NCBI GenBank assembly: GCA_965224845.1
Contig: CBDDAJ010000036.1
Location: 32,724-96,723, forward strand
Direction of reading: 5' to 3'
Length of the DNA: 64,000 bases
Source: Wocania sp.
Lineage (GTDB): Bacteria > Bacteroidota > Bacteroidia > Flavobacteriales > Flavobacteriaceae
Shown: piece after piece, positions 1 to 64,000 of the stretch
Layout of the letters: each line of letters starts with the position of its first letter
How positions within the stretch are numbered: the first letter of the stretch is position 1
Notes under the pieces: model-generated
Told to the model about the DNA's origin: nothing
What the model saw: the letters and a program-made list of their open reading frames with translations, nothing else
The model's database searches: none
Made by a program: the position numbers and the translations under genes

Positions 1-13
1 AGAACCCAAAATC

Positions 14-973
14 ATGATTAAAAAAATTTCATTTGTAATAATAACTTTAGTGTTAGTAGCATCCTGTGTCTCACCAAAAGTATATAAAGAATTAGAAGGG
101 AAATATGCTAATTTAAAGCAAGAGAACAGAAAGCTTTCGGATGAGAATGAAGCGCTGTTAAATGCTAAAACTGCAGCTGAAAATGAATTAAAGCAAATTC
201 AAATGGCTTATGATGAAGCTGTTGCCGAGCGTGATAAATTACAAGCCGACTATAATGCTGCAAAATCTAATTTAGCAAACTTAAAAGCCTCGTACGATGC
301 TTTAGAGAAAAATAGTTCGGCTTCAATAGCCGAAAATTCTAAGAAAAACAGAGAGCTCTTAGCACAATTAGAAGCCAAAGAGCAAGCTTTAGCAGCAGAA
401 AATGCACGATTAGCAAAGCTAAAAAAAGAGTTAGAAGACCGGTCAAATCGTGTAGCAGAATTAGAAAACGTTATTGCATCAAAGGATGCAGCAATGACAG
501 CGTTAAAAAATGCTATATCTAGAGCGCTAACAGACTTTGAAGGAAAGGGGTTAACTGTTGAACAACGTGACGGAAAAGTATACGTATCTATGGAAAATAA
601 GCTTTTATTTAGCTCAGGAAGCTGGGCTGTTGGAGCAGAAGGCCGAAGAGCCGTAAAACAGTTAGGTGGTGTATTAGGCGATAATCCTGATATTGCCGTT
701 TTAATTGAAGGGCATACCGATAATGCACCGTATAAAGGTAGTGGCAATTTAAGCGGTAACTGGGATTTGTCTACGAAGCGTGCTACGGCAATCGTTAACA
801 TTTTAAGAGAGAACAATAATATAAACCCAGAGAATTTAACAGCAGCTGGTCGTGGTGAGTTTGCACCAATTGCAACAAACGATACTGCCGAAGGCAAAGC
901 AAAAAACAGGCGTATAGAGGTGATTTTAACACCAAAGTTAGATGAGTTGTCTAAATTGTTAAACGATAATTAA
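14..973 (+). CDS. OmpA-family protein with N-terminal signal/coiled-coil region and C-terminal OmpA/MotB peptidoglycan-binding domain
   Basis: ORF track. Hydrophobic N-terminus ending in ASC. Long A/E/K/L/Q-rich coiled-coil-like stretch. C-terminal TDNAPYKGSGNLSGNWDLSTKRA...NRRIEVIL matches the OmpA_C motif pattern. Confidence 0.8.
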   Translation: MIKKISFVIITLVLVASCVSPKVYKELEGKYANLKQENRKLSDENEALLNAKTAAENELKQIQMAYDEAVAERDKLQADYNAAKSNLANLKASYDALEKNSSASIAENSKKNRELLAQLEAKEQALAAENARLAKLKKELEDRSNRVAELENVIASKDAAMTALKNAISRALTDFEGKGLTVEQRDGKVYVSMENKLLFSSGSWAVGAEGRRAVKQLGGVLGDNPDIAVLIEGHTDNAPYKGSGNLSGNWDLSTKRATAIVNILRENNNINPENLTAAGRGEFAPIATNDTAEGKAKNRRIEVILTPKLDELSKLLNDN

Positions 974-1173
974 GCATCGCTTATAGGAGTTTCAATTTAT
1001 TAAAACTGTACTGAAAAGTAAACAGTTCCCTTATTTGAAATGTTTTGGTCTATATCTTTTTACCTCATAGCGGGAGGCACCATGTGGCCCTCATGTTAAA
1101 AGTGTTCACCTTAATTAAAAAAAGATAAAATTTATCCTAAACGCAGTCGAGGAAATGCAATAGCAAACGCATT

Positions 1174-1216
1174 AAAAAAACCTTTCAAGATAAACATGGT
1201 CTTGAAAGGTTTTTTA
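1174..1216. terminator. Rho-independent-type hairpin (cctttcaaga...tcttgaaagg) flanked by A-run and T-run; bidirectional
   Basis: Perfect 10-bp inverted repeat followed by TTTTTT, read directly from the sequence. Confidence 0.6.
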
Positions 1217-1270
1217 TCTTTATCGACTAGTCTAAAAATCTAATTAATCTAACAGTCTAATAATCTATAT

Positions 1271-2308
1271 ATGAAATACACAACACTACCAAATACCGAT
1301 ATAAAAGTTAGTAAAATATGTTTAGGAACCATGACTTGGGGAAATCAAAACTCTCAAGACGAAGGATTTGCTCAAATGGATTATGCATTAGATCAGGGTG
1401 TAAATTTTTTTGATACTGCCGAAATGTATGCCGTTCCTGCAAGCCCGGAAACTTACGGAAGCACCGAAACAATAATAGGACATTGGTTTGCCAAAACAGG
1501 AAATCGTGATAAAGTAGTTTTAGCATCAAAAATAGCGGGTAATGGCGATTATACTGCGCACATTCGCACCAATGGCTTTGCCCCGGAGGCGCTTAAAGAC
1601 GCCGTAAATAATAGTTTAAGACGCTTACAGACCGATTATATAGATTTGTATCAATTACATTGGCCAGAACGCGAAACAAACTATTTTGGGATTAGAGATT
1701 ATAAGCATAACCCCAACGATGTTTGGAGCGATAATTTTAATGAACTACTACATACGCTAGATGGTATCATAAAAGAAGGAAAAATTAAACAGGTAGGTAT
1801 TTCAAACGAAAAAGCATGGGGAACCATGCGCTATCTAGAAGAAGCTAAAGACCATAATTTACCGAGAATGGCAACTATTCAAAATCCATACTCTTTATTG
1901 TGCAGAACTTTTGAAGGGGATTTAGCCGAAGTTTCCATACGTGAAAACGTGGGCTTATTAGCCTATTCGCCAATGGCGTTTGGTGTGCTGTCTGGAAAAT
2001 ATATTAAGAATACAGCAGCAGATAATGCACGTTTAAAATTATTCCCAAGATTTGGTCGTTATACCAATCCGCAAGCTACAGAAGCTACAAAAAAATATTT
2101 AAAAATTGCTGAAGATAATAATATGACTTTAGCTCAAATGAGTTTGGCTTTTGTAACCCAACAACCTTTTGTAACCAGTAATATTATTGGCGCTACCAAT
2201 TTAGAGCAGCTAAAAGAAAATATTGATAGTATTGCTGTTACTTTAAGTGATGCTGTATTAGATCAGATCAATGCTGTGCATGATACGATTCCTAATCCAG
2301 CACCTTGA
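1271..2308 (+). CDS. NADP-dependent aldo/keto reductase (Tas-like)
   Basis: 345 aa. N-terminal IKVSKICLGTMTWG and overall AKR family pattern. Confidence 0.85.
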   Translation: MKYTTLPNTDIKVSKICLGTMTWGNQNSQDEGFAQMDYALDQGVNFFDTAEMYAVPASPETYGSTETIIGHWFAKTGNRDKVVLASKIAGNGDYTAHIRTNGFAPEALKDAVNNSLRRLQTDYIDLYQLHWPERETNYFGIRDYKHNPNDVWSDNFNELLHTLDGIIKEGKIKQVGISNEKAWGTMRYLEEAKDHNLPRMATIQNPYSLLCRTFEGDLAEVSIRENVGLLAYSPMAFGVLSGKYIKNTAADNARLKLFPRFGRYTNPQATEATKKYLKIAEDNNMTLAQMSLAFVTQQPFVTSNIIGATNLEQLKENIDSIAVTLSDAVLDQINAVHDTIPNPAP

Positions 2309-2458
2309 TTAAGATGTTATGAACTTTATGGAGCAAATGTTTACGATAATAATTCTCTTTTGATGAGAGATATAAAAACAGGGAGTAATATTCGTCTATA
2401 ACAAAACGGCAGTTATGGTGATTTAAAAAGAGGAATTGAAACTAAAACCATATAAAAC

Positions 2459-2494
2459 AAAAACGCCTTACTAAACAAATAGTAAGGCGTTTTT
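2459..2494. terminator. Bidirectional hairpin terminator (aaaacgccttacta...tagtaaggcgtttt) between AKR and rng
   Basis: 12-bp inverted repeat flanked by A-run and T-run. Confidence 0.65.
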
Positions 2495-2497
2495 AAA

Positions 2498-4042
2498 TTA
2501 TTTAATTTGATTACCATCTTTATCGAAAAAATGATATTCTAAGTATGTGTAAGCATCTCTTGGTAAAACTTTAACCCATTTTTTGTGTTCAAAAAACCAT
2601 TTTGAACGCACTGATGGAAAACCTTTTGTTAAAAAGGCTGCTATAAAAGGATGTGTGTTTAAAGTCAACTTTTTATAGTCTTTTTTTAATAGTCTTTCAA
2701 GATCTTGTGTTATTTTATGCACCAATCCTATAGGTGCTTCAACCTCTTGTCCATTAACCCCGTTTGGATTTTCTTCACGGGTTTTAATGTTCATTTCGGG
2801 TCGTACACGTTGTCTTGTTATTTGTATCAGTCCAAATTTACTTGGAGGCAATATTTTATGTTTTGCTCTATCGTCCTTCATTTCATCACGAAGGTGATTG
2901 AATAATTTTTGCCTGTTCTCAGCATTGGTCATATCAATAAAATCTACTACTATAATACCACCCATATCACGTAATCGTAATTGACGTGCCATCTCAGTAG
3001 CAGCGATTAAATTTACTTCTAATGCTGTATCCTCTTGACTATTTGCTTTGTTAGATCTGTTACCGCTGTTTACATCTATAACATGTAGCGCTTCGGTATG
3101 TTCTATTACCAAATACGCTCCTTTTGCCATAGAAACGGTTTTACCAAAGGAGGTTTTAATTTGTCTTTCAATTCCAAATTTTTCAAAAATTGGAACTTTA
3201 GACTGATACAATTTAACTATTGATTCTTTTTTTGGTGCAATTTCTTGCACGTAATCTTTAATTTGATAATAAAGCTCTTCATCATCAACAGTAATTCCTG
3301 TAAAAGTGTCGTTAAATATGTCTCGTAAAATCGACGAGGCTTTATTCATTTCTCCTAATACCTTACTGGGGTGATGGGCTCTATGTAGCTTTTTACACAT
3401 TGCTGCCCAACGGCTAAGCAAATTTTGTAAATCTTTATCTAGTTCAGCTACTTTTTTGCCTTGGGCTACCGTACGAATAATGATACCAAAACCTTGCGGT
3501 GTGATACTTTTTACCAAACGTTTTAATCGGTCTTTTTCTGCCTTGTCTTCTATTTTTTGTGAAATAGAAATACGACTGGAAAAAGGAACTAAAACAATAT
3601 ACCTACCTGCTATAGAAAGCTCAGAGCTTATTCTAGGCCCTTTGGTTGATATTGGTTCTTTTACTATTTGTACTAATAGCGATTGATTAGATTTTAAGAC
3701 GTCGGCAATTTTGCCATCTTTCTCAATATCTTTTTCAAATGGAAAGTTTTTTAAAGAAAAATCTTTTAGTTTACCTGTGCTTACACGTTTTGTGAATTTT
3801 AAAAGAGACGGTAGCTTAGGACCTAAATCATGATAATGCAAAAAAGCATCTTTTTCGTAACCTACATTAACAAATGCAGCATTTAGTCCTGGAACAGCTT
3901 TTCGTATTTTGGCTATAAACACATCACCAACCGAAAAGTCGTTACTATCTTCATCTTTCTGTAATTCAATAAGTTTTCCATCTTTTAATAAGGCAAAATC
4001 AACGTCGTCGGAACTAGATCGGATGATCAATTCTTTATCCAT
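2498..4042 (-). CDS. rng: Ribonuclease G/E family (Rne/Rng) endoribonuclease
   Basis: 514 aa. S1-like N-terminal region and a conserved RNase E/G catalytic core pattern (e.g. GGIIVVDFIDM, QITRQRVRPE). Confidence 0.85.
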   Translation of the reverse strand: MDKELIIRSSSDDVDFALLKDGKLIELQKDEDSNDFSVGDVFIAKIRKAVPGLNAAFVNVGYEKDAFLHYHDLGPKLPSLLKFTKRVSTGKLKDFSLKNFPFEKDIEKDGKIADVLKSNQSLLVQIVKEPISTKGPRISSELSIAGRYIVLVPFSSRISISQKIEDKAEKDRLKRLVKSITPQGFGIIIRTVAQGKKVAELDKDLQNLLSRWAAMCKKLHRAHHPSKVLGEMNKASSILRDIFNDTFTGITVDDEELYYQIKDYVQEIAPKKESIVKLYQSKVPIFEKFGIERQIKTSFGKTVSMAKGAYLVIEHTEALHVIDVNSGNRSNKANSQEDTALEVNLIAATEMARQLRLRDMGGIIVVDFIDMTNAENRQKLFNHLRDEMKDDRAKHKILPPSKFGLIQITRQRVRPEMNIKTREENPNGVNGQEVEAPIGLVHKITQDLERLLKKDYKKLTLNTHPFIAAFLTKGFPSVRSKWFFEHKKWVKVLPRDAYTYLEYHFFDKDGNQIK

Positions 4043-4309
4043 TTAGTTAATTTTTATCCATACACTCTAGTTAGTAGTTAATAGTTAAAGTTGAAGTTGA
4101 AATTTTTCTAGAAATACAACCAGCAACTAATAGCAAGCAACCAGCAACCAAATTATACAGATGGATTATACATTATTTTTTATCACAGGATTTTTAAATC
4201 TGTGGAGTTCAAAATACACCAAAAGGTGCTAAAAAATTAATGAACTCATTTCAAAGAACTTGTTGTTTTTAAAACCGAAAAAAGTAGCTAATCTAACTAC
4301 TTTTTTGGT

Positions 4310-4402
4310 TTATTTTTTCTTTTTGTGACGGTTAGCGCGTCTACGTTTTTTACGTTTGTGCGTCGCTACCTTATGTCTTTTGCGTTTTTTACCACTTGGC
4401 AT
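4310..4402 (-). CDS. Tiny (30 aa) extremely basic peptide ORF (MPSGKKRKRHKVATHKRKKRRRANRHKKKK), below the ORF-track cutoff
   Basis: Hand-translated from the minus strand; ATG at 4402, TAA at 4310-4312. Sits between rng and hup. The composition resembles small ribosome-associated basic peptides. Function unverified. Confidence 0.3.
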   Translation of the reverse strand: MPSGKKRKRHKVATHKRKKRRRANRHKKKK

Positions 4403-4444
4403 AAATAGTGTCTTTTTAAATTAATAATTCGTTTAACGCTCTCT

Positions 4445-4735
4445 TTATTTAACGTCTACATTCGTTTTAACGCCTTCTACAAAAACTTTTGCAGGCTTAA
4501 ATGCAGGAATATTATGAGCAGGTATTTTAATCGTTGTATTTTTTGAAATATTTCTTCCTGTTTTTTCTGCTCTTGTTTTAATAATAAAGCTTCCAAAACC
4601 TCTTAAGTACACATTATCACCACTTTCTAATGATGTTTTTACTTCTTCCATAAATGTTTCAACAGTTGCTTGAACATCACCTTTTTCAATTCCTAATTTC
4701 TCAGAAATTTTTGCTACTAAATCAGCCTTCGTCAT
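4445..4735 (-). CDS. hup: HU-family DNA-binding protein
   Basis: 96 aa. MTKADLVAKISEK...GDNVYLRGFGSF...PAHNIPAFKPAK follows the HU/IHF fold pattern. Confidence 0.9.
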   Translation of the reverse strand: MTKADLVAKISEKLGIEKGDVQATVETFMEEVKTSLESGDNVYLRGFGSFIIKTRAEKTGRNISKNTTIKIPAHNIPAFKPAKVFVEGVKTNVDVK

Positions 4736-4874
4736 TTTTAATATTTTATTTTTAGTTACTATTATAGATTATAAAAGGGATGCAAATATAGGAATTTAAT
4801 ATTCAATATTTCAAACCTAATTCATTAAAATTTAAGATTATAAACGTTTATTTTTGTTTGCACTATTTAACTAA

Positions 4875-5918
4875 TTGATGATATTTACAAAAACAGTAAC
4901 CCACTGGTATTCAAATAATAAGAGAATATTGCCATGGAGACAAACTAAAGACCCTTATTATATATGGTTGTCTGAAATTATTTTACAACAAACTCAAGTG
5001 AAGCAAGGGTTACCTTATTACGAAGCCTTTGTTAGTAAATACCCAACAATTTTTGATTTAGCAAAAGCCAATGAAAGCGATGTGCTAAAATTATGGCAGG
5101 GACTGGGTTATTATTCCCGGGCTAGAAATTTGCATGCTACATCAAAACATATTGTTGAGGCGTTAAATGGAACGTTTCCTGCCAGTTACAAAGAATTATT
5201 AAAATTAAAAGGTGTTGGTGATTATACTGCCAGTGCTATGGCATCTATTTGCTTTAACGAAATAACCGCTGTAGTTGATGGTAATGTGTATCGTGTGCTA
5301 TCGAGATATTTTGAAATTGATACCCCTATTAATTCATCAAAAGGAGCAAAAGAATTTAAAGCTTTAGCTCAAAAATTAATTGACAAAAAAAATCCAGCTG
5401 AATTCAATCAGGCCATTATGGAATTTGGTGCTGTACAATGCCGACCTAAAAACCCAGATTGTAACGCTTGTCCATTACAAGATGGATGCCTCGCTTTTAA
5501 TAAAAACAGAGTTGATAAATTACCAGTTAAAATCAAATCTGCTAAAGCAAAAAAGAAACATTTTAATTTTTTAGTATTCATTTCAAAAGACCAGAAAACA
5601 ATTTTAGAAAAACGAAAAGGTAAAGGTATCTGGCAAAACCTATATCAATTCCCATTGGTAGAAACGAGTAAAGAACAAAGCTACGGCTCTTTTAAAAAAC
5701 ATATCCAATCACATCATTTATTAAATAAAGTTGTTTTTAACTTGTCCTTATATAATAAGGATGCCATTATTCATAAATTATCACATCAACATCTATACAC
5801 CAAATTTTGGATTGTTAATACAGATGAGTTATTGATTGAAGGGGTTTCGCTTGAAAAAATTCACGATTTTCCAGTACCTATTATTATTGGCAATTTTATT
5901 GATGCATTTAACTTCTAA
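4875..5918 (+). CDS. mutY: A/G-specific adenine DNA glycosylase MutY
   Basis: HhH-GPD region (LPGVGDYTASAM...), 4Fe-4S cysteine motif CRPKNPDCNACPLQDGC, C-terminal NUDIX-like domain. Confidence 0.85.
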   Translation: MMIFTKTVTHWYSNNKRILPWRQTKDPYYIWLSEIILQQTQVKQGLPYYEAFVSKYPTIFDLAKANESDVLKLWQGLGYYSRARNLHATSKHIVEALNGTFPASYKELLKLKGVGDYTASAMASICFNEITAVVDGNVYRVLSRYFEIDTPINSSKGAKEFKALAQKLIDKKNPAEFNQAIMEFGAVQCRPKNPDCNACPLQDGCLAFNKNRVDKLPVKIKSAKAKKKHFNFLVFISKDQKTILEKRKGKGIWQNLYQFPLVETSKEQSYGSFKKHIQSHHLLNKVVFNLSLYNKDAIIHKLSHQHLYTKFWIVNTDELLIEGVSLEKIHDFPVPIIIGNFIDAFNF

Positions 5919-6115
5919 GCCATTCTTAAACACGGAGCGTCTGGGTTGCTGATTGGGATTGTTTTTTCGAGGTTTCAGGAACCTGTTAAAAGGCAAGTAT
6001 TTATTTTAAAAAATTCTACATTTTTAATCGATACATACTAACAATCATATTTTTTTATTAATTTTAAGTTTATCAAAAGCAAAAGAGTAATTTTGCATTA
6101 ATAAAATAAAAAACT

Positions 6116-6553
6116 ATGTCTGGAACATTAAATAAAGTAATGCTTATTGGGCATTTAGGGGATGAAGTAAAAATGCATTACTTTGAAGGCGGTGGATGCA
6201 TTGGGCGGTTTCCGTTGGCTACAAACGAAACTTATACGAGCAAACAAACAAACGAACGTATCACAAATACCGAATGGCATAATATTGTAGTGCGTAATAA
6301 AGGCGCCGAAATTTGCGAAAAATATTTAAGTAAAGGAGATAAAGTTTATATTGAAGGCAGATTAAAAACCAGAAAGTGGCAAGACGATAAAGGCGCCGAT
6401 AGATATTCAACCGAAATTCATTGCACCGATTTCACGTTTTTATCAACTAAAAAAGAAAGTGAAAATAATAATGCTGCAGCTCAAGCGCCTGTAGCTAAAC
6501 CATCTGAAGAAACGAAACCTGTTGGCGAAGAAAATGACGACCTTCCGTTTTAA
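6116..6553 (+). CDS. ssb: Single-stranded DNA-binding protein
   Basis: OB-fold N-terminus (NKVMLIGHLGDEV). Acidic tail ends in DDLPF. Confidence 0.9.
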   Translation: MSGTLNKVMLIGHLGDEVKMHYFEGGGCIGRFPLATNETYTSKQTNERITNTEWHNIVVRNKGAEICEKYLSKGDKVYIEGRLKTRKWQDDKGADRYSTEIHCTDFTFLSTKKESENNNAAAQAPVAKPSEETKPVGEENDDLPF

Positions 6554-6612
6554 TACTAAGAAAACTTATCGATCTGCATATCGATGCCTATGTTTAACTA
6601 ATACTTTGGTAA

Positions 6613-7917
6613 TTGGACCCTGACCCCACGAGTTTTATATCATTACTTATAGCAATTGATTTTTCAGTTGTTAGTGGTTTTGCTTTGTTGTTTTTACTTT
6701 TAATTTGTTCTGCACTAATTTCTGGTGCCGAAGTAGCATTGTTTTCACTAACCAGAACTGATATTGAAGAAGGATTAGAAGCAAGATCTAAACGTATTCA
6801 AATTATTGCAAAGCTTTTAGAGCATCCCAAAAAATTACTTGCCACCATATTAGTATCTAACAATTTTATTAATATCGCTATTGTACTTTTGTTTGCTTAT
6901 TTAGGCAGCAATATGTTTGAATCGATTACCTCACCTATCTTGAAATTTACTATAGAGGTAATAATTGTAACCTTTCTTATTTTATTATTTGGAGAAATAT
7001 TACCCAAAATTTATGCGAGCAGAAATAAGTTAAAGTTTGCTTCTTTTATGGCCTATCCTTTACGCATTTTGGATGTATTACTTACACCTATTAGTATGCC
7101 AATGCGAGGTGTTACCATGGCTATTCATAAAAAACTAGGCAGGCAAAAATCTAATTTAAGTGTCGATCAATTATCGCAGGCTTTAGAACTTACAAGTGAA
7201 CATGATACAACCAAAGAAGAACAAAAAATATTGCAAGGTATTGTATCCTTTGGAAATACAGATACTAAACAAGTTATGCGACCACGCATAGATATTTTTG
7301 CACTTAATATAGAGCAAAAATATGCCGAAATCATGCCAGAAATCATAGCTAATGGCTATTCTAGAATTCCGGTTTTTAGAGACAATATTGATACTATTGA
7401 AGGCATCTTGTATGTAAAGGATTTATTGCCTTATATTGACAGAAAGCAATTTGATTGGCCTACATTATTACGGGAACCTTTTTTTGTGCCAGAAAACAAA
7501 AAACTGGACGACTTAATGACGGAGTTTCAAGACAAAAAAGTACACTTAGCTGTTGTTGTTGATGAATATGGCGGGACTTCCGGATTGATTTCTTTAGAAG
7601 ATATTATTGAAGAAATTGTTGGTGATATTAGTGATGAGTTTGACGACGAAGATTTGATGTACTCAAAACTGGATGATAATAACTACGTGTTTGAAGGTAA
7701 AACAGCATTAAAAGATTTTTATAAAGTTATTAAGGTTGAAGACGATACGGTTTTTGAGTCCCATAAAGGTGAAGCCGAAACCATTGCTGGATTTGTATTA
7801 GAAATATCAAAAAGCTTTCCTAAAATAAATAGTAAAATAAATTTTGAAAATTACGTTTTCACTATTGAAGCTTTAGATAAAAAACGTATTAAGCGCATTA
7901 AATTAACGAGAACTTAA
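6613..7917 (+). CDS. gldE: Gliding-motility protein GldE (CorC/HlyC-type CBS-domain membrane protein)
   Basis: DUF21 transmembrane N-terminus, CBS pair, CorC_HlyC C-terminus. Context mutY-ssb-gldE-gldD matches the Flavobacterium johnsoniae arrangement. Confidence 0.8.
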   Translation: MDPDPTSFISLLIAIDFSVVSGFALLFLLLICSALISGAEVALFSLTRTDIEEGLEARSKRIQIIAKLLEHPKKLLATILVSNNFINIAIVLLFAYLGSNMFESITSPILKFTIEVIIVTFLILLFGEILPKIYASRNKLKFASFMAYPLRILDVLLTPISMPMRGVTMAIHKKLGRQKSNLSVDQLSQALELTSEHDTTKEEQKILQGIVSFGNTDTKQVMRPRIDIFALNIEQKYAEIMPEIIANGYSRIPVFRDNIDTIEGILYVKDLLPYIDRKQFDWPTLLREPFFVPENKKLDDLMTEFQDKKVHLAVVVDEYGGTSGLISLEDIIEEIVGDISDEFDDEDLMYSKLDDNNYVFEGKTALKDFYKVIKVEDDTVFESHKGEAETIAGFVLEISKSFPKINSKINFENYVFTIEALDKKRIKRIKLTRT

Positions 7918-8504
7918 TGAACAAGAATTTTTATGTATTAATCCTAATATCGGTTTTCCTGTCTTGTGGAGAAAGTTATGTGCCAAAGCCAAAAGGGTAT
8001 TTGAGATTAGATTACCCTAAGGCTAATTACAAGCAAGTTGATGATTATTTAAACTTACCATTTTCTTTTGAAACCAACACACTGGCTTCAAAGATTGAAT
8101 CAAAACCTATTAATGCTACAACAAATAGTTATGGCATTAATTTAAAATACCCATCGCTAAAAGGGACTATTTTTTTAACTTATAAAGCAGTAGATGGTAG
8201 CAAAAAAAACTTAATTGATTTTATAAGAGATGCAGAAAAGCTAACTTTTGAACATACTATTAAAGCAGATGAAATTCCGGTTGACATATATGAAAACAAA
8301 GCGCGTAAAGTTTATGGCAAGTTTTCAGAGGTAAAAGGAAATGTAGCATCACCAGCACAATTTTATGTAACAGACAGCATCAACCATTTTATAACAGGAT
8401 CATTGTATTTTTACGCAAAACCCAATTACGACTCGATACTTCCTGCTGCAAATTATTTGCAAAAAGATATGAAACACATTATGGAAACAATGATGTGGAA
8501 ATAA
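7917..8504 (+). CDS. gldD: Gliding-motility lipoprotein GldD
   Basis: Start codon overlaps the gldE stop. Lipoprotein signal (ILISVFLSCGESY). Size and position match GldD. Confidence 0.7.
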   Translation: MNKNFYVLILISVFLSCGESYVPKPKGYLRLDYPKANYKQVDDYLNLPFSFETNTLASKIESKPINATTNSYGINLKYPSLKGTIFLTYKAVDGSKKNLIDFIRDAEKLTFEHTIKADEIPVDIYENKARKVYGKFSEVKGNVASPAQFYVTDSINHFITGSLYFYAKPNYDSILPAANYLQKDMKHIMETMMWK

Positions 8505-8533
8505 AAAAGCTTCTCAATTTTGAGAAGCTTTTA
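8505..8533. terminator. Bidirectional hairpin terminator (aaaagcttctcaa..ttgagaagctttt)
   Basis: 13-bp perfect inverted repeat with A/T-run flanks. Confidence 0.7.
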
Positions 8534-8554
8534 AAAGTAAATCATTTTTAAAAA

Positions 8555-9061
8555 TTAAGCCTTAGATTTTTCAGTGCAACAAGCCTTTTTACAATCGGCA
8601 GCACATGCCTTTTTCTCGGCATCAGTTTTATTAGCACAACACGCTTTAGTGCAATTGGCAGCACATGCTTTTTCTGCAGAAAACCCTTCAACCGTTTTCA
8701 TATCGCTAACTTTATAAATATCGGCAACTTTAGTTACGGTTTCTTCAAGAGAAATTGGTGTAACTTTAGCCTCATTATATTCAACCATAGCTAGTTTTCT
8801 GTCAAAATCTACTTTAGCAGATTTTACACCTTCCATTTTTGCTATTTTTTTCTCAATGGTTTTTGCGCATCCAATTTCGCAGGTCATACCATCAATAGTA
8901 AATTCTGCTTTTGCATATGTAGCATTAGGATCTAAAGTTTTTTCAGTAACAGCCTCATTTTCAACAGCAACAGTTTTAACTTCAGGCTTAGCTTCATTTT
9001 TACAATTTAAAGCAAAAAGTGTTATTAATGTAATCGCTATAATATTTTTAAATGTCTTCAT
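8555..9061 (-). CDS. Heavy-metal-associated (HMA) domain lipoprotein with Cys-rich C-terminal tandem repeat
   Basis: Signal/lipobox (LFALNC). HMA motif GMTCEIGCAKTIEK. C-terminal repeats ACAANCTKACCA / ACAADCKKACCT. Confidence 0.7.
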   Translation of the reverse strand: MKTFKNIIAITLITLFALNCKNEAKPEVKTVAVENEAVTEKTLDPNATYAKAEFTIDGMTCEIGCAKTIEKKIAKMEGVKSAKVDFDRKLAMVEYNEAKVTPISLEETVTKVADIYKVSDMKTVEGFSAEKACAANCTKACCANKTDAEKKACAADCKKACCTEKSKA

Positions 9062-9153
9062 TATTTTAAAGTATTATGTTCTCTACAAAACTACTAAATA
9101 ATGCTGTTTATTGCACAAAAAAGTAGACTTTTGTGATTCTTAAAACAGCATAG

Positions 9154-10032
9154 GTGAGCAATATCAATTTAAAATGGGCGTATCTATTTATACTTTCGTT
9201 AGTTTGGGGTAGCTCGTTTATATTAATTAAAAAAGCACTTTTAGGCTTAACCCCATATCAACTGGGGGCTTTAAGAGTTATTATAACAGGTTTGTTTTTA
9301 TTTGCTATAGGATATAAAACTATAAAAACGATAAAACCTAAAGACTGGAAATGGTTAATAATTTCTGGGTTTCTCGGTACTTTTATTCCAGCTTTTTTCT
9401 TTGCTATTGCAGAAACCGAAATAGATAGCGCAGTAGTTTCTATTTTAAATTCGTTAGTACCTTTAAATACTATTTTGTTAGGCTTCGCCATTTTTAAAAT
9501 AACTTCAACAAAACGACAAATACTAGGTGTAATTGTTGGCTTTATTGGAACCGCGATATTAATTTTAAAAGGGGCTCATTTAAACCCTAATCAAAATTAC
9601 TTATATGCCATTTTTGTTATGCTGTCTACCATCATGTATGCTATCAATGTTAATATAATAAAGAAGCATTTGCAACATGTAAAACCATTAACTATAGCAA
9701 CAGGTAATTTTGCAGCCATAGTTATTCCTGGTGTTATAGTGTTATTGTTTACAGATTTCTTTTCAAAAACAACATTTAATAATCCTAATTTTAAAATGGC
9801 AATGGTATACATTACTATTTTATCCCTTTTTGGTACAGCTATAGCAAAAATATTGTTTAATAAGTTAGTCCATCTTTCAACACCGGTTTTCGCTTCGTCT
9901 GTTACTTATATTATGCCAGTTGTAGCTTTAATGTGGGGGTTTATTGATGGTGAAAGCTTTAGTTTTCTACAAGGCTTGGCCAGCTTAATTATCTTATTTG
10001 GTGTCTATTTATCTCATAAACGAAACGGATAA
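9154..10032 (+). CDS. EamA/DMT-superfamily transporter
   Basis: 292 aa, about 10 TM segments. Two EamA-like halves. Confidence 0.7.
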   Translation: MSNINLKWAYLFILSLVWGSSFILIKKALLGLTPYQLGALRVIITGLFLFAIGYKTIKTIKPKDWKWLIISGFLGTFIPAFFFAIAETEIDSAVVSILNSLVPLNTILLGFAIFKITSTKRQILGVIVGFIGTAILILKGAHLNPNQNYLYAIFVMLSTIMYAINVNIIKKHLQHVKPLTIATGNFAAIVIPGVIVLLFTDFFSKTTFNNPNFKMAMVYITILSLFGTAIAKILFNKLVHLSTPVFASSVTYIMPVVALMWGFIDGESFSFLQGLASLIILFGVYLSHKRNG

Positions 10033-10280
10033 TTTTATATAACAATCTTAAAATGAGGGATTTATTTTAAAAAAACTTTATCAGAAATTATTTTAAATCA
10101 ATTTTTTTTACGAAATTTAAGAACCTAATAAGTAAGTTTTGCGTTGAAACTTAACATAAATCTATTCTAAACTTCCTAAATTATATATAGTACATGACAC
10201 AATTTTAATATGAGGGCATCATGTTTTACAGAAGCTCTCCGTTTTTTAATTAATATTTAGTAATTAAAAGATTTAAGCAG

Positions 10281-10733
10281 ATGAAAACAATAACACTTCC
10301 AATCCGGTTTGGCCTCGTTACCAGTACAGTACTTATCGCATATTTTTTAATTTTAGCATTATTTAATAAACATACTAATCCCGTTTTTAGTTTTTTTAAT
10401 GCTATCATTACCGTTTTTGGAATCTATGAAGCCATTAGAATAAAAAAACTTAAAGACGCCGAACTTTTTTCTTATGGAGAAGGTTTTAAAACTGGTATTG
10501 TAACAGGCTTTGTTGCAACCTTATTTTTTACTCTATTTTTCTTGTTTTATGCAACCGAAATTAATCCTACCTTTTTGCCAAAGTTTCTTGAAAAAATCAA
10601 TGGTCAATTTAATTTAGATATTGGTATGATTACTTTTATTGTAGCTGTAATGGGACTGGCTACATCTGTAATTTCTACCCTTACGGTTATGCAGTTATTT
10701 AAAAATAGCAGAAATATTCTTCAAAACAAATAA
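10281..10733 (+). CDS. Hypothetical small integral membrane protein (DUF4199-like)
   Basis: 150 aa with four hydrophobic helices. No catalytic motifs. Confidence 0.45.
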   Translation: MKTITLPIRFGLVTSTVLIAYFLILALFNKHTNPVFSFFNAIITVFGIYEAIRIKKLKDAELFSYGEGFKTGIVTGFVATLFFTLFFLFYATEINPTFLPKFLEKINGQFNLDIGMITFIVAVMGLATSVISTLTVMQLFKNSRNILQNK

Positions 10734-10806
10734 AACGTTTGCAGTTTAATTAATTAGCCGTATATTTGCACTCATTTTTTGAATAAATTAATTAATAAAA
10801 ATCGCT

Positions 10807-11346
10807 ATGTACGCAATTGTAGAGATAGCAGGGCATCAATTTAAAGTTGAAAAAGACCAAAAAGTTTTTGTTAACCGTTTACAAACTGAAGAAGGCAAGA
10901 AAGTTTCTTTCGATAACGTTCTTTTAATTGGAGATGGCGACAAAGTAACTGTAGGCGCCCCAGCTATAGACGGCGCTCAAGTAGGAGCAAAAGTCTTAAA
11001 GCACCTTAAAGGTGATAAAGTAATCGTTTTCAAAAAGAAAAGACGTAAAGGTTACCGTGTTAAAAATGGTCACCGTCAATCTTTAACAGAAATCGTAATA
11101 GAAAGCATTGCTGCTTCGGGAGCTAAAAAAGCAACCAAAGCTGAAAATGAGGGCGCTAAAAAAGCTGCTCCGAAAAAGGAAACTAAAAAAGCTGAAGCTA
11201 AAACTGAAAAAGCTACACCAAAAGCTGAAGCAACTCAAGATTTAAGCAAATTTACTGTTGCTGAATTAAAAGAGATGGCCAAAGCAAAAGGAATTGAAGG
11301 AATTTCTTCAATGAAAAAAGCTGATTTAATTGCTGCGTTAAGCTAA
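10807..11346 (+). CDS. rplU: 50S ribosomal protein L21 with about 75-aa K/A-rich C-terminal extension ending in a Rho-N/SAP-like helix-hairpin motif
   Basis: MYAIVEIAGHQFKVEKDQKVFVNRL is a canonical L21 N-terminus. The tail KKAAPKKETKKAEAK...KFTVAELKEMAKAKGIEGISSMKKADLIAAL is histone-H1/Rho_N-like. Confidence 0.85.
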   Translation: MYAIVEIAGHQFKVEKDQKVFVNRLQTEEGKKVSFDNVLLIGDGDKVTVGAPAIDGAQVGAKVLKHLKGDKVIVFKKKRRKGYRVKNGHRQSLTEIVIESIAASGAKKATKAENEGAKKAAPKKETKKAEAKTEKATPKAEATQDLSKFTVAELKEMAKAKGIEGISSMKKADLIAALS

Positions 11347-11373
11347 TTATTAACAATATAAAAACTTAAGACA

Positions 11374-11634
11374 ATGGCTCATAAAAAAGGAGTAGGTAGT
11401 TCTAAGAATGGTAGAGAATCAGAATCGAAACGCTTAGGGGTTAAGATTTTTGGTGGACAAGCTGCTATTGCTGGAAACATTATCATAAGACAACGTGGTA
11501 ATACACATCACCCAGGTGAAAATGTATACCAAGGAAAAGATCATACTTTACATGCACAGGTTGATGGCATTGTAAAGTTTACAAAGAAAAAAGACAACAA
11601 GTCTTACGTTTCTATTGAGCCTTTTGAGGCTTAA
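11374..11634 (+). CDS. rpmA: 50S ribosomal protein L27
   Basis: [24 protein letters not shown] is a canonical L27 N-terminus. Confidence 0.9.
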
Positions 11635-11688
11635 AAAACGCACTAGCCCTAAAAAACACTACAGTTTTTATTAGGATTAAAATTATTA

Positions 11689-11730
11689 GATCTCCGAACA
11701 AACCATGGTTTGTTCGGAGATTTTCTTTTT
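11689..11730 (+). terminator. Rho-independent terminator after rpmA (atctccgaacaaacc..ggtttgttcggagat + TTTCTTTTT)
   Basis: 14-bp perfect stem followed by a T-run. Confidence 0.8.
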
Positions 11731-12037
11731 ATTAGGTTTTTATTTTAATATTCACCTGTTTATATATGCCTTGGTGGTATAAATAGTTTATTTATCTTTA
11801 ATCTACAACTACCCTACATCTTCCCTCTTATAAGGTTCTTGTAAAATACTATCCTGATGCTTACGAGCCTACACCTTTCTTGCCACTTATCTCAAACAAC
11901 TTACAAGCAGCATTATATCTTAATATCTTACTTTAAACACATCTATTATCAAAGCCTGAGGTTTTACATAATTTTATCTTCATTACCCTTTTAATTTAGC
12001 GTAATGCTATTTCTGAACAAGACAAATAATTTAATAT

Positions 12038-12068
12038 AAAACGCCTTCAAACAGAAGGTGTTTTTTTA
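12038..12068. terminator. Strong hairpin plus T7 run (cgccttcaaacagaaggtg TTTTTTT) in the long rpmA-atpD spacer
   Basis: 7-bp stem / 5-nt loop followed by seven T. No annotated gene ends here. Confidence 0.55.
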
Positions 12069-12179
12069 TTCCAAAAAACCTGAAAAAACAACTTTATTTT
12101 TAAATTAAAAAATATATCTTTGCACGCGAAAACTTAAAGTGTTTTCTTAGAATTAAAACGCATAATATTAAATACATAA

Positions 12180-13691
<1,512 letters not shown>

Positions 13692-13695
13692 ACAA

Positions 13696-13768
13696 GTTCA
13701 GAGTTCAGAGTTTAGAGTTCAGAATTGAAACTCATAACTTCACAACTCATAACTCATAACTACTAAGA
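13696..13768. repeat. Two adjacent short tandem heptamer arrays (GTTCAGA-like x4, then CTCATAA-like x4) in the atpD-atpC spacer
   Basis: Read directly: agttcagagttcagagtttagagttcagaattgaaactcataacttcacaactcataactcataac. Confidence 0.7.
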
Positions 13769-13771
13769 GAT

Positions 13772-14050
13772 ATGTATTTAGAAATTGTGTCACCTGAAGC
13801 AACCCTATTTAGCGGAGAAGTAGTAAGTATTGCTGTTCCTGGAGTAAATGGTGAATTTGAGATGTTAAAAGATCACGCACCTATTGTATCACTTTTAAAA
13901 GAAGGGCATGTTAAAATTTACGGCGATATTTCTTTAGAAGAAGAGGTTCAGGATAAATTTACTAAAGGCAATGATAAAGGCACCTGGTTAGCAATTAGTT
14001 CTGGTACTTTAGAGATGAAAGAGAATAAAGTGATTGTATTAGCAGACTAA
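13772..14050 (+). CDS. atpC: F0F1 ATP synthase epsilon subunit (short form)
   Basis: 92 aa. N-terminal beta-sandwich pattern (LEIVSPEATLFSGEVVSIAVPGVNGEFEMLKDHAP). Immediately downstream of atpD. Confidence 0.85.
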   Translation: MYLEIVSPEATLFSGEVVSIAVPGVNGEFEMLKDHAPIVSLLKEGHVKIYGDISLEEEVQDKFTKGNDKGTWLAISSGTLEMKENKVIVLAD

Positions 14051-14067
14051 TTACAGAACATATATTA

Positions 14068-14106
14068 AACAACAATGCCTCAGAAATTCTGAGGCATTGT
14101 TGTTTA
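14068..14106. terminator. Bidirectional hairpin terminator (aaacaacaatgcctcagaa..ttctgaggcattgttgttt) shared by atpC and the convergent gene
   Basis: 17-bp perfect inverted repeat. Confidence 0.8.
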
Positions 14107-16284
14107 AAACTCTAACCTATAATTCATTTTAAAAGCTACTCCCCAATCGCTTCGGGCAATCGCATCATTATAGTTATCTGTTACTACCAAATAAACATAA
14201 GACAAAGGCTTGTATTCCCATTGTAATCGGCTATTTAAATTAAAGTTATCACTTTGCGTATTATACTGTATGTAGGTCGTCCAATTCAATCTGTTATTAA
14301 AAAATATTTCTCCAGTAAATCGGGCCAAATGGAAGGTTTCTTTGCCTAACACTCCTAAATCTAATGTATTAATATCATAAGCTGCTTCTAAATTAGCGAA
14401 TGGCATGAGTTGATAGTTTAAATACATCCCTCCGGTAATACGCCTTCCACTATAATAATTTCCCTTTTGAATATTGAATCGATATCTCAATTTTTGATTA
14501 TTGGCGGAGTTATACCCTACTTTTAAAAGCCCAAAATTATACTTGCCTGGTTGTAATGCATTTCCATTTCTTAATGGATCAAAACCATATTTAAGATCTA
14601 CATAATCATAATTAAACACAAAATAAACTGCTGATAAATTTTTAAAAAAAACAGCAGCATTATAAAAATGAGAAGATTGAGATAAGGTTCCTTTTTCATC
14701 AAAATAATTATTATTTTCATAATTGATAAAACGAATATTATTCAGCGATTTAGACTTATCGTAAAACTTCTCATACTCAACTCCAACTGAAGTTTGCGTA
14801 TACCCTTCTCTTACAACAATATCATTAATAGCATCGTAATTAAAAAGCCGCGGTGTAAAACCAACATCTGTAATATAGTTTTTACCTACATTTCTAACTG
14901 AGGCATTCCACCCTAAACCTCTTTTATTGAACCAGATTCCTGCATTATAAAAATTATTTTCTCCTGAAGCATTATCATTAAAACTAGTTCCAAAATTTAC
15001 TAAACCTATCCATTTGTTATTATTAGATTTATAATTTACATTCAACCCTGTAACACGATTATAATTATCTACAAATTCAAATGTATCTGTTTCTTGTCTA
15101 TTAATTAAAAAGCCTGTTGTAGAAAAATTTTCAGACAGCTGTTGCTCTATTACTAAAGCGCCAAAATTTTGAGAAGTGATGCCTTCTTCTTTATTAGTTT
15201 GTACATTTAAAACTCCCAATCGGGTTTTAGAAGACACATTACCAGATAGTTTTAATCCAAATTGAACATCGCTATTAGCCCCAATTCTTCTAGAATAAAA
15301 TGGGTTTATTCCATCAACACCCAAATTAGAAAACAAATCAGAATTCTCTAAGAAGAAATTTCTGCGCTCTGGAAAAAAAATTGAAAACCTGGTTAAGTTA
15401 GTCACTTGCTGATCTACATCAATTTGTGAAAAATCAGGATTTATAGTAGCATCTAACTTTAAGGAAGAGGTTACATTATATTGCGCATCTAAACTAGGCT
15501 TAATTGTAGTTTCGTCGGTGTCTTTAATAACATTATTTTGATAATTAACAGTTAAAGATGGGGTTACTGCAAATTTTGAACTAGATTTATTTGGCAGGTT
15601 TTCAACTGAAAACTTTTCGGTAAAACGCAAATCAAATAGTCTATAATTGCGTTTCACGTTTTTAAGAATTGTCCAAGAATTCTTTTTAATATCTCGCACA
15701 TAAAACTGGATTCCAAAAACAGCATTTTCAGCATTAAAGTTTAAAGCCTTTAACGGAATGGCGACTTCATAAACTTTAGTATTATCGTTTATATTGGTTT
15801 TTGCTTCCCAAACAGCATTCCAACTTGTTGCAAAATCATAACCTCCATTAATTTTCTCAACAATACCATCTATAAGGGCTCCAAAAGCATTAACAGAAAA
15901 GTAATAGGCGCTTTGTTCTTGGTTTTGCGTGTCTAAAATCATAACAAAACCATCGCTTAATCCTATTGGGATATCTCTTTTTAAAGAGCTTACTTGAGAT
16001 TTTTCTTGAGTATCAAAATAACTAAGGCCTATATATAAATGCTCTTTATTATGAAATAATTTAACTTCTGTTTGATTTTCTGCTAGGCCTTCATCGTTTG
16101 GCGCATAGTTATAAAAACCCGTATGCTTCGATACTTGTTGCCAAACGGATTCATTTAACTGGCCATCGATATCCATTTTAGCATTAATAAATTTAACAGC
16201 AGGTTTTTGAGCATAAACATTAAACCCTGCAAAGAGCAAAAAAACAAATATATACTTCATATTATTTATGAGATGCTTCGTCAA
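14104..16284 (-). CDS. Large secreted beta-rich outer-membrane-type protein (DUF5916/CBM9-like family)
   Basis: Signal peptide. 726 aa rich in N/Y/G/F with alternating beta-strand pattern. C-terminal aromatic residue (…YRLEF). Confidence 0.45.
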   Translation of the reverse strand: MTKHLINNMKYIFVFLLFAGFNVYAQKPAVKFINAKMDIDGQLNESVWQQVSKHTGFYNYAPNDEGLAENQTEVKLFHNKEHLYIGLSYFDTQEKSQVSSLKRDIPIGLSDGFVMILDTQNQEQSAYYFSVNAFGALIDGIVEKINGGYDFATSWNAVWEAKTNINDNTKVYEVAIPLKALNFNAENAVFGIQFYVRDIKKNSWTILKNVKRNYRLFDLRFTEKFSVENLPNKSSSKFAVTPSLTVNYQNNVIKDTDETTIKPSLDAQYNVTSSLKLDATINPDFSQIDVDQQVTNLTRFSIFFPERRNFFLENSDLFSNLGVDGINPFYSRRIGANSDVQFGLKLSGNVSSKTRLGVLNVQTNKEEGITSQNFGALVIEQQLSENFSTTGFLINRQETDTFEFVDNYNRVTGLNVNYKSNNNKWIGLVNFGTSFNDNASGENNFYNAGIWFNKRGLGWNASVRNVGKNYITDVGFTPRLFNYDAINDIVVREGYTQTSVGVEYEKFYDKSKSLNNIRFINYENNNYFDEKGTLSQSSHFYNAAVFFKNLSAVYFVFNYDYVDLKYGFDPLRNGNALQPGKYNFGLLKVGYNSANNQKLRYRFNIQKGNYYSGRRITGGMYLNYQLMPFANLEAAYDINTLDLGVLGKETFHLARFTGEIFFNNRLNWTTYIQYNTQSDNFNLNSRLQWEYKPLSYVYLVVTDNYNDAIARSDWGVAFKMNYRLEF

Positions 16285-16696
16285 TTCGAGTTGCTGTTTT
16301 ACTAATTATTCTCCAACCATTTTCAAATTTCTTTAATAAAAACAAATCGATATACACCATGCTTCTTTCTGGAATTGAAATTTCAATTTTAGCAGTTGCA
16401 ATATCCTTAACAACTTCAATAGCCAAAACTTTAGCATAACGACCATTAAAAGCCCCCGCTTTATTAGTCTTGAAAAATGCGACATAATCTTTAGGGGTAT
16501 AAAGCTTAAAACCATCTCTACCTGTTAAATATAAAGTAGCATTTTCAGTGAAAGCACTTTCTAACATTTCTAACTTGTTATAAGAACTCCCTTCCATGTA
16601 CTTCTGAAGAGTCCCTTCAATAGCTGCAAACGCTGATTGCGCATTAACTAATTGAAAGGCTAAAAACGTGACAAATAAGACAATATATTTTTTCAT
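16262..16696 (-). CDS. Secreted NTF2-like (SnoaL/DUF4440-type) small protein
   Basis: Signal peptide. About 120-aa cone-shaped alpha+beta pattern. Paralog of the next gene. Confidence 0.5.
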   Translation of the reverse strand: MKKYIVLFVTFLAFQLVNAQSAFAAIEGTLQKYMEGSSYNKLEMLESAFTENATLYLTGRDGFKLYTPKDYVAFFKTNKAGAFNGRYAKVLAIEVVKDIATAKIEISIPERSMVYIDLFLLKKFENGWRIISKTATRIDEASHK

Positions 16697-16702
16697 GTTG
16701 AA

Positions 16703-17116
16703 TTATTTTCTTTTAGTAAATATTTTATGAATAATAGTCCATTTACCTTCTGTTTTAAGCAGCAAAAAGTAATCAACATAAGATTTTTTACTCTTTGGGT
16801 GTGATACTTCAACCTTTGCTATTGCTGCATTATTTTCGTAATCTATTGAAATGATTTTACCCCTTTCTCCAGTTGATTCTCCCGCTTTGGTCTTCTTAAT
16901 ATATGCTTCGCCAGACCAAACTTTAATGCTGTCATTTTTAACAGAATAAAGGTTTAGGTCTTCATAAAAAGCTGCTTTTAATCTACTTGGTTGCCCCTTG
17001 GTAGAACCTTCGATATAATCGGTAAGTGTTAAGGCAATTAACTCCATATCCGTTTTTTGAGCAAAAACTGTTATAGAACTAACACCTAACAGTAAAGTGA
17101 AAATTAAGTTTTTCAT
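16703..17116 (-). CDS. Secreted NTF2-like small protein (tandem paralog)
   Basis: Signal peptide. Similar length and motif layout to 16262..16696. Confidence 0.5.
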   Translation of the reverse strand: MKNLIFTLLLGVSSITVFAQKTDMELIALTLTDYIEGSTKGQPSRLKAAFYEDLNLYSVKNDSIKVWSGEAYIKKTKAGESTGERGKIISIDYENNAAIAKVEVSHPKSKKSYVDYFLLLKTEGKWTIIHKIFTKRK

Positions 17117-17324
17117 ATTTAAATAGTTTTTGTTTAATCCAAAACTAAACCTAAAGGCAATAGGCTAAAAAATAATAGATCAATCCTGTGTTTTAGCAAA
17201 CGGAAAGTGCATTTTAGTCGTACTTCATTTGGTCTACCCAAAACCTCCATACAGCATCTTAAATGCCGGTTTTAGCAACTTTTACACAATACTAGACTGT
17301 ATAATTGTATTTTAGCAAGTCTAG

Positions 17325-18398
17325 ATGACTACCTTAAAAAGCAAATACCCTATTGTTAATGCTACATTTTTCAAACATGTATTGTTCTGGATATGTGTAT
17401 TTTTATATTTTATGTTCTCGTCAAATGTTATTAATTTTGAAGGAGGATATCTTCAATTATTTCATTCTACCTGTAAAATTATAATGCCTCAAATAATTAC
17501 TGCCTATGCCTGTTTGTTAGTATTGGTTCCTAAGTTTTTAAACACTAAAAAAATAGTATTGCTTTTGGTATGGTTGGTTATTTTATTAATTGCAATGTTT
17601 GCGCTTTATACTGCGTTCCATATGTATCTTTATGAACCAAAATACTACCAATTCTATAGTGACATTGAAAGAGAATATGCCGAACGCACCTTTTGGGAAA
17701 GATTTACAAACCTCTCTGTCTTTTTAAGTAAATCTATCAAGTTTTTAACACCAACTGCATTATTATTAATGGCTCGGTTTTATAAAAATCAGCAGACATT
17801 TCTGAAGCTTAACGAACAGAAAAAAATAGCAGAACTTACGGCTTTAAAACATCAATTAAATCCGCATTTTTTATTTAACACCTTAAATAACCTTTATGCA
17901 TTAGCATTAAAAAAGGCAGATGAAACGCCAGAAGTAATTGAAAAATTATCAGACATTTTAGATTACATGTTATACCGATGTAATGATACTTTTGTATCGC
18001 TTAAGAAAGAGATTGAGCTTATTGAAAACTATCTTTCATTAGAAAAAGTTAGATATGGAAAACGTGTTCAAATTTCTTTTGAAGAAAACATTGATCAAGA
18101 TGTAAAAATTGCTCCTTTGCTATTATTAACTTTTATTGAAAATGCTTTTAAACATGGCGTAAGCCAGGAGTTAAAAAAGGCATCTATAGCAATAAAGATT
18201 AATCTTGAAGGGCATCAAATTATTTTTAATATAAAAAACTCAATACCTGATACTAATGTAGAAAATAATAAGGCACATCGTATTGGTTTAAAAAACATAA
18301 AAAAACAGCTCGAGTTATTATATTCAGACAATTATTTTTTAGATATTGAGAATACTAAAAAGTCTTATACAGTAACTTTAAAATTGTTAGCTAAATAA
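17325..18398 (+). CDS. LytS/YehU-type sensor histidine kinase (His_kinase + HATPase_c), membrane-bound
   Basis: N-terminal TM helices. H-box QLNPHFLFNTLNNLYAL. C-terminal ATPase region. Confidence 0.8.
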   Translation: MTTLKSKYPIVNATFFKHVLFWICVFLYFMFSSNVINFEGGYLQLFHSTCKIIMPQIITAYACLLVLVPKFLNTKKIVLLLVWLVILLIAMFALYTAFHMYLYEPKYYQFYSDIEREYAERTFWERFTNLSVFLSKSIKFLTPTALLLMARFYKNQQTFLKLNEQKKIAELTALKHQLNPHFLFNTLNNLYALALKKADETPEVIEKLSDILDYMLYRCNDTFVSLKKEIELIENYLSLEKVRYGKRVQISFEENIDQDVKIAPLLLLTFIENAFKHGVSQELKKASIAIKINLEGHQIIFNIKNSIPDTNVENNKAHRIGLKNIKKQLELLYSDNYFLDIENTKKSYTVTLKLLAK

Positions 18399-19099
18399 TG
18401 GTTTATAAATGTTTAATTATTGATGACGAAGAATTAGCTAGAGAGTTAATAGAAACACATTTAAATCAACTCGATAATTTTGAGTTAGTGGCTTCTTGTG
18501 CAAGCGCCATTGAAGCCAGTAACATTTTGCAGCAACAACCTGTAGATTTACTTTTTTTAGATATTGAAATGCCTGTATTAAAAGGTACAGAATTTTTTAA
18601 AAACCTACTTCAAAAACCTAAAGTTATTTTTACTACAGCATATCGCGATTATGCTTTAGATGGTTTTGAGCTAAATGCTATCGATTATTTACTTAAACCT
18701 ATAACTTTTTCCAGGTTTTTTAAAGCTATTGAAAAGTTTAAAGAGCAAAGTGCTGTAGTTATAAAGGAAATGCCATCTACCCCCCTAACTCGAGAAGACG
18801 ACTTTATTTTTGTGTCTAAAAATCGTAAAAAAGTAAAAGTGATTTTTGACGAAATACGATATATAGAAAGCTTGAAAGACTATATCAAAATTCATTTAGC
18901 TAATGAATCTCATACTGTAAAATTTAGTATTTCTGCTTTTGAAAAAGAATTAGACGCACGCTTTATTCGAATTCATCGTTCTTATATTGTAAATAAAAAT
19001 AAGATTACTGCATACACAAAAAATGACATTGAAATTGGTAAAGCAGAAATTCCTATTGGTGATAACTATAAAGAAAATATTTCTGATAGTTTAAATTAA
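18398..19099 (+). CDS. LytTR-family response regulator
   Basis: Receiver domain (LIIDDE...DLLFLDIEMP). C-terminal LytTR DNA-binding domain. Start overlaps the kinase stop. Confidence 0.85.
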   Translation: MVYKCLIIDDEELARELIETHLNQLDNFELVASCASAIEASNILQQQPVDLLFLDIEMPVLKGTEFFKNLLQKPKVIFTTAYRDYALDGFELNAIDYLLKPITFSRFFKAIEKFKEQSAVVIKEMPSTPLTREDDFIFVSKNRKKVKVIFDEIRYIESLKDYIKIHLANESHTVKFSISAFEKELDARFIRIHRSYIVNKNKITAYTKNDIEIGKAEIPIGDNYKENISDSLN

Positions 19100-19100
19100 A

Positions 19101-19541
19101 TTATACCTTTTTAATTACATTCGTAACAATACCCCAAATAATAAAATCGTTTTCTTGTGTAATTTTTATAATAGGATAATTGGGGTTTTCAGGCTGCAGC
19201 CACACTTCGTTTTTATCTACTTTTAAACGTTTTACGGTAAATTCTCCATCTAAAAAACAGACTGCTATTTTATTGTTTGCAGGTTCTAAGCTTCTATCTA
19301 TAACTAACAAATCATTATCGTCAAGCCCTGCTCCAATCATAGATTGTCCACTTACCCGTGCAAAAAAAGTGGCTTCTTTATTTTTAACAAGCTCACGGTC
19401 CAGCGATAAGCGTTGTTCTTTAAAATCTTCGGCTGGCGAAGGAAATCCTGCTGAAATTCCGGTATCGAAAAAATGAGCTCCAGAGTTTGTAAAAACTTTA
19501 GGAGTAAAAAAAGTTAATGTGTTCGATTTGTGTAATAGCAT
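19101..19541 (-). CDS. umuD: UmuD-like S24 peptidase (translesion synthesis accessory subunit)
   Basis: 146 aa, no HTH domain. Ser-Lys dyad pattern GQSMIGAGL...VKRLK. Confidence 0.8.
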   Translation of the reverse strand: MLLHKSNTLTFFTPKVFTNSGAHFFDTGISAGFPSPAEDFKEQRLSLDRELVKNKEATFFARVSGQSMIGAGLDDNDLLVIDRSLEPANNKIAVCFLDGEFTVKRLKVDKNEVWLQPENPNYPIIKITQENDFIIWGIVTNVIKKV

Positions 19542-19561
19542 TTGTTTTTATGTTTTTTATT

Positions 19562-19700
19562 AGCCCTTGTGTTTGCGTTAGGGATTGAGACATTCTTCGA
19601 CGACGCTCAGCACAGGTTTATTGATGCTGCCGGCATGGGAGGAAGCCCTTCTCCTTCAGCTACACTCAGCACATACTCTTGTCGAAATATTTATATTCAC
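19562..19700. repeat. GC-rich mosaic intergenic element E1 (contains gcgttagggattga and cttcgacgacgctcagcaca motifs, internal direct repeat ctcagcaca)
   Basis: About 55% GC in an AT-rich genome. Motifs recur at 26487-26590 and 34395-34585. Confidence 0.6.
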
Positions 19701-19786
19701 GAATTCATTAATTTAAAATAAGAATCAATGAGTAAAACCCGACCATTTGTATGGAGCAGAACCGAAGTGTTGTGGTAACCCGAAAA

Positions 19787-21049
19787 TTAACATTTTACTT
19801 TAATAATATCATTAATATTTGTTGTGTATCGTGGCGACAATCGTTCTTGACGCATTTTCCAGGTGCGTTTTAAATCTTGATTGGCTATTTTAATTTTATA
19901 ATCTCCATATTTTGTATTTAACTCATCTATAGCATGCATTAAGTCTTTGTGTTTGGGATTTTCGTATTCAAACATATTTAGCTGAAAATTATCTGTTGGC
20001 ACCAACCCAGACACAATAACACCTGCGCGCTTATACTTAACCCCTTTTTTAAAAACGGAAGTTACAGCTTTTACCGCTTCATTACTAATTACTAACGAAG
20101 AATTCGTTGGAAATGGGATACTAACAATTTTACTTCCTCTATGCTGTTCTATATTTTTTTTATGCCTATCGCTACTTAATAAAACAATAATAACATGACA
20201 ACTGGAGCCTTGTTTACGTAATTTTTCGGCGCAACTTGTTGCAAAAGTAGAAATACGCTCTTTTATGTAGTTTATATCGTCGTAAGTATAATCAAAACTT
20301 CGTGTTGTGGCTATGGCGCGTTTGGTTTTTAGCTCGTCCAATTGCAAAGTGGGAATGCCTTCTAAATCCTTTTTTAATTTCCATTCGGTAATCGAGAAGT
20401 TTTTACGAATCCAATCCTCTGATAACTGTGTAAAATCATAAGCTGTTCTACACTTTTTAAGCTTTAGTCGTCTGGTTAAACCCCGGCCAATGCCCCAAAC
20501 ACTTTCAATTTTAATCCACTTTAAGGCTTTTATTCGCCGCTCTTCAGAATCTATTACATAGACGCCATTTGTTTTCTTCGGGAATTTACGGGCTACTTTA
20601 TTAGCTACTTTACTCAATGCCTTGGTTGGAGCTATACCAACGCAAGTTGGAATTCCTGTCCATTTTAAAACCTGCTTTCTGATGTTATTCCCATAATCGT
20701 GATAATTATAATCGTCTTCAAAATTTTTGAATTCTAAAAACGATTCGTCTATACTGTACAATTCCACATCGGGTGTAAACTGTTTTAAAATAGACATAAC
20801 ACGACTGCTCATATCGCCATACAAAGGGTAATTTGATGATAGCACAGATATTCCATTGGATTTACAAAAGGATTCCCATTTAAAAATAGGAGCTCCCATT
20901 GGTAAACCAATAGTTTTTGCTTCGTCACTTCGTGAGATTACACAACCGTCGTTATTTGAAAGAATAGCAACCGGTTTTCCTTTTAAATTAGGGTTAAAAA
21001 CACGTTCGCAAGAAGCATAGAAATTATTACAATCTACGAGTGCAAACAT
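19787..21049 (-). CDS. umuC: Y-family DNA polymerase V catalytic subunit UmuC
   Basis: MFALVDCNNFYASCERVFNP... is a canonical UmuC/DinB N-terminus. Confidence 0.85.
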   Translation of the reverse strand: MFALVDCNNFYASCERVFNPNLKGKPVAILSNNDGCVISRSDEAKTIGLPMGAPIFKWESFCKSNGISVLSSNYPLYGDMSSRVMSILKQFTPDVELYSIDESFLEFKNFEDDYNYHDYGNNIRKQVLKWTGIPTCVGIAPTKALSKVANKVARKFPKKTNGVYVIDSEERRIKALKWIKIESVWGIGRGLTRRLKLKKCRTAYDFTQLSEDWIRKNFSITEWKLKKDLEGIPTLQLDELKTKRAIATTRSFDYTYDDINYIKERISTFATSCAEKLRKQGSSCHVIIVLLSSDRHKKNIEQHRGSKIVSIPFPTNSSLVISNEAVKAVTSVFKKGVKYKRAGVIVSGLVPTDNFQLNMFEYENPKHKDLMHAIDELNTKYGDYKIKIANQDLKRTWKMRQERLSPRYTTNINDIIKVKC

Positions 21050-21075
21050 AATGGTAAAGATACAAGAAAATAGAA

Positions 21076-21645
21076 TTAAAGCCTTAAAATAATTACTTCC
21101 CAGGTCTGGTTATTTGCCCTGTAATTTTTTAAAAGTTCAAAACCTACAGCTTTATGTGCATTGGATGAGCGTGTGTTTTTAGTATCTACCTCGGTAATAA
21201 TAGCATCAAAATCATGTTTAAGCTCTTGAGCCATATAGTTATATAACCCTCTAAAAACACCTTGGCCTCTCATTTTTTTGTCAATACATATTTGCCCCAT
21301 TGCAATATAGTTAGAGACTTCTTTTTGTTGTTTGATTGCTTTTTCTATTTGAATAAACATAGGCACTAATAACGGAATATCGTTTTGAAACTTTTTAAGC
21401 ATTGATAAAGCATAGCCTACAACTTTACCTTTGTGCTTTACGATACAATGCGCACATGCATCATTCATTTTTTTTAGCATGCTAAAATCATGCTGCAAAG
21501 TTACAAAACCTTCTTTCTCTTTGATTTCATCAGAAACTAAATGCCGTAGGTTCTGCTCTTGAAGTTTTAAAATTTGATTTAACTCTTCAGTAGTTGATGC
21601 TCTGTGGTATGTCATGTTAGTCTCCAATATATTCCAGAATATCAC
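21076..21645 (-). CDS. GNAT-family N-acetyltransferase
   Basis: 189 aa. Acetyl-CoA binding pattern KKMRGQGVFRGL. Confidence 0.7.
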   Translation of the reverse strand: MIFWNILETNMTYHRASTTEELNQILKLQEQNLRHLVSDEIKEKEGFVTLQHDFSMLKKMNDACAHCIVKHKGKVVGYALSMLKKFQNDIPLLVPMFIQIEKAIKQQKEVSNYIAMGQICIDKKMRGQGVFRGLYNYMAQELKHDFDAIITEVDTKNTRSSNAHKAVGFELLKNYRANNQTWEVIILRL

Positions 21646-21823
21646 CAGGTTGGCAGTCGAGGGCTTTGCATATGGCTTCTAATGTAGAGAATCGAATAGC
21701 CTTTGCTTTCCCCGATTTTAATATCGATAAATTTGCTGTAGTTATACCAATAATTTCTGCCAAATCTTTACTTTTCATTTTACGTTTAGCAAGTACAACA
21801 TCTAAATTAACAATTATTGACAT
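21617..21823 (-). CDS. XRE-family helix-turn-helix transcriptional regulator (Cro/C1-type)
   Basis: 68 aa. KMKSKDLAEIIGITTANLSILKSGKAKAIRFSTLEAICKAL. Overlaps the GNAT start by 29 nt. Confidence 0.75.
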   Translation of the reverse strand: MSIIVNLDVVLAKRKMKSKDLAEIIGITTANLSILKSGKAKAIRFSTLEAICKALDCQPGDILEYIGD

Positions 21824-21826
21824 AGT

Positions 21827-22330
21827 TTATATGGTTAATTTGTCTTCTTCTTCCAATTGGCTTCCTTTTAAAAACACTTCGCTTAAAAACATAAAAAATA
21901 AGCCCATAATTAAAAATAAGACCACAGAAGCATCCATACCCAATTGAAAATTATTTTTTAAGGTTAGATTTAAAACTATTTTAGCAACAACCTCGCCCAG
22001 CCCGCAAATTAAAAAAAGGATGCCTATTGTTTTAAAATTACTAATTACCAATTTTGAAAAATAATGCCCTTCAGACAACTCATACACACTATGCCTAAGC
22101 AATTTAATGGCCTTAAAATAGAGCCCCCAAAGCAAGGCCACCAAAATTAAAATTATTGCCATATTTAAACTACTTAAATTATTTAAGTCTACCTCTTCCC
22201 CTAAAAACTTAATCACATATTTCTTTTTGAGTATCAGTAATGGTATCGTTAGTATTCCTATTATTAAAACTAATATTAATAAATAATAGTAGATATTAAT
22301 TAACCGCTTTAAAATATTAATTGCTTTCAT
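21827..22330 (-). CDS. DUF2975-like 4-TM membrane protein (commonly paired with a downstream XRE HTH gene)
   Basis: 167 aa, four hydrophobic helices. Immediately upstream of the XRE gene with a 3-nt spacing. Confidence 0.55.
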   Translation of the reverse strand: MKAINILKRLINIYYYLLILVLIIGILTIPLLILKKKYVIKFLGEEVDLNNLSSLNMAIILILVALLWGLYFKAIKLLRHSVYELSEGHYFSKLVISNFKTIGILFLICGLGEVVAKIVLNLTLKNNFQLGMDASVVLFLIMGLFFMFLSEVFLKGSQLEEEDKLTI

Positions 22331-22441
22331 ATAAAATTATTGTTTAACGATAACAAATATAGATTAAAATTATTGAAAAACAATAATTTTTTATTTAAAA
22401 AAGATAATATTTTAATCATGCTGTGTTTTTTGAAGAACTAA

Positions 22442-23014
22442 TTGCTCTTTGTATATTTGATTTACATGAACAAAAACATTATAGTTTCTGAAAGTAGAAG
22501 ACCCTATTGGCAAATACCTTTAGCCACTCTTTTTTTTACTGCCGGAATTGGCACTTTATTATACTCCATATATAGAATGCATTGGAATGATGCTAGTTTG
22601 AAGCTATTGGGGCATAATATAGAGTCTGTTATATACTTATTTGCTATTGGAATAGGTTTATGCTATCAAAAAAGTGTTTATATAGATATAGAAAAATCAA
22701 GATTCAGATCAACTTTTGAAATAGGTCCAATTAAGTTAGGCCAATGGAAAACTATATTTAACTATGAATATGTTTCCCTATTTCATCAACCACTAGATGA
22801 TGGCAATAAAATATTTGAAGTTAATTTATGGTATGATAGAAATAAACATTGGGAACTCTATGAAAAATACAATTTTGAAGATGCCTTTAAAATAGCTTTC
22901 GAATTATCAGAACTATTAAGTATTGATTTGCTGGATGCGACCGTACCAAACGATTTTAAATGGATTGATAAAACGGCTTCAAAAGAAACCGGCAAAATTG
23001 TATACTCCAATTAA
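22442..23014 (+). CDS. Hypothetical 2-TM membrane protein, paralog of 32751..33233, immediately upstream of bioF
   Basis: Shared motifs G.WK....EYVS.F, NL(W/F)Y.RN, DAF..A.....L.I..LDAT with the second copy. Confidence 0.5.
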   Translation: MLFVYLIYMNKNIIVSESRRPYWQIPLATLFFTAGIGTLLYSIYRMHWNDASLKLLGHNIESVIYLFAIGIGLCYQKSVYIDIEKSRFRSTFEIGPIKLGQWKTIFNYEYVSLFHQPLDDGNKIFEVNLWYDRNKHWELYEKYNFEDAFKIAFELSELLSIDLLDATVPNDFKWIDKTASKETGKIVYSN

Positions 23015-23031
23015 CTTGCTACATTTGTTTT

Positions 23032-24201
23032 ATGGATCAATTTCCCAAAAAGCTAAAAGAAAAACTTGATACTCGAAAAGCAGCTAATGCGTTACGGCAA
23101 CTTAATGATCAACAAAATTTAGTAGATTTTTCGTCAAACGATTATTTAGGGTTTTCAAAGTCTCAAATAATTTTTGATAATGCACATCAATTTTTAATTA
23201 ACCATAATATAAAACAAAATGGTGCAACGGGCTCGCGTTTGCTTTCGGGAAATCATGCACTTTATAACATCGTAGAGAATATTATATCTGAGTTTCATAA
23301 CAGCGAAGCAGCTATAGTATTTAATTCGGGGTACGATGCAAATGTTGGTTTTTTTAGCTGTATACCTCAGCGTAATGATATTATTTTTTACGACGAATAC
23401 ATACATGCTTCCATACGTGATGGAATTAAACTTTCAAATGCTAAGGCTTATAAGTTTAAACATAACCATTTAGAAGCTTTAGATGAAATGTTGAAACGCG
23501 TTCAACATAAGGGTAATATATATATTGTTACAGAATCTGTATTTTCAATGGATGGAGATATTCCAGATTTAGCTACTATGTGTAACATAAGTAAAAAACA
23601 CAAGGCCTATTTAGTTGTTGATGAAGCACATGCCATTGGTGTTTTTGGGGAGCGCGGCGTTGGTTTAGTTCAAAAACTAAACTTAGAAAAAGACCTTTTT
23701 GCACGCTTAGTTACTTACGGAAAAGCTATGGGTGCCCATGGTGCCGCCATTCTTGGCAGCCAAACGCTAAAGCAATACCTTATTAATTTTTCTCGTAGCT
23801 TTATTTATACTACGGCATTACCTCCACACAGTTTAGCAACAATTCAAGCGGTATATAACGAACTTGTTATTTCTAATCCAAACAAAACATCGCATCCTAA
23901 TATTTATAAGCTGCATCAAAACATTCAATGTTTTAAGACAGAAATTGTAAAGCAAAATCTTCAAAACCACTTTATTAAAAGTAATTCTGCTATACAATGT
24001 TGTATCCTTTCAGGAAACCAAAAAGTAAAACAGATTGCAAAAAAGCTTCAGGAGCATCATTTTAATATAAAGCCCATTTTATCGCCTACCGTTACAAAAG
24101 GAGAAGAACGTTTGCGTTTTTGTTTACATAGCTATAATTCAGAAAAAGAAATTGTAGAAGTTTTACAGCTGTTAACTACTTTTGTAACAAAGTTATACTA
24201 A
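23032..24201 (+). CDS. bioF: 8-amino-7-oxononanoate synthase
   Basis: Class-II aminotransferase-like PLP enzyme. Context with bioD and bioA. Confidence 0.8.
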   Translation: MDQFPKKLKEKLDTRKAANALRQLNDQQNLVDFSSNDYLGFSKSQIIFDNAHQFLINHNIKQNGATGSRLLSGNHALYNIVENIISEFHNSEAAIVFNSGYDANVGFFSCIPQRNDIIFYDEYIHASIRDGIKLSNAKAYKFKHNHLEALDEMLKRVQHKGNIYIVTESVFSMDGDIPDLATMCNISKKHKAYLVVDEAHAIGVFGERGVGLVQKLNLEKDLFARLVTYGKAMGAHGAAILGSQTLKQYLINFSRSFIYTTALPPHSLATIQAVYNELVISNPNKTSHPNIYKLHQNIQCFKTEIVKQNLQNHFIKSNSAIQCCILSGNQKVKQIAKKLQEHHFNIKPILSPTVTKGEERLRFCLHSYNSEKEIVEVLQLLTTFVTKLY

Positions 24202-24238
24202 ACGCGTTTGGGTATCTCATTAAATTTACAATTTTATC

Positions 24239-24616
24239 ATGATAGATCATTATACCATATTAGCAACGTTTCCTTACTCAACAGAAGCTCAGGTAACAAA
24301 AGCTAAACTAGAAGCAGAAGGCCTTCGCGTTATGTTATTGGATGAAAAAACTGTAGATTCCGATCCATTAATTAGTCAAGCTATTGGCGGTGTAAAACTA
24401 TTAGTTCATAATGATAATGTAAAAGAAGCTATAAAAATTTATAACCAGATAAGGTATTATGAAAAAGACAAGAATGGAAAAGAAGTGGTTTGTATAAATT
24501 GTGGTTCGACAAAAATATTGATTGCAGAACCGTCCAGAAAAAATATTTTTTATATGCTCTTCCCTTTTTTTGAAAAAACAAAATACCGCTGTAACGTTTG
24601 TAATACCACTTTTTAA
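24239..24616 (+). CDS. Small DUF2007-like (PII-fold) protein with C-terminal zinc-ribbon (CINCGS...CNVC)
   Basis: 125 aa. Embedded between bioF and bioD; stop overlaps the bioD start. Confidence 0.4.
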   Translation: MIDHYTILATFPYSTEAQVTKAKLEAEGLRVMLLDEKTVDSDPLISQAIGGVKLLVHNDNVKEAIKIYNQIRYYEKDKNGKEVVCINCGSTKILIAEPSRKNIFYMLFPFFEKTKYRCNVCNTTF

Positions 24617-25224
24617 TGAAAACATATTTTATAACAGGAATTTCAACCGAAGTTGGTAAAACAATAGCATCAGCTATAGTAACAGAAGCATTAGAGGCCG
24701 ACTATTGGAAACCCGTACAAGCTGGAGAGCTAGATAATTGTGATACGATAAAAGTAAAAAAGCTGATATCGAACTCTAAATCAAAGTTTCACCCAAACAC
24801 TTATGCTTTGCATACACCTATGAGTCCGCATGCAGCAGCCGAAATTGATAAGGTATCTATAGGTATTAAAAAAATTATACCTCCAAAAACAAGCAACCAT
24901 TTAGTTATAGAAGGCGCTGGCGGATTATTAGTGCCTTTAAACAATACAAACACTATTTTCGATTTAATTAAACCAGATTATAAGGTTATTGTTGTATCCA
25001 GACATTATTTAGGAAGTATTAACCATACCCTTTTAACAGTAAACGCATTAAAAGCGAAAGGCTTTAATGTCTCAATTATTTTTAGTGGAACCGAGCACAA
25101 ATCAACCGAAAGTATTATCAAAAAAATGACTCAAGTTCCCGTTATAGGGAGAATTGACGAAGAGCCTTATTTTGATAAAAATGTAATCAAAGAATATGCA
25201 GAATTGTTTAAAGAAAATTTATGA
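24616..25224 (+). CDS. bioD: Dethiobiotin synthetase
   Basis: P-loop ITGISTEVGKT. CobQ/CobB/MinD/ParA-type fold. About 200 aa. Confidence 0.85.
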   Translation: MKTYFITGISTEVGKTIASAIVTEALEADYWKPVQAGELDNCDTIKVKKLISNSKSKFHPNTYALHTPMSPHAAAEIDKVSIGIKKIIPPKTSNHLVIEGAGGLLVPLNNTNTIFDLIKPDYKVIVVSRHYLGSINHTLLTVNALKAKGFNVSIIFSGTEHKSTESIIKKMTQVPVIGRIDEEPYFDKNVIKEYAELFKENL

Positions 25225-26486
25225 CCCTACAAGAACGCGATAAAAAACACCTTTGGCATCCGTTAAAGCAACACCAAACCCAACCCAACAGTTTAGCCAT
25301 AACTAAAGCAAAAGGATGTATTCTAACCGATGAAAATGGCAACGAATATATTGATGCTATTGCCTCCTGGTACACCTGCATGTATGGACATTGCAATGCT
25401 TATATCACGAGTCGAGTTTATAAGCAAATGCAGCAATTGGATCAGGTTATGTTTAGTGATTTTACACACGAACCAGCAATAAGGTTATCGGAAGAACTCA
25501 TAAAAATACTTCCTGAAAATCAAAATAAAATTTATTTTAACGATAATGGCTCTACGGCTGTTGAAGCTGGCATTAAAATGGCGCTTCAGTATTACTATAA
25601 CAAAGGCGAAAAACGCTCAACTTTTATTGCCTTTGAAAACGGATTCCATGGCGATACCTTTGGTGCCATGAGTGTATCAGGATTATCAGTATACAATGGC
25701 CCTTTCGAAGATTTTTTAATAGATGTTAAACGTATACAAACCCCAAATGGGTTAAATACTGATGCTATTATAAATCAGCTAAAAGACTTTGCTTTAAACC
25801 ATGATATTGCCGGCTTTATATACGAACCTTTAATACAAGGTGCTGCCGGTATGAAAACCCATGATGCAAATGGGTTAAACAATATTTTAAAATTTTGTAA
25901 AGACAATAATATACTTACCATTGCTGATGAAGTTATGACTGGTTTTGGAAAAACAGGCCGTTATTTTGCTTCAGATTATCTTGATACTAAACCCGATATA
26001 ATCTGCCTGAGTAAAGCCTTAACTGCAGGATTGCTTCCTATGGCAATTACCTCTTGTTCCCAGGATATTTACAATGCATTTTTAAGTAACGATATAGCCA
26101 AAGGGTTTTTCCATTGCCACACTTATTCTGCAAACCCCGTAGCCTGTGCTGCCGCTATTGCTGGTATTGAGCTTTTAACATCTCAAGACATTCAAGATAG
26201 CATCAAAAATATAATGCGCGCCCATAGTACATTCCAAAAACGCATTCAAAATCATCCAAAAATAAAATCTACAAGACATTTAGGTGTTATTTTTGCGCTG
26301 GACCTCAATACAAAAATGGAACGTTATGGCGATTTGCGCGATAAACTTTTAAAATTCTTTATGGATAGAGGGGTTTTCCTAAGGCCACTTGGTAATACTA
26401 TTTATATACAGGTTCCTTATGTAATTTCAGATATTGAATTACAGAAAGTTTATCAAAGCCTTGAAGACGTATTAGAAATTATTTAG
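25221..26486 (+). CDS. bioA: Adenosylmethionine-8-amino-7-oxononanoate aminotransferase
   Basis: Class-III aminotransferase pattern (…ADEVMTGFGKTG…) with catalytic Lys. Start overlaps the bioD stop. Confidence 0.85.
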   Translation: MTLQERDKKHLWHPLKQHQTQPNSLAITKAKGCILTDENGNEYIDAIASWYTCMYGHCNAYITSRVYKQMQQLDQVMFSDFTHEPAIRLSEELIKILPENQNKIYFNDNGSTAVEAGIKMALQYYYNKGEKRSTFIAFENGFHGDTFGAMSVSGLSVYNGPFEDFLIDVKRIQTPNGLNTDAIINQLKDFALNHDIAGFIYEPLIQGAAGMKTHDANGLNNILKFCKDNNILTIADEVMTGFGKTGRYFASDYLDTKPDIICLSKALTAGLLPMAITSCSQDIYNAFLSNDIAKGFFHCHTYSANPVACAAAIAGIELLTSQDIQDSIKNIMRAHSTFQKRIQNHPKIKSTRHLGVIFALDLNTKMERYGDLRDKLLKFFMDRGVFLRPLGNTIYIQVPYVISDIELQKVYQSLEDVLEII

Positions 26487-26590
26487 GGCTTAGTACCCCT
26501 TTCGGCTTACTTCGACTTCGCTCAGCATTTGTGCTAAAGATTAGGGCTTATAATTTACCCTGAACGAAGTAGAAGCGCTATAGCTTTTTT
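26487..26590. repeat. GC-rich mosaic intergenic element E2 (cttcgacttcgctcagcat motif; long imperfect hairpin) directly after the bioA stop
   Basis: Shares 20/22 nt with E1 (cttcgac[g/t][a/t]cgctcagca). gcttacttcg / cgaagtagaagc arms form a stem. Confidence 0.55.
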
Positions 26591-26613
26591 AATTTTTTTG
26601 AAAATTAAAAAGG

Positions 26614-27837
26614 TTGCCTCTTCTATCCCTAACACATAAGTCTTACTTTTGTCAAAATAAAAAAATGTTGCAAAACCCTATTTCCATTACAGCACTTTCA
26701 TCCATTTCTCCATTGGGAAAATCCTTAAATGAAGCATGGAATAGCTATCAAAACAATCGACATCATATTTCAGAAAAAACATTTGAAAATGGCAAAGCTT
26801 TGGTAGCTCAAATTTCTGCAGAAGCAAAACAAGACATTAAAGCTTTAAGACTTTCTGACAATAAATACAAAACATTAGATCATACCGTTTTATATGCTAT
26901 TTACGCTTCTCGACAGGCAATAAAACATGCTAATTGGAAAGGGACTGATAATTTTGGAATAAATATTGGTTCTTCTCGTGGTGCTACTCAACTCTTTGAA
27001 AATTATCACAAAGATTTTCTAAAAAACAATAAAGCAAAAACTTTAAGTTCCCCAACCACGACATTAGGTAATATTTCCTCTTGGGTAGCACACGACTTGC
27101 AAACTCAGGGACCAGAAATAAGTCATTCAATAACCTGTTCAACAGCGCTACATGCTATGCTAAACGGGGTAGCCTGGATAAACTCTGGGATGTGCAGTAA
27201 GTTTTTAGTTGGTGGCAGCGAAGCTCCTTTAACATCATTTACTATAGCACAAATGCAGGCCTTAAAAATTTATGCTAATCAAAATAGCGCCTTTCCCTGT
27301 CGAGCATTAGATCTATCTAAAAAACAAAATAGTATGGTTTTAGGTGAAGGTGCATCAATGATTTGCTTAGAAGCAGGTAAAACAAGTAATGCCTTAGCCA
27401 CTATAAAAGGGGTTGGCTATGCTACAGAGGTTTTAGAACATAATATCTCCATTTCAGCAGATGCTAAATGCTTTCAAAAATCGATGCGAATGGCTCTAGG
27501 GAATCTAAATCCTGGCGACATAGATATTATAGTAATGCATGCCCCAGGAACCGTAAAAGGGGACCTTTCAGAACACAAAGCTATTGAAACCGTTTTTAAA
27601 AGCAATGTTCCTGCATTAACAAGCAACAAATGGAAAATAGGACACACCTTTGGAGCATCAGGAGCTTTAAATATTGAGCTGGCAGTTTTAATGTTACAAC
27701 ATCAGCAATTTATAGGGTTACCCTATATAAAAAATAAAAGCGCACCTAAAAAAATAAAAAACATCCTTGTAAATGCTGTTGGTTTTGGGGGCAATGCTGT
27801 AAGTATTTTGGTTTCAAAAAATTCTATCAATGAATAA
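26614..27837 (+). CDS. Beta-ketoacyl-ACP synthase I/II-like (Cys-His-His) enzyme inside the biotin cluster
   Basis: Active-site region ITCSTALHAM. His motifs VMHAPGT and KIGHTFGASG. 407 aa. Confidence 0.7.
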   Translation: MPLLSLTHKSYFCQNKKMLQNPISITALSSISPLGKSLNEAWNSYQNNRHHISEKTFENGKALVAQISAEAKQDIKALRLSDNKYKTLDHTVLYAIYASRQAIKHANWKGTDNFGINIGSSRGATQLFENYHKDFLKNNKAKTLSSPTTTLGNISSWVAHDLQTQGPEISHSITCSTALHAMLNGVAWINSGMCSKFLVGGSEAPLTSFTIAQMQALKIYANQNSAFPCRALDLSKKQNSMVLGEGASMICLEAGKTSNALATIKGVGYATEVLEHNISISADAKCFQKSMRMALGNLNPGDIDIIVMHAPGTVKGDLSEHKAIETVFKSNVPALTSNKWKIGHTFGASGALNIELAVLMLQHQQFIGLPYIKNKSAPKKIKNILVNAVGFGGNAVSILVSKNSINE

Positions 27838-28240
27838 AATTAACATAGTTACTCTCTTTTTTTCTATTCTGTTTTTGGGATTTTCATGTCAAAATCAAAA
27901 CAATAAGCAAGCTACTCCTTTGGCAAGCTTTAACGGGGTTTGGGAAGATGTTAATACTGATGACTTTAAGAATTGCTACGCTATATATTCTGAAGTTGGA
28001 GATAGTATACATATCGCCCACTATATCGAATTTAAAGGACAGCCTTTTTTTGAAACGGGCTCAGGAATAATTAAAGGCGATTCTATTATTTATCATGTAA
28101 ATGTTATAAAACCTATTCCGGCTTGGGGTCCAGACGGTGGTACACATTATTTAAAACTAAGTGAAGATAAAAATACACTAAAAGGAATTTTTATTACAGA
28201 TGGAGGTCATAAAGGCCCTTTGGTTTTTAAAAGAAAATAA
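27830..28240 (+). CDS. Hypothetical lipoprotein
   Basis: Lipobox LGFSC. 136 aa. No recognisable domain. Confidence 0.4.
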   Translation: MNKINIVTLFFSILFLGFSCQNQNNKQATPLASFNGVWEDVNTDDFKNCYAIYSEVGDSIHIAHYIEFKGQPFFETGSGIIKGDSIIYHVNVIKPIPAWGPDGGTHYLKLSEDKNTLKGIFITDGGHKGPLVFKRK

Positions 28241-28262
28241 AGGTTTTAATGTTAAAGTAATT

Positions 28263-29186
28263 TTAGCGTTCTAAGACGTTTTTTAAAATCGTTTCGCATA
28301 AATAATGTGTGTCCCAAATATCTTGAATGCGATTAGAATTAAAATCAGGCTCATTTAAAGCTTGTAACCAATCTTCAATTAAATCGACAAAGCCTCTTTT
28401 ATATAAGGTACTATCCCAATTATTAAAACCTATGGATTGTTTCGTTTCATTTTTAAAAAGAGCACCAGAAACCAATTCTTCAATTTGCCATTTATTACCC
28501 TTAGAATAGTATTCGATATGCTCTTCAGTAACACCACTAATCCTATTCATAGAACCACTTAACAGTGTTTTATTTTGTTGCCATTGTACATGAATACTTT
28601 CCAGCAAATCATTATTCGTTTTTGAAAAAACTTGAAGGTTTTTAATAACACCGTTTCCTAAAAAGCGAAGACTATCTATAACATGAATAAAATCATCAAA
28701 AATAAAAACCCGAGGTGTAGCAGGTAAATTTGTTCTATGCTTCTTCCAAAAAATATGAGTAGGATTTTGTTCCTTTTTTAGCGACGAAATCAAAGGAGCA
28801 AATCGCCTATTGAACCCTAAATATAAAAGTACCTTATGCTGTGTCGCTATATTTAGTAATGTTTCCGTTTCCTGTAAAGTATAGCAAAGAGGTTTATCAA
28901 CAAAAACAGGGATCCTAGCTTCCAGCAACTTTAAGGCCAATTGAAAATGACTTTCTGTAGAGCTATGTAACATAACGGCATCAGGCTTATTTGCAACTAA
29001 AGACTCTATATCTAAATAAGCTTCATCAATTCTGTACTGCGTAGCCAACTCTTTTAAAACCTTTTTATTCCTTGTACAAAGAATCGGTGTAACTAACGCA
29101 TGATTTGCAATTATTGGTAAATATGCTTTTTTAGCAATGTCGCCTAAACCAACAAGTGCTATCCTTTTTTTTTGTGAATTATCCAT
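28263..29186 (-). CDS. Gfo/Idh/MocA-family NAD(P)-dependent oxidoreductase
   Basis: Rossmann N-terminus IALVGLGDIAKKAYLP. Confidence 0.75.
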   Translation of the reverse strand: MDNSQKKRIALVGLGDIAKKAYLPIIANHALVTPILCTRNKKVLKELATQYRIDEAYLDIESLVANKPDAVMLHSSTESHFQLALKLLEARIPVFVDKPLCYTLQETETLLNIATQHKVLLYLGFNRRFAPLISSLKKEQNPTHIFWKKHRTNLPATPRVFIFDDFIHVIDSLRFLGNGVIKNLQVFSKTNNDLLESIHVQWQQNKTLLSGSMNRISGVTEEHIEYYSKGNKWQIEELVSGALFKNETKQSIGFNNWDSTLYKRGFVDLIEDWLQALNEPDFNSNRIQDIWDTHYLCETILKNVLER

Positions 29187-29239
29187 TGGTCTAATTTAAT
29201 CACTTTCTTATAAATGTAACTCCTATACTATGAAATTAA

Positions 29240-30370
29240 GTGTTATATTTATTGAAATCCATCACCATAATGAGGTTTCTTTTTTTAATAATCATTCTCT
29301 CCTTATTAAGTTGCAACCCTAATAGTGTTAATCCCATTGATAAGGTGCTCGCTTCGAGTAATACAAAAATTAAAACAGTAACAAATGCTATTGAAACCTA
29401 CGAGGTTCAAATTTTATTTACCGAAGTTAAAAGAACTAAAGACTCTGTTTATTTTAATGATTATAATTTTCAGGTCAATGACAGCAATTATTTTTATCCG
29501 GCTAGTACTGTAAAATTCCCTATTGCTCTATTAGCACTGGAGAAAATGAAAGCCAACAAATTAATTGATAGACATACCGTTTTTAATATTGAAGGCGATA
29601 GCACTAAAACCACATTTACTAACGAAATAAAAAACATATTTGCAGTAAGCGACAATGCTGCCTATAATAGGTTGTATGAGTATTTAGGAAAGGATTATAT
29701 TAATTCTAAACTTCAGGAAAAAGGTATAAATGCCAGGATATCTCATAGGTTATCTGTAGCCAATTCTGCAGAATTAAAAACAAAACCTCTTGTTTTTTAC
29801 CGTGAGAATCAAGTGATTTTTAAAACGGACTCAACAATAAGCCAACCCACAAAACCTTTAAACTTAAATAAAGTTAAAAAAGGCAAAGGTTATATGATTA
29901 AAGATAGCTTGGTTAGCACTGCTATGGATTTTTCATTAAAAAACTATATATCTATAACAGCGTTACATCAAATAATGAAACAATTTATGTTTCCTGAATT
30001 ATATGATTATAGTAAGCAATTTCATTTAACAAAAGACGACAGAGCTTTTTTAATAAATGCCATGAAAATGTTGCCTCATGAAGCAGGCTATATCACTGAT
30101 GAATATTATGAAAGTTATGTAAAGTTTTTAATTTTTGGCGATTCAAGAAAGCCCATTCCAAAGCATATAAACATATATAATAAAGTAGGGAATGCATATG
30201 GTTACTTAACAGATTGCGCATACATTGTAAATAAAAAAACGAAGAGAGAATATATAATAACCGCTACAATACACCTTAATAAAAATCAAATCTTTAACGA
30301 TAATGTTTACGAATATGAAACTGTTGGTTTTCCTTTTTTAGCTGAATTAGGCAGGCAGTTAATTGAGTAA
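29240..30370 (+). CDS. Secreted serine hydrolase of the class-A beta-lactamase-like family
   Basis: Signal/lipobox. S-x-x-K motif STVK. SDN-like motif (VSDN). Confidence 0.55.
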   Translation: MLYLLKSITIMRFLFLIIILSLLSCNPNSVNPIDKVLASSNTKIKTVTNAIETYEVQILFTEVKRTKDSVYFNDYNFQVNDSNYFYPASTVKFPIALLALEKMKANKLIDRHTVFNIEGDSTKTTFTNEIKNIFAVSDNAAYNRLYEYLGKDYINSKLQEKGINARISHRLSVANSAELKTKPLVFYRENQVIFKTDSTISQPTKPLNLNKVKKGKGYMIKDSLVSTAMDFSLKNYISITALHQIMKQFMFPELYDYSKQFHLTKDDRAFLINAMKMLPHEAGYITDEYYESYVKFLIFGDSRKPIPKHINIYNKVGNAYGYLTDCAYIVNKKTKREYIITATIHLNKNQIFNDNVYEYETVGFPFLAELGRQLIE

Positions 30371-30704
30371 ACACTTATAATAACCCCTGCAATACTTATC
30401 TAATTCAAACCCTCAGAATAAAAAAGTATTTCCTTAAAGCAAAAAATATTTTGTAACAAAAAATAAATTCCATCTACTTATTAAGTAGAGAACAGATCAT
30501 GCCTTTAGAGTATTCACTGCTTTATCTTTTTAATCTCTTGTTGTTTACAGAATTAAAGTCAATAAAAAAGCTTAATACATGTGGACTAAAGTTAATGGCT
30601 TTAGTAAAAAAACACTGTATATTTTACTTTTAAAATAATACTGTTAGAAGCTGTTTTCTTGTCAGAAAAGTTTATATTTATTCAACTAAAAAATCAATTT
30701 TATT

Positions 30705-31280
30705 ATGGTAGAATGGTATTCAAATTTAGAGCTCTTTCCTAAAATATATTGGAGCATTGCTTTACTGGGATCTTTAGTTTTTCTTATCACAATGGTTTTA
30801 TCATTTGTAGGAGGAGATACGGATGATATAGGTGATGTAGATAGTGATATTGAAGGAGATACTGGTATTGGTTTTCAATTTATAACCTTTAAAAACTTAG
30901 TAGGCTTTTTTACCTTATTTGGATGGAGTGGTATTGCCTGTATAGATGCCGGATTTTCAAAACCATTAACTATAATAATATCTATAGTTTGCGGATTGAT
31001 TATGATGGGGATTATGGGGGCTATGTTTTATTATATGAATAAGCTTAACCACAGTGGGACTTTAAATTTTAAAAATGCTGTAAATGCTGTAGGTGAAGTC
31101 TATTTAACTGTAGGAGCCAATAGGTCGTCAATAGGAAAAGCTCACGTAAGAATTCAAGGAGCTTTAAGAGAGCTTGAAGCCTTAACAGATGCTGATACCG
31201 ATTTAGAATCTGGCTCTGTAATACAAGTAAAAGAAGTAACAGAAAACGGAATATTAATTATTGAAAAACTAAACAAATAG
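30705..31280 (+). CDS. NfeD-like (YuaF/YqiJ-type) membrane protein, partner of flotillin
   Basis: N-terminal TM helices plus C-terminal OB-like domain. 3-nt gap to the flotillin gene. Confidence 0.55.
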   Translation: MVEWYSNLELFPKIYWSIALLGSLVFLITMVLSFVGGDTDDIGDVDSDIEGDTGIGFQFITFKNLVGFFTLFGWSGIACIDAGFSKPLTIIISIVCGLIMMGIMGAMFYYMNKLNHSGTLNFKNAVNAVGEVYLTVGANRSSIGKAHVRIQGALRELEALTDADTDLESGSVIQVKEVTENGILIIEKLNK

Positions 31281-31283
31281 CCC

Positions 31284-32717
31284 ATGCTACTATTAACAAC
31301 CCAAGATGCCTTTAATTTAGGCTTTCCTTTTGCAGTCATTTTTGCTGTATTATTTATTTTTATCTTTTTTATTGTACTTATTAAACGCTACAAACGCTGT
31401 CCTTCAGACAGAATATTAGTTGTTTATGGTAAAGTTGGTGGCGGACAGTCTGCAAAATGTATTCATGGTGGCGCAGCTTTCATTATGCCAGTAATTCAAG
31501 ATTATGAGTTTTTAGATTTAACACCAATTTCTATTGAGGTTAATCTTATAAATGCTCTTTCTAAACAAAACATACGTGTAAATGTGCCGTCTCGATTTAC
31601 AATTGGTATTTCTACCGAACCGGGAATTATGCAAAATGCTGCTGAAAGGCTATTAGGTTTAGGGCAAAATGAAATTCAAGAGTTAGCACAAGAAATTATT
31701 TTTGGTCAATTACGTTTGGTAGTAGCCTCTATGGATATAGAAGAAATTAATTCTGACAGAGACAAGTTTTTAACCAACATTTCTAAAAGTGTAGAATCTG
31801 AACTTAAAAAAGTAGGTTTAAAATTAATTAACGTAAACATCACAGATATAGTTGATGAATCTGGTTATATTGAGGCTTTAGGAAAAGAAGCTGCAGCGCA
31901 TGCCATTAATGCCGCAAGAAAGTCTGTTGCCGAAAAAAACAGAGATGGTTCTATTGGTGAAGCAAATGCTTTACAAGACGAACGCACACAGGTAGCAGCT
32001 GCAAATGCGCAAGCCGTAGATGGAGAAAATACAGCAAAAATAGCTGTTGCAAATTCGGATTCGTTACGTCGTCAGCGAGAAGCTGAAGCAGAACGTGTAG
32101 CAATAGCTTCAGAAAAAGTACAAACAGCTAAAGCCTTAGAAGAATCGTATGCTGCAGAAAAAGAAGCAGAACTTGCCAGAGCAGAAAGAGAGCGTTCTTC
32201 TCAGCAAGCAGATATTATTGTCCCTGCAGAAATTGATAAAAGAAAAGTAGAAATTGATGCTGAAGCTGAAGCTGAGAAAATTAGAAGACGTGCTAAAGGA
32301 GAGGCTGATGCCATTTTGTTTAAAGCTCAAGCTGAAGCTAAAGGCTTATATGAAGTCTTAACAAAGCAAGCTGCCGGTTTAGATCAAATTGTAAAAGCCG
32401 CTGGTAACAACTCAAAAGATGCTGTTCTATTACTAATTGCTGATAAACTACCCGAATTAGTAAAAACACAAGCTGAAGCTATTAAAAATATTAAAATTGA
32501 TAAAGTTACCGTTTGGGAAAATGGCAGTGGAAAAGATGGTAAATCTTCAACCTCAAACTTTATTTCTGGCATGTACAAGTCGGTTCCACCATTGCAAGAA
32601 ATGTTTAATATGGCTGGCATGCAATTGCCTGAATATTTAAAAGGGAAAGACATAGAAGCCGAAAAACAAGATTCCTCAGTAAAAAAGGATGACACTAATT
32701 CTGAAGGAAAAGAATAA
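31284..32717 (+). CDS. Flotillin-like SPFH/band-7 protein (FloT/YqiK family)
   Basis: N-terminal membrane anchor, SPFH domain, long E/A-rich (EA-repeat) coiled-coil. Confidence 0.85.
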   Translation: MLLLTTQDAFNLGFPFAVIFAVLFIFIFFIVLIKRYKRCPSDRILVVYGKVGGGQSAKCIHGGAAFIMPVIQDYEFLDLTPISIEVNLINALSKQNIRVNVPSRFTIGISTEPGIMQNAAERLLGLGQNEIQELAQEIIFGQLRLVVASMDIEEINSDRDKFLTNISKSVESELKKVGLKLINVNITDIVDESGYIEALGKEAAAHAINAARKSVAEKNRDGSIGEANALQDERTQVAAANAQAVDGENTAKIAVANSDSLRRQREAEAERVAIASEKVQTAKALEESYAAEKEAELARAERERSSQQADIIVPAEIDKRKVEIDAEAEAEKIRRRAKGEADAILFKAQAEAKGLYEVLTKQAAGLDQIVKAAGNNSKDAVLLLIADKLPELVKTQAEAIKNIKIDKVTVWENGSGKDGKSSTSNFISGMYKSVPPLQEMFNMAGMQLPEYLKGKDIEAEKQDSSVKKDDTNSEGKE

Positions 32718-32750
32718 AACACAAGTTCGGCTATATTATTTAAGTAAACT

Positions 32751-33233
32751 ATGAATAATACCACTTTACAGCATTTAAGAAAAGTTCCCACAATGAAATT
32801 AATTTTTGGAGTCGTGCTGTTCTGCTTAGGCATAATTGGAGCTGTAACCAACAATATTTTCAATTTAGTTTTATCTGGTATTGGTGTTTTTTTAATGCAG
32901 CGCGAAGGTTCTCAAATCGATTTGGCATCTAAACGCTATAGAGAAATACGATCCATAATGGGAATAATTATTGGGAAATGGAAGGATTTACCTGATGTTG
33001 AATATGTTTCTGTATTCAAAACAAAAGAAAATAAAAGAGTACAAGCCATGGGAGCATCTACTAAATTTACGAATCAAGTTTATAAATTAAATCTGTTTTA
33101 TAATAGAAATAGAAAGATTGAAGCTTATATTACCGATGATATTCAAGATGCTTTTGAAAACGCAAAATATATAGCACAGGTATTAAATATAAAGATTTTA
33201 GACGCTACTGAAAGAGAATCTAAATGGTTATAA
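32751..33233 (+). CDS. Hypothetical 2-TM membrane protein, paralog of 22442..23014, immediately upstream of bioB
   Basis: Same conserved motifs as the paralog upstream of bioF. Confidence 0.5.
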   Translation: MNNTTLQHLRKVPTMKLIFGVVLFCLGIIGAVTNNIFNLVLSGIGVFLMQREGSQIDLASKRYREIRSIMGIIIGKWKDLPDVEYVSVFKTKENKRVQAMGASTKFTNQVYKLNLFYNRNRKIEAYITDDIQDAFENAKYIAQVLNIKILDATERESKWL

Positions 33234-33239
33234 CTATTT

Positions 33240-34355
33240 TTGTCAAAAATATATCTCCAAATGAGCGAAACAAGACACAACTGGACCAAAGAAGAAATAT
33301 TAGATATATATAACAAACCTTTAATGGAGTTGCTTTATGAAGCAGCTACTATTCATAGAGAGCAGCATGACCCAAATGTTGTACAGGTAAGTACATTACT
33401 ATCTGTTAAAACTGGGGGCTGTTCAGAAGACTGTGGCTATTGTCCGCAAGCTGCGCGTTACCATACTAATATAGAAGGAAACGATCTTATGAGTGTTCAG
33501 CAGGTAAAAGCACAAGCTCTTAGAGCTAAAGAAGGTGGAAGCTCACGTGTATGTATGGGTGCTGCATGGCGTAATGTAAAGGATGGCGAAGAGTTTGATC
33601 AGGTTTTGGAAATGGTACGTACCATTAATAAGCTAGATATGGAAGTATGCTGTACTTTAGGAATGCTTACCGAAAACCAGGCAAAACGACTGGCAGAAGC
33701 AGGGCTATATGCTTACAATCATAATTTAGATTCGTCAGAAGAATACTATAAAGAAGTAATTTCTACGCGTGGATATCAAGATCGTTTAGATACTATAGAA
33801 AACGTACGTAAAACCAATGTTACGGTTTGTAGTGGTGGTATTATTGGAATGGGTGAAAATTTAGAAGATCGTGCTGGGATGTTAGTTGCCTTATCCACTT
33901 TAAATCCACAACCAGAATCAACCCCCATAAATGCTTTAGTAGCTGTTGAAGGCACGCCATTGGAAGATCAAAAACCTGTTTCTATTTGGGATATGATACG
34001 TATGGTAGCTACGACAAGAATCGTTATGCCAGAAACACAAGTACGCTTAAGTGCCGGTAGAACACAAATGACTCGCGAAGGACAAGCTTTATGTTTCTTT
34101 GCAGGGGCAAATTCTATTTTTGCTGGTGATAAACTTTTAACAACACCCAATCCTGATGTAAATGAAGACATGAAAATGTTTGAATTGTTAGGAATGAAAC
34201 CTCAAAAGCCGTTTACCAAAAAAGTGCAGCCACAAACAGTTGAAGCCAAAGACTCTCAATACGAAGCATTAGGGGAAAAACCAAGATGGACCCGCCCCGA
34301 GCATACTATTGAGCGTAATGAAGCTGCGAAAGAAAAAGGGAAATTGGTTAAGTAA
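33240..34355 (+). CDS. bioB: Biotin synthase (radical SAM) with about 50-aa C-terminal extension
   Basis: CSEDCGYCPQ radical-SAM cluster motif. Conserved BioB core. Confidence 0.9.
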   Translation: MSKIYLQMSETRHNWTKEEILDIYNKPLMELLYEAATIHREQHDPNVVQVSTLLSVKTGGCSEDCGYCPQAARYHTNIEGNDLMSVQQVKAQALRAKEGGSSRVCMGAAWRNVKDGEEFDQVLEMVRTINKLDMEVCCTLGMLTENQAKRLAEAGLYAYNHNLDSSEEYYKEVISTRGYQDRLDTIENVRKTNVTVCSGGIIGMGENLEDRAGMLVALSTLNPQPESTPINALVAVEGTPLEDQKPVSIWDMIRMVATTRIVMPETQVRLSAGRTQMTREGQALCFFAGANSIFAGDKLLTTPNPDVNEDMKMFELLGMKPQKPFTKKVQPQTVEAKDSQYEALGEKPRWTRPEHTIERNEAAKEKGKLVK

Positions 34356-34394
34356 ATCTTTAGCTGGGTTATTTTACAAATTATTTCTTTTTAC

Positions 34395-34585
34395 TGTTTA
34401 CTGATAACTGCCCACTGCAAACCAGCCCGCGTTAGGGATTGATGCGGCATCCTTTTTTAAAATAAATAAAATGCTCTTTATTTAGAGCTAAAATTTAAGA
34501 GATACCCACGTTTGTTTCTTCTTGCTATGACGCAAAAAAGATATAGCGGAAAGCCCGACCTGCAAGGTAACGCCCAAATACTATT
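34395..34585. repeat. GC-rich mosaic intergenic element E3 (contains gcgttagggattga, as in E1)
   Basis: Exact 14-nt match to E1. Locally elevated GC. Confidence 0.5.
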
Positions 34586-34635
34586 TTAAATTTAATAACG
34601 TTTTCTTAACTTTGACTTACTAAATATATTAAGTA

Positions 34636-35505
34636 TTGGCACTAAATCTACAAGCTGTTCCTCGGGTAAAAACCATAACAAAAGAGGCCTTTATAAAACA
34701 TTACTTTAAACCACAAAAACCTGTGGTTATAGAACGCTATATTGATGATTGGCCCGCTTATACAAAATGGAATTTAGACTACATGAAAGCCGTTGCAGGC
34801 TCTAAAATGGTACCGCTTTACGACAACAGGCATGTTGATTATAAGGATGGGTTTAATGAGCCACATGCTAAAATGAAAATGAGTGAGTATGTCGATTTAT
34901 TAAAACGAGAACCCACAAAATATAGAATTTTTCTTTGGAACATTTTAAAAGAAATACCTCAATTACAAAACGATTTTAGCTATCCAGATTTTGGACTGAA
35001 ACTCATGAAAGGATTACCTATGCTGTTTTTTGGAGGACGAGATTCTTACACTTTTATGCATTACGATATTGACTTGGCAAACATTTTTCATTTTCATTTT
35101 GAAGGTAAAAAGCAGATTACTTTGTTTGATCAAAAGCAAAATGATTATTTATACAAAATTCCGCATTCTTTAATTACCAGAGAAGATATAGATTTTAATA
35201 ATCCTGATTTTGAAAAATGGCCTATGTTACAAAAAGCGAAAGGCTATAAAACTGAGCTAAATCATGGCGAAATACTATATATGCCAGAAGGTTATTGGCA
35301 TTATATGCGTTATGTAACCCCTGGGTTTTCTATGAGTTTACGTGCTATTGCCAGAAACCCCAAAAACCTTAGTAAAGCTATTTATAACCTTTTAATTATG
35401 CGGAACTATGATAATATGATGCGTCGCATAAAAGGACAAAAATGGATAGACTGGAAAAACGAGCAAGCCATTATAAAAACCCATAAAAAAAACGGTATTA
35501 CCTAA
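34636..35505 (+). CDS. Cupin-like/JmjC-domain protein
   Basis: 289 aa. Cupin_8-like pattern with HxD...H candidate metal ligands. Confidence 0.5.
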   Translation: MALNLQAVPRVKTITKEAFIKHYFKPQKPVVIERYIDDWPAYTKWNLDYMKAVAGSKMVPLYDNRHVDYKDGFNEPHAKMKMSEYVDLLKREPTKYRIFLWNILKEIPQLQNDFSYPDFGLKLMKGLPMLFFGGRDSYTFMHYDIDLANIFHFHFEGKKQITLFDQKQNDYLYKIPHSLITREDIDFNNPDFEKWPMLQKAKGYKTELNHGEILYMPEGYWHYMRYVTPGFSMSLRAIARNPKNLSKAIYNLLIMRNYDNMMRRIKGQKWIDWKNEQAIIKTHKKNGIT

Positions 35506-35971
35506 TCAACTCGTTGGCTTTTTCGTACACCAAATACGATTCCCAACCCCGATATAACAGATAATCGATTAATTTTTTTCTTTTTTTAAACTTGTTGCTT
35601 TCTTTTATTGAATTGGCTTTTTTTTCGGCTAAATCATTGAAAACCTCGATGTATTCCCCATTTTCTATAGTTTTAAGTGCCTGATTTATATTAACTTTGC
35701 TAATGTCTTTTTTCTTTAATTCAAAAGTTAATCGATGGCGCCCCCAACGCTTAATTCTAAACTTACCGCTAACAAATGTTTTGGCAAAACGTGCTTCGTT
35801 AAGAAAGTTATGCTCTAACAGATGTACTATTATTACATCTATAGCTTCGGGTATCATATGCATACCCTCTAGTTTTTGCCTAACGTCTTGATGACATCGT
35901 TCTTGATACGCGCAATAATGCTCCATTTTTTTGGTAGCTTCTTGTAGGGTATGTGTTTTTTTTGTCTGCAT
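35498..35971 (-). CDS. recX: Regulatory protein RecX
   Basis: 157 aa. Triple helical-repeat pattern and size typical of RecX. Confidence 0.65.
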   Translation of the reverse strand: MQTKKTHTLQEATKKMEHYCAYQERCHQDVRQKLEGMHMIPEAIDVIIVHLLEHNFLNEARFAKTFVSGKFRIKRWGRHRLTFELKKKDISKVNINQALKTIENGEYIEVFNDLAEKKANSIKESNKFKKRKKLIDYLLYRGWESYLVYEKANELIR

Positions 35972-36081
35972 TGGTTGCCAAAAATAACAATAGAAAAATT
36001 AATTAAAAGAATAAAAAAATATAAAAACCAAATCAGCTATACTAAGCGTAGATTTAGTATAGGTTTTAAAACTTAACGGCT

Positions 36082-38493
36082 ATGAAAAAAATTACAAGTA
36101 TACTTTTATTGCTTATAACTATTAGTTTTAGCTATGGGCAAAGTACTTTATATGCTGGTGATATTGCTATTACCGGATTAAATTCTGATAATCCAGACCA
36201 ATTTTCTTTTGTACTATTAACAGATGTAACAAGCGGAACGACAATTAATTTCACAGATGAAGGTTGGCAAAGTTCAGGAAGTTTTAGAGGGACTTCTGAA
36301 GGTATAGTTACATGGACTTCTACATCAAGTTTGTCCTGTGGTACTGAAATAATTATTACAGACACAGGATCAAACACATATTCTGCCACTACTGGTACAG
36401 CGATAGAGTCTGGACTAGGTTTTTCGTTATCTGACGCTGGGGATCAATTATTAGCATATCAAGGTAGCTCAACATCTCCAATATTTTTGTTTGGAATTCA
36501 ATTTGGAAGCGGTGCCGGATGGTCTGATGCTACAGATAGTGGAACAAGCGCTGTACCTTCAGGCTTGACAGATGGAGTAAATGCAATTGATGCCGGAAAT
36601 AGAGATAATGTAATATATAATTGTTCTGTATTAAGTAATGCTGCTTTAATTTTAGCTGCAGTTTCTAATTCAAGTAATTGGTCTGGTACAAATGCAGGAA
36701 CCAGGCCAGCTCTAACAACATGTGGGTTTACATCGTGTGCATCAACATGTTCTTCTCCAGCAGTAACCTGGACAGCTGGAGCATGGTCTCCAATTACTGG
36801 ACCAAACATAAACACCCCTGTAATTATAGCTGATGACTACAATACAGGTACCGATGGCAATTTTAGTGCTTGTTCACTAACTATAAATACAGGTTTCAAT
36901 TTAACAGTAAACAATGGAGATTATGTAGAAGTAGAGAATGATGTTACAGTAGATGGCCAACTATATGTTACATCTCAAGGAAACTTTATTCAAAATAATG
37001 ACTTAGCAAACTTTACGGATAATTCTACAAATGGCGTTCAGGTAACAAAAACCAAAACCTTTTTTAGAAAATTTGCTTACACCTATTGGAGCTCTCCTGT
37101 TATTGGAGAAACTATTGAACAAACATTTGGTACTGTACAAAGTGATAGACGTTTTTCTTTTAATGCTACAAATTTTGTAGATGTATTGGCTGAAGTTGGA
37201 AATACTGGGGTTTTTAATCCTGGATCGGATGATATAGATGATGACGGTAATGACTGGGAAATTGCGAGTGGTGTAATGCAGCCTGGAGTAGGTTATGCTG
37301 CAATCGCCAGTCAATTAGGGCCTGCCTTTCCTCGCCTGGAAAATTTTGTGTTTAGAGGGGCATTTAACAACGGTGTTATTCAAGTTCCTATAATAAATAA
37401 TAGTGGGGGTTCATACAACGATTGGAATTTTATTGGAAACCCATACCCTTGTGCTATTGATGCTGACGATTTTTTAACAGCTAACAGCTCACTAATAGGG
37501 GTATTATATTTTTGGGATCAGGCCACCCCCGAGAGTGATACAGCTGGCGGAAGTCAGGGGCAAAATTTCTCAGTTGATGATTATGCCATGTATAATGGAA
37601 CAATGGGCACTGGAGCAAGAGGTGATACTGGTGCTCAACCCAATGGTTTTATAGCATCCGGACAAGGCTTTTTTGTGGAAGCTTTAACTGCCGGAAACAT
37701 TACCTTTAATAATGCAATGCGCTCTATAACGAATGATAATAGTCAACTTTTCAAGAATACTAATTCTAAAAGCAAAGTGTCTAACTTATATAACAAACTA
37801 TGGGTTAATCTAACTTCAGATAATGGTGTTTTTAATCAAATAGGAATAGGATACGTAAATGGAGCTACATCCCTTAATGACGGAGCTTTTTATGATGCAA
37901 AAAGAATTATGAGTTCTGGAAATGCTGCCATATTATATTCTACTATTGAAAACAATGATGACAAATTTGCTATTCAGGGTAAAGCTCCAAACGATTTAAA
38001 TGAAAACGAAATTATAGATTTAGGCTTTAAAACATCTATTGATGTTGCAACATCGTATACTTTATCAATTGCACGATTACAAGGTGATTTTTTAAACAAT
38101 AGCCCTGTTTATTTAAAGGATAATTTACTTAATAAAACACATAATTTATCCGATTCAGATTATATGTTTACATCAGAAGCGGGAGAATTTAACAATCGTT
38201 TTAAAATTGTTTTCACTGATAAAGTTTTATCTACTGATGACATTAACTTAAACGATAATAACCTTAGCATTGTTGAGTCTGGCGATGATCAAGTTAACTT
38301 TAAGATATCTAATAGTTTAAGCATTAAAACAGTAACTATTTATGATCTTTTAGGAAGGCAACTATATAACTTTAAAGGAACACATAGCAGTTCAGAAACC
38401 TATCAGTTATCTAACTTGAAAAACACCATTTATATAGCAAAGGTTGAATTGTCAAACGGTATTACTATCACTAAAAAAGCTATTAAAAAATAA
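36082..38493 (+). CDS. Large secreted protein with T9SS type-A C-terminal sorting domain
   Basis: Signal peptide. T/S/G/N-rich beta-rich body. C-terminal about 80 aa (...TVTIYDLLGRQLYNF...AKVELSNGITITKKAIKK) looks like a Por secretion tail. Confidence 0.6.
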   Translation: MKKITSILLLLITISFSYGQSTLYAGDIAITGLNSDNPDQFSFVLLTDVTSGTTINFTDEGWQSSGSFRGTSEGIVTWTSTSSLSCGTEIIITDTGSNTYSATTGTAIESGLGFSLSDAGDQLLAYQGSSTSPIFLFGIQFGSGAGWSDATDSGTSAVPSGLTDGVNAIDAGNRDNVIYNCSVLSNAALILAAVSNSSNWSGTNAGTRPALTTCGFTSCASTCSSPAVTWTAGAWSPITGPNINTPVIIADDYNTGTDGNFSACSLTINTGFNLTVNNGDYVEVENDVTVDGQLYVTSQGNFIQNNDLANFTDNSTNGVQVTKTKTFFRKFAYTYWSSPVIGETIEQTFGTVQSDRRFSFNATNFVDVLAEVGNTGVFNPGSDDIDDDGNDWEIASGVMQPGVGYAAIASQLGPAFPRLENFVFRGAFNNGVIQVPIINNSGGSYNDWNFIGNPYPCAIDADDFLTANSSLIGVLYFWDQATPESDTAGGSQGQNFSVDDYAMYNGTMGTGARGDTGAQPNGFIASGQGFFVEALTAGNITFNNAMRSITNDNSQLFKNTNSKSKVSNLYNKLWVNLTSDNGVFNQIGIGYVNGATSLNDGAFYDAKRIMSSGNAAILYSTIENNDDKFAIQGKAPNDLNENEIIDLGFKTSIDVATSYTLSIARLQGDFLNNSPVYLKDNLLNKTHNLSDSDYMFTSEAGEFNNRFKIVFTDKVLSTDDINLNDNNLSIVESGDDQVNFKISNSLSIKTVTIYDLLGRQLYNFKGTHSSSETYQLSNLKNTIYIAKVELSNGITITKKAIKK

Positions 38494-38494
38494 G

Positions 38495-40906
38495 TTATAA
38501 ACTATATTTTAAAGCTAAAATAAAGTTTCTCCCTGCCGCCGCTATACCTGAAGAATACGTTTTATAACGCTGGTCTGTAATGTTTTCTAAACTAGCAGTA
38601 AATGTTGTTGAATTATTTATTTGGTATTGTGTTCTAACGTTTAATGTGCTCCATGAAGGCGAATAGGGGTTGCCATTTTCATCTTTTGCATAAATATAAT
38701 CCTTACTGATTTCTGAAGGTGCTAATTGATTAAATGATAATTCACTATTATAATTAGCATATACATCAACTTTTAATTGCTTATAATTCCAAACTAAATG
38801 GGTATTCCCAAAATTAGGAGCGACATGTCGAATTGGAACTTCAATATTTTCCTTTTCTTCGGTTCCACCGGTAATACTATATTGGGAGGTTAATTTAAAG
38901 TTATCCGTGAGATTGAATAGTAAGCCAATCTCGAAGCCATAAATCCATGCTTTTGATGCATTTTGTATGGCTTGCACCTTACTTAATTCGCCATCATAAA
39001 TAATTTCTGTTTCTCCATTTAAATTATGGTCTCTTCTTACTAAAGCATTATCTAAATAGGTATAATAAGAACTCATATCTAATATAAAAGTGTCATCAAA
39101 ATTTAATTTTAGTCCTAACTCTCCTCCATAGGCGTATTCTGGTTTTAGGTTTTCGTTTGGTACAACCACCGACCCTGGTTCAGAATCAAACACTTTTCCT
39201 ATATCATCAATATTTGGTGCTCTAAAAGCTGACGATGCATTAAGTTTCCATTGTATAATCTTATTTGGAGTCCAACTAATTCCTGCTGTGCCCGTAAAAG
39301 CCCCTGCTTTATTTTCTGAAGACTCAAAAGGCAAATTCAAATACACATTATTTGCTTCAAAATTAGCTTTCGAGACAATATGATTGAAACGCAAGCCCGA
39401 TTGAAAAACAAACTTTGGGTTTGGTTTATATTTAATACTAGAATATAAGGCTGCAGATTGCCAACTTGAACCATTTGGGTATCTTGACAATGTTGGAAAA
39501 ACAATATGACTTGTAATATTTTCTTCTTTTCCGTGAGACATAACCTTGTTATAAACATACTCGAGTCCGTAAAAAAACTGTGTTTTAGTACTTAAGGTTT
39601 TTTCAAAATCTAAATTAAAAGAATAAGCATCTACAGCTTCTTCTCTTATGTTTCTTATGTTCGATTGAAAATCTCTATCTTTTCTACTTTCTTGAAAGTT
39701 TTGGTAGGCAACCGTGGCTTTAACTTTATTATATAAATTAGATCGACTACTTAATTTGGTTATTTGAAAATTAGACATAAACCACTGTTGCGGGCCATAA
39801 TTCCACTCAGCAGAGCGTAAAGCATCATTTTTATACCGTATCAATCTGTCGTATCTTGGTATATCTGAGGTTGTAGTAAAATGTAAGCCCAAATCAAAAC
39901 TTAAATTTTCGTAAGGCTGATAATGTACCTTTTGCATTACATTTATTTGATTATAGCCTGAATATTTTTGTTTTAATGGATTGCTGTTTTGTATGACCAG
40001 GTCTCCGTTACTTGTTGCTAATGCAAACTCAGACCTTAAATAATCGTTAGGACCATTGCTCCCCATTCTTAAATCGTTAAAATCTGTATAACTTGCATTT
40101 GTTAAAAATGCCCAGTTTTTGTAACCCAAATTAAAACTAAAATGCCCCGTTTTTTCCTCATTAGCCGTAGCATACCTGAGCACAGCATTAGATTTAAATA
40201 AGAGACTATCTGTTTTTGAAAGCTTTGGTTTTAAGGTATAAAAGCTCATAACGCCACCAACAGCATCACTACCGTAAATAACAGAGCCTGAGCCTAGCGT
40301 TACCTCCGTATTCATAATTGCAAAAGGGTCTATGGCTATAACATTGTGTAAATTTCCGCCTCTAAAAATAGCATTATTCATTCTTACACCATCTACAGAA
40401 ATTAACAATCTGTTGGTTGAAAACCCTCTAATCATGGGGCTTCCTCCTCCTAATTGACTCTTTTGAATATAAACTTGCCCTGTGGTTTCTAATAAATCTG
40501 CACTAGTTTGAGGGTTTGTAAATTCAATGTTTTTTGAGTTTAAACTAATAATTTTTTGAGGAATATCTTTTTTATTTTGCTCAAACTTTGAAGCTGAAAT
40601 AACGATCTCTTCTAAACCCTGTGTATTAGAATCTAAATAAACAATATTGAATGCATTGATATGGGATTTTGTTATTTTTTTTAAAAAATGAGATAAGTGC
40701 TGAAAATAAATAATTTCTGTGTCTAAAAACTTATCTATATTAGCGTCTCCATTACTATTCGTTATTGCACTTTTAGTTTTATCTACATTAAAAATAGCAA
40801 CGCCAGAAACAGGTTCTTTGGTAAGTTTATTAAGAACCTTTATTTGCTGTGCAACCAAAATATTAGATGCAAAAAGCAAGAAAAAAATAGTGTAATAAAG
40901 TTTCAT
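38495..40906 (-). CDS. TonB-dependent receptor
   Basis: Signal peptide, plug-domain motifs, C-terminal beta-barrel ending in an aromatic residue (…KYSL). Confidence 0.85.
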   Translation of the reverse strand: MKLYYTIFFLLFASNILVAQQIKVLNKLTKEPVSGVAIFNVDKTKSAITNSNGDANIDKFLDTEIIYFQHLSHFLKKITKSHINAFNIVYLDSNTQGLEEIVISASKFEQNKKDIPQKIISLNSKNIEFTNPQTSADLLETTGQVYIQKSQLGGGSPMIRGFSTNRLLISVDGVRMNNAIFRGGNLHNVIAIDPFAIMNTEVTLGSGSVIYGSDAVGGVMSFYTLKPKLSKTDSLLFKSNAVLRYATANEEKTGHFSFNLGYKNWAFLTNASYTDFNDLRMGSNGPNDYLRSEFALATSNGDLVIQNSNPLKQKYSGYNQINVMQKVHYQPYENLSFDLGLHFTTTSDIPRYDRLIRYKNDALRSAEWNYGPQQWFMSNFQITKLSSRSNLYNKVKATVAYQNFQESRKDRDFQSNIRNIREEAVDAYSFNLDFEKTLSTKTQFFYGLEYVYNKVMSHGKEENITSHIVFPTLSRYPNGSSWQSAALYSSIKYKPNPKFVFQSGLRFNHIVSKANFEANNVYLNLPFESSENKAGAFTGTAGISWTPNKIIQWKLNASSAFRAPNIDDIGKVFDSEPGSVVVPNENLKPEYAYGGELGLKLNFDDTFILDMSSYYTYLDNALVRRDHNLNGETEIIYDGELSKVQAIQNASKAWIYGFEIGLLFNLTDNFKLTSQYSITGGTEEKENIEVPIRHVAPNFGNTHLVWNYKQLKVDVYANYNSELSFNQLAPSEISKDYIYAKDENGNPYSPSWSTLNVRTQYQINNSTTFTASLENITDQRYKTYSSGIAAAGRNFILALKYSL

Positions 40907-40909
40907 CCT

Positions 40910-41629
40910 TTAATTAAAAACTTGATTAAAAACCTGAAGCGATTTTGGACTTTTAAAACTGCCCAAATGTAACTCAAAATAAAGCAAAATCATACTTAAA
41001 AATGATTGTCTTTGTTTTGCATTAATTTTCACTGTAGAAAGGGCATCAAATGTTGTGCCTAATAAGGTTTTTAAGAGTGTTAAATTTTCGCCATAAATAA
41101 CATGCTTTCCTTGCTTTTTTATTTCAAACTTACCGTCTAATAAATTAAAGTAATTATACGCTTTATTAATCTCTTCTGGATAAAACCCCAAGTATTTAGT
41201 TAGGTTTAATAAAAAAAGTAAATGAAAATTCGAATATTCTGTATGCACATCTAGCCACAGCAATGTGGTTTCTATGTAGCTAAAAAGGAAATTATTTTGT
41301 TCTTCTTCTTTTAAAATATTTGCTAAAACCTCGGCCAAAAACATAACAATGGCACTCTTTAAAATATTGGAATGCAAGCTGGTATATAAATGGTTTAATT
41401 TAACCTCTTTAATAACTTGCAGCGTGCGGTTTTCTTTATAATCAATTTCTAACTGCAGTTGCGATAGTAATTGAAAATATGCTTTTTTTGAATGTCCTTT
41501 TTTACTCTTTAAAACACCTCTTAATAAAAAGCTAACAACACCTAACTGCTCTGTATAACACTTTACAATTAAGTCGTTATCTCGATACTTTAATTTAGAT
41601 AAAACAATAGCATTTGTAGTGATTAACAT
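40910..41629 (-). CDS. recO: DNA repair protein RecO
   Basis: N-terminal OB-fold pattern (IVLSKLKYRDNDLIVKCYTEQLGVVSFLLRG). 239 aa. Confidence 0.75.
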   Translation of the reverse strand: MLITTNAIVLSKLKYRDNDLIVKCYTEQLGVVSFLLRGVLKSKKGHSKKAYFQLLSQLQLEIDYKENRTLQVIKEVKLNHLYTSLHSNILKSAIVMFLAEVLANILKEEEQNNFLFSYIETTLLWLDVHTEYSNFHLLFLLNLTKYLGFYPEEINKAYNYFNLLDGKFEIKKQGKHVIYGENLTLLKTLLGTTFDALSTVKINAKQRQSFLSMILLYFELHLGSFKSPKSLQVFNQVFN

Positions 41630-43968
41630 TATCTAACAACCATTAATTTTAGCACTTTGGTTTCAAAAGTATCTAAGTCGGATAGCATAACTAAATACAC
41701 CCCCGAGGCTACAACACGATTTGCAAGGTTTTTTCCATTCCAATAGGCTGTTCCTCCATCAATTTCCAGGTTATATCCTCTATATCGAAGATTATTTCTC
41801 GATTGTGCTTCAGCCACTAAATTGCCCTCGATGTCTGTTATTTTAATGTTTACATTTTCAGAAATGTCTTTAATTTTTACTTTTTCATCTACAATATTAA
41901 ATGAAGGTCTTACTGGATTAGGGTAAGCATACGCTTTTTCTAAATCGTCTAATGGACTTGAACCTCCAGAACGAAACGACACTAAGCCTTTATTTGTTGC
42001 TATGTAAACAATTCCATTAGCATCGTCTAAAGAAATATCATTTATTGTATTTGACGGTAGAGGCGAATTCTCTTTTGTAAAATGGAATATCGTTTTTTGC
42101 CCATCTGAAGAAAAATAAAATAAGCCAGAATCAGCCGTTCCAATCCATTTATTGTTTGATCCATCAACTTCAATATCTTTAATTAATTGCTCAAACAATA
42201 GTTCCTTAGCAATGCCTCCTTCTTCAATAATTATTTCTTCGGCACGAATATTTTCTTCGGTAAAAAAATTAGAGGTATTATAAATAACTCTTAACCCTCT
42301 ATCGGTTCCTACCCACAATTGGTTCCTTTTATCAATAGCAACTGCTGTTGCAATAGAAGATGGCATGTTTTCTTCTTCACTACTAATGCTTTTTAGCAAA
42401 GGGGTTCCGTTATTTTCTTTAAAGCCTATAAGACCATTCCAATAACCCGCTATCCATTTAGTGTCATCGTTCCCGATAACAATATTCCCGAATCCTAATT
42501 CAGTTCTAAATTGTGTAAAATCAAATGATTGCCATTGGTTATTACTTGGGTTATATGACTTTAAAGGTTTTTCAACTTGGCTTGTAAGTGTCCATAAAAC
42601 ACCATTTCTATCAAAGGCGGATGGCCCAATCCTTATGTCGACATAATTTGGGTTTCCAGGTAAAACTAAAGACTCTAAAGCGCTATTGGTTTCATTATAT
42701 AGCATACTTGGAACCTCATCATTTATTTCTAATAATCCACTAAAATAAGAACCTATAAACACCTGATTCGTATTAGAAGGGTTTATGGTAATGGCATTTA
42801 AACACTTGGCATCTAAAACAGTTTCGTAAGGCAGGTTAACCCAAGTATCTTCTTTAAAATGACTAATTCCTCTATTGTTTAATGGATATGGATTATAAAA
42901 AAATGTGTGCTCTCCAAAAGTAACCCATAAATCGTTTTGCCCGGTTTGAATTGAAAAAGGTATGTTTAATAAAGGGCCTTCAGGATGAATTTCTTCATAC
43001 ACCATTGGATTAGATATAAGTGTTTTTAAAACCCCAAAATCTTTAGTACCAATATATAGTGACTCTGAATCTGTAATTGCTGTTGCATAAGTGGTATCAA
43101 AACTACTACTTACATTTGCTTGAGACAATAAATTAAAATTACTATCATAAACAAATGTGCTGTTTTTTGTTGTAACTAATAGCCTATTATTTGTTGCTTT
43201 TACGTCAACAGGCACATCGGCAAATTGAAACAATTCTGTTAAAACATCATTTACTACCTGATAAATGCTTCTGTTTGTTCTAATAGCATACAATTGATCT
43301 GCTACAGACTGAACTGCTAAAAAATCACCATTAGATACGGTTTGCCAGTTTTGATAATCAATTAAATTTGGGCTGGATATTTGAGCCTTTTTTAGTCCGC
43401 TACCATCTAAACAAGCAGCATAAATATAATCTCCTAAAACAGTGGTTTGATTAACTCGAATTTGGCTTCCTAAATTCCCTATAAAATAAGTATCTCCAAA
43501 TTCTAATCGGTCTAAATTAAAGACAGATATTCCGTAGTTTGTAGAAATATAAACCCCATTATTGTAGGCAAAAAAATGATTTATTCTTTTATCATTTCCC
43601 GGTATTGTTGTTTTTTCTATAATATCAACTACAGTAAGTATGTCATCATCATTATCAAAAGCGATCTCTATTAATCCGTTTTCATACCCGATAAGCAACA
43701 GTTCGTAAGTTTCACTATAATAAATAGTTGATATCGTTTCTCCGGACAATCCATTAACAGTAGATAGTTTATTTAGCTCGTTAGTTTGTACATCTATGCT
43801 AAAAATAGCATTTTCGGCTGCTGCATAAATTTTATTATTTCCTTTAGTAACATCTTTTATATTATTATATGAAAAATGACCGTCCCAAAGTGCCGAAAAG
43901 TCTTGGGCGAATTGCAAAAAAGGCATGCAACACATTATAAATACAACCAGTCTTTTAAACATATACAT
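41629..43968 (-). CDS. Secreted beta-propeller (two-component-regulator-propeller-like repeats) protein with T9SS C-terminal domain
   Basis: Signal peptide. Repeated about 40-aa propeller blades. C-terminal sorting-domain-like tail. Confidence 0.55.
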   Translation of the reverse strand: MYMFKRLVVFIMCCMPFLQFAQDFSALWDGHFSYNNIKDVTKGNNKIYAAAENAIFSIDVQTNELNKLSTVNGLSGETISTIYYSETYELLLIGYENGLIEIAFDNDDDILTVVDIIEKTTIPGNDKRINHFFAYNNGVYISTNYGISVFNLDRLEFGDTYFIGNLGSQIRVNQTTVLGDYIYAACLDGSGLKKAQISSPNLIDYQNWQTVSNGDFLAVQSVADQLYAIRTNRSIYQVVNDVLTELFQFADVPVDVKATNNRLLVTTKNSTFVYDSNFNLLSQANVSSSFDTTYATAITDSESLYIGTKDFGVLKTLISNPMVYEEIHPEGPLLNIPFSIQTGQNDLWVTFGEHTFFYNPYPLNNRGISHFKEDTWVNLPYETVLDAKCLNAITINPSNTNQVFIGSYFSGLLEINDEVPSMLYNETNSALESLVLPGNPNYVDIRIGPSAFDRNGVLWTLTSQVEKPLKSYNPSNNQWQSFDFTQFRTELGFGNIVIGNDDTKWIAGYWNGLIGFKENNGTPLLKSISSEEENMPSSIATAVAIDKRNQLWVGTDRGLRVIYNTSNFFTEENIRAEEIIIEEGGIAKELLFEQLIKDIEVDGSNNKWIGTADSGLFYFSSDGQKTIFHFTKENSPLPSNTINDISLDDANGIVYIATNKGLVSFRSGGSSPLDDLEKAYAYPNPVRPSFNIVDEKVKIKDISENVNIKITDIEGNLVAEAQSRNNLRYRGYNLEIDGGTAYWNGKNLANRVVASGVYLVMLSDLDTFETKVLKLMVVR

Positions 43969-44081
43969 TTTTTCTAAAGGCTAAGATATTTATAACTAAC
44001 GAATTTTACTTTAAAATCATATAAATTAAAAAAAAAGCTTCCTAAAAATTAGGAAGCTTTTCAATATGAATCAAGGGTATA

Positions 44082-45425
44082 TTAAACAATGCCCTGTGCT
44101 AACATAGCATCGGCTACCTTAACAAATCCAGCAATATTTGCACCTTTTACGTAATCTATATAACCCGCTTCGTCCTTTCCGTATTCGATACAAGAATCGT
44201 GAATATTAGACATGATTTCTTTTAGCTTATTATCAACCTCTTCTCTTGTCCAATTAAACCTTAAAGAGTTTTGAGTCATTTCTAATCCTGAAGTTGCAAC
44301 TCCACCGGCATTTGAGGCTTTTCCTGGTGCAAATAATATTTTAGCATTATGAAAAGCAGCAATAGCTTCTTTTGTTGATGGCATATTAGCGCCTTCGCTA
44401 ACACAAATACAACCCTGAGCTAAAAGTGTATTGGCATCCTCCTCATTAAGTTCGTTTTGTGTTGCACATGGTAAAGCAATATCACATTTTACTCCCCAAG
44501 GTGTTTTCCCTTTAACAAACTCTGCATTTGGATACTTTTTAATGTATTCACTAATTCTAGCTCGTTTTACATTTTTAAGCGCCATTACATGAGCCAATTT
44601 TTCAGTATCAATACCCTCAGCATCATAGATATATCCTGATGAATCAGACATTGTTAATACTTTTGCTCCTAACTGTAATGATTTTTCAACAGCAAATTGA
44701 GCTACATTACCAGACCCAGAAACTACTACATTTTTATTTGTTAAGTTATCTCCTCGTGTACTTAACATTTTTTCAGCAAAATATACGGTACCATAACCTG
44801 TTGCTTCCGGACGTATTAAAGACCCCCCCCAGGACATTCCTTTTCCAGTTAAAACACCAGTAAATTCATTTCTTAGTTTTTTATACATTCCAAATAAAAA
44901 GCCTATTTCTCTTCCTCCAACGCCTATATCGCCAGCTGGAACATCAGTATTTGGACCAATATGTCTGAATAATTCGCTCATAAATGCATGACAAAAACGC
45001 ATAATTTCGTTATCAGACTTGCCCTTAGGATCGAAATCTGAACCACCTTTACCACCACCCATTGGTAATGTTGTTAGCGAGTTTTTAAACACTTGTTCAA
45101 AAGCTAAAAACTTTAAAATACTGGCATTTACTGTAGGGTGAAAACGTAAGCCCCCTTTGTAAGGGCCTATAGCAGAATTCATTTGAACCCTATAGCCTCT
45201 GTTTACTTGAATCTCTCCTTGGTCATCTACCCAAGACACCCTAAACGAAATTAACCGTTCTGGTTCTACCATTCTTAAAAGAATGTTTTTTCCATAATAA
45301 ATGTCGTGTTTAACAATGTAAGGGATTACTGTTTCAGCAACTTCCTCTACAGCTTGTAAAAATTCCGGTTCATGACCATTACGCTCTTTTACCAGATCTA
45401 AAAATGCTTCAATATTATTTTTCAT
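44082..45425 (-). CDS. gdhA: NADP-specific glutamate dehydrogenase
   Basis: Highly conserved Glu/Leu/Phe/Val dehydrogenase sequence (…KGGSDFDPKGKSDNEIMRF…). Confidence 0.95.
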   Translation of the reverse strand: MKNNIEAFLDLVKERNGHEPEFLQAVEEVAETVIPYIVKHDIYYGKNILLRMVEPERLISFRVSWVDDQGEIQVNRGYRVQMNSAIGPYKGGLRFHPTVNASILKFLAFEQVFKNSLTTLPMGGGKGGSDFDPKGKSDNEIMRFCHAFMSELFRHIGPNTDVPAGDIGVGGREIGFLFGMYKKLRNEFTGVLTGKGMSWGGSLIRPEATGYGTVYFAEKMLSTRGDNLTNKNVVVSGSGNVAQFAVEKSLQLGAKVLTMSDSSGYIYDAEGIDTEKLAHVMALKNVKRARISEYIKKYPNAEFVKGKTPWGVKCDIALPCATQNELNEEDANTLLAQGCICVSEGANMPSTKEAIAAFHNAKILFAPGKASNAGGVATSGLEMTQNSLRFNWTREEVDNKLKEIMSNIHDSCIEYGKDEAGYIDYVKGANIAGFVKVADAMLAQGIV

Positions 45426-45626
45426 TTATACGAATTGTATTACTTAATTATAAACAACATAATTTTAAAGCGCAAATATACGTTATCTTTAAAAATTACA
45501 TCGTTTTTTTTTGAAATTCATAATCAATAATTTTTTAGTGTTTTTTTCAAAATGTTCAAATATTTGTTTGTTAATCGAGTTTTTATATATTTGTTACCAT
45601 AATGCCTCAAAAAACAAAACCTTATT

Positions 45627-46454
45627 ATGCTTAACTTGAAACATTTAGCTTCAGCTTTTTGCTTGTTTGTCGTCTATCAAACAGCATATTCTCAATTAGG
45701 TTTTTCACACGAAATAGGCGTTATTGCTGGTCCCGTAGAATTTAGATCAGATTTTGGTAGCCGAAATGATGAAAAAACAAATTTTGGCAACTCTGGGTTT
45801 GGTATAGGTATTGTTCATTATATCAACTTTTCATACCGGGCCGATTGTAACTGCTATACAACAGATACTTATTTTAACGACCATTTTAAAGTAAGAAACG
45901 AAATCTCGTGGAACAAAACTACTTTAAATCATCATGGAGAGTGGGTAGCCCCTAATCGAACTACTCCAAATGCAGATAAATTAAGAGCACATTCGGGTGT
46001 TGCTCAAAATTTTGATATTGGAACTCAACTTGAATTTTTTCCTAAAAGTATTCGTGAATTCCAGTCTTTTAGTTATCGAATAGCACCTTTTGCCAGTTTA
46101 GGTGTACATTATACCTCTTTTTCTCCAAAAGCCAGCACAACTTATGGCGATACTACCGATCCTAATTATAGAGGCGTTTTTGATCAGGCTAATATTTATT
46201 CACATTGGTTTGACAATTTTGATCCTGCTGTAGATCCATACCCTGTAAATGTAAATGGGGGCAGTACATGGTCTCTAGTTGCAAGTGCAGGCTTTCGATA
46301 TAAGCTTGATAAATTATCCGATTTAATGCTCGACTTTAGGTGGCAATATTATTTTAGTGATTGGGTTGATGGTCTAAACCATAAATTAGATTATAACAAA
46401 TACAACGATTGGCTTTTATGGGTTAATGTGGGCTATATTTATTATTTAGACTAA
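45627..46454 (+). CDS. Hypothetical secreted/outer-membrane beta-barrel-like protein
   Basis: Signal peptide. Alternating aromatic pattern. Ends in an aromatic-rich strand. Confidence 0.4.
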   Translation: MLNLKHLASAFCLFVVYQTAYSQLGFSHEIGVIAGPVEFRSDFGSRNDEKTNFGNSGFGIGIVHYINFSYRADCNCYTTDTYFNDHFKVRNEISWNKTTLNHHGEWVAPNRTTPNADKLRAHSGVAQNFDIGTQLEFFPKSIREFQSFSYRIAPFASLGVHYTSFSPKASTTYGDTTDPNYRGVFDQANIYSHWFDNFDPAVDPYPVNVNGGSTWSLVASAGFRYKLDKLSDLMLDFRWQYYFSDWVDGLNHKLDYNKYNDWLLWVNVGYIYYLD

Positions 46455-46466
46455 ATAGGTGTTTTT

Positions 46467-47606
46467 TTAACCTAATGCCTGTTTTAAGTCGGCAATCAAA
46501 TCATCAATATCTTCAATGCCTACGCTTAATCTAATTAACGAGTCTACAACACCTGTTTTTTCTCTTTCTTCTTTTGGTATACTAGCATGCGTCATACTTG
46601 CCGGGTGCCCAGAAAGCGATTCTACACCTCCTAACGATTCTGCCAAAGTAAAAACTTTCAGTTTTTCAACAACCTTAATTGCCTCCTCATAATTATTTCC
46701 CTTTGAAGTGAATGAAATCATGCCCCCAAAACCTTTCATTTGAGATTTGGCAATATCATAGTTAGGATGGCTCTCAAACCCTGGCCAGTACACCTTTTCT
46801 ACCTTAGGATGGTTGGCCAAATATTCGGCTATGGCTTTACCATTCTCACAATGGCGTTGCATTCTTACATGTAATGTTTTTATCCCCCTCAAAACCAAAA
46901 AACTATCTTGAGGCCCACAAATAGCTCCGCTAGCATTTTGTATAAAATACAGTTTATCTGCCAATGCCTTATCGTTTACAACAAGGGCTCCCATAACAAC
47001 ATCGCTATGTCCTCCAAGGTATTTAGTTGCAGAGTGCATTACAATATCTGCTCCTAAATTAAGTGGTTGTTGTAAATAGGGTGTAGCAAATGTATTATCT
47101 ACAGCTAGTAAAACATCGTGCCTCTTCGCTATTGCAGATACTGCTTTAATATCAATAATAGTCATCATTGGATTGGTTGGTGTTTCAACCCAAATTAGTT
47201 TAGTATTGGTATTAATATACGATTCCATATTTAAAGTATTTTCCATACCTATAAAATGGAATTTGATACCAAAATCTTGAAAAATCTTAGTAAACAACCT
47301 AAAAGAACCACCATACAAATCATTGGTCGATATTACTTCGTCACCAGGTTTTAAAAGCTTTATTACCGCATCAATAGCAGCAAGACCAGACCCAAAAGCA
47401 AGTCCGTAGTTTCCGTTTTCAATACTAGCAAATGCATTTTCTAATGCATGCCTGGTAGGGTTATGTGTTCTGGAGTATTCATAGCCTTTATGTCTACCTG
47501 GAGTCGTTTGAGCGTATGTGGTTGTTTGATATATTGGAGGCATTACTGCACCGTAAGCCGCATCATGTTTTTGTCCTCCGTGAATAACTTTTGTGTTAAA
47601 TTTCAT
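46467..47606 (-). CDS. Cys/Met-metabolism PLP-dependent enzyme (cystathionine gamma-synthase/lyase family)
   Basis: Motifs YSRTHNPT, ETPTNP, HSATKYLGGH (PLP-lysine). Confidence 0.85.
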   Translation of the reverse strand: MKFNTKVIHGGQKHDAAYGAVMPPIYQTTTYAQTTPGRHKGYEYSRTHNPTRHALENAFASIENGNYGLAFGSGLAAIDAVIKLLKPGDEVISTNDLYGGSFRLFTKIFQDFGIKFHFIGMENTLNMESYINTNTKLIWVETPTNPMMTIIDIKAVSAIAKRHDVLLAVDNTFATPYLQQPLNLGADIVMHSATKYLGGHSDVVMGALVVNDKALADKLYFIQNASGAICGPQDSFLVLRGIKTLHVRMQRHCENGKAIAEYLANHPKVEKVYWPGFESHPNYDIAKSQMKGFGGMISFTSKGNNYEEAIKVVEKLKVFTLAESLGGVESLSGHPASMTHASIPKEEREKTGVVDSLIRLSVGIEDIDDLIADLKQALG

Positions 47607-47695
47607 TACTAATTAATCTTTACTACAAATTTAACTTTTAATTCATTCTATTCAAATGCAATAATTATCTTTATCAATAGTTTATACTACTAGCT

Positions 47696-48415
47696 ATGTT
47701 TAAAAACAAACCCCTTTTAATTATATGCCTTTTTTATATGCTTTTTAGCTGTAAAAAAGACATCTCAATTAGTTTCTCAGAAACAAATTTTACTTCAAAA
47801 AGCAATACTATCGTTGCCGTTAATATCCCCTTAGTTAACGAAAATAGCGCCCCAGCCAAATCTATAAATTTAGCTATTGAGAACTATGTGATCACTGCCT
47901 TACAAATTGGCGATTCTGATCAATCAATTACCACATCTGTTGAAGAAAGTATTGAGGGTTTTAATTTAGCCTATACAGATTTTATAAACGATTTTCCTGA
48001 AAGCGCTCAAGCATGGGAAGCTCAAATTGATGGCGAAGTTATTTTTAAAACACGAGATATTATAAGCGTTTCTTTAACGTCTTATATTAATACCGGTGGC
48101 GCTCATGGCAATTTAAATATCTCATTTTTAAATTTTGATGGCTCTACAGGGAAATTGATAGATAATAATGCATTGATTACAGATAGTACGGCTTTTAAAG
48201 GTATTGCTAAAATACATTTTGATGCTTCTGTAGAAGACAAAGAGCTTCTTTTTGATAACGAAACTTTTAATCTACCTGAAAATATAGGATATAGTGATGA
48301 TGGCATTATTTTGCTTTATAACCCCTACGAAATTGCTCCCTATGCTACGGGAATAATCGAATTCTCTATTCCTTTTGAAGAGGCAAAACCATTCTTAGCT
48401 TTTAATAGCTTTTAA
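47696..48415 (+). CDS. DUF3298/DUF4163-type (RsiV-like) lipoprotein
   Basis: Lipobox LFSC. Two-domain pattern. Confidence 0.5.
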   Translation: MFKNKPLLIICLFYMLFSCKKDISISFSETNFTSKSNTIVAVNIPLVNENSAPAKSINLAIENYVITALQIGDSDQSITTSVEESIEGFNLAYTDFINDFPESAQAWEAQIDGEVIFKTRDIISVSLTSYINTGGAHGNLNISFLNFDGSTGKLIDNNALITDSTAFKGIAKIHFDASVEDKELLFDNETFNLPENIGYSDDGIILLYNPYEIAPYATGIIEFSIPFEEAKPFLAFNSF

Positions 48416-48859
48416 TAATGCTAAAACATAACCATAATGAATGCCTTCATGGGCTAATATAAATTGTAAAGCATCATCAATATTAGTTAATGTATTACCC
48501 GTTGTAGAAACAGTATACGCATTATATGTTTTAAAAACACCTTTACTATAATCGGCCTCTGTTTTTGCTATTGTAGAAAACAATAACCCTTTTATTTCAT
48601 TAACATCTTCTTGAGTTACATCGCTTTCTGGTTTGGTATCTTTCCTGTACTTATTAATCATCTCATCTGAAAGTGTAGATGATAACCCCGACAGTTTATA
48701 GGCCAGTAATTGTTCTGAAACCACAACATGAGCAATATTCCAGATGATATTGTTATTAAAATCTTTTGGTATTTTGTTTAAATCTTCTAAAGACGTTTCT
48801 TCAATTATTTTACTAAAAATTACTCGGATATGATGTATAACCTGGAATGTAAAATCCAT
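48395..48859 (-). CDS. DinB/YfiT-like (DinB_2) four-helix-bundle protein
   Basis: 154 aa. Putative His metal ligands in a helical bundle. Confidence 0.55.
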   Translation of the reverse strand: MDFTFQVIHHIRVIFSKIIEETSLEDLNKIPKDFNNNIIWNIAHVVVSEQLLAYKLSGLSSTLSDEMINKYRKDTKPESDVTQEDVNEIKGLLFSTIAKTEADYSKGVFKTYNAYTVSTTGNTLTNIDDALQFILAHEGIHYGYVLALLKAIKS

Positions 48860-49062
48860 ATGATTTATTTTTTCGATAAATATAGTATTTATGATATAAT
48901 TGCCTTTATTTGTTGTTGAAATTTTTTAGATTACCTTCTTCAAGGAAATGACAAATTAAATAACTTATGAAAGCCCATAATGGGCATTAAATTAGGCAAT
49001 GGGCAATACCCACTGAAATAATTAAATAACTGAAAAACATATTGTTACAAAAATTCAAATAG

Positions 49063-49419
49063 ATGAAAAAAGTATATTATTTAAAGACCTGCAGTACCTG
49101 CATTAGAATTTTAAAGGATCTAAACCTGTCTTCTGAATTTATTTTACAGGATATTAAAACCGAAGATATTACGGTTAAACAACTGGAACAAATGGAAGCT
49201 TTAGCAGGCAGCTATGAAGCGCTTTTTAGTAAACGTGCTAAGCGCTACAAAGAAATGGATTTAAAAAACCAACAATTGCAAGAGCGCGATTACAAACACT
49301 ATATTTTAGAGCACTATACTTTTTTAAGCAGACCCGTAATTATTATTGACGATGCCATTTTTATTGGCAATTCTAAAAACAATATTGAAGCTGTTAAATT
49401 AGCGCTTTCAAAAAGTTGA
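49063..49419 (+). CDS. ArsC/Spx-family thioredoxin-fold protein (CxxC: CSTC)
   Basis: MKKVYYLKTCSTCIRILKDL is an ArsC-family N-terminus. 118 aa. Confidence 0.7.
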   Translation: MKKVYYLKTCSTCIRILKDLNLSSEFILQDIKTEDITVKQLEQMEALAGSYEALFSKRAKRYKEMDLKNQQLQERDYKHYILEHYTFLSRPVIIIDDAIFIGNSKNNIEAVKLALSKS

Positions 49420-49422
49420 ATT

Positions 49423-51264
49423 ATGAAAAACAATAATGTGCTAAATTATATTAAAGATGTATTAGAACACATGCCGTCTGACTGGCTGAACCTAACAACA
49501 CATCGACTGGATATTTATGATGAAACATTAGCCAAAACTCAATTCTTAGATCAGTTTGAACTCTTATTCAAAGCCAACAACTCTAAGACGTCGGCTCTAA
49601 GTAAATTACCCACCGCCTACGACTATATTCGATTAGGCCATCCTTTATCTTGTATACTAGAATGGGGAATTGCCAGCTTAAACAAGCTAAAACCAGAAAA
49701 TGTAATCAGCTTTTCTTCAAAGACCATACCCATTCTAGCCATTCTAAGAAAAAATTTACTTGACAACAAAAGCACACAAATTATCTATACAGGCGAATTA
49801 CCTGTTTTTTTTGATGCAGAGTTACTAAAAAACATTTATGGTTATGATTTTGATCTAAAGCGTATTGAAAAAACGGATGAGATTTCTCAGTTTAACGGCA
49901 GTACCATTTTTATATCGCAACAAAATAAGATCAGCAATATTAACCTCTATCCGAATATTGATTTTTTCATTAGTAATTACTCACAGCTTGGGAGTATTTT
50001 GTTAGTAAATGGCGAACAGAACAAAAGTTATATCTCAGAAATTCAACATGTTAGAAGAAGAGAAACCATTGCGATGACGCCAGATAATTGTTTGATGGCC
50101 TTAAAATCTCTAACCCAGCAGTCTCCTTTTGATATTGATAATAATGCAGAAACCGGCAAAACGATTGTTTTAGACTCAATTGCAGCCATTACCGGTACCA
50201 CTACAAAGCCACTAGTTGGTTCTAGTGGACTATCTATTCAATACGCGATTATGATGGGGCTCGTACACGATGCATTAGAAAATCATAAAGGTAAGGCTAT
50301 CAAATTTATTGTGCCTCCAAATTGTTATGGCGGAACTAATGACCAAGCAAGGCGAGTTGCTGCATGCATAGATAATGTTGAAGTGGTAGATTTACTAGTT
50401 GATGGTAATAATAATATGGTGAGTAGTATTGATACCATTTTAGATAAAATTGCTAACGAAGATGCTATCCCATACATCATTGCCGAAATACCAACAAACC
50501 CCAGAGTTGAGGTTCCTAATCTTGTAGAACTAAAAGCAGCTTTAGCTAAAGAACGTAAAACGGCTACTGGTAAAATTGCGATAGACCCTGTTTTTATTTT
50601 AGATCAAACATTTTGTCCTAATGTGCTCTTTTTAGGTGAAGGTGAGATCCTCTCTACGGTTAGAGCTATTTCATATGTTAGCGGATCAAAATTCCCTAGT
50701 GGCGGGAAATGTACGGCTGGCTACTGTGTAGGAAATAAAAAAACGGAAGCTTTAATAAAAAAAATAGAAAAGCATCTTATGCTTTGTGATAATAAGGCCA
50801 CTAACCTTCAAATTGAGATATTGGCAAAACAGCTACCGTCTATGAATCAAAGAATACATGATGCCTATAAAAATACTCGTGAATTTGTAAATTTTATCAA
50901 TGAAACCTTACCAGAAGCGAAAATAAATTTTGTATCGCCAGCATTGGCAAAACAAGGATTTACTCCCTCTGTATTTTCATTAGATCTGCCCACTAAAGGT
51001 AATACTACCGAAGAAAAAGAAACTTATAAAAGAGCGTTGAATCTTAAATTAATAAATTTAATGATTACCAAAATTCCTAATGAAAGCAAATACTGTGTAA
51101 GCTATGGGCAGTTACGTGGATGTTATTGGACCATACCGGCAACCTCTACCCAGGGGACCACTAAAGAAGATGATAAAGATTATATTGCGCGTGTAGCTCT
51201 TTCACCTAATCTGGATCTTGAGCTTCATAAAAAAATCTTTTTAGATTTTGTTGGAACAATTTGA
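49423..51264 (+). CDS. Divergent, insertion-expanded homolog of Cys/Met-metabolism PLP-dependent enzymes (613 aa); function unknown
   Basis: Aligns motif-by-motif with the MetB-like gene in this window: YDYIRLGHPL~YEYSRTHNPT, AEIPTNP~VETPTNP, YVSGSKFPSGG~HSATKYLGGH. 4-nt gap after the ArsC-family gene. Confidence 0.4.
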   Translation: MKNNNVLNYIKDVLEHMPSDWLNLTTHRLDIYDETLAKTQFLDQFELLFKANNSKTSALSKLPTAYDYIRLGHPLSCILEWGIASLNKLKPENVISFSSKTIPILAILRKNLLDNKSTQIIYTGELPVFFDAELLKNIYGYDFDLKRIEKTDEISQFNGSTIFISQQNKISNINLYPNIDFFISNYSQLGSILLVNGEQNKSYISEIQHVRRRETIAMTPDNCLMALKSLTQQSPFDIDNNAETGKTIVLDSIAAITGTTTKPLVGSSGLSIQYAIMMGLVHDALENHKGKAIKFIVPPNCYGGTNDQARRVAACIDNVEVVDLLVDGNNNMVSSIDTILDKIANEDAIPYIIAEIPTNPRVEVPNLVELKAALAKERKTATGKIAIDPVFILDQTFCPNVLFLGEGEILSTVRAISYVSGSKFPSGGKCTAGYCVGNKKTEALIKKIEKHLMLCDNKATNLQIEILAKQLPSMNQRIHDAYKNTREFVNFINETLPEAKINFVSPALAKQGFTPSVFSLDLPTKGNTTEEKETYKRALNLKLINLMITKIPNESKYCVSYGQLRGCYWTIPATSTQGTTKEDDKDYIARVALSPNLDLELHKKIFLDFVGTI

Positions 51265-51294
51265 AAATTAATCTGATATTATTTATAACCTTAA

Positions 51295-51386
51295 ATACAA
51301 AAGCTATGATTTATATGTCATAGCTTTTGTTTGTTTTGCTTACTCAATATGGCACCCGACACAGTCGAGCGCTAGCGGGGTTCAAT
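51295..51386. repeat. Junction module copy a: 13-bp-stem hairpin (acaaaagctatga..tcatagcttttgt) plus GC-rich box GGCACCCGACACAGTCGAGCGCTAGCGGGG; marks the island/core boundary
   Basis: Read directly. Same bipartite module recurs at 51645-51763/53174-53212, 53786-53909 and 56575-56695/58106-58148. Confidence 0.8.
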
Positions 51387-51398
51387 TTTTGATATCAA

Positions 51399-51644
51399 CT
51401 AATTTGGACGGTGACCGTTAAGACTATCTTTATTTACCATATTAATACTATCTAATTTTACTTTAATAGAGTCTACTATATTAATATTTTTCTTCTTCAA
51501 ATCAGACTTAATTTCCTGAACAGCTTCAATTGTTTTAACTGAAGCTTTTCCAAACCCAACACTTGCATTATAATAAAAAAATGCTGTTGCTATTAACAAT
51601 AAAACAAATAGCGATATTAATATAATTTTATTTTTTTTCATCAT
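51399..51644 (-). CDS. Small (81 aa) signal-peptide/TM protein; reading frame is open upstream into an rhs-derived YIYDATGVKLKKIVS segment
   Basis: ORF track. Hand translation of the upstream minus strand gives ...SYNISHIYDATGVKLKKIVS directly in frame before MMKKNK. Confidence 0.4.
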   Translation of the reverse strand: MMKKNKIILISLFVLLLIATAFFYYNASVGFGKASVKTIEAVQEIKSDLKKKNINIVDSIKVKLDSINMVNKDSLNGHRPN

Positions 51645-51763
51645 GCTTACTATTTTTTTAAGCTTAACACCAGTGGCATCGTAAATATGAGAAATATTAT
51701 AACTATATGAAATACAAAAGCTACTCTAGTTTTTAGAATAGCTTTTGTTTATTTTGCTTACTC
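51645..51763. repeat. Junction module copy b, hairpin half plus rhs-derived segment (interrupted by IS at 51764)
   Basis: gcttactatttttttaagcttaacaccagtggcatcgtaaat...acaaaagctactctagtttttagaatagcttttgtttattttgcttaCTC. Confidence 0.75.
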
Positions 51764-51802
51764 TGTCTTGTCCTGAAATAGGTTTACACAAAAGTGTAAC
51801 AA

Positions 51803-52180
51803 ATGGAAAGATATACTAAGACATCTTCATCAAAATTTCAAAATAGATATAGTGAAGAGTTCAAACAATTTTTATGTAATGAATTTCTAACGGGAACTGC
51901 AACTAGAAAATCAATCGAAAAGAAGTATAATATAGGTAATAACCAATTGACTGTTTGGTTAAAGAAATTAGGATATGACTATTCAAAACCCAGTATTGTA
52001 CCTTTGCCCTCAATGGCAAATCAACCGGACAAATTATCAAATAAAGAAAAAAACTCTTTATCTCAATTAGAGAAGGAACTTGTAGAAGCTCGATTATTAG
52101 CTGAAACTTATAGGAAAATGATTGAAATTGCAGAGAATGAATTTAAAATAAAGATTGTAAAAAAGTCCAATACCAAGTAA
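51803..52180 (+). CDS. IS3-family transposase OrfA (HTH)
   Basis: 125 aa. HTH plus leucine-zipper-like C-terminus. Slippery AAAAAAG near the 3-prime end. Confidence 0.9.
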   Translation: MERYTKTSSSKFQNRYSEEFKQFLCNEFLTGTATRKSIEKKYNIGNNQLTVWLKKLGYDYSKPSIVPLPSMANQPDKLSNKEKNSLSQLEKELVEARLLAETYRKMIEIAENEFKIKIVKKSNTK

Positions 52181-52188
52181 TCCAAGAG

Positions 52189-53100
52189 ATGAAAAACCTA
52201 TATCCAAAGGTAAGCTTAGGCAGGTTCTGCCGATTACTTGGTGTTACCCGTCAAGCATATTATCAACATTTTTGGTATCGTGAACAATTATCTTTTGAAG
52301 AAGATTTAATTGTGTCCGAAGTACATAAGATTAGAAAAAATCATCGCCATATGGGAGGCAGAAAACTATATGAACTATTACAACCATTTTTATTAGCACA
52401 TCAAATAAAAATGGGAAGAGATCGGCTATTCGATATTTTATCAGCTAATTATCTTTTGGTTAGACGTAAAAAGAAACAAACAATAACTACAAATTCTTTC
52501 CATAGGTTTAAGAAATATTCAAACCTGATTAAGAAGTTTATTCCTGATAAACCAAATCAATTATGGGTAAGTGATATCACATATTGGAAAATCGAAACTG
52601 GTTTTGTTTATATTAGTTTTATAACAGATGCTTATTCTAGAAAAATTGTCGGTTATCATTTAGCTGATAGTTTAATGACCTCAGAGACAATCAAAGCATT
52701 ACAGATGGCAATATTCAATCTACCAGAAGGCTTAATAGATAAGTCTAAATTGATACATCATTCAGATAGAGGAACTCAGTATTGTAGTAACGAATATGTA
52801 AAATTGTTGCAAACCAATAACATTGAAATTAGTATGGCTGAAAACGGTGACCCGCTAGAAAATGCAATTGCAGAACGGGTTAATGGAATTATTAAGGAAG
52901 AATATCTCAACGATTATCAATTAGAGAATATAAAAACAGCTAAAGAATTACTTGATACTGTTGTTAATCTATATAATAATGAAAGACCACATATGAGCAT
53001 AGGTAATCTTACTCCTAATCAAGTACATCAAAACAATATAAAAATCGAAAAACTATGGAAAAATTATTATCTAAAAAGCCCTATTATTGTAAACCGATAA
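52189..53100 (+). CDS. IS3-family transposase OrfB (DDE/rve integrase core; expressed as OrfAB by -1 frameshift)
   Basis: Candidate DDE residues in WVSDITY, HSDRGTQY and the ...ENAIAERVNG region. Confidence 0.9.
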   Translation: MKNLYPKVSLGRFCRLLGVTRQAYYQHFWYREQLSFEEDLIVSEVHKIRKNHRHMGGRKLYELLQPFLLAHQIKMGRDRLFDILSANYLLVRRKKKQTITTNSFHRFKKYSNLIKKFIPDKPNQLWVSDITYWKIETGFVYISFITDAYSRKIVGYHLADSLMTSETIKALQMAIFNLPEGLIDKSKLIHHSDRGTQYCSNEYVKLLQTNNIEISMAENGDPLENAIAERVNGIIKEEYLNDYQLENIKTAKELLDTVVNLYNNERPHMSIGNLTPNQVHQNNIKIEKLWKNYYLKSPIIVNR

Positions 53101-53173
53101 TAGGACTAAGAATGAATTGTAAACCTATTTTAGGATTAATGTAAAACATGTAAACTTTTTTTAGGACGAGACA

Positions 53174-53212
53174 CTCATAACGGCACCCGTCACAGACGAG
53201 CGCTAGCGGGGG
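53174..53212. repeat. Junction module copy b, box half (variant GGCACCCGTCACAGACGAGCGCTAGCGGGGG)
   Basis: Directly abuts the IS right end after the CTC duplication. Confidence 0.75.
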
Positions 53213-53249
53213 ATGACCAGTTATCCACTAATTTAATCCGTTACCACCC

Positions 53250-53762
53250 CTAATAGTTAATTAATTTAGAGGTCATATAACTTACTAAAGCTTTATCTAA
53301 GGGGTTTGGTTTTACAATTAAAGACAAACATGTTTCTCCATACTTCGAACCATTTGAATCTCTCATTACAAAATAAAACATATTTCCTTTAGCTTCTTCA
53401 TAACCTTCTTTAAAGTAGTCTGATTCAAAACCTATAAAATCACTATGGTAATTGCTTTTGTCAAAAGATTTTAAGAGAATCTTGTTTGGTTTTTTTATTT
53501 TGTTAGAAGAAACAATATTGATTTCATCTCCTTTTAATTCAACAATTATTTCATTTACATCACTCTCCTTTTTAGATATCAACAAATAAAATGTATTAGA
53601 TATTGAAAATAGCAAGTAAGGTGTATCTGTATCCTTAATCACCTTTTTAGATATTAAACTTGCCTTATTCCTACTTTCAAGTTCGTATTTATTTAATTTT
53701 TGTGCAGAACAAGAATTGCAAACAACTAAAAAAGCCAGAATAAGAATTTTTGAATACTTCAT
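53250..53762 (-). CDS. Secreted 170-aa protein (candidate orphan immunity protein)
   Basis: Signal peptide with Cys (LAFLVVCNSCSA). Sits between two junction modules in the Rhs island. Confidence 0.4.
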   Translation of the reverse strand: MKYSKILILAFLVVCNSCSAQKLNKYELESRNKASLISKKVIKDTDTPYLLFSISNTFYLLISKKESDVNEIIVELKGDEINIVSSNKIKKPNKILLKSFDKSNYHSDFIGFESDYFKEGYEEAKGNMFYFVMRDSNGSKYGETCLSLIVKPNPLDKALVSYMTSKLINY

Positions 53763-53785
53763 AATTTTAATTTCTAATTAATGGC

Positions 53786-53909
53786 GCATCGTAAATGTAA
53801 GAAATATTATAACTATATGAAATACAAAAGCTACTCTAGTTTTTAGAATAGCTTTTGTTTATTTTGCCTACTCATAACGGCACCCGACACAGTCGAGCGC
53901 TAGCAGGTG
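53786..53909. repeat. Junction module copy c, uninterrupted (rhs-derived segment + hairpin + ttattttgcctaCTCataac + box GGCACCCGACACAGTCGAGCGCTAGCAGG)
   Basis: Shows the unoccupied IS target: ...ctactc|ataacggcaccc.... Confidence 0.8.
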
Positions 53910-54158
53910 AAACATAAGATTATTAAACAATAAGTGTTTAAAACTCTTTCTATAAACTCAATAAATAATCATTGAAGTTTCTTAATTTAGTGTGGAATTA
54001 ATACAATGGAATAATGGCAAAACAAAAAAACTCAAATAGTAATTCAAATAGCAATTCTGGAAATAAAAATTCTAGTACTGGTTCTTCTACCTATAACTCC
54101 AATATCACTCGTACAGGGGCAGAATCAACTAAAGGTTCTGGTAGCGGTAATAGACCAT

Positions 54159-54659
54159 CTAAAACAGATAAAAATTAAACACTGTTAGTAAAACTAAACC
54201 TAAAAACATTAGTGATATAGAGACATAATTTAGTCTCTTCGTCCAAGTGTTTAAGTCTTGTATTTTATTATCTATGTTTTTGTGTTGACAGTCGTCTATT
54301 TTTTCTCCTTCCATTTTTTCTAACTCCTCTAAAATATATTTCTCTTCATTATTATTTGCACTATATCCAGTCATTTGAGAGATAAAATTTGATGCAATAG
54401 CTATTAAAAATGAAAGACCAGAGAATAGTAATAAATTAGGTTGGTCGATAGAAATATCTCCTGTTTTAAATTCTCTTAAGGTTTCAAAAATAATATATAA
54501 TCCAGCTCCACATATTGAAATAATTAACAAGTCCATTCTTCTTGTAGAATAGTTAGTTCTATCTCTTGTGTTTGTTAGATATTCTTTCCACTTATTATAC
54601 TTAAGTTCTTTCTTCCCTTTCATAGTATCTAAGATAGTAATTAAATTACTAAAATTCAT
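54159..54659 (-). CDS. Hypothetical 166-aa protein with two predicted TM segments (island cargo; possible immunity-type protein)
   Basis: ORF track; hydrophobic segments. No enzymatic motifs. Confidence 0.4.
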   Translation of the reverse strand: MNFSNLITILDTMKGKKELKYNKWKEYLTNTRDRTNYSTRRMDLLIISICGAGLYIIFETLREFKTGDISIDQPNLLLFSGLSFLIAIASNFISQMTGYSANNNEEKYILEELEKMEGEKIDDCQHKNIDNKIQDLNTWTKRLNYVSISLMFLGLVLLTVFNFYLF

Positions 54660-54754
54660 ACATAATACTCACTCTAACTTTTCAACACTTGAAAAACTAT
54701 TTTACTATTTCGAATAAAAAAATATAAAATCAACAATCAAATTCATCGACTATA

Positions 54755-54903
54755 CAAAAACAAAAAACGAGCGCACATATTGTACACTCGTTTCTTTTCT
54801 TAGTTTAAATATTATACAGTTTATTATTTACTTACTTTATTTCATTACCATATCATTTTATGGTGTGTGTGGATATGGAATGGATTATTTATGCGTTTGG
54901 GTT
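54755..54903. repeat. Conserved about 150-bp 3-prime cassette tail A (about 90% identical to 58256-58415), containing a bidirectional terminator aacgagcgcacatattgtacactcgtt
   Basis: Read directly; aligned by eye to copy B. Confidence 0.75.
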
Positions 54904-54905
54904 CT

Positions 54906-55241
54906 CTATTTACATTTCTCTATTCCTAAAATCTTATATAAATTTCTTTTCGAAATAAATACTTCTTTGTTTTTAACAAACAAATCTTCATCAATATAGA
55001 AAACAAGAGTGTCTTCTTCTTTGATAGCCTTTATGCTATAAGTAGTATTATATTTTAAATAAACATCATTGAGTTTAGAGTTTTTAATCGCTCTCTCAAA
55101 TTGATTAATTGTCTTTTCATCATCAATTCTTTTTTGAAAAGTATCACACCCATAAATTTCAAGTGCTATAAATTCATTTTTAATATAATTATTACAATTA
55201 GAAAATAGAAATACAATTAGTAATGTTAAATATAGTCTCAT
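54906..55241 (-). CDS. Putative immunity lipoprotein (111 aa) for the orphan Rhs toxin tip
   Basis: Lipobox LFSNC. Immediately (1 nt) downstream of the orphan rhs-CT ORF. Confidence 0.5.
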   Translation of the reverse strand: MRLYLTLLIVFLFSNCNNYIKNEFIALEIYGCDTFQKRIDDEKTINQFERAIKNSKLNDVYLKYNTTYSIKAIKEEDTLVFYIDEDLFVKNKEVFISKRNLYKILGIEKCK

Positions 55242-56369
55242 TTAATCCATTTTTATTTTATCAAACCACGTCAAGCTTTTTGTTTTTTCATCGTGTACTT
55301 TTTGTGCGCTCTTATTAACTTTTTCGCCAGGGTCTACTATTACAGTTGAGCCTTTAATTCTTCCCAAATCTCTAAAGAGTTTTGTTTGCGTTCTAACAGT
55401 TTTTTTTCTGTCTTTATAATCAATAACAGATTCTTTACCAAAGCTATCAAGTTTTTTAGGAAAAGCTCTCATGCAAAAATCTGAACAATTGTTATCAATA
55501 AAATTATAAAATTCTGTTCCTTCTTTTTGTTCTAGTAACTTTTTAGCTTTTTCATCATATTTACCAGATGTTTTTATTTGAATAGCTCCGTCAAATGATG
55601 AAATACCCTTTATAGAATTATTCTTTATATCTTCCAATGTTACTCCCTCTTGAATGCCTACATCTCCTTTTACTGTTTTGTTAAAAGATTTTAATGAAAT
55701 TCTATTATCACGTCCACCTGCTGGTGAAAAATCGTATAGAGTATATGTTCCATCTTCAATATAATTACCATCTTTATCCTCTAAATAGTTTCCTTCATCA
55801 TCTTTTTTGTAATTTGAAACCGCTAAAGCCGCATGTCCAACATCTTCTCTTCCTTCTCCTGGCAACCAAATAATCAAAATAACATCATTACCATCTGGGT
55901 CAATGACATTAATTGGATTGTTAATGGCATAATTGTATGGAGATTTATCAAAATGATTTTCAGATAATAAATCTAAATTCATCCACCTGCCCAAAGCAGC
56001 ATCATAATTCCTAGCAGTTACATCATACCAGCCTAATCCTAACTCATCCTGATACTCCTTACCACCAAACTTATACTTAAGCGCTGGACTCGTAGAATTA
56101 ACCACCGTATTATACCCTTTATGTTTAAGTCCAAAGGGATAGTAGTTGTTTTCTTCCAGGATTTCAGAAGTTGTTATAACACCATTATTGTTATTATCCT
56201 TATAACTCAACCTTATATTCCCTAAATGGTCTTTATATTGATATACATAGCTATAACTGCTCCCATTAACATCTACATAGCCTTCCGGGTGGGAATACTG
56301 TATATTCCTTAAAATACCACTATTAAAACGCCCCTTTTCACCCCATACTTTAAAATAAAAAGAAGCCAT
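55242..56369 (-). CDS. Orphan Rhs C-terminal cassette: end of RHS core plus distinct about 200-aa toxin domain
   Basis: Region HPEGYVDVNGSSYSYVYQYKDHLGNIRLSYKDNNNNGVITTSEILEENNYYPFGLKHKGYN is near-identical to the main RHS protein, followed by ARNYDAALGRW...NNPINVIDPDGN and a unique C-terminus. Confidence 0.75.
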   Translation of the reverse strand: MASFYFKVWGEKGRFNSGILRNIQYSHPEGYVDVNGSSYSYVYQYKDHLGNIRLSYKDNNNNGVITTSEILEENNYYPFGLKHKGYNTVVNSTSPALKYKFGGKEYQDELGLGWYDVTARNYDAALGRWMNLDLLSENHFDKSPYNYAINNPINVIDPDGNDVILIIWLPGEGREDVGHAALAVSNYKKDDEGNYLEDKDGNYIEDGTYTLYDFSPAGGRDNRISLKSFNKTVKGDVGIQEGVTLEDIKNNSIKGISSFDGAIQIKTSGKYDEKAKKLLEQKEGTEFYNFIDNNCSDFCMRAFPKKLDSFGKESVIDYKDRKKTVRTQTKLFRDLGRIKGSTVIVDPGEKVNKSAQKVHDEKTKSLTWFDKIKMD

Positions 56370-56692
56370 AGCTACAGCTATGCTTTAGTTTTCTTTTTCG
56401 CCTGAGGCAAAAATCATTCGTTTTTATTACATGCCATTTTAAGCAATATCCAGTATACAGAATTTCAATGAACCGTTTTACTCACACCATTCTATTTGAT
56501 AAATAAGTGTTCGTGAACCTCATTTTATTTCGGTTTCGTATACATAATTGCCTACATAATCAGTTGTTGCTCCCGTGCTTACTATTTTTTTAAGCTTAAC
56601 ACCAGTGGCATCGTAAATGTAAGAAATATTATAACTTTATAAAACACAAAAGCTACTCTAGTTTTTAGAATAGCTTTTGTTTATTTTGCTTA
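56370..56692 (-). pseudogene. Degenerate 5-prime remnant of the orphan rhs cassette (YIYDATGVKLKKIVSTGATTDYVGNYVYE then stop and insertions)
   Basis: Hand translation. Nucleotide similarity to main rhs at 59690-59830 is interrupted by stop and inserted segments. Confidence 0.6.
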
Positions 56693-56695
56693 CTC
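56575..56695. repeat. Junction module copy d, hairpin half (interrupted by IS copy 2 at 56696)
   Basis: Identical hairpin and ttattttgcttaCTC as copy b. Confidence 0.75.
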
Positions 56696-56734
56696 TGTCT
56701 TGTCCTGAAATAGGTTTACACAAAAGTGTAACAA

Positions 56735-57112
56735 ATGGAAAGATATACTAAGACATCTTCATCAAAATTTCAAAATAGATATAGTGAAGAGTTCAAACAA
56801 TTTTTATGTAATGAATTTCTAACGGGAACTGCAACTAGAAAATCAATCGAAAAGAAGTATAATATAGGTAATAACCAATTGACTGTTTGGTTAAAGAAAT
56901 TAGGATATGACTATTCAAAACCCAGTATTGTACCTTTGCCCTCAATGGCAAATCAACCGGACAAATTATCAAATAAAGAAAAAAACTCTTTATCTCAATT
57001 AGAGAAGGAACTTGTAGAAGCTCGATTATTAGCTGAAACTTATAGGAAAATGATTGAAATTGCAGAGAATGAATTTAAAATAAAGATTGTAAAAAAGTCC
57101 AATACCAAGTAA
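56735..57112 (+). CDS. IS3-family transposase OrfA (copy 2)
   Basis: Protein identical to 51803..52180. Confidence 0.9.
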   Translation: MERYTKTSSSKFQNRYSEEFKQFLCNEFLTGTATRKSIEKKYNIGNNQLTVWLKKLGYDYSKPSIVPLPSMANQPDKLSNKEKNSLSQLEKELVEARLLAETYRKMIEIAENEFKIKIVKKSNTK

Positions 57113-57120
57113 TCCAAGAG

Positions 57121-58032
57121 ATGAAAAACCTATATCCAAAGGTAAGCTTAGGCAGGTTCTGCCGATTACTTGGTGTTACCCGTCAAGCATATTATCAACA
57201 TTTTTGGTATCGTGAACAATTATCTTTTGAAGAAGATTTAATTGTGTCCGAAGTACATAAGATTAGAAAAAATCATCGCCATATGGGAGGCAGAAAACTA
57301 TATGAACTATTACAACCATTTTTATTAGCACATCAAATAAAAATGGGAAGAGATCGGCTATTCGATATTTTATCAGCTAATTATCTTTTGGTTAGACGTA
57401 AAAAGAAACAAACAATAACTACAAATTCTTTCCATAGGTTTAAGAAATATTCAAACCTGATTAAGAAGTTTATTCCTGATAAACCAAATCAATTATGGGT
57501 AAGTGATATCACATATTGGAAAATCGAAACTGGTTTTGTTTATATTAGTTTTATAACAGATGCTTATTCTAGAAAAATTGTCGGTTATCATTTAGCTGAT
57601 AGTTTAATGACCTCAGAGACAATCAAAGCATTACAGATGGCAATATTCAATCTACCAGAAGGCTTAATAGATAAGTCTAAATTGATACATCATTCAGATA
57701 GAGGAACTCAGTATTGTAGTAACGAATATGTAAAATTGTTGCAAACCAATAACATTGAAATTAGTATGGCTGAAAACGGTGACCCGCTAGAAAATGCAAT
57801 TGCAGAACGGGTTAATGGAATTATTAAGGAAGAATATCTCAACGATTATCAATTAGAGAATATAAAAACAGCTAAAGAATTACTTGATACTGTTGTTAAT
57901 CTATATAATAATGAAAGACCACATATGAGCATAGGTAATCTTACTCCTAATCAAGTACATCAAAACAATATAAAAATCGAAAAACTATGGAAAAATTATT
58001 ATCTAAAAAGCCCTATTATTGTAAACCGATAA
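57121..58032 (+). CDS. IS3-family transposase OrfB (copy 2)
   Basis: Protein identical to 52189..53100. Confidence 0.9.
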   Translation: MKNLYPKVSLGRFCRLLGVTRQAYYQHFWYREQLSFEEDLIVSEVHKIRKNHRHMGGRKLYELLQPFLLAHQIKMGRDRLFDILSANYLLVRRKKKQTITTNSFHRFKKYSNLIKKFIPDKPNQLWVSDITYWKIETGFVYISFITDAYSRKIVGYHLADSLMTSETIKALQMAIFNLPEGLIDKSKLIHHSDRGTQYCSNEYVKLLQTNNIEISMAENGDPLENAIAERVNGIIKEEYLNDYQLENIKTAKELLDTVVNLYNNERPHMSIGNLTPNQVHQNNIKIEKLWKNYYLKSPIIVNR

Positions 58033-58105
58033 TAGGACTAAGAATGAATTGTAAACCTATTTTAGGATTAATGTAAAACATGTAAACTTTTTTTAGGACG
58101 AGACA

Positions 58106-58148
58106 CTCATAACGGCACCCGTCACAGACGAGCGCTAGCAGGTTATTC
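58106..58148. repeat. Junction module copy d, box half (variant GGCACCCGTCACAGACGAGCGCTAGCAGG)
   Basis: Abuts the IS copy 2 right end. Confidence 0.75.
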
Positions 58149-58255
58149 AAAACAATGTCTTAGTTGATTTAGACATGAACAACTTAAACATTCCTTTCAT
58201 TAATCATGAAGGTTGATACATCTTTACACGTTTGGTAGTTAGCTTAAATCACTCC

Positions 58256-58415
58256 ACAAAACAAAAAACGAGCGCACATTAAGTACACTCGTTTTCTTTT
58301 CTTAGTTTAATATATTATACAGTTATTTACTTATCTTACTTTATTTCATTTACCATATCTAGTGATGTGTGTGGATATGGAATGGATTATTTATGCGTTT
58401 GGGTTAATAAATAAA
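58256..58415. repeat. Conserved 3-prime cassette tail B (pairs with 54755-54903) with bidirectional terminator
   Basis: Aligned by eye; about 90% identity over about 150 bp. Confidence 0.75.
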
Positions 58416-58434
58416 TTATGGTATAAATGAACTT

Positions 58435-58752
58435 CTATTTTGTATGACCAAACCTTATAACTTTACAGTCTGATTTTTGAATCTCAATAAATGGAACACC
58501 ACCAACATCGTAATTTAAAGTCCCTTCTACTAACCATACTTTGTCATCTTCTATTGACCTAGCCTTTAAAGGTAAGCTTTCATCGATTCTTTCTCCATAA
58601 ACTGAATAAAGAAGGGTACTTGCAACTTTAAGAGCGACTTGTTCATCATCAACAATACCTTTTTTTTCATTATTAGAGTTTCCTGCTTGAAATGATAAAC
58701 ACAGAATTGTCAAAATAAATACAACACTTAAAATCTTTAGATTAAATTTCAT
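58435..58752 (-). CDS. Putative immunity lipoprotein (105 aa) for the main Rhs toxin
   Basis: Lipobox (LTILCLSFQAG). 11 nt downstream of the RHS stop. Confidence 0.5.
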   Translation of the reverse strand: MKFNLKILSVVFILTILCLSFQAGNSNNEKKGIVDDEQVALKVASTLLYSVYGERIDESLPLKARSIEDDKVWLVEGTLNYDVGGVPFIEIQKSDCKVIRFGHTK

Positions 58753-58763
58753 TATTACAATTT

Positions 58764-61700
58764 TTATAATTTCTCTTCTTCTATCCCTTTTGGTTCTAGG
58801 TTATTAACTGGTTCTACTTTTTCTCTACTCCCATCAGGATTAATATTATTTACCCTTACAGGCGAATTGGGGTCACTAGGAACATTTGTTGAAACTATGG
58901 TTACTTTTCCAGTTATAGGGTCTATTTTTTGAACAGTTCCACTTGGTGTAACAACATAAGTCGGCAATCCAATTTCCTTAGTTCTTTCTACATCGTTATA
59001 AGATGGCTCATTATCAGCATCCGTCTCTCCCTCAATAGTTTCCTTTTCATCATTTCCGTGAGTATGAATATCTCCTGAAGGCTCACTACCTTTCGGAATT
59101 GAGCTTTCATCTGGGATAAAAGCACCAGCCTCACTACCTATTAACGGTTCAACATAGGAATATGTTGTTTCGCCATTTTTTGTAGTAGAATAGAAAATAG
59201 AAGCATACTCTCTTTTACTTGTTATTGAAACTCCATTATATTGTTTTCCAAAATTTACTGCTGCATCATCAACAGATTTATGAACAGAATGTGGCTCTAA
59301 ACCTTCAAGTTCTCTAGCATCTATGACTCTATTTCCACTAAATACATATGGTCCCCAATCCATATATTCTTCTGTTAATGGGTCTATTGTCATAAATCTA
59401 CCAATTGCTGGGTCGTGATTTCTCCATTTAAATTGTATCCAGTTTAACCCTAACTCATTTTGTTCTTCTTGCTCTTGGAATCCATACGGATGGTCTGTAC
59501 CATTTATAACATTGTTATACCCTTTATGTTTCAGTCCAAATGGATAGTAGTTGTTTTCTTCCAGGATTTCAGAAGTTGTTATAACACCATTATTGTTATT
59601 ATCCTTATAACTCAACCTTATATTCCCTAAATGGTCTTTGTATTGATATACATAGCTATAACTGCTCCCATTAACATCTACATAACCTTCCGGGTGATTA
59701 AAGAATTTCAAAGAACCGCCTTCGTATACATAATTGCCTGCATAATCAGTGGTAGTTGATGTACTACTATTGTTATACACAAGCTTTCTCAGTTTTATGC
59801 CTGTGGCATCATAAATATACTTAATTTTTTTGTTATTATTGTTATCAAATTTTACTTCATCAGGAAGATTTAAATGGTTATAGCTAACCCCATTAACTGA
59901 GGCAGTACCAATGCCCTTATTCAAGTCTTTAACCATATTGCCGTTAGCATCATAAGTGTATTCTGTGGTTGTATTAGAGCCATCTTTAAAGCCATAAGTA
60001 TCATTTCCATTATCTAATACTTTTTTAAGCCTATTACTATTGGTTTCATAGGTATAAACCAGATTGTCCATCACCCCAAAACTTGTAGCTCCACTATTGG
60101 TATGTCCTCTTCTCTGTAAATCAGTGATGTTTCCATTCTTATCATAGGCAACCGAGGTTAGGTTATAATTACTGGTATTCCCCGTAGCTCCTGTAATTCT
60201 ATTTAAAGCATCGTAAGTATATTTATACCACTTTAAGCCCTGGTCTGTGTTTTTGGTCTTCCACTCGGTCTCAGAGATATTGCCGTTATACAAAGGGGTA
60301 CCGCTATGACTAACTGTATTGTAATTTATTTTAAAACTAAATAAATCTGTTCCTAAGCTTGATGGATCATTTATTTGTTTAAGCCAGCCGCGAACATTAT
60401 AAGCGTAATTTACAGTTTGTAAGCGATTAGCATGAGATGATTTACCACCTACCCCTTTACTTTCTAACTGGCCTAAATTGTTGTAAACATTATCAACAAT
60501 GGTTTCCTGTTCTAAACTGTTTAGGGTTTGTTTTTGTCTTAACAGCCTGCCTTCATGGTCGTAAACAAAAACATCTCGTGTTGTAATGCTGGTTTGCCCG
60601 GTTTTAGAATGTGTGGTTTTTGTTTTATCAACTTTACCCACAAAATCCAGTTTGCTCTCTACAATGTCTGTTGTTTGTAAATAATCATTAATAGTTTTTA
60701 TATAAATAGGGCGTCCTTTTACATCATATCCTGTTATGGTGGTAATCCACTTTGCAGGGTTAGAGTTATCTAATACTCGTACTTTACTTCCTGTAGCCAG
60801 ACCTTTGGTTAATTTTTGAGTAGCACTCGCATTATTGTAATTAATAACCGCCTGCCCCTCGATACTGGAAGGCAGATTTGTAAATCCATTAAAGGAATAA
60901 TTATCATAATAGTTAATAGTATATACTTTTGATATGTTCGTTTTTGGATACACCAGATTATCATTACTGTAATATATATTAGCGCCTCCTAAACTAACAG
61001 ATGTACTGCTTTTAGTTACATATTGCAATGCCGTGGTATTTGCAGCATTTTGTAAAAAGGTTCTGCTAGAGTTAGTCGTTACAAGTCCGGTATAGGCTAC
61101 CCTTCCAAAAGCATCATATTTAGTGAATAGCCACGCATTGGTTGACGGGACACGTTGGTTAGCATCTTGTGTCATTATAGGCTGATCTAGCTTATTATAT
61201 ACTATATATTCACAGCCTTTACCCGGTATTTTCTTTTCTACCAGACGGTTTCTTTTATCGTAGGTATACTGATAGCACAAGGCATTAAGTTCTGAGGTGG
61301 TTGGTTTATCTGTTGTCGCTTCTGATTTTGGGGGCAATACAAAACTTAAGTTCCCATAATCATCATATACATAATAGGTGTCGTGCGCTACATTGGTTTG
61401 TGTTACACCATTTACTTTTGAGGTACCATAGCTGCGTTTTAAAATAACGCGCCCTTGCTTGTCTTTAAATTCTTCGGTGGTATTTGCTGTTCCGCTAGTC
61501 CAATTCTCATCTTTAGTAATGGTTTTATAAAGGGTACCAGCCTTATAATATCCGCCATCTACTGCTGTGTTTAAGATCAAAGCAGGCGTGTAGGTAGTCA
61601 CTCCATTTGTTGTGGCAGCACTTAAGTTTACTTCATAACGTCTTATCGTGTTTGCTGTGTTGGTTTGGTAATCAAACTTAATTTCTTTTCCGCCACCCAG

Positions 61701-62354
61701 TTTCCAATCTTTTCCCGGAGCGGCTTGTTTTAATACCCTGTTAAGTGGTGAGGCTTCAAACGCTTTTTGAGCATAGGCATTAATATTGTTTAGGACCACT
61801 GACGGAAAATCTGTAGCATAATTGGATAAATAATACTGTTTGGTTGCTGTAGCTTTATTTCCACGATAGGCGCCAATATTTCCCGTGGCTTCCATATAGG
61901 GAAGCCAGTCCTTATCGGGTCTTCCGTAAGTATCATAATCGATATGGGTAATAATATCTTTTTTGCCCGGTGCAGATTTAATCCCTATATTTTGCATGGG
62001 CCTGCCCAGGCCATCAAAATAAGTAATTTGCTCTATAACATCGCCTTCTTTAGCAGTAGCAGAATTAAAGCTCGTCATAGGTTTTTGATAGCGTCGTGTA
62101 AATACATAATTTTCATTACTAAACGTCATAGAGGTATAGGGGTCTGTTGCTGTTGTTGGTTCTATAATTTGAGCGGTAAAGGTACTACCGCTTTTTATCC
62201 ATGTATTGGGTTTTAATGTAATACTATGGGTCGCTATTAAGGTTTCTGTTCCGGTTACCGTATAGGCATTTTCTTTAACTATAGTTGTTGGTGTTTGTGC
62301 AATAACTATTTGAGCTAACAGCAAAAAGGCTATGGTATATATATATTGTTTCAT
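58764..62354 (-). CDS. RHS/YD-repeat protein (1196 aa) with Sec signal peptide, RHS repeat-associated core and polymorphic C-terminal toxin domain
   Basis: Signal peptide MKQYIYTIAFLLLAQIVIAQT. Many YD repeats (YxYDxxGR/N). Core end WRNHDPAIGRFMTIDP. Unique C-terminal about 190 aa. Confidence 0.85.
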   Translation of the reverse strand: MKQYIYTIAFLLLAQIVIAQTPTTIVKENAYTVTGTETLIATHSITLKPNTWIKSGSTFTAQIIEPTTATDPYTSMTFSNENYVFTRRYQKPMTSFNSATAKEGDVIEQITYFDGLGRPMQNIGIKSAPGKKDIITHIDYDTYGRPDKDWLPYMEATGNIGAYRGNKATATKQYYLSNYATDFPSVVLNNINAYAQKAFEASPLNRVLKQAAPGKDWKLGGGKEIKFDYQTNTANTIRRYEVNLSAATTNGVTTYTPALILNTAVDGGYYKAGTLYKTITKDENWTSGTANTTEEFKDKQGRVILKRSYGTSKVNGVTQTNVAHDTYYVYDDYGNLSFVLPPKSEATTDKPTTSELNALCYQYTYDKRNRLVEKKIPGKGCEYIVYNKLDQPIMTQDANQRVPSTNAWLFTKYDAFGRVAYTGLVTTNSSRTFLQNAANTTALQYVTKSSTSVSLGGANIYYSNDNLVYPKTNISKVYTINYYDNYSFNGFTNLPSSIEGQAVINYNNASATQKLTKGLATGSKVRVLDNSNPAKWITTITGYDVKGRPIYIKTINDYLQTTDIVESKLDFVGKVDKTKTTHSKTGQTSITTRDVFVYDHEGRLLRQKQTLNSLEQETIVDNVYNNLGQLESKGVGGKSSHANRLQTVNYAYNVRGWLKQINDPSSLGTDLFSFKINYNTVSHSGTPLYNGNISETEWKTKNTDQGLKWYKYTYDALNRITGATGNTSNYNLTSVAYDKNGNITDLQRRGHTNSGATSFGVMDNLVYTYETNSNRLKKVLDNGNDTYGFKDGSNTTTEYTYDANGNMVKDLNKGIGTASVNGVSYNHLNLPDEVKFDNNNNKKIKYIYDATGIKLRKLVYNNSSTSTTTDYAGNYVYEGGSLKFFNHPEGYVDVNGSSYSYVYQYKDHLGNIRLSYKDNNNNGVITTSEILEENNYYPFGLKHKGYNNVINGTDHPYGFQEQEEQNELGLNWIQFKWRNHDPAIGRFMTIDPLTEEYMDWGPYVFSGNRVIDARELEGLEPHSVHKSVDDAAVNFGKQYNGVSITSKREYASIFYSTTKNGETTYSYVEPLIGSEAGAFIPDESSIPKGSEPSGDIHTHGNDEKETIEGETDADNEPSYNDVERTKEIGLPTYVVTPSGTVQKIDPITGKVTIVSTNVPSDPNSPVRVNNINPDGSREKVEPVNNLEPKGIEEEKL

Positions 62355-62360
62355 GGCGTA

Positions 62361-64000
62361 TTAGTTTTTATAGTTATACTTGTTCTCACTTATCAAATTA
62401 CCATTGGCATCTTTTACAAATTCAAGGCGATTAAAGGCATCATACTCATAATCCATCCTATAGCCTTTAGGGTCGGTTATACTGGTTACACCAACTAAAG
62501 GGTCGTAGGTATAGCTGGTTACCATGGCGTTGGGGAAGCCTACTCTTAATAATTGAAGTTTGGCTCGTAAAGTATTTTCTGTGGCTTCTGTGGTTTCATT
62601 AACTGTAGCAGCTACTGCATTATTTATTAAAACTTGCTGTGTGCTTGTAATGGTATTGGGTTTACCCGAAGTAAAAGTGGCATTCTCAATCTTGGCTATA
62701 GGGTATTGTTTGCTATAACCCCAAACATAAACTATACTCGTACCATCTGCTTTAGAAACTTCTATGGGGTTGCTTTTATCATCATAGCTATGATAGGTTA
62801 TTCGAGATTCTAAAGCCGTGGACCTTTTTGAGGTTTGAATATGTTCCGGTAGTATAATATTTGTATCGGCCGGAAGTCCTAAATCTAAATCCCAATCTTT
62901 ATAATTGGTGCGTTGGGTAGATAATAACTCCTCGGGGTTTGTTCCTTTTTTTTGATAGGTTTCCGTTTTTATTAATGTGGCTATTCGATTTTGTGATATT
63001 AAGGCCGTATTAATACTATTAGTTATATTATAAGGGTAAAAGAATTTACTTTTAATTTCTTTATTTGTTGAAGTCGTATTAGTGCTTGAAGTGATTTGAT
63101 TATATGGGGTATCATAGGCATAGGTTGTTTCTGTAGTAGAGGGGGTACCATTAAAGTATAATGTTTTGGTTTGTTTTATCAGCCTGCTACTTTTAGAGGA
63201 ATTGAGGTATTTTGTGTCTTTATAATCATTAGGGTCGCCTTCTATTAGAGAGGCATTAGCTCCGTTAACATTCCACCTCCAGGAATTTCTGCCTACTGCT
63301 AATCCGTAGGCCTTTATTGGTAATTGATGAAAAATATTACCGTAGGTCCAAATATCCTGATAAGTGCTTGTATGCAATTCTTGAAGCTCATACCCTGTAC
63401 CGGTAGATTTAAAAATTTCTTTTTTCCACAACCTGCCATCTTCCCATGTACTATAAGGGTCTTGCACAAAAGGAAATGAATGAGCATCTGTACTATTCCT
63501 GTAATAGTGTATGCTTGCATTATTATAGTAACCGGAAAAGCTAAAATAGTCCACTTGTTTTCCTGATAAGCCGGCATCTTTTATTGTTTCAACCCTATTA
63601 TAAAGCACAGGTGATCCCTGATAGCCAGTAAATGAATCTGCACTACTTGCCGTAGTAATTGTTTTGTTTCCAGTGTTAAGGTGGGTCGTTGGGCTTCCAC
63701 TAACTGAATACTGTTTTGGCAAATGATCTTTATCGGTTAGTTTACCACTACTAATACCACTAGCATCATTGTATTTATAGTTGCTTGTGTAGCTATTCCC
63801 TTTTCCATCGTAATCAATAGTTGACGCTACCCGAATACCTCCTACAGGTGTATTTAGTACCGTTTTATCTTCGTATTCAATCTCAATATCACAATATACA
63901 TGGCTTCCTGTATTTGCAGAAATTGATCCTGCAATAGTAATTTGCCCGTTATTTGTAAACCTAAATTGTTCTTGAGACACTTTATTTTCATTATTATAAT
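62361..64000 (-). CDS. YD-repeat-containing protein, 5-prime partial (reading frame runs off the window edge); upstream partner of the RHS protein
   Basis: No stop between the listed GTG at 63980 and position 64000. C-terminal YD repeats YTYDPLVGVTSITDPKGYRMDYEYDAFNRLEF. In frame with the RHS gene, separated by TAA-TAC-GCC. Confidence 0.7.
   Translation of the reverse strand, partial: YNNENKVSQEQFRFTNNGQITIAGSISANTGSHVYCDIEIEYEDKTVLNTPVGGIRVASTIDYDGKGNSYTSNYKYNDASGISSGKLTDKDHLPKQYSVSGSPTTHLNTGNKTITTASSADSFTGYQGSPVLYNRVETIKDAGLSGKQVDYFSFSGYYNNASIHYYRNSTDAHSFPFVQDPYSTWEDGRLWKKEIFKSTGTGYELQELHTSTYQDIWTYGNIFHQLPIKAYGLAVGRNSWRWNVNGANASLIEGDPNDYKDTKYLNSSKSSRLIKQTKTLYFNGTPSTTETTYAYDTPYNQITSSTNTTSTNKEIKSKFFYPYNITNSINTALISQNRIATLIKTETYQKKGTNPEELLSTQRTNYKDWDLDLGLPADTNIILPEHIQTSKRSTALESRITYHSYDDKSNPIEVSKADGTSIVYVWGYSKQYPIAKIENATFTSGKPNTITSTQQVLINNAVAATVNETTEATENTLRAKLQLLRVGFPNAMVTSYTYDPLVGVTSITDPKGYRMDYEYDAFNRLEFVKDANGNLISENKYNYKN

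What the first reader, a model, noticed from the sequence alone, without database searches (positions are those of the whole stretch)
22442..33233. Two paralogous small 2-TM proteins, each placed directly upstream of a biotin-synthesis gene (bioF and bioB)
ORFs 22442-23014 and 32751-33233 share an unmistakable motif set: IDxxxxR(F/Y)R, GxWK....EYVSxF, NL(W/F)YxRN, DAFxxA......LxIxxLDAT. They are otherwise uncharacterised. One precedes bioF by 17 nt, the other precedes bioB by 6 nt, 10 kb apart. Duplicated placement next to two separated biotin genes suggests a biotin-linked role, e.g. membrane sensor, transporter accessory or regulator, for an undescribed family.
Basis: seen in the sequence. 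Interest (0 to 1): 0.55.

Follow-up and report, generated by a model that had tools for sequence, protein, structure and literature searches.

The report
Paralogous membrane proteins flanking biotin genes
Two related small membrane proteins really do sit just upstream of bioF and bioB, but comparison with about 150 related loci shows this is mostly inherited gene order in one group of marine Flavobacteriaceae, and the proteins look like membrane-anchored PH-domain adaptors of the EROS/Ycf4 type with an unknown partner.

Summary
ORFs 22466-23014 (TMa, 182 aa) and 32751-33233 (TMb, 160 aa) are paralogs (31% identity, E 2e-18). TMa ends 17 nt before bioF. TMb ends 27 nt before the true bioB start, not 6 nt.

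The biotin link is only partly supported. Of 98 well-flanked loci:
- 22 have a family member adjacent to a bio enzyme gene.
- 12 have a bio gene nearby.
- 39 carry a MocR regulator plus TonB receptor in the same slot.
- 24 have nothing biotin-related.

bioB comes and goes among close relatives while TMb stays. Four of five bio clusters found through BioB have no family member within 10 kb. The two copies probably derive from a tandem pair next to atpDC, and gene cassettes were later inserted around them.

I read them as adaptor or chaperone proteins with an unknown client. A biotin-specific role remains possible, at roughly 20-25%.

The parts
22466..23014 (+). TMa: 182-aa family member with an N-terminal strand, TM hairpin 16-36/42-66, PH-like beta-sandwich, helix 137-151 and a short C-terminal extension
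32751..33233 (+). TMb: 160-aa paralog with the same architecture (TM hairpin 14-32/37-49, strands 51-128, helix 131-145, strand 148-152)
22430..22460 (+). Bacteroidota-type promoter candidate for TMa: TTTG at 22430-22433, a 19-nt spacer, then TATATTTG at 22453-22460, ending 5 nt before the ATG
   Evidence: Sequence. The same TAnnTTTG box lies immediately before the start codon in most of the 12 TM-then-bioF loci inspected and in 25 of 63 TMa-type genes. It occurs before 0 of 64 atpD/atpC and 0 of 83 NfeD/flotillin starts. The consensus itself is from my own knowledge of Bacteroidota promoters.
23020..23027 (+). TACATTTG, a -7-like box 4 nt before the bioF ATG, inside the 17-nt TMa-bioF spacer. 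bioF may therefore have its own promoter.
   Evidence: Sequence. A TAnnTTTG box lies within 12 nt of the bioF start in 12 of 29 loci.
23032..24201 (+). bioF (context gene downstream of TMa)
   Evidence: TIGR00858 E 2e-101. Pfam Aminotran_1_2.
24239..24616 (+). DUF2007-like protein with a Cys-rich C-terminus that looks like a zinc ribbon, embedded between bioF and bioD. Like the TM genes, it is retained where the bio enzymes are missing.
   Evidence: Weak DUF2007 and Zn-ribbon hits. Its ORF end coincides with the bioD start at 24616. Retained beside TM and MocR/TonB-receptor genes without bio enzymes in L091-L099, L059, L060 and L062.
24616..27837 (+). bioD, bioA and a FabF-like ketoacyl synthase (the rest of the bio cluster; context)
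30705..32717 (+). NfeD-like gene plus flotillin. This is the commonest upstream neighbour of TMb-type genes. It ends 33 nt before TMb with no terminator between them.
   Evidence: NF058507 FloT E 1e-48. Flotillin is adjacent to a family member in 34 of 98 loci. No terminator found.
33235..33242 (+). TATTTTTG, a -7-like box in the TMb-bioB spacer, 18 nt before the bioB ATG at 33261
   Evidence: Sequence. Palindrome and box listing.
33261..34355 (+). bioB (context gene downstream of TMb), followed by an intrinsic terminator at 34427-34447
   Evidence: TIGR00433 E 7e-120. 364-aa orthologs. Terminator.
22335..22390 (.). Two related palindromes (AATTATTG-N5-CGATAACA at 22335-22355; AAAATTATTG-N5-CAATAATTTT at 22366-22390). 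They are assigned to the divergent DUF2975/HTH_26 pair, not to the bio genes.
   Evidence: Conserved only in loci that carry that divergent pair (L082, L083, L104 and the window) and absent from the other TM-then-bioF loci.

Best explanation
TMa and TMb are real, expressed paralogs of an uncurated family known only from Flavobacteriaceae-type bacteria. They are small inner-membrane proteins of about 160-180 aa.

Structure (shown by prediction): a short N-terminal beta-strand, an N-in/C-in transmembrane hairpin, then a six-to-seven-stranded beta-sandwich capped by a C-terminal helix. This is a PH-like domain split by a membrane hairpin. It is the same layout and size as the membrane-protein chaperone EROS/CYBC1, and as Ycf4 (Ycf4's layout is from my own knowledge).

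Mechanism (inferred by analogy): the hairpin docks on a partner membrane protein. The cytoplasmic PH-like domain contacts the partner's cytosolic face or a soluble factor, so the protein acts as an adaptor, assembly or stabilising factor. The client is unknown. Tandem and fused two-copy versions suggest the working unit holds two or more copies.

Position (shown by comparison): the placement next to bioF and bioB is largely positional inheritance. The family's ancestral home is a rearrangement-prone block: atpDC - TM(-TM) - ... - cupin - RecX. Cassettes are swapped around the TM genes in this block. They include bioF-DUF2007-bioD-bioA-KAS, bioB, a MocR regulator plus TonB receptor, NfeD-flotillin, and umuDC. 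In this genome the two copies ended up at the 5' side of bioF and of bioB.
For: Fold:
- AF2 pLDDT is 85.7 and 88.3, with identical element order in both paralogs.
- EROS is described as two antiparallel TM helices that separate its PH domain, followed by six strands and a C-terminal helix (PMC11161758).

Family size: 1,468 clusters at E <= 1e-3, including fused two-copy proteins. Tandem or fused copies lie next to atpDC in L084, L136 and L140.

Positional reading:
- Of 98 well-flanked loci, 22 are adjacent to a bio enzyme gene, 12 have one nearby, 39 have MocR/TonB receptor instead, 1 has only the DUF2007-like gene, and 24 have none.
- The commonest immediate neighbours are flotillin (34), atpC (17), cupin (14), bioB (12) and bioF (7).
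- In Flavobacterium, atpDC-bioFDA-KAS-TM (L070, L076, L078) alternates with atpDC-MocR-TonB receptor-TM (L053, L061, L072, L075).
- 'TM then bioB' and 'TM then cupin' are interleaved among sister sequences.
- BioB-anchored clusters in Tenacibaculum, Aquimarina, Seonamhaeicola and Mariniflexile have no family member within 10 kb.
- bioF and bioB each have their own -7-like box in the spacer.
Against: - The EROS resemblance rests on predicted structures at moderate Z. There is no sequence support: the Pfam scan at E <= 1 returned no Ycf4 or bacterial-PH hit, the PDB profile search found nothing, and Foldseek found nothing at E < 0.06.
- No client protein is identified.
- The link to the biotin locus is much stronger than random. 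73 of 98 loci carry bio enzymes or the MocR/TonB-receptor module, and that module is itself tightly coupled to bioB in L003, L005, L009 and L146. Even divergent fused members lie 1.7-3.2 kb from a bio cluster.
- The TM and DUF2007-like genes are retained together in loci that keep only the putative salvage module. That would fit a biotin-related role common to synthesis and salvage.
- Whole genomes could not be scanned, so I do not know whether genomes lacking bio genes at this locus lack them altogether.
Confidence: 0.5

Rival explanations
1. Biotin-linked accessory proteins. The TM proteins, perhaps together with the DUF2007-like protein, serve biotin or vitamer handling at the inner membrane. 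They might stabilise or regulate an uptake component, or sense a vitamer. This role would be needed by both the biosynthetic and the salvage versions of the locus.
For: - TM-then-bioF adjacency with a conserved promoter in front of TM appears in many genera.
- TM-then-bioB adjacency appears in 14 of 80 loci.
- 73 of 98 loci carry bio enzymes or the MocR/TonB-receptor module.
- That module replaces the bio operon in situ and is coupled to bioB.
- A MocR-type repressor, BioL, controls bio genes in Weeksellaceae (PMC12704756).
- TM and DUF2007-like genes are retained beside MocR/TonB receptor where the enzymes are lost.
- There is no terminator between TMa and bioF, or between TMb and bioB.
Against: - 24 of 98 loci have no biotin-related neighbour. 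Examples include atpC-TM followed by unrelated opposite-strand genes.
- Four of five BioB-anchored clusters of the same composition lack any family member.
- bioB toggles while TMb stays.
- atpDC, cupin and RecX are equally conserved neighbours with no biotin role.
- The MocR protein scores best as PdxR-like and the receptor as BtuB-like, both below cut-off, so their biotin role is itself unproven.
- No shared operator was found.
Confidence: 0.22
2. Partner of the NfeD-flotillin membrane-microdomain system. TMb would be the third gene of an NfeD-FloT-TMb operon and act with flotillin scaffolds.
For: - Flotillin is the single most frequent immediate upstream neighbour, in 34 of 98 loci.
- The gaps are 19-177 nt. 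In the window the gap is 33 nt, with no terminator and no -7 box before TMb.
- 0 of 83 NfeD/flotillin starts have a proximal -7 box, and only 14 of 76 TMb starts do.
Against: - The adjacency is confined to one clade (Winogradskyella, Algibacter and relatives).
- Sister genomes have KAS-TMb-bioB without NfeD-flotillin (L001, L006, L041, L046).
- TMb lies upstream of NfeD in L036.
- Seonamhaeicola and Xanthomarina have NfeD-flotillin at this locus without TMb.
- TMa-type and Flavobacterium members have no flotillin neighbour.
Confidence: 0.12
3. ATP-synthase-associated factor. The TM gene directly follows atpD-atpC and, like Ycf4 or EROS, helps assemble a membrane complex, in this case the F-ATPase.
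For: atpC is the immediate upstream neighbour in 17 of 98 loci. This is the rule among the most divergent members, those at 31-38% identity.
Against: - All 23 atpC-TM spacers examined contain a strong GC-rich hairpin followed by a T-run, so the TM gene is not co-transcribed with atpDC.
- In many genomes several kb of SOS or bio genes lie between them.
- Tenacibaculum has atpDC followed by tatA and no TM gene.
Confidence: 0.06

Closest known systems
EROS / CYBC1 (and, by its reported relationship, plastid Ycf4): small membrane-protein assembly chaperones
   Same: - Size is about 160-190 aa.
- An N-terminal strand is followed by two antiparallel TM helices that split a PH-like domain, then six to seven strands and a C-terminal helix (PMC11161758).
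- One UniRef record even carries the name 'Ycf4'. I suspect such names are automatic predictions.
   Different: - There is no detectable sequence similarity (Pfam scan at E <= 1; PDB profile search).
- The host is a non-photosynthetic bacterium with no NOX2 or PSI client.
- There is an extra conserved strand after the helix (ILDAT) and a conserved K-W at the C-terminus.
- The client is unknown.
Bacterial PH-domain membrane proteins (bPH_2; YdbS/YdbT type)
   Different: No Pfam bPH family matches at E <= 1 in any of 33 members. The structural score is lower than for EROS. There is no bacteriocin or sigma-W context.
S-2TMBeta (SMODS-associated 2TM beta-strand-rich effector of CBASS-type defence)
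   Same: Two TM helices plus a beta-rich domain. Several UniRef records carry this name.
   Different: PADLOC and Pfam give no match. No cyclase or other defence gene is among the neighbours in about 150 loci. The genes are chromosomal and syntenic, not in defence islands.
Non-enzymatic genes embedded in bio operons (for example the MocR-type repressor BioL of Weeksellaceae)
   Same: The genes sit inside or next to a bio cluster in the same bacterial order (PMC12704756).
   Different: The TM proteins have no DNA-binding or ligand-binding domain of a known type. They are not required neighbours of bio clusters.

Membership tests
Ycf4 / EROS (CYBC1) chaperone family | TM hairpin inserted in a PH-like beta-sandwich with a C-terminal helix, about 180 aa | tested here: met
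Ycf4 / EROS (CYBC1) chaperone family | Sequence match to the family profile (Pfam Ycf4 or the EROS family) | tested here: not met
   No such hit at E <= 1 in any of 33 members. A profile search against PDB sequences finds no EROS.
Ycf4 / EROS (CYBC1) chaperone family | Binds and stabilises a specific client membrane complex | not testable with these tools
   Needs pull-down or genetics.
Bacterial PH domain (bPH_2, YdbS/YdbT) | Match to the Pfam bPH profiles | tested here: not met
Bacterial PH domain (bPH_2, YdbS/YdbT) | Two TM helices followed by a PH fold | tested here: inconclusive
S-2TMBeta CBASS effector | Profile match, and a neighbouring SMODS or CD-NTase cyclase | tested here: not met
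   No PADLOC or Pfam match. No cyclase among the neighbour clusters.
Dedicated component of the biotin-synthesis operon | Family-wide co-location with bio enzyme genes | tested here: not met
   Of 98 loci, 22 are adjacent, 12 nearby, 39 have MocR/TonB receptor only, and 24 have none.
Dedicated component of the biotin-synthesis operon | Present in bio clusters found independently of the family | tested here: not met
   One of five BioB-anchored loci has a member (Xanthomarina, TMa-type). Four have none within 10 kb at profile E <= 10.
Dedicated component of the biotin-synthesis operon | Co-transcription or shared regulation with bio genes | tested here: inconclusive
   Spacers are short and lack terminators, but bioF and bioB have their own -7-like boxes. 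No BirA-type or shared operator was found. Needs RNA data.
Dedicated component of the biotin-synthesis operon | Genome-wide co-occurrence of the family with bio genes | not testable with these tools
Whole genomes could not be profiled.

The most novel reading that the evidence does not exclude
The family is a bacterial, non-photosynthetic counterpart of the EROS/Ycf4 split-PH chaperones. In Flavobacteriaceae its client would belong to the biotin acquisition machinery, for example an inner-membrane step shared by de novo synthesis and by a MocR-regulated TonB-receptor route for desthiobiotin or biotin. That would explain why the TM and DUF2007-like genes persist in both versions of the locus.
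Probability: 0.12. Interest if true: 0.6.

Novelty: new variant of a known kind. Interest (0 to 1): 0.3.

Why it matters
If the fold assignment is right, this is a large uncurated bacterial family with the unusual split-PH-plus-hairpin design. That design is so far known from chaperones of eukaryotic and plastid membrane complexes, so the family would offer a simple bacterial model for how such adaptors work.

The case also shows that tight spacing next to pathway genes, even duplicated, can arise from cassette shuffling in a conserved block rather than from shared function.

The by-products may matter more for vitamin ecology in marine Flavobacteriaceae than the two ORFs do. They are a MocR/TonB-receptor module that alternates with the bio operon and is coupled to bioB, a constant FabF-like synthase in the bio cluster, and an embedded DUF2007-like gene.

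Tried and rejected
- Family libraries. Pfam, NCBIfam and PADLOC scans of both proteins, 33 family members and 10 distant or fused members gave only sub-threshold noise.
- Source names. The names 'Ycf4' and 'SMODS-associating 2TM beta-strand rich effector' were not reproduced by any profile.
- Structure searches. Foldseek against PDB found nothing at E < 0.06. The afdb50 library was unavailable. A profile search against PDB sequences found only chance Csm5 hits at E 0.18.
- Operators. No BirA-type dyad lies near any bio gene. I first considered the perfect palindrome upstream of TMa as a bio operator. I rejected this because it is conserved only where the divergent DUF2975/HTH_26 pair is present. 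Its look-alikes at 52.8-58.0 kb lie in IS copies.
- Regulatory RNA. Rfam finds none in front of either gene.
- atpDC operon membership. Rejected because a terminator follows atpC in all 23 loci examined.
- MocR regulator as a BioL ortholog. This could not be shown. It scores best as PdxR-like, below cut-off, and no BioL sequence or operator was available from the papers.
- Source contig. Exact look-ups of the window's own proteins returned nothing.
- Motif greps. Searches for BCCP or BirA motifs near 'orphan' family members found accB/accC three to four genes away on the opposite strand in one clade (L028, L033). I treat this as coincidence.


Full report
**Observation**

The two ORFs are present on the + strand. 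Homologs and an identical 182-aa database protein place the first start at ATG 22466, so TMa runs 22466-23014. TMb runs 32751-33233.

BLASTP gives 31% identity over 123 residues, E 2e-18.

TMa stops 17 nt before bioF (23032). bioB most likely starts at ATG 33261, because its orthologs are 364 aa. The TMb-bioB spacer is therefore 27 nt rather than 6. A family profile finds only these two members in the 64-kb window.

**What the proteins are**

No Pfam, NCBIfam or PADLOC model matches them, 31 other members, or 10 distant or fused relatives. Word-indexed searches found 115 and 107 clusters at 90% identity, and every named one came from Flavobacteriaceae. An exhaustive profile search found 1,468 clusters at 50% identity with E <= 1e-3 and 507 at 1e-10. 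These include proteins of about 345-393 aa with two copies in tandem. The ones that carry names are again Flavobacteriaceae.

AlphaFold2 models are confident (pLDDT 85.7 and 88.3) and share one architecture:
- a short N-terminal strand
- two long hydrophobic helices
- six to seven strands
- an amphipathic C-terminal helix
- one more strand

Positive charges sit before helix 1 and after helix 2, and the N-terminal strand joins the sheet. This argues for N-in/C-in topology with a cytoplasmic domain (inference from the sequence).

EROS is described as two antiparallel TM helices that split its PH domain, followed by six strands and a C-terminal helix. It uses both parts to hold its client NOX2 (PMC11161758). 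The closest known design is therefore the EROS type of small membrane chaperone, and Ycf4 by my own recollection of its architecture. The resemblance is structural only. Sequence membership was tested and not met.

**Gene neighbourhoods**

I examined 80 loci from species-representative genomes, 57 metagenome loci fetched with a TMa profile, and 5 loci fetched through individual proteins.

TMa orthologs lie directly upstream of bioF in Flavivirga, Winogradskyella, Xanthomarina and many contigs. TMb-type genes lie directly upstream of bioB in 14 of 80 genome loci, and directly after the FabF-like synthase that closes the bioF-DUF2007-bioD-bioA-KAS cluster in 7.

Among the 98 loci with at least 2.5 kb on both sides:
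- 22 have a member adjacent to a bio enzyme gene.
- 12 have a bio enzyme gene elsewhere in the flank.
- 39 have a MocR-family regulator plus a small TonB-dependent receptor, and no bio enzyme.
- 1 has only the DUF2007-like gene.
- 24 have nothing related.

The most frequent immediate neighbours are flotillin (34), atpC (17), cupin (14), bioB (12), the TonB receptor (8), bioF (7) and the DUF2007-like gene (7).

The block has a conserved order: atpD-atpC, sometimes umuDC or DUF2975/HTH, then TM, then either the bio operon or DUF2007-MocR-receptor, then sometimes NfeD-flotillin, then TM, sometimes bioB, then cupin, a small outer-membrane protein and RecX. Individual cassettes are present, absent or transposed.

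In Flavobacterium, atpDC-bioF-bioD-bioA-KAS-TM (L070, L076, L078) alternates with atpDC-MocR-receptor-TM (L053, L061, L072, L075). In a neighbour-joining tree, 'TM then bioB' and 'TM then cupin' loci are interleaved among sisters. Examples are L013/L011, L016/L012 and window+L001 versus L002/L003. So bioB has been lost or moved repeatedly while TMb stayed.

The most divergent members simply follow atpC and are followed by unrelated opposite-strand genes. Tandem TM-TM pairs (L136, L140) and fused proteins (L084, L085) sit at the same place. This points to an old tandem duplication as the source of the two window paralogs.

**Reverse test**

I retrieved five bio clusters through BioB instead of through the family.
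- Tenacibaculum and Aquimarina (bioF-bioD-bioA-KAS-bioB), Seonamhaeicola (the same genes, with NfeD-flotillin and two ATP-grasp genes before bioB) and Mariniflexile (MocR-receptor-bioB) have no family member within 10 kb, even at profile E <= 10.
- Xanthomarina has a TMa-type gene before bioF, but flotillin abuts bioB with no TMb.

The family is therefore not a required part of these clusters.

**Transcription signals**

There is no terminator between TMa and bioF, or between TMb and bioB. One follows bioB.

A Bacteroidota-type -7 box (TAnnTTTG; the consensus is from my own knowledge) lies 4-7 nt before the start codon of TM genes in most TM-then-bioF loci and in 25 of 63 TMa-type genes. It is also found before 12 of 29 bioF genes. 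It is found before none of 64 atpD/atpC or 83 NfeD/flotillin starts.

In the window, TATATTTG precedes TMa, TACATTTG precedes bioF, and TATTTTTG lies in the TMb-bioB spacer. Each bio gene may thus have its own promoter, so co-transcription is not established.

No BirA-type dyad is present. The striking palindromes upstream of TMa are conserved only in loci with the divergent DUF2975/HTH_26 pair. All 23 atpC-TM spacers examined carry a strong intrinsic terminator, which rules out membership of the atpDC operon.

**Interpretation**

Best-supported reading (confidence about 0.5): these are EROS-type split-PH membrane adaptors with an unknown client, and their position beside bioF and bioB reflects cassette shuffling in a conserved block.

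The biotin-linked rival (about 0.22) is kept alive by three things:
- the high share of loci that carry either bio enzymes or the MocR/receptor module
- the tight coupling of that receptor to bioB in L003, L005, L009 and L146
- the joint retention of TM and DUF2007-like genes in both versions of the locus

However, the biotin role of that module is itself unproven. The regulator scores best as PdxR-like and the receptor as BtuB-like, both below cut-off. A flotillin partnership (about 0.12) and an ATP-synthase role (about 0.06) are weaker.

**Novelty and score**

The family is undescribed, but its kind, a small membrane-anchored PH-like protein, is known. The specific claim of a biotin function is not established. 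Interest is 0.3.

Noticed in passing
not in the window; L002-L079, L088-L121, L146 (e.g. L005 681-3612, L009 6517-11009, L146 6425-11095): A MocR/PdxR-like regulator (about 498 aa, minus strand) is paired with a small BtuB-like TonB-dependent receptor (about 610 aa, plus strand). This pair occupies the slot of the bioF-bioD-bioA-KAS operon in about 39 of 98 related loci. The receptor is tightly coupled to bioB: overlapping in L005, 7 nt in L009, 91 nt in L003 and 167 nt in L146. It is a candidate outer-membrane receptor for desthiobiotin or biotin in bioB-only Flavobacteriaceae. Compare BioL (PMC12704756) and desthiobiotin salvage (PMC9561691).
   Followed up: partly
window 26614-27837 (+): A FabF-like beta-ketoacyl synthase is a constant member of the bio cluster here and in Tenacibaculum, Aquimarina, Seonamhaeicola, Xanthomarina and others. 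No bioC/H/G/W/I/Z/E was seen in these clusters. It is a candidate provider of the pimeloyl moiety, analogous in role to the KAS III enzyme BioZ. A quick literature search found no description.
   Followed up: partly
window 24239-24616 (+): A 125-aa protein is wedged between bioF and bioD, and its ORF end coincides with the bioD start. It has a weak DUF2007 match and a Cys-rich C-terminus that looks like a zinc ribbon. In loci without bio enzymes it is retained between a TM gene and the MocR/TonB-receptor pair (L091-L099, L059, L060, L062). That makes it at least as good a candidate for a biotin-related accessory as the TM proteins.
   Followed up: partly
window 34420-34564 (+): A Flavo-1 RNA motif (RF01705, 43.3 bits against a gathering score of 42) overlaps the intrinsic terminator that follows bioB.
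   Followed up: no
window 51644-53100 and 56576-58032: Two nearly identical IS3-family insertion sequences (125-aa and 303-aa ORFs) lie inside a region of RHS/YD-repeat toxin genes (58764-62354 and a 375-aa C-terminal fragment at 55242-56369) with small orphan ORFs. Short repeats of 60-88 nt flank the cassettes.
   Followed up: partly
window 21617-22390: A divergent pair (DUF2975-like membrane protein 21827-22330 and a 68-aa HTH_26 regulator 21617-21823) shares two conserved palindromes (22335-22355 and 22366-22390) with the same pair in L082, L083 and L104. These are probably the operator of that regulator.
   Followed up: partly
L013, L081-L083, L143, L144 (absent from the window): [quoted passage not shown] It is missing in the window, where bioA and the synthase are 128 nt apart.
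   Followed up: no
L028, L033, L040, L067: In an Aequorivita/Ulvibacter-like clade the family member lies three to four genes from accC and accB (biotin carboxylase and the biotinylated carrier protein), on the opposite strand. This is probably coincidence.
   Followed up: no

What the first reader, a model, noticed from the sequence alone, without database searches (positions are those of the whole stretch)
23032..27837. Biotin cluster lacks recognisable bioC/bioH-type genes but contains a KAS I/II-like enzyme and a PII-fold/zinc-ribbon protein
The order is bioF, a DUF2007+zinc-ribbon gene, bioD, bioA, a GC-rich repeat, then a Cys-His-His beta-ketoacyl-ACP synthase. bioB lies 5 kb away. No methyltransferase (BioC) or pimeloyl-ACP methyl-ester esterase is evident in the window. 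A dedicated condensing enzyme in the cluster could supply the pimeloyl moiety by a non-BioC route. This would be conceptually similar to the BioZ route, but with a KAS I/II-type rather than a KAS III-type enzyme.
Basis: inference. Interest (0 to 1): 0.5.

Follow-up and report, generated by a model that had tools for sequence, protein, structure and literature searches.

The report
Biotin-operon ketosynthase with arginine-lined pocket
A flavobacterial biotin gene cluster carries its own fatty-acid-type condensing enzyme whose substrate pocket holds a strictly conserved arginine, and this enzyme probably makes the seven-carbon biotin precursor without the usual BioC/BioH methyl-ester trick, which would give marine Flavobacteria a testable candidate for a missing pathway step.

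Summary
The window (Flavobacteriaceae, Gaetbulibacter-like) encodes bioF, a small DUF2007-like/4-Cys protein, bioD, bioA, a palindromic spacer, then a Cys-His-His ketosynthase (best start ATG 26665). bioB lies 5.4 kb downstream. Pfam found no methyltransferase, esterase, P450, BioW, KAS III or ferritin-like BioE in the ORFs of 100 aa or more across the 64 kb.

The ketosynthase is not an ordinary FabF. It scores 162 bits against a 494-bit cutoff and is 20-27% identical to E. coli FabF. It belongs to a distinct clade.

- bioA lies upstream within about 2.6 kb in 76 of 80 Flavobacteriaceae species.
- In divergent lineages, including a Kryptoniota MAG, the gene closes tight bioB-F-D-A-KAS operons, the position bioZ holds in alpha-proteobacteria.
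- In about 200 members the residue aligned with FabF's hydrophobic back-gate Ile108 is always Arg. Gln196 is also invariant and Thr132/Thr133 nearly so. This resembles the Arg/Ser/Ser site that neutralises glutaryl's carboxylate in BioZ.

Most likely it condenses a free-carboxyl primer (probably glutaryl) with malonyl-ACP to start pimeloyl-ACP. The closest precedent is the Desulfovibrio FabF-like DVU2563 system.

Two things were not testable here: whether bioC, bioH or bioE exist elsewhere in the genome, and any biochemistry.

The parts
23032..24201 (+). bioF (8-amino-7-oxononanoate synthase), the consumer of the pimeloyl thioester
   Evidence: TIGR00858 E=2.4e-101 and Pfam Aminotran_1_2. Found in 74 of 80 syntenic loci. 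A TAnnTTTG box lies at 23020-23027 (a weak motif match).
24239..24616 (+). Small DUF2007-like (PII/ACT-like fold) protein with a C-terminal 4-Cys ribbon. Role unknown. An accessory gene seen only in Flavobacteriaceae-type clusters.
   Evidence: Pfam DUF2007 E=0.018. Orthologues carry PF09413 or are named DUF2007 by NCBI. C85, C88, C118 and C121 are invariant. AF2 pLDDT is 78.6 and Foldseek hits are weak. Detected in 39 of 80 Flavobacteriaceae loci and absent from L085, L087 and L091.
24616..25224 (+). bioD (dethiobiotin synthase)
   Evidence: TIGR00347, 111.9 bits against an 83.3 cutoff; Pfam AAA_26.
25221..26486 (+). bioA (KAPA aminotransferase)
   Evidence: TIGR00508, 526.7 bits against a 405 cutoff. 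Lies upstream of the KAS on the same strand in 76 of 80 loci.
26510..26575 (.). GC-richer imperfect palindrome in the bioA-KAS spacer, probably a small dispersed repeat. It is not a canonical terminator.
   Evidence: Arms of 16 nt, 88% complementary, 34 nt apart. Related motif at 19595. No terminator-like site found here. Core is 44% GC.
26644..26651 (+). TACTTTTG, a possible Bacteroidota -7 promoter box for the KAS gene (weak)
   Evidence: Motif match 13 nt upstream of the ATG at 26665. Consensus match only; that TAnnTTTG is the Bacteroidota -7 consensus is from my own knowledge.
26665..27837 (+). Biotin-cluster KAS I/II-type ketosynthase (390 aa). Catalytic residues: Cys158 (27136-27138), His292 (27538-27540), His327 (27643-27645), Lys322, Phe374. 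Pocket residues: Arg105 (26977-26979), Thr132/Thr133 (27058-27063), Gln196 (27250-27252).
   Evidence: Pfam ketoacyl-synt plus Ketoacyl-synt_C. Fails all NCBIfam cutoffs. AF2 pLDDT 87.7, FabF fold with TM 0.85-0.88 at 20-26% identity. Residue mapping. Invariance across about 200 members.
27830..28240 (+). 136-aa predicted lipoprotein overlapping the KAS stop codon by 8 nt. Lineage-specific and probably unrelated to biotin.
   Evidence: No Pfam hit. The lipoprotein call rests on reading the N-terminal sequence. Found only in close relatives and in 1 of 80 loci.
33240..34355 (+). bioB (biotin synthase), separated here from the KAS by 5.4 kb of unrelated genes
   Evidence: Radical_SAM plus BATS. 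In 18 of 48 Flavobacteriaceae loci with a same-strand bioB, it starts within 200 nt of the KAS stop. In 32 metagenome loci it lies directly downstream of the KAS.

Best explanation
The gene at 26665-27837 is a biotin-pathway gene. It encodes a dedicated KAS I/II-fold condensing enzyme that makes the carbon skeleton of the pimeloyl thioester used by BioF.

Proposed mechanism:
1. The active-site Cys158 is acylated by a short acyl chain that carries a free omega-carboxylate, most likely glutaryl from glutaryl-CoA or glutaryl-ACP.
2. Arg105 sits where FabF has its hydrophobic back-gate residue Ile108. Helped by Gln196 and Thr132/Thr133, it neutralises that carboxylate. It also closes the pocket, so longer chains cannot load and synthesis stops at C7.
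3. His292, His327, Lys322 and Phe374 then drive the usual decarboxylative Claisen condensation with malonyl-ACP, giving 3-oxopimeloyl-ACP.
4. The housekeeping FabG, FabZ and FabI reduce this to pimeloyl-ACP.

Because the charge is handled inside the enzyme, no BioC methylation and no BioH-type esterase are needed. This is functionally a BioZ analogue built on the FabF/FabB scaffold.

Shown here: the fold, the intact catalytic residues, the distinct clade, the conserved linkage to bio genes, the invariant polar pocket residues, and the lack of a BioC/BioH-like gene nearby.

Inferred: the role in biotin synthesis, the free-carboxylate substrate, glutaryl as the primer, and the use of housekeeping ACP and reductive enzymes.
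For: Linkage to bio genes:
- Among 80 Flavobacteriaceae species, bioA lies upstream of the KAS on the same strand (within about 2.6 kb) in 76, bioD is present in 75 and bioF in 74.
- The bioA-KAS gap is at most 30 nt in 26 of 76 loci and at most 200 nt in 54 of 76. bioB follows within 200 nt in 18 of 48.
- Members only 37-47% identical to the window KAS end tight bioB-bioF-bioD-bioA-KAS operons: L085 (4-nt overlap), L087, the Kryptoniota MAG locus L091 (1-nt gap), L097, L116, L141 and L174.
- L004 and L089 have a bioA 3' end directly upstream.
- Of 56 metagenome loci informative on both flanks, 33 have bioA and/or bioB adjacent.
- This is the slot bioZ occupies in alpha-proteobacterial bio clusters, where the FabH homologue lies within the cluster. 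The bioBFDAZ order is from my own knowledge.

Not a FabF or FabB:
- TIGR03150 scores 161.7 against a 493.75 cutoff, and the FabB model 99 against 630.
- PDB FabFs score at most 103 bits, while the 150 best family representatives all score 245 bits or more.
- Identity to EcFabF is 20-27%.

Pocket residues:
- Arg105 aligns with EcFabF Ile108 in both MAFFT and HMMER alignments.
- It is invariant in 124 plus 80 members, as are Gln196 (aligned with FabB E200) and the catalytic residues. Thr132/Thr133 are 92-99% conserved.
- Ile108 and Phe202 form FabF's back gate at about C7-C8 of the acyl chain, and I108F restricts elongation to C6-to-C8 (PMC9006962). Bulky residues at this position penalise the C6-to-C8 extension.
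- BioZ neutralises glutaryl's carboxylate with S84, R147 and S287 at the bottom of its tunnel (PMC8024396).
- The stated reason for BioC methylation is that hydrophobic fatty-acid-synthesis active sites would not tolerate a free carboxyl (PMC7645780).

Absence of other routes nearby:
- Pfam found no BioC, BioH, BioG, BioW, BioI, BioZ or CaiB among the ORFs of 100 aa or more, and a motif search found no BioE-like or ACP-like ORF in the window.
- Nothing of that kind is conserved inside 80 clusters.
- tblastn with E. coli BioC and BioH against 2.67 Mb of loci gave one marginal hit.

Precedent: Desulfovibrio needs a FabF-like KAS encoded in its bio operon for biotin synthesis and lacks bioC and bioH.
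Against: - There is no experiment.
- The genome outside the window could not be searched, so bioC plus an esterase, or bioE, may be encoded elsewhere. BioE is reported in some Flavobacteriaceae.
- KAS I/II enzymes normally take acyl-ACP primers, and no source of glutaryl-ACP is known. No CaiB or glutarate-activating enzyme is linked, apart from a single locus with an adjacent acyl-CoA synthetase (L089).
- About 40% of divergent metagenomic members (23 of 56) are not next to bio genes, and neither are L086 and L088.
- The AF2 model has low confidence exactly around residues 101-140. No coordinates were available, so the placement of Arg105 rests on alignment to FabF, not on measured geometry.
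- The claim that Thr132/Thr133 line the pocket comes from my memory of FabB/FabF structures and was not verified.
- The tblastn test for BioC/BioH used only the E. coli proteins and had no positive control.
Confidence: 0.5

Rival explanations
1. Same enzyme and same biotin role, but primed by malonyl and used twice. The KAS condenses malonyl-ACP (free carboxylate retained) with malonyl-ACP to give 3-oxoglutaryl-ACP. After reduction it elongates glutaryl-ACP to 3-oxopimeloyl-ACP. This is the methyl-ester-free route proposed for Desulfovibrio, here run on the housekeeping ACP and reductive enzymes.
For: It needs no external source of glutarate. It is the route proposed for DVU2563 and originally in the 1963 proposal cited as ref. 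13. The polar pocket fits any omega-carboxyacyl chain. The gene often stands alone with no linked primer-supplying enzyme.
Against: Flavobacterial and Kryptoniota clusters lack the dedicated ACP, FabG-like and FabZ-like genes that accompany DVU2563. The housekeeping enzymes would therefore have to reduce 3-oxoglutaryl-ACP, whose carboxylate lies close to the reaction centre, which is the very problem BioC is thought to solve. A gate residue at about C7-C8 depth is better placed for a C5 carboxylate than a C3 one (inference).
Confidence: 0.2
2. The KAS works within a BioC-type pathway. A methyltransferase and an esterase encoded elsewhere make and remove the methyl ester. This paralogue merely provides a condensing enzyme that accepts malonyl- and glutaryl-ACP methyl esters, because the host's FabH/FabF do not.
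For: The rest of the genome could not be searched. bioH-type esterases are often unlinked from bio operons (own knowledge). Arg, Gln and Thr could hydrogen-bond an ester carbonyl. Glutaryl-ACP methyl ester is about C7 long and would reach the back gate.
Against: No bioC lies in or near any of about 170 clusters, whereas in BioC-using relatives bioC sits in the cluster (for example Balneolaceae bioADC). A strictly invariant cationic Arg is better explained by an anionic ligand. The five-gene bioBFDA-KAS operons look self-sufficient, as bioBFDAZ does.
Confidence: 0.15
3. The KAS is an ordinary fatty-acid or secondary-metabolite FabF paralogue that sits next to bio genes through inherited synteny. 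The pimeloyl moiety comes from an unrelated source such as BioE elsewhere, uptake, or an undiscovered enzyme.
For: All 80 genome loci come from one family, where synteny can persist without function. 23 of 56 divergent members are not next to bio genes. BioE is reported in some Flavobacteriaceae.
Against: The linkage recurs with different gene orders and with overlapping or abutting stop/start codons in lineages 37-47% identical, including another phylum. Flanking genes turn over while bioA-KAS or KAS-bioB persists. Members away from bio genes show no recurring lipid or polyketide context and keep Arg105 and Gln196. The protein fails the FabF and FabB family cutoffs.
Confidence: 0.08

Closest known systems
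Desulfovibrio-type extended bio operon (DVU2558-DVU2565: FabF-like KAS DVU2563, dedicated ACP DVU2562, FabG-like DVU2561, FabZ-like DVU2560/DORF42491, plus nitroreductase-like DVU1220). Predicted by Rodionov et al. 2004 (PMC545781); RB-TnSeq evidence in PMC10102598.
   Same: A KAS I/II-type (FabF-annotated) condensing enzyme is encoded inside the bio operon. The organism lacks bioC and bioH. The proposed route to pimeloyl-ACP uses no methyl esters, and the authors suggested less hydrophobic active sites.
   Different: Here only the KAS is present. There is no dedicated ACP, reductase or dehydratase in the window or in any related locus examined. The hosts are mainly aerobic Flavobacteriaceae, not the 'few phyla of anaerobes' described there. 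Orthology to DVU2563, including whether it has the Arg, could not be tested because its sequence was not obtainable with these tools.
BioZ (KAS III/FabH-like; condenses glutaryl-CoA with malonyl-ACP) of alpha-proteobacteria (PMC7645780, PMC8024396)
   Same: A single condensing enzyme sits as the extra gene of a bio operon and bypasses both BioC and BioH. The free omega-carboxylate is neutralised by an Arg plus hydroxyl residues at the bottom of the acyl tunnel (S84/R147/S287 in BioZ, against R105/T132/T133/Q196 here). The remaining steps are left to the fatty-acid-synthesis enzymes.
   Different: It belongs to a different branch of the thiolase superfamily. BioZ has a Cys-His-Asn triad and ACP_syn_III domains. 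This protein has Cys-His-His, the ketoacyl-synt N- and C-terminal domains, and a FabF fold. The primer and its source (CaiB and lysine catabolism for BioZ) are unknown here.
FabF / FabB (KAS II / KAS I) of type II fatty acid synthesis
   Same: Same fold (TM 0.85-0.88). The residues aligned with C163, H303, H340, K335 and F400, and the GFGG loop, are all conserved.
   Different: Only 20-27% identical. It fails TIGR03150 and the FabB model. The back-gate residues Ile108/Phe202 are replaced by Arg105/Met197, with invariant Gln196 and Thr132/133. It is encoded with bio genes; no acpP-like gene was found in the window.
BioE-BioL (ferritin-like diiron oxygenase route) of the sister family Weeksellaceae (PMC12704756, PMC12915131)
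   Same: It fills the same gap, a pimeloyl thioester supply in Flavobacteriales that lack BioC/BioH, and it is encoded next to bioF/D/A.
   Different: The chemistry is unrelated (oxidative C7-C8 cleavage of long acyl chains). No ferritin-like ORF or MocR regulator is present in the window.

Membership tests
FabF (KAS II, TIGR03150 / NF005589) | Scores at or above the curated equivalog cutoff | tested here: not met
   161.7 bits against 493.75, and 153.9 against 387.
FabF (KAS II) | Cys-His-His triad with Lys335 and gating Phe400 | tested here: met
   C158, H292, H327, K322 and F374 align with them and are invariant.
FabF (KAS II) | Hydrophobic back gate Ile108-Phe202 | tested here: not met
   Arg105 and Met197 occupy these positions, and Arg is invariant in about 200 members.
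FabB (KAS I, NF005935) | Scores at or above the curated cutoff | tested here: not met
   99.2 bits against 630; 22% identity.
BioZ | KAS III architecture with a Cys-His-Asn triad | tested here: not met
   Pfam ketoacyl-synt plus Ketoacyl-synt_C and a Cys-His-His triad.
BioZ | Encoded as the extra gene of a bioBFDA-type operon in genomes without bioC/bioH | tested here: inconclusive
   The operon position is met. Genome-wide absence of bioC and bioH was not testable.
BioZ | Condenses glutaryl-CoA with malonyl-ACP and rescues E. coli delta-bioC/delta-bioH | not testable with these tools
   Requires complementation and enzyme assays.
Desulfovibrio-type methyl-ester-free pathway (DVU2563 system) | FabF-like KAS encoded within the bio operon | tested here: met
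Desulfovibrio-type methyl-ester-free pathway (DVU2563 system) | Dedicated ACP, FabG-like and FabZ-like genes in the same cluster | tested here: not met
   None in the window and none in the related loci.
Desulfovibrio-type methyl-ester-free pathway (DVU2563 system) | Orthology of the KAS to DVU2563 | not tested
BioC-BioH pathway | SAM-dependent malonyl-ACP O-methyltransferase plus a pimeloyl-ACP methyl ester esterase | tested here: not met
   Not met within the window or within 8-10 kb of the KAS in 172 loci. The rest of the genome was not testable.
BioE-BioL pathway | Ferritin-like diiron protein (two ExxH motifs about 100 residues apart) next to bioF, with a MocR-type regulator | tested here: not met
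   No such ORF was found and no matching Pfam hits. Presence elsewhere in the genome was not testable.
DUF2007 (PF09413), for the small protein 24239-24616 | Pfam gathering score | tested here: inconclusive
   15.6 bits against 25.7 in this copy. PF09413 is precomputed for many orthologues 64-89% identical. The fold is compatible.

The most novel reading that the evidence does not exclude
A single stand-alone KAS I/II-fold enzyme, defined by an invariant Ser-Ser-Arg-Gly-Ala-Thr motif that places Arg at FabF's Ile108 gate, is the pimeloyl-ACP synthase of Flavobacteriaceae and of several other FCB-group lineages. It would replace BioC, BioH and BioZ by accepting free-carboxylate acyl primers directly on the housekeeping ACP. 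That would be a further, widespread, methyl-ester-free route to biotin in bacteria that are major marine biotin producers.
Probability: 0.55. Interest if true: 0.75.

Novelty: new variant of a known kind. Interest (0 to 1): 0.65.

Why it matters
How the pimeloyl precursor is made is the variable and repeatedly surprising part of biotin synthesis. The sister family Weeksellaceae was assigned a 'fourth pathway' (BioE) only in 2025.

Flavobacteriia are predicted to be, and transcript data suggest they are, primary biotin producers in the ocean. About 69% carry all four late genes (PMC9561691). Yet no paper in the searched library assigns them an early-stage enzyme.

If this ketosynthase is that enzyme, three things follow:
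- It closes a gap in vitamin-auxotrophy predictions for a major marine and soil clade.
- It shows a second, independent way of adapting a condensing enzyme to a charged substrate, by placing an Arg at the FabF chain-length gate.
- It offers a compact one-gene module for engineering pimelate or biotin production.

It is directly testable by complementation of E. coli bioC and bioH mutants.

Tried and rejected
- **BioE in the window.** Searched all ORFs of 100 aa or more for two ExxH motifs 70-140 residues apart and found none. Pfam also showed no ferritin-like hits.
- **Intrinsic terminator or sigma-70 promoter between bioA and the KAS.** The scan found nothing meaningful. Counts were at shuffle level, and the sigma-70 consensus is not the Bacteroidota promoter type (own knowledge).
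- **Flavo-1 RNA (34420-34564) as a bioB-linked element.** It is absent from 7 syntenic loci, so this was dropped.
- **Conserved extra genes inside the clusters.** The gaps hold unrelated insertions: a GT-like membrane protein, GIY-YIG, a sigma-factor module and a SET-domain-like protein (labels read from the sequences, not Pfam-tested). None is a methyltransferase or esterase.
- **Alternative context for members away from bio genes.** Their neighbours are heterogeneous (by reading the sequences: hemL-like, Tex-like, TonB receptor, QueD-like, kynurenine genes). No lipid or polyketide cluster recurs.
- **First look-ups of distant representatives.** These landed on 1.5-2.8 kb contigs of little use.
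- **The 100%-identical small protein P0367**, found on a 203,605-bp contig. It could not be located by the look-up of encoding contigs, so the source assembly was not identified.
- **Reviews.** Lin & Cronan 2011 and Sirithanakorn & Cronan 2021 are not held. The BioE paper has no supplement text.
- **tblastn with E. coli BioC and BioH** against all 2.67 Mb fetched gave only one marginal hydrolase hit, in L037. The sensitivity of this test is unknown.
- **The MAG labels 'Porticoccaceae' and 'Acidiferrales'.** The 'Porticoccaceae' contig (L092) is syntenic with the window and is evidently flavobacterial. The 'Acidiferrales' locus (L090) shares a downstream cytochrome operon with the Kryptoniota locus, so that label is doubtful.

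Full report
**What is in the window**

The 64-kb window has 33% GC and comes from a member of the Flavobacteriaceae. The KAS protein is 89% identical to that of Gaetbulibacter sp. 4G1, and the locus is syntenic with that genome.

- bioF, 23032-24201
- a 125-aa protein, 24239-24616
- bioD, 24616-25224
- bioA, 25221-26486
- a 178-nt spacer
- a ketosynthase
- bioB, 33240-34355, 5.4 kb further on

The ketosynthase ORF can be read from a TTG at 26614. All homologues, however, begin at the position of the ATG at 26665, giving 390 aa.

The spacer holds a 16-nt imperfect inverted repeat (26510-26575) in a 44% GC core. A related motif lies at 19595, and the element does not look like a terminator.

The small protein matches DUF2007 only below threshold in this copy (E=0.018). 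Many of its orthologues carry PF09413 or are named DUF2007 by NCBI. Four cysteines are invariant. An AF2 model (pLDDT 78.6) shows a beta-alpha-beta/beta-alpha unit followed by a ribbon. Its best, weak structural neighbours are 2hfv, PII-like PstA/GlnK and ACT domains.

**No other pimelate route in the window**

I scanned every ORF of 100 aa or more with Pfam. None is a SAM methyltransferase, alpha/beta hydrolase, BioG, P450, BioW, KAS III or CoA-transferase.

I then looked for BioE, because a ferritin-like diiron oxygenase was described in 2025 as the pimeloyl source in the sister family Weeksellaceae and is reported in some Flavobacteriaceae (PMC12704756, PMC12915131). No ORF has two ExxH motifs at BioE-like spacing. 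No frame contains an ACP-type DSL motif.

**The ketosynthase is a distinct clade, not FabF or FabB**

Pfam finds the N- and C-terminal ketoacyl-synthase domains. Every curated NCBIfam model fails by a wide margin: FabF 161.7 against 493.75 bits, FabB 99 against 630.

Solved FabF structures score at most 103 bits at about 24% identity. An exhaustive HMMER search of 1.84 billion cluster representatives returned 150 that all score 245 bits or more, and 443 with E of 1e-30 or lower.

Family members are 37-81% identical to the window protein but only 20-27% identical to E. coli FabF. FabF and FabB themselves share 38%. The AF2 model (pLDDT 87.7, pTM 0.91) has the FabF fold, with TM 0.85-0.88. Sources give the family only generic names such as 'beta-ketoacyl synthase N-terminal-like domain-containing protein'.

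**It is tied to biotin genes well beyond the synteny of close relatives**

A scan of one genome per GTDB species returned 80 Flavobacteriaceae loci, including Flavobacterium, Tenacibaculum, Cellulophaga, Zobellia, Maribacter, Arenibacter and Flagellimonas.
- bioA lies upstream of the KAS on the same strand (within about 2.6 kb) in 76, bioD is present in 75 and bioF in 74.
- The bioA-KAS gap is at most 30 nt in 26 of 76 loci and at most 200 nt in 54 of 76.
- bioB follows within 200 nt in 18 of 48.

The surrounding genes turn over freely. The genes inserted inside the clusters are unrelated to one another and include no methyltransferase or esterase.

Members only 37-47% identical to the window protein tell the same story with a different gene order.
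- L085, L087, L097, L116, L141 and L174, and the Kryptoniota MAG locus L091, have bioB-bioF-bioD-bioA-KAS. The stop and start codons overlap or nearly abut.
- Two short contigs end with a bioA 3' end directly upstream.
- A low-GC marine lineage keeps KAS-bioB as a pair, in 25 or more loci.
- Of 56 metagenome loci informative on both sides, 33 have bioA and/or bioB adjacent.
- The 23 without show no recurrent alternative context.

The five-gene layout mirrors the alpha-proteobacterial bio clusters, in which the FabH homologue BioZ lies within the cluster (PMC7645780). The bioBFDAZ order is from my own knowledge.

**The pocket argues for a charged substrate**

Alignment with E. coli FabF and FabB gave these equivalences:

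| This protein | FabF (or FabB where stated) |
|---|---|
| Cys158 | C163 |
| His292 | H303 |
| His327 | H340 |
| Lys322 | K335 |
| Phe374 | F400 |
| Arg105 | Ile108 |
| Met197 | Phe202 |
| Gln196 | FabB Glu200 |
| Thr132 / Thr133 | Thr137 / Ile138 |

In FabF, Ile108 and Phe202 form the 'back gate' at about C7-C8 of the bound chain. The I108F mutant elongates essentially only C6 to C8 (PMC9006962). Bulky residues at this position penalise the C6-to-C8 extension.

Arg105, Gln196 and the catalytic residues are invariant in 124 members, and again in 80 sequences (the window protein plus 79 metagenome members). That second set includes 22 members not adjacent to bio genes. Thr132/Thr133 are 92-99% conserved.

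The accepted rationale for BioC is that the hydrophobic active sites of fatty-acid-synthesis enzymes would not tolerate the free carboxylate. BioZ handles glutaryl's carboxylate with S84, R147 and S287 at the end of its tunnel (PMC8024396). An invariant Arg, flanked by hydroxyl and amide side chains at the depth a C5 carboxylate would reach, looks like a convergent solution on the FabF scaffold.

This geometric argument is an inference from alignments. The AF2 model is weakest in residues 101-140 and no coordinates were available. The pocket location of Thr132/133 rests on my recollection of FabB/FabF structures.

**Most likely mechanism**

1. Cys158 is acylated by an omega-carboxy short acyl thioester. 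I judge glutaryl most likely.
2. Arg105 with Gln196 and Thr132/133 neutralises the carboxylate and blocks longer chains.
3. Condensation with malonyl-ACP gives 3-oxopimeloyl-ACP.
4. FabG, FabZ and FabI finish pimeloyl-ACP, which goes to BioF.

I give about 0.75-0.8 to 'biotin-pathway condensing enzyme' overall. I give about 0.5 to the methyl-ester-free, BioZ-like version as stated. The identity of the primer is the least certain step.

The rivals are:
- malonyl-primed, two-round synthesis, as proposed for Desulfovibrio (0.2);
- a helper KAS within a BioC-type pathway encoded elsewhere (0.15);
- an unrelated FabF paralogue (0.08).

**Comparison with what is known**

Desulfovibrio bio operons contain a FabF-like KAS (DVU2563) together with a dedicated ACP, a FabG-like gene and FabZ-like genes. 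This was predicted in 2004 (PMC545781). RB-TnSeq later showed these genes are needed for biotin synthesis 'without methyl esters', and the pathway was described as limited to a few phyla of anaerobes (PMC10102598).

The flavobacterial case differs in two ways. It has only the KAS, with no dedicated ACP, reductase or dehydratase. It also occurs in aerobic Bacteroidota and in Kryptoniota. Whether the two KAS groups are orthologous could not be tested, because the DVU2563 sequence was out of reach.

Full-text searches found no paper describing a KAS I/II gene in flavobacterial biotin clusters. I therefore class this as a new variant of a known kind.

**Limits**

- The decisive negative test, bioC/bioH/bioG/bioE elsewhere in the genome, could not be run.
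- tblastn with E. coli BioC and BioH against the 2.67 Mb fetched gave only one marginal hit. That test covers only the neighbourhoods and has unknown sensitivity.
- The DUF2007/4-Cys protein is conserved between bioF and bioD in many Flavobacteriaceae (39 of 80 detected). It is absent from the other lineages' operons, so it is an accessory of unknown role and not part of the core proposal.

Noticed in passing
window 51803-53100 and 56735-58032: Two copies of an IS3-family-like element (125-aa orfA plus a 303-aa rve integrase) with identical Pfam scores. They bracket about 3.6 kb of ORFs (53250-56369) that have no Pfam hits, so this may be a composite transposon.
   Followed up: no
window 58435-63980 (minus strand): An Rhs/DUF6443/DUF4329 polymorphic-toxin gene (58764-62354), an RHS-repeat ORF (62361-63980), and a downstream NTF2-fold immunity gene (58435-58752).
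   Followed up: no
window 34420-34564 (+): A Flavo-1 RNA motif (RF01705) just above its gathering score (43.3 vs 42 bits), between bioB and a Cupin_8 gene. It was not found in 7 syntenic loci, so it is not a conserved partner of bioB.
   Followed up: yes
window 34636-35505 (+): A Cupin_8 (JmjC-like) gene is present in 37 of 80 Flavobacteriaceae loci, typically as the next detected gene after bioB and usually with recX beyond it. Its function and any link to biotin are unknown.
   Followed up: partly
L089 1684-3651: In one divergent metagenome locus, a 655-aa ACAS_N/AMP-binding acyl-CoA synthetase gene starts 4 nt after the KAS. It is a candidate primer-activating enzyme, but it was seen only once.
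   Followed up: no
L104-L149 (25+ metagenome loci, GC 31-38%): A low-GC marine lineage keeps KAS-bioB as an adjacent pair with no bioF, bioD or bioA within 8 kb. This is odd if these organisms are 'bioB-only' dethiobiotin salvagers. It suggests the other bio genes lie elsewhere, or that the KAS has a further role.
   Followed up: partly
L099-L102: The KAS lies next to genes that, by reading their sequences, resemble kynurenine-pathway enzymes (kynureninase-, kynurenine monooxygenase- and cyclase-like) on the opposite strand. By own knowledge that pathway can feed 2-oxoadipate and glutaryl-CoA, but in Bacteroidota it usually serves NAD synthesis.
   Followed up: no
L092 and L090: MAG taxonomy labels look unreliable. 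The 'Porticoccaceae' contig L092 is syntenic with this flavobacterial window. The 'Acidiferrales' locus L090 shares its downstream cytochrome operon with the Kryptoniota locus L091.
   Followed up: partly
window 19101-21049 (minus strand): A umuD-like (Peptidase_S24) and umuC-like (IMS/DUF4113) pair lies upstream of the bio cluster, along with a DUF2975 gene. Relatives also have a small HTH gene beside the DUF2975 gene. The arrangement is conserved in close relatives and in L092.
   Followed up: no

Follow-up and report, generated by a model that had tools for sequence, protein, structure and literature searches.

The stretch of DNA analysed here, a window of 64 kb, carries an Rhs island in which all rhs genes and cassettes lie on the minus strand. 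The island has a GC content of 29%, against 33–36% in its surroundings, and its orphan part contains four copies of a module composed of a GC-rich box, a spacer and a hairpin. Because the rhs genes and cassettes are all on the minus strand, the order on the coding strand is box, spacer, hairpin and rhs fragment. The features of the island are as follows.

51295–51386, minus: module 1, at the island edge; hairpin 51297–51330, TTACTC spacer, box 51351–51378 and G-run
51399–51644, minus: cassette D, an 81-aa ORF that takes over from the rhs remnant right after ...KLKKIVS; a candidate for an orphan immunity or membrane protein
51645–51763, minus: module 2, inner half; rhs fragment NISHIYDATGVKLKKIVS (~51645–51701), hairpin 51714–51748, spacer up to the CTC target site (51761–51763)
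51764–53173, plus: IS3-family IS copy 1, 1410 bp; orfA 51803–52180, orfB 52189–53100
53174–53212, minus: module 2, outer half; duplicated CTC, ATAACGG, box 53182–53209 (T..A stem variant), G-run
53250–53762, minus: cassette C, a 170-aa ORF fused straight onto the YIYDA remnant; candidate orphan immunity gene
53786–53909, minus: module 3, intact; rhs remnant ISYIYDA (~53786–53810), hairpin 53824–53858, spacer, box 53879–53906 (A..T stem variant)
54159–54659, minus: 166-aa membrane-like ORF, the last gene ahead of module 3
54906–56369, minus: cassette B; orphan rhs C-terminal piece 55242–56369 and 111-aa putative immunity gene 54906–55241
56520–56695, minus: module 4, inner half; orphan rhs fragment NISYIYDATGVKLKKIVSTGATTDYVGNYVYETEIK followed by a stop (~56520–56633), hairpin 56646–56680, spacer up to CTC
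56696–58105, plus: IS3-family IS copy 2, with 0/1410 differences from copy 1 and at the same module position
58106–58148, minus: module 4, outer half; duplicated CTC, ATAACGG, box 58114–58141 (T..A variant)
58435–58752, minus: cognate immunity gene of the main Rhs (Imm-NTF2-2), closing cassette A; module 4 comes next
58764–62354, minus: main Rhs gene, 1196 aa, with DUF6443, YD repeats, Rhs-associated core and a DUF4329 C-terminal domain

A scan of the 64-kb window recovers the box, GGCACCCG[A/T]CACAG[T/A]CGAGCGCTAGC, exactly four times (starts 51351, 53182, 53879 and 58114), always on the plus strand and confined to the 7-kb orphan region; shuffled sequence yields 0.00 matches. No further copies occur in the window at up to 3 mismatches, and a relaxed scan of both strands for either box type (up to 9 substitutions) returns the same four boxes and nothing more. 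All four copies have the hairpin ACAAAAGCTA...TAGCTTTTGT, which is identical in copies 2–4 and has a different loop in copy 1, and the spacer contains TTACTC (it reads tttgttttgcttactcaatatgg in copy 1). Each module comes after a small gene on the coding strand, and the hairpin of module 1 lies 33 nt beyond the stop codon of a convergent 613-aa gene (49423–51264). Three modules are followed by an rhs-derived minus-strand fragment, NIS[Y/H]IYDATGVKLKKIVS..., truncated after YIYDA in copy 3; module 1 has none. Homology between these orphan fragments and the main Rhs protein starts at its residues ~841–850, KIKYIYDATG. The repeated module, its placement behind small genes or at the island edge, and the YIYDATG segment on the far side of three copies are thus as the initial annotation had described them. 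The orphan rhs piece of cassette B retains the Rhs-associated core and has a different toxin tip. Most small cassette ORFs, including the 170-aa ORF of cassette C, have no family match, so their immunity label is drawn from context.

The two copies previously regarded as bipartite are each one module broken by an identical 1410-bp insertion sequence flanked by a 3-bp CTC target duplication (51761–51763 and 53174–53176 for copy 1). The element has imperfect terminal inverted repeats (TGTCTTGTCC.../...GGACGAGACA) and a frameshift motif A_AAA_AAG (~52159–52165 in copy 1). Right ends of related elements lie 9–10 nt from the box at three Aquimarina loci, and Flaviramulus has one equally far from a box that has diverged. 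The module is most likely the site at which an IS3-family element specifically inserts, and this REP-targeting element caused the two splits.

A terminator scan picked all four module hairpins (10 sites found against 2.2 expected), and the module RNA folds on the coding strand with −39.6 kcal/mol (z = −4.9). Of the roles proposed earlier, terminator punctuation agrees with this score: the hairpin is predicted to act as an intrinsic terminator, and an mRNA-stabilising activity is predicted likewise.

The nature of the box becomes apparent in other genera, where at least 14 copies precede, by 48–250 nt, a 186-aa gene whose product begins MSRKYKFHN. This product matches the NCBIfam REP-associated tyrosine transposase (RAYT) model with 82.2 bits (cutoff 80), as well as Pfam Y1_Tnp. 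The motifs SHVH, WQ and YIHNNP agree with Bacteroidetes RAYT subclass 2.6, which corresponds to Bertels group 5 and whose flanks show 'atypical secondary structures' with further copies elsewhere in the genome (PMC6006769). In related genomes box, spacer and hairpin stand directly upstream of the RAYT gene and an inverted box follows it, so that inverted boxes bracket the gene. Across 113 distinct 28-mers, 89% of cells in the stem are paired and 7 of 8 pairs show double-sided changes (106 such cells); none of 500 shuffles reaches the observed score, and slid controls are 23–42% paired. On the coding strand the box folds into 9 bp, since two mismatches turn into G.T pairs. The 28-mer is conserved among genera whose RAYT proteins are only ~65–75% identical, usually with 1–5 exact copies per genome; the copies that lack a RAYT gene are REPINs or half-REPINs and separate orphan cassettes in several genera. 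The module is a low-copy REP element, the kind of DNA hairpin that a domesticated RAYT transposase recognises, combined with a terminator, and we are highly confident that it is the REP of a RAYT system. Each window module is best explained as the RAYT-less half of a flavobacterial REP/RAYT unit, made up of the 28-nt REP stem-loop, the short TTACTC spacer and an A/T-flanked bidirectional intrinsic terminator. The window thus holds four half-units, singlets rather than inverted doublets.

In marine Flavobacteriaceae the module is found where Rhs toxin/immunity cassettes end, and we came across no description of this link in the literature. The usual order in relatives is rhs, toxin/immunity, box, hairpin and RAYT, and the unit closes operons of other polymorphic toxins and their immunity genes as well as those of Rhs. 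Among loci whose outer flank covers 2.5 kb or more, 25 of 43 have an Rhs gene converging on the box within 5 kb, as do 16 of 23 where the flank covers 4 kb or more; over all copies the orientation is 41 convergent to 0 divergent, and Rhs lies on the inner side at only 4 of 41 loci. All five exact-box loci in three complete chromosomes adjoin Rhs, as do all copies in genomes with just 1–3 exact copies, and 4 of 7 RAYT loci picked regardless of their neighbours abut large polymorphic toxins. There are exceptions to the association: some 40% of the box loci with adequate flanks have no match to three Rhs queries, one RAYT lies in a CBASS/restriction-modification island (Psychroflexus) and two are in unannotated contexts. 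One metagenome-assembled genome (MAG) has RAYT-less copies in an integron-like array, with one near-identical REPIN after almost every small gene. The initial annotation would have been overturned by a ubiquitous genome-wide REP-like repeat; the box is of the REP kind after all, but it is low-copy and strongly tied to Rhs/polymorphic-toxin loci in many genera, so the claim of a toxin-linked module survives.

The edges of the module coincide with the limits of homology. In 296 pairs of copies whose inner flanks share 75% identity or more (median 98%), identity in the outer flanks is 56%, against a background of 55%. One MAG has the same cassette, including the REPINs on either side of it, in two different neighbourhoods at 98.4% identity, and other differences between those contigs likewise break at REPIN edges. 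Whether copies or genomes are compared, homology stops exactly at the outer edge of the box. The module does delimit the toxin/immunity cassettes, as the initial annotation proposed. Within the window, the grouping of the four copies conflicts by segment: {1 | 2,3,4} for the hairpin, {1,3 | 2,4} for the stem variant and {1,2 | 3,4} for the tail. Such regrouping supports recombination among the window's own copies, as judged from their sequences. Three modules are joined to an rhs fragment beginning at YIYDATG; these junctions go back to a single one that was duplicated, and do not represent three site-specific events.

The main mode of action, in our view, is that of a terminator and a homologous-recombination arm, to which we assign a probability of roughly 0.55. 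The module would end the transcript of each cassette and so insulate the downstream orphans. Together with the conserved rhs block from YIYDATG, it would give each cassette two conserved arms, in the order rhs block, toxin tip, immunity gene and REP/terminator. Homologous recombination could then swap, stack, duplicate or delete cassettes within and between genomes; the sharp homology boundaries, the mosaic module copies and the cassettes common to different neighbourhoods argue for such exchange. Known Rhs orphan arrays are reportedly enlarged and exchanged through homologous recombination within the conserved core. A catalytic role of RAYT is possible, and the same patterns could arise by RAYT cleavage and joining at REP edges or by REPIN insertion between pre-existing cassettes. 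As the window contains no RAYT gene, any enzyme-driven step would have occurred in trans or in the past.

We consider it rather unlikely that a RAYT drives an integron-like cassette system, nicking and rejoining folded single-stranded REP hairpins at the box edges so as to capture, excise and reorder cassettes, with the window as a fossil or trans-served array. In many genera a RAYT gene does lie within a cassette array or closes it, the REPINs of the MAG follow its small genes as attC follows integron cassettes, and breakpoints fall exactly at REPIN or box edges; exact 28–29-nt tandem box duplications at two loci resemble cut-and-join products, strand-asymmetric hairpin stability suits a single-strand substrate, and the 28-mer is kept despite RAYT divergence. 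However, ordinary homologous recombination works very well on identical REPINs, so the same breakpoints are explained without RAYT. Moreover, the three window junctions are identical by descent, the 5' edge of the window cassettes is an rhs coding block where IS200/IS605-type elements need a hairpin end, no RAYT gene is present in the window, and the box was not found in viral contigs or plasmids. Passive hitch-hiking, with REPs and REPINs as selfish or neutral RAYT products piling up in tolerant, horizontally exchanged toxin islands and taking no part in cassette dynamics or expression, is likewise improbable. It would fit the AT-rich accessory character of the island, the view of REPINs elsewhere as RAYT-dependent replicators in intergenic DNA (PMC3116915, PMC5581495) and the RAYT/box copies in other accessory contexts (the Psychroflexus island and, in Psychroserpens, an array lacking annotation). 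Against it, the box regularly follows an immunity gene with Rhs convergent 41 to 0, a regularity that random tolerated insertion would not produce; genomes with just 1–3 exact copies have all of them at Rhs loci, and the terminator sits exactly at the expected operon end.

Action as a small regulatory RNA or as a cis-regulatory leader of a downstream gene (RAYT or orphan), rather than at the DNA level, seems very unlikely. The strong coding-strand fold speaks for it, and at RAYT loci the hairpin must belong to the RAYT 5' region, being only ~12–25 nt before the start codon. In IS200, a left-end terminator and a leader hairpin repress the transposase, and the terminator hairpin blocks read-through ahead of tnpA. 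Against it, an Rfam search with the module gave nothing at the gathering threshold and only chance-level matches at E ≤ 10, promoters show no excess (56 sites against 45 expected), copies exist with and without a downstream gene, and covariation cannot tell DNA from RNA folding. The att-like site suggested earlier, taken as that of a tyrosine- or serine-recombinase cassette system of the integron or rAID type, is extremely unlikely. A repeated structured element does separate co-oriented small genes, and the rAID-1 arrays of Bacteroidales are recombinase-associated immunity arrays with integron-like intergenic repeats (bioRxiv 10.1101/471110). Yet the window lacks any recombinase gene, the sole integrase-fold protein among ten scanned island ORFs is the IS3 transposase, the enzyme gene beside the repeat in relatives is a Y1/HUH RAYT rather than XerD or IntI, and inspection of the element reveals neither a GTTRRRY core site nor an R/L box layout.

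The module partly resembles several known systems. As in REP/REPIN-RAYT (TnpA-REP) systems (Nunvar 2010, PMC2817692; Bertels & Rainey 2011, PMC3116915; Quentin 2018, PMC6006769), the box is a short imperfect palindrome with a covarying stem, extragenic and 3' of genes, inverted around a Y1/HUH RAYT gene and also found as gene-less inverted doublets. Unlike classical REPs, which number tens to hundreds, it usually has 1–5 exact copies per genome; further differences are its concentration at polymorphic-toxin/immunity cassette boundaries in a fixed orientation, the same 28-mer in many genera, the intrinsic terminator as part of the unit and, in the window, singlets with no RAYT gene within 64 kb.

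In the IS200 left end, as in the RAYT unit, a structured end and then a bidirectional terminator come directly before a gene of the Y1 transposase family; the RAYT unit differs in not being a multicopy IS, and its left end is also found by itself, punctuating cassettes. IS1397 reportedly goes into the palindromic unit, whereas the window element inserts 9–10 nt outside the stem, between terminator and REP. Like other REP-targeting elements (IS1397, ISKpn1 and ISPsy8 of the IS3 family; ISPpu9, ISPpu10 and IS621 of IS110; Tobes & Pareja 2006, PMC1525189), this IS3-family element with orfA/orfB, A_AAA_AAG and a 3-bp duplication has inserted repeatedly, in several genomes, at one set position and in one orientation with respect to a REP stem-loop; here the host family is Flavobacteriaceae and the target another REP.

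With rAID-1 (bioRxiv 10.1101/471110) and integron arrays, the flavobacterial arrays share co-oriented, small and diverse immunity-type genes split by a repeated structured intergenic element, and one DNA-processing enzyme gene at or in the array; four MAG arrays are very similar in layout. The putative enzyme is a RAYT, a Y1/HUH single-strand transposase relative, and not an XerD/IntI tyrosine recombinase; the repeat is REP/REPIN, not attC, and each array is attached to a functional Rhs toxin gene. The island also resembles the Rhs orphan arrays known from Enterobacteria, and Vibrio-type sequential effector displacement (PMC5361080): behind a complete rhs gene come silent C-terminal fragments, which retain some of the conserved core and are each paired with an immunity gene of their own. 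Unlike those arrays, flavobacterial cassettes also end in a conserved non-coding REP/terminator module, a second homology arm, and a dedicated transposase-derived gene, RAYT, is syntenic with them in flavobacterial relatives.

The Rhs-related genes of the window all lie on the minus strand, and are arranged in the direction of transcription as follows.

Genes of the Rhs island and its orphan cassettes (window coordinates)
62354->58764, minus strand: main Rhs gene (DUF6443, RHS/YD repeats, Rhs_assc_core, DUF4329)
58752->58435, minus strand: immunity gene of the main Rhs (Imm-NTF2-2)
56633->55242, minus strand: orphan rhs fragment with toxin tip, after module 4
Between the orphan rhs tip and module 3, minus strand: 111-aa gene, then 166-aa gene
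Between modules 3 and 2, minus strand: 170-aa gene
Between modules 2 and 1, minus strand: 81-aa gene
End adjoining module 1, convergent: 613-aa gene

The GC-rich box, GGCACCCG[A/T]CACAG[T/A]CGAGCGCTAGC, is present in four copies in the 64-kb window, at 51351, 53182, 53879 and 58114, all on the plus strand. At up to three mismatches the window holds no further copies, with none expected by chance, and a looser search (up to nine substitutions, either box type, both strands) recovers only the same four. On the plus strand each box is preceded by a spacer, ...GC[T/C]TACTC[A]ATA[AC/T]GG, and before that by a 34–35-nt AT-rich hairpin. The pattern search of the window thus bears out the initial annotation, which described a composite of hairpin, spacer and box in four copies, and the minus-strand gene order agrees for all four with its statement that every module follows a small gene or stands at the island edge. 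The box is found at all four sites it reported, but the two copies it gave as split are not split by nature: each is one module with a 1410-bp insertion sequence (IS) inside. The YIYDATG rhs segment that it placed beyond three of the four copies is likewise recovered, as a fragment N-I-S-[Y/H]-I-Y-D-A-T-G that follows modules 2–4 and starts ∼28 nt past the hairpin; the counterpart of this start in the main Rhs is KIKYIYDATG.

The window contains a full rhs gene with a core, a variable C-terminal toxin and an adjacent immunity gene, together with an orphan rhs that has an Rhs_assc_core, a C-terminus unlike that of the main gene and small genes of its own. Orphan and main rhs (56092-56291 and 59497-59696) share 94–98% DNA identity. 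The GC content of the orphan region 51265-58763 is 29%, with the IS counted in or out, against 36% in the main rhs gene and 33% in the remaining window, which is consistent with horizontally exchanged accessory DNA. The rhs fragment ends after YIYDA behind module 3 and after ...KLKKIVS behind module 2, in both cases running straight into the next small gene; a deletion has evidently removed the toxin part of these two cassettes. The junction between module and rhs is 94–97% identical over 88 nt in copies 2–4, and so had a single origin followed by duplication.

The same module–rhs order, with other hairpins and linkers, occurs in an Aquimarina locus (L020, TIEYIYDAGG) and on a metagenome contig (L079, NIQYIYDSVG); L numbers denote related loci in other genomes or metagenomes that carry the box or its associated gene. 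In these Rhs proteins YIYDATG is the point where conservation returns after a hypervariable linker, and in L043 an insertion of ∼150 aa lies immediately ahead of it. Since conservation resumes there, the shared YIYDATG start most simply marks the 5' end of a conserved recombination block. Orphan rhs fragments start at two clustered Rhs positions, at residues ∼841–849 (YIYDATG) and ∼929–936 (YYPFGL, the start of the Rhs-associated core).

Starts of orphan rhs fragments (positions within each locus)
Start at ∼841–849: window 56627; L020 3173; L043 6314; L079 156
Start at ∼929–936: L066 2430 and 4180; L030 6067; L048 4294; L052 2141; L001 1587; L024 5142

A module is found ahead of the orphan only in the class starting at ∼841–849. 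It does not invariably precede orphan fragments: this is true only for the window, L020 and L079, and orphans from about residue 935 have no 5' module. Pfam and NCBIfam searches of the cassette ORFs returned little beyond Imm-NTF2-2, Imm33-like, Imm49, Colicin_Pyocin and DUF5958 in a few loci.

Two further features of the island lie outside the modules. A non-coding repeat of ∼150 nt (54757-54903 and 58258-58405, minus strand, 80–98% identical) stands directly 3' of both immunity genes, 54906-55241 and 58435-58752. It holds a strong terminator (stems 54796-54762 and 58297-58263); on the coding strand this repeat precedes the REP module and is punctuation in its own right. A low-complexity candidate ORF of 54 aa (MAKQKNSNSNSNSNSGNKNSS..., 54014-54178, plus strand) lies on the opposite strand in the gap from cassette B to module 3.

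We scanned one genome per species, 185,579 species in all, with the 20-base core of the box. The scan recovered 66 loci, of which two are chance matches in Cyanobium; all others are in Flavobacteriaceae (Aquimarina, Dokdonia, Maribacter, Tamlana, Flaviramulus, Postechiella, Leeuwenhoekiella, Hyunsoonleella, Croceitalea, Winogradskyella, Saonia and Flavivirga). Genomes mostly contain 1–3 box loci (1 and 3 in complete Aquimarina chromosomes) and one MAG only has ∼20 or more, an exact-pattern count that is too low for diverged copies. These numbers speak against a ubiquitous genome-wide repeat, the case that the initial annotation had set against its own reading. The high copy number and dispersed extragenic distribution used to define REPs are not seen for the box in this exact-pattern scan.

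In at least 14 loci of the scan, the box, spacer and hairpin lie 48–250 nt upstream of a divergently drawn gene for a 186-aa protein starting MSRKYKFHN. The protein matches NCBIfam NF047646 (REP_Tyr_transpos) with 82.2 bits at a cutoff of 80, and the IS200 model with 24.8 bits at a cutoff of 55. It has a Pfam Y1_Tnp match and weak sequence matches to PDB 2EC2 and 4ER8 TnpA-REP, and its motifs SHVH (HUH), WQ and YIHNNP fit the Bacteroidetes-specific TnpA-REP subclass 2.6, equivalent to Bertels group 5. By these profiles and motifs, the gene beside the box in relatives is a REP-associated tyrosine transposase (RAYT) and not an IS200 transposase. For subclass 2.6, the published description goes no further than flanking 'atypical secondary structures' that recur at other places of the genome (PMC6006769). 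A second, inverted box (GGCACTCGTTACAAACGAGCGCTAGCGG) is located 3' of the RAYT gene, giving the order box (minus), RAYT (plus), inverted box (plus) in L009, L017, L026, L059, L060, L066, L067, L070, L073, L084 and L085. Because box and inverted box bracket the RAYT gene in relatives, we identify the box as the REP of a RAYT system. A tblastn search of the 64 kb with a flavobacterial RAYT (E<=1e-5) found no such gene in the window.

The stem of the box is supported by covariation. In an alignment of 113 distinct 28-mers, 89% of cells are paired under the structure.((.((((((...)))))).))......, and seven of the eight stem pairs show double-sided changes (for example C-G/A-U at columns 7/17, U-A/A-U at 9/15 and C-G/U-A at 10/14). 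In 500 shuffles these values were never attained, and with the register shifted 23–42% of cells are paired. The [A/T]...[T/A] difference between copies that had been read from the window corresponds in this alignment to one compensatory stem pair. On the strand coding for rhs and RAYT two mismatches become G·T pairs, so that the box forms a 9-bp hairpin with a DNA folding energy of -5.7 to -5.8 kcal/mol; the other strand folds poorly. Another GC-rich palindrome (TGCACGGACTACAAGTCCGCGC), which may be a second REP type, occurs near box copies at ∼7010-7045 of L050 and in the left box flank of L011; the window has no copy of it within five mismatches. Phage or plasmid origin can be set aside, the box being found in no viral contig and the module matching no plasmid.

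The AT-rich hairpin has the properties of a terminator. A terminator scan of the window returned 10 sites against 2.2 ± 1.7 in shuffled sequence, and picked all four module hairpins (stems of 14–15 bp, T-rich tails). On coding-strand RNA the REP hairpin and the terminator together fold at -39.6 kcal/mol (z = -4.9). The hairpin of module 1 lies 33 nt beyond the stop codon of the convergent 613-aa core gene. Termination, one of the functions initially offered for the module, is predicted. A promoter was rejected: sigma-70-like sites show no excess (56 against 45 ± 6.6) with a tool that does not model Bacteroidetes-type promoters. The hairpin sequence varies by genus, and the succession of A-tract, stem and T-tract recurs at RAYT-proximal and cassette-end copies. 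It is not universal: 23 of the 61 loci have it under strict criteria, and an inverted box takes its place in other copies. The window-type hairpin–spacer had no match in the metagenome scan, nor did look-ups by identical protein, with the IS transposase and the 613-aa gene beside module 1, give one. In RAYT loci the hairpin is only ∼12–25 nt ahead of the start codon. The left end of IS200 has a comparable organisation, the two being alike in a terminator-like hairpin close before the gene. At gathering score, the only Rfam 15 match in the window is a Flavo-1 RNA (RF01705; 34420-34564, plus strand; 43.3 bits, gathering score 42), which is away from the modules and unrelated to them, and fits a flavobacterial origin. 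A known RNA family was also rejected for module 3, where a permissive Rfam scan gave sub-threshold, chance-level matches only.

The elements interrupting two of the modules (51764-53173 and 56696-58105) are 1410 bp long and identical, with 0 differences. Their ends are imperfect inverted repeats of the TG...CA type (TGTCTTGTCC.../TGTCTCGTCC...), with a 3-bp CTC target duplication. They encode orfA with a helix-turn-helix (HTH_Tnp_1) and orfB with an rve/DDE domain, and an A_AAA_AAG frameshift motif is found at the end of orfA, in the orfA frame. With 246.8 bits for orfB against NCBIfam NF033516 (IS3-family transposase, cutoff 160), the element is classed as an ordinary IS3-family IS. In Aquimarina sp. 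2304DJ70-9 and at two loci of Aquimarina sp. Aq78, a related IS has its right end 9–10 nt from the box and is oriented alike, and in Flaviramulus a related IS end stands at the same distance beside a diverged box.

Related IS ends beside boxes
L005, ∼4967
L057, ∼4820
L019, ∼7241, minus strand
L046, ∼302, minus strand

The right end always faces the box, and the element looks like a flavobacterial (Flavobacteriaceae) IS that targets REPs. The module DNA beside the two window copies differs at ∼6 of 120 positions, which argues against one recent segmental duplication of the two IS-bearing modules. Given this difference beside identical IS copies, and the same offset in other genera, two separate targeted insertions seem more likely. 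REP targeting by IS3-family elements is known for IS1397, ISKpn1 and ISPsy8 (PMC1525189), which the window IS resembles in this respect.

Outside the RAYT loci, the box also occurs in units without the gene. On the coding strand, L050 reads RAYT, inverted box, toxin tail, immunity gene, [box–hairpin–inverted box], toxin tail, immunity gene, [box–hairpin–inverted box], and so on. The element between its cassettes corresponds to a REPIN, an inverted REP doublet equal to the RAYT unit minus the gene; such doublets are present in L050, L042, L021, L045, L047 and L058. The L050 module is among the closest to those of the window, which match its REPIN from the box through the hairpin and ∼20 nt more, diverge ∼15 nt short of the inverted box and then join the rhs fragment. 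The window boxes are four singlets in one orientation with no inverted partner at up to nine mismatches, and the window modules are best described as half-REPINs. In Psychroserpens sp. NJDZ02 (CP039451.1; L067/L068), where unannotated genes form a long array on one strand, at least five punctuating units consist of a box, an N-terminal RAYT remnant (the first 35–55 codons) and an inverted box; these look like intermediates between the full RAYT unit and the REPIN. In a Dokdonia locus (L059) four boxes part the small genes between rhs and RAYT, one of which is Imm33-like.

The arrays of MAG MFD03551.bin.3.149 (L021, L045, L047, L051, L058, L063) have a REPIN of ∼133 nt after almost every small co-oriented gene. 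The REPINs are ∼99–100% identical and the genes diverse, with orphan toxin tips (MGNNPI.VDPDGG...) scattered among them, and the layout looks integron-like. A cassette encoding 131 aa is found together with both flanking REPINs on two contigs with different neighbours (98.4% identity over 759 nt), and further differences between the two contigs have their breaks at REPIN edges as well (an additional REPIN with a gene; a REPIN in one against a toxin–immunity pair in the other).

Homology between copies ends sharply at the outer, G-run side of the box. In the window, homology of the four copies stops at the G-run. Across 296 pairs of copies whose inner flanks are at least 75% identical (median 98%), the outer flanks are 56% identical against a background of 55%, the only exceptions being loci sampled twice. 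The proposal made from the window, that the module delimits cassettes, is supported. The window modules are themselves mosaic: they group as {1 / 2,3,4} by hairpin, {1,3 / 2,4} by stem variant and {1,2 / 3,4} by 3' tail. Groupings that disagree in this way require recombination or conversion, either between copies or with donors from outside. In L014 (6585-6641) and L051 (17-66) the 28–29-nt box is duplicated exactly, head to tail, and at ∼4990-5045 of L050 the loop of one box holds an insertion of ∼24 nt; cleavage at the box edges followed by rejoining could have left such footprints.

The suggested link of the box to toxin loci was assessed by tblastn with three divergent Rhs proteins. Where at least 2.5 kb of sequence is available on the G-run side, a converging Rhs gene lies within 5 kb in 25 of 43 loci, and the fraction is 16 of 23 where at least 4 kb is available; the association thus extends well beyond the window. 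All 41 box copies with an Rhs match on the G-run side converge with it and 0 have the opposite orientation; on the inner side only 4 of 41 loci have a match. In three complete chromosomes (two Aquimarina, one MAG) all five exact-box loci adjoin Rhs. The geometry is rhs, toxin tip, immunity gene, box, (hairpin), RAYT, inverted box: the REP element has a constant orientation and closes the toxin/immunity cassettes at their 3' end. A second sample consisted of seven RAYT homologues picked solely for long contigs and new genera. Three of them have a large polymorphic toxin and immunity gene directly upstream, and two have a neighbourhood without annotation.

Annotated neighbourhoods of sampled RAYT homologues
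Cellulophaga lytica: 2456-aa toxin upstream with a HopBF1-kinase tip, Imm49 downstream of the toxin
Oceanihabitans: 1726-aa toxin upstream with a colicin/pyocin DNase tip and its immunity gene
CP121314: DUF6443 Rhs upstream
Pelagihabitans: convergent 3539-aa DUF6443/RHS gene
Psychroflexus torquis ATCC 700755 (CP003879.1, L071): between a CBASS operon (patatin, SMODS, E2) and hsdR of a type I restriction-modification locus

The position of the L071 RAYT between CBASS and hsdR places the RAYT unit also in defence islands, beyond toxin loci.

We propose that the cassette unit would consist of the rhs block from YIYD, the toxin tip, the immunity gene and the REP/terminator. The rhs coding block and the non-coding module would each be a conserved arm through which cassettes are exchanged, stacked, duplicated or deleted by homologous recombination, while the terminator would end the expressed operon and keep the orphans silent. 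A more far-reaching reading is that the RAYT/REP of Flavobacteriaceae is a domesticated ssDNA-transposase machine dedicated to polymorphic-toxin loci, nicking and joining at REP hairpins. The 3' REP hairpins may then be recombination sites at which cassettes are captured, stacked and reshuffled. We consider this unlikely, with a probability of roughly one in six: the window junctions are identical by descent, homologous recombination suffices, and the window lacks a RAYT gene. The other main rival holds that REPINs merely accumulate in dispensable islands, and the regular polarity of the element speaks against such passive accumulation.

If RAYT-driven exchange were true, the system would be integron-like, with a Y1/HUH enzyme in the place of the tyrosine recombinase, and RAYTs would gain a concrete biological role. 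RAYTs and REP/REPIN repeats are widespread, and the literature describes their function as unknown. If the conservative reading alone holds, the module is a clean case of a REP that ends operons, offers a patch for recombination and receives an IS. The window and ∼80 related loci define a RAYT subclass with few repeats, conserved across genera and with strict polarity at the ends of toxin/immunity cassettes, which offers a testable hypothesis on RAYT function. The 28-mer is a simple sequence marker for toxin/immunity cassette arrays of Flavobacteriaceae, whose cassette genes mostly lack a family annotation. The findings also offer an explanation of how Rhs cassettes of these bacteria come to have a second homology arm, one that is non-coding.

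A literature search that omits most subscription journals found no published link between RAYT/REP and Rhs or polymorphic-toxin cassettes, and a large survey of polymorphic toxins names only XerC/D recombinases beside polyimmunity loci (PMC3482391). The REP/RAYT kind and the IS3-family IS are already known; what would be new is the tie of RAYT/REP to toxin cassettes, for which a prior description is possible. The initial annotation had also considered an att-like site of a cassette-mobilising system. In the integron/XerD sense this is not sustained, and a site of an integron, rAID or other recombinase was rejected, by the lack of an integrase or XerD in the island and of an attC layout. Ten ORFs scanned from the island have no Phage_integrase match in Pfam or NCBIfam that would indicate an IntI-type recombinase, and rve matches only the IS3 transposases. 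Inspection of the four copies did not find the attC layout (R''-L''...L'-R', GTTRRRY core): GTTATGA at the spacer misfits GTTRRRY, and the palindrome is a single 9-bp stem. A tRNA/tmRNA-derived att site was rejected as well, ARAGORN having found no genes in the window. The nearest published concept is that of the XerD-associated rAID-1 immunity arrays of Bacteroidales, with integron-like intergenic repeats (bioRxiv 10.1101/471110). Intergenic repeats are common to rAID-1 arrays and the island; XerD belongs to rAID-1 and is absent from the island, whereas the enzyme syntenic with the module in relatives is the RAYT.
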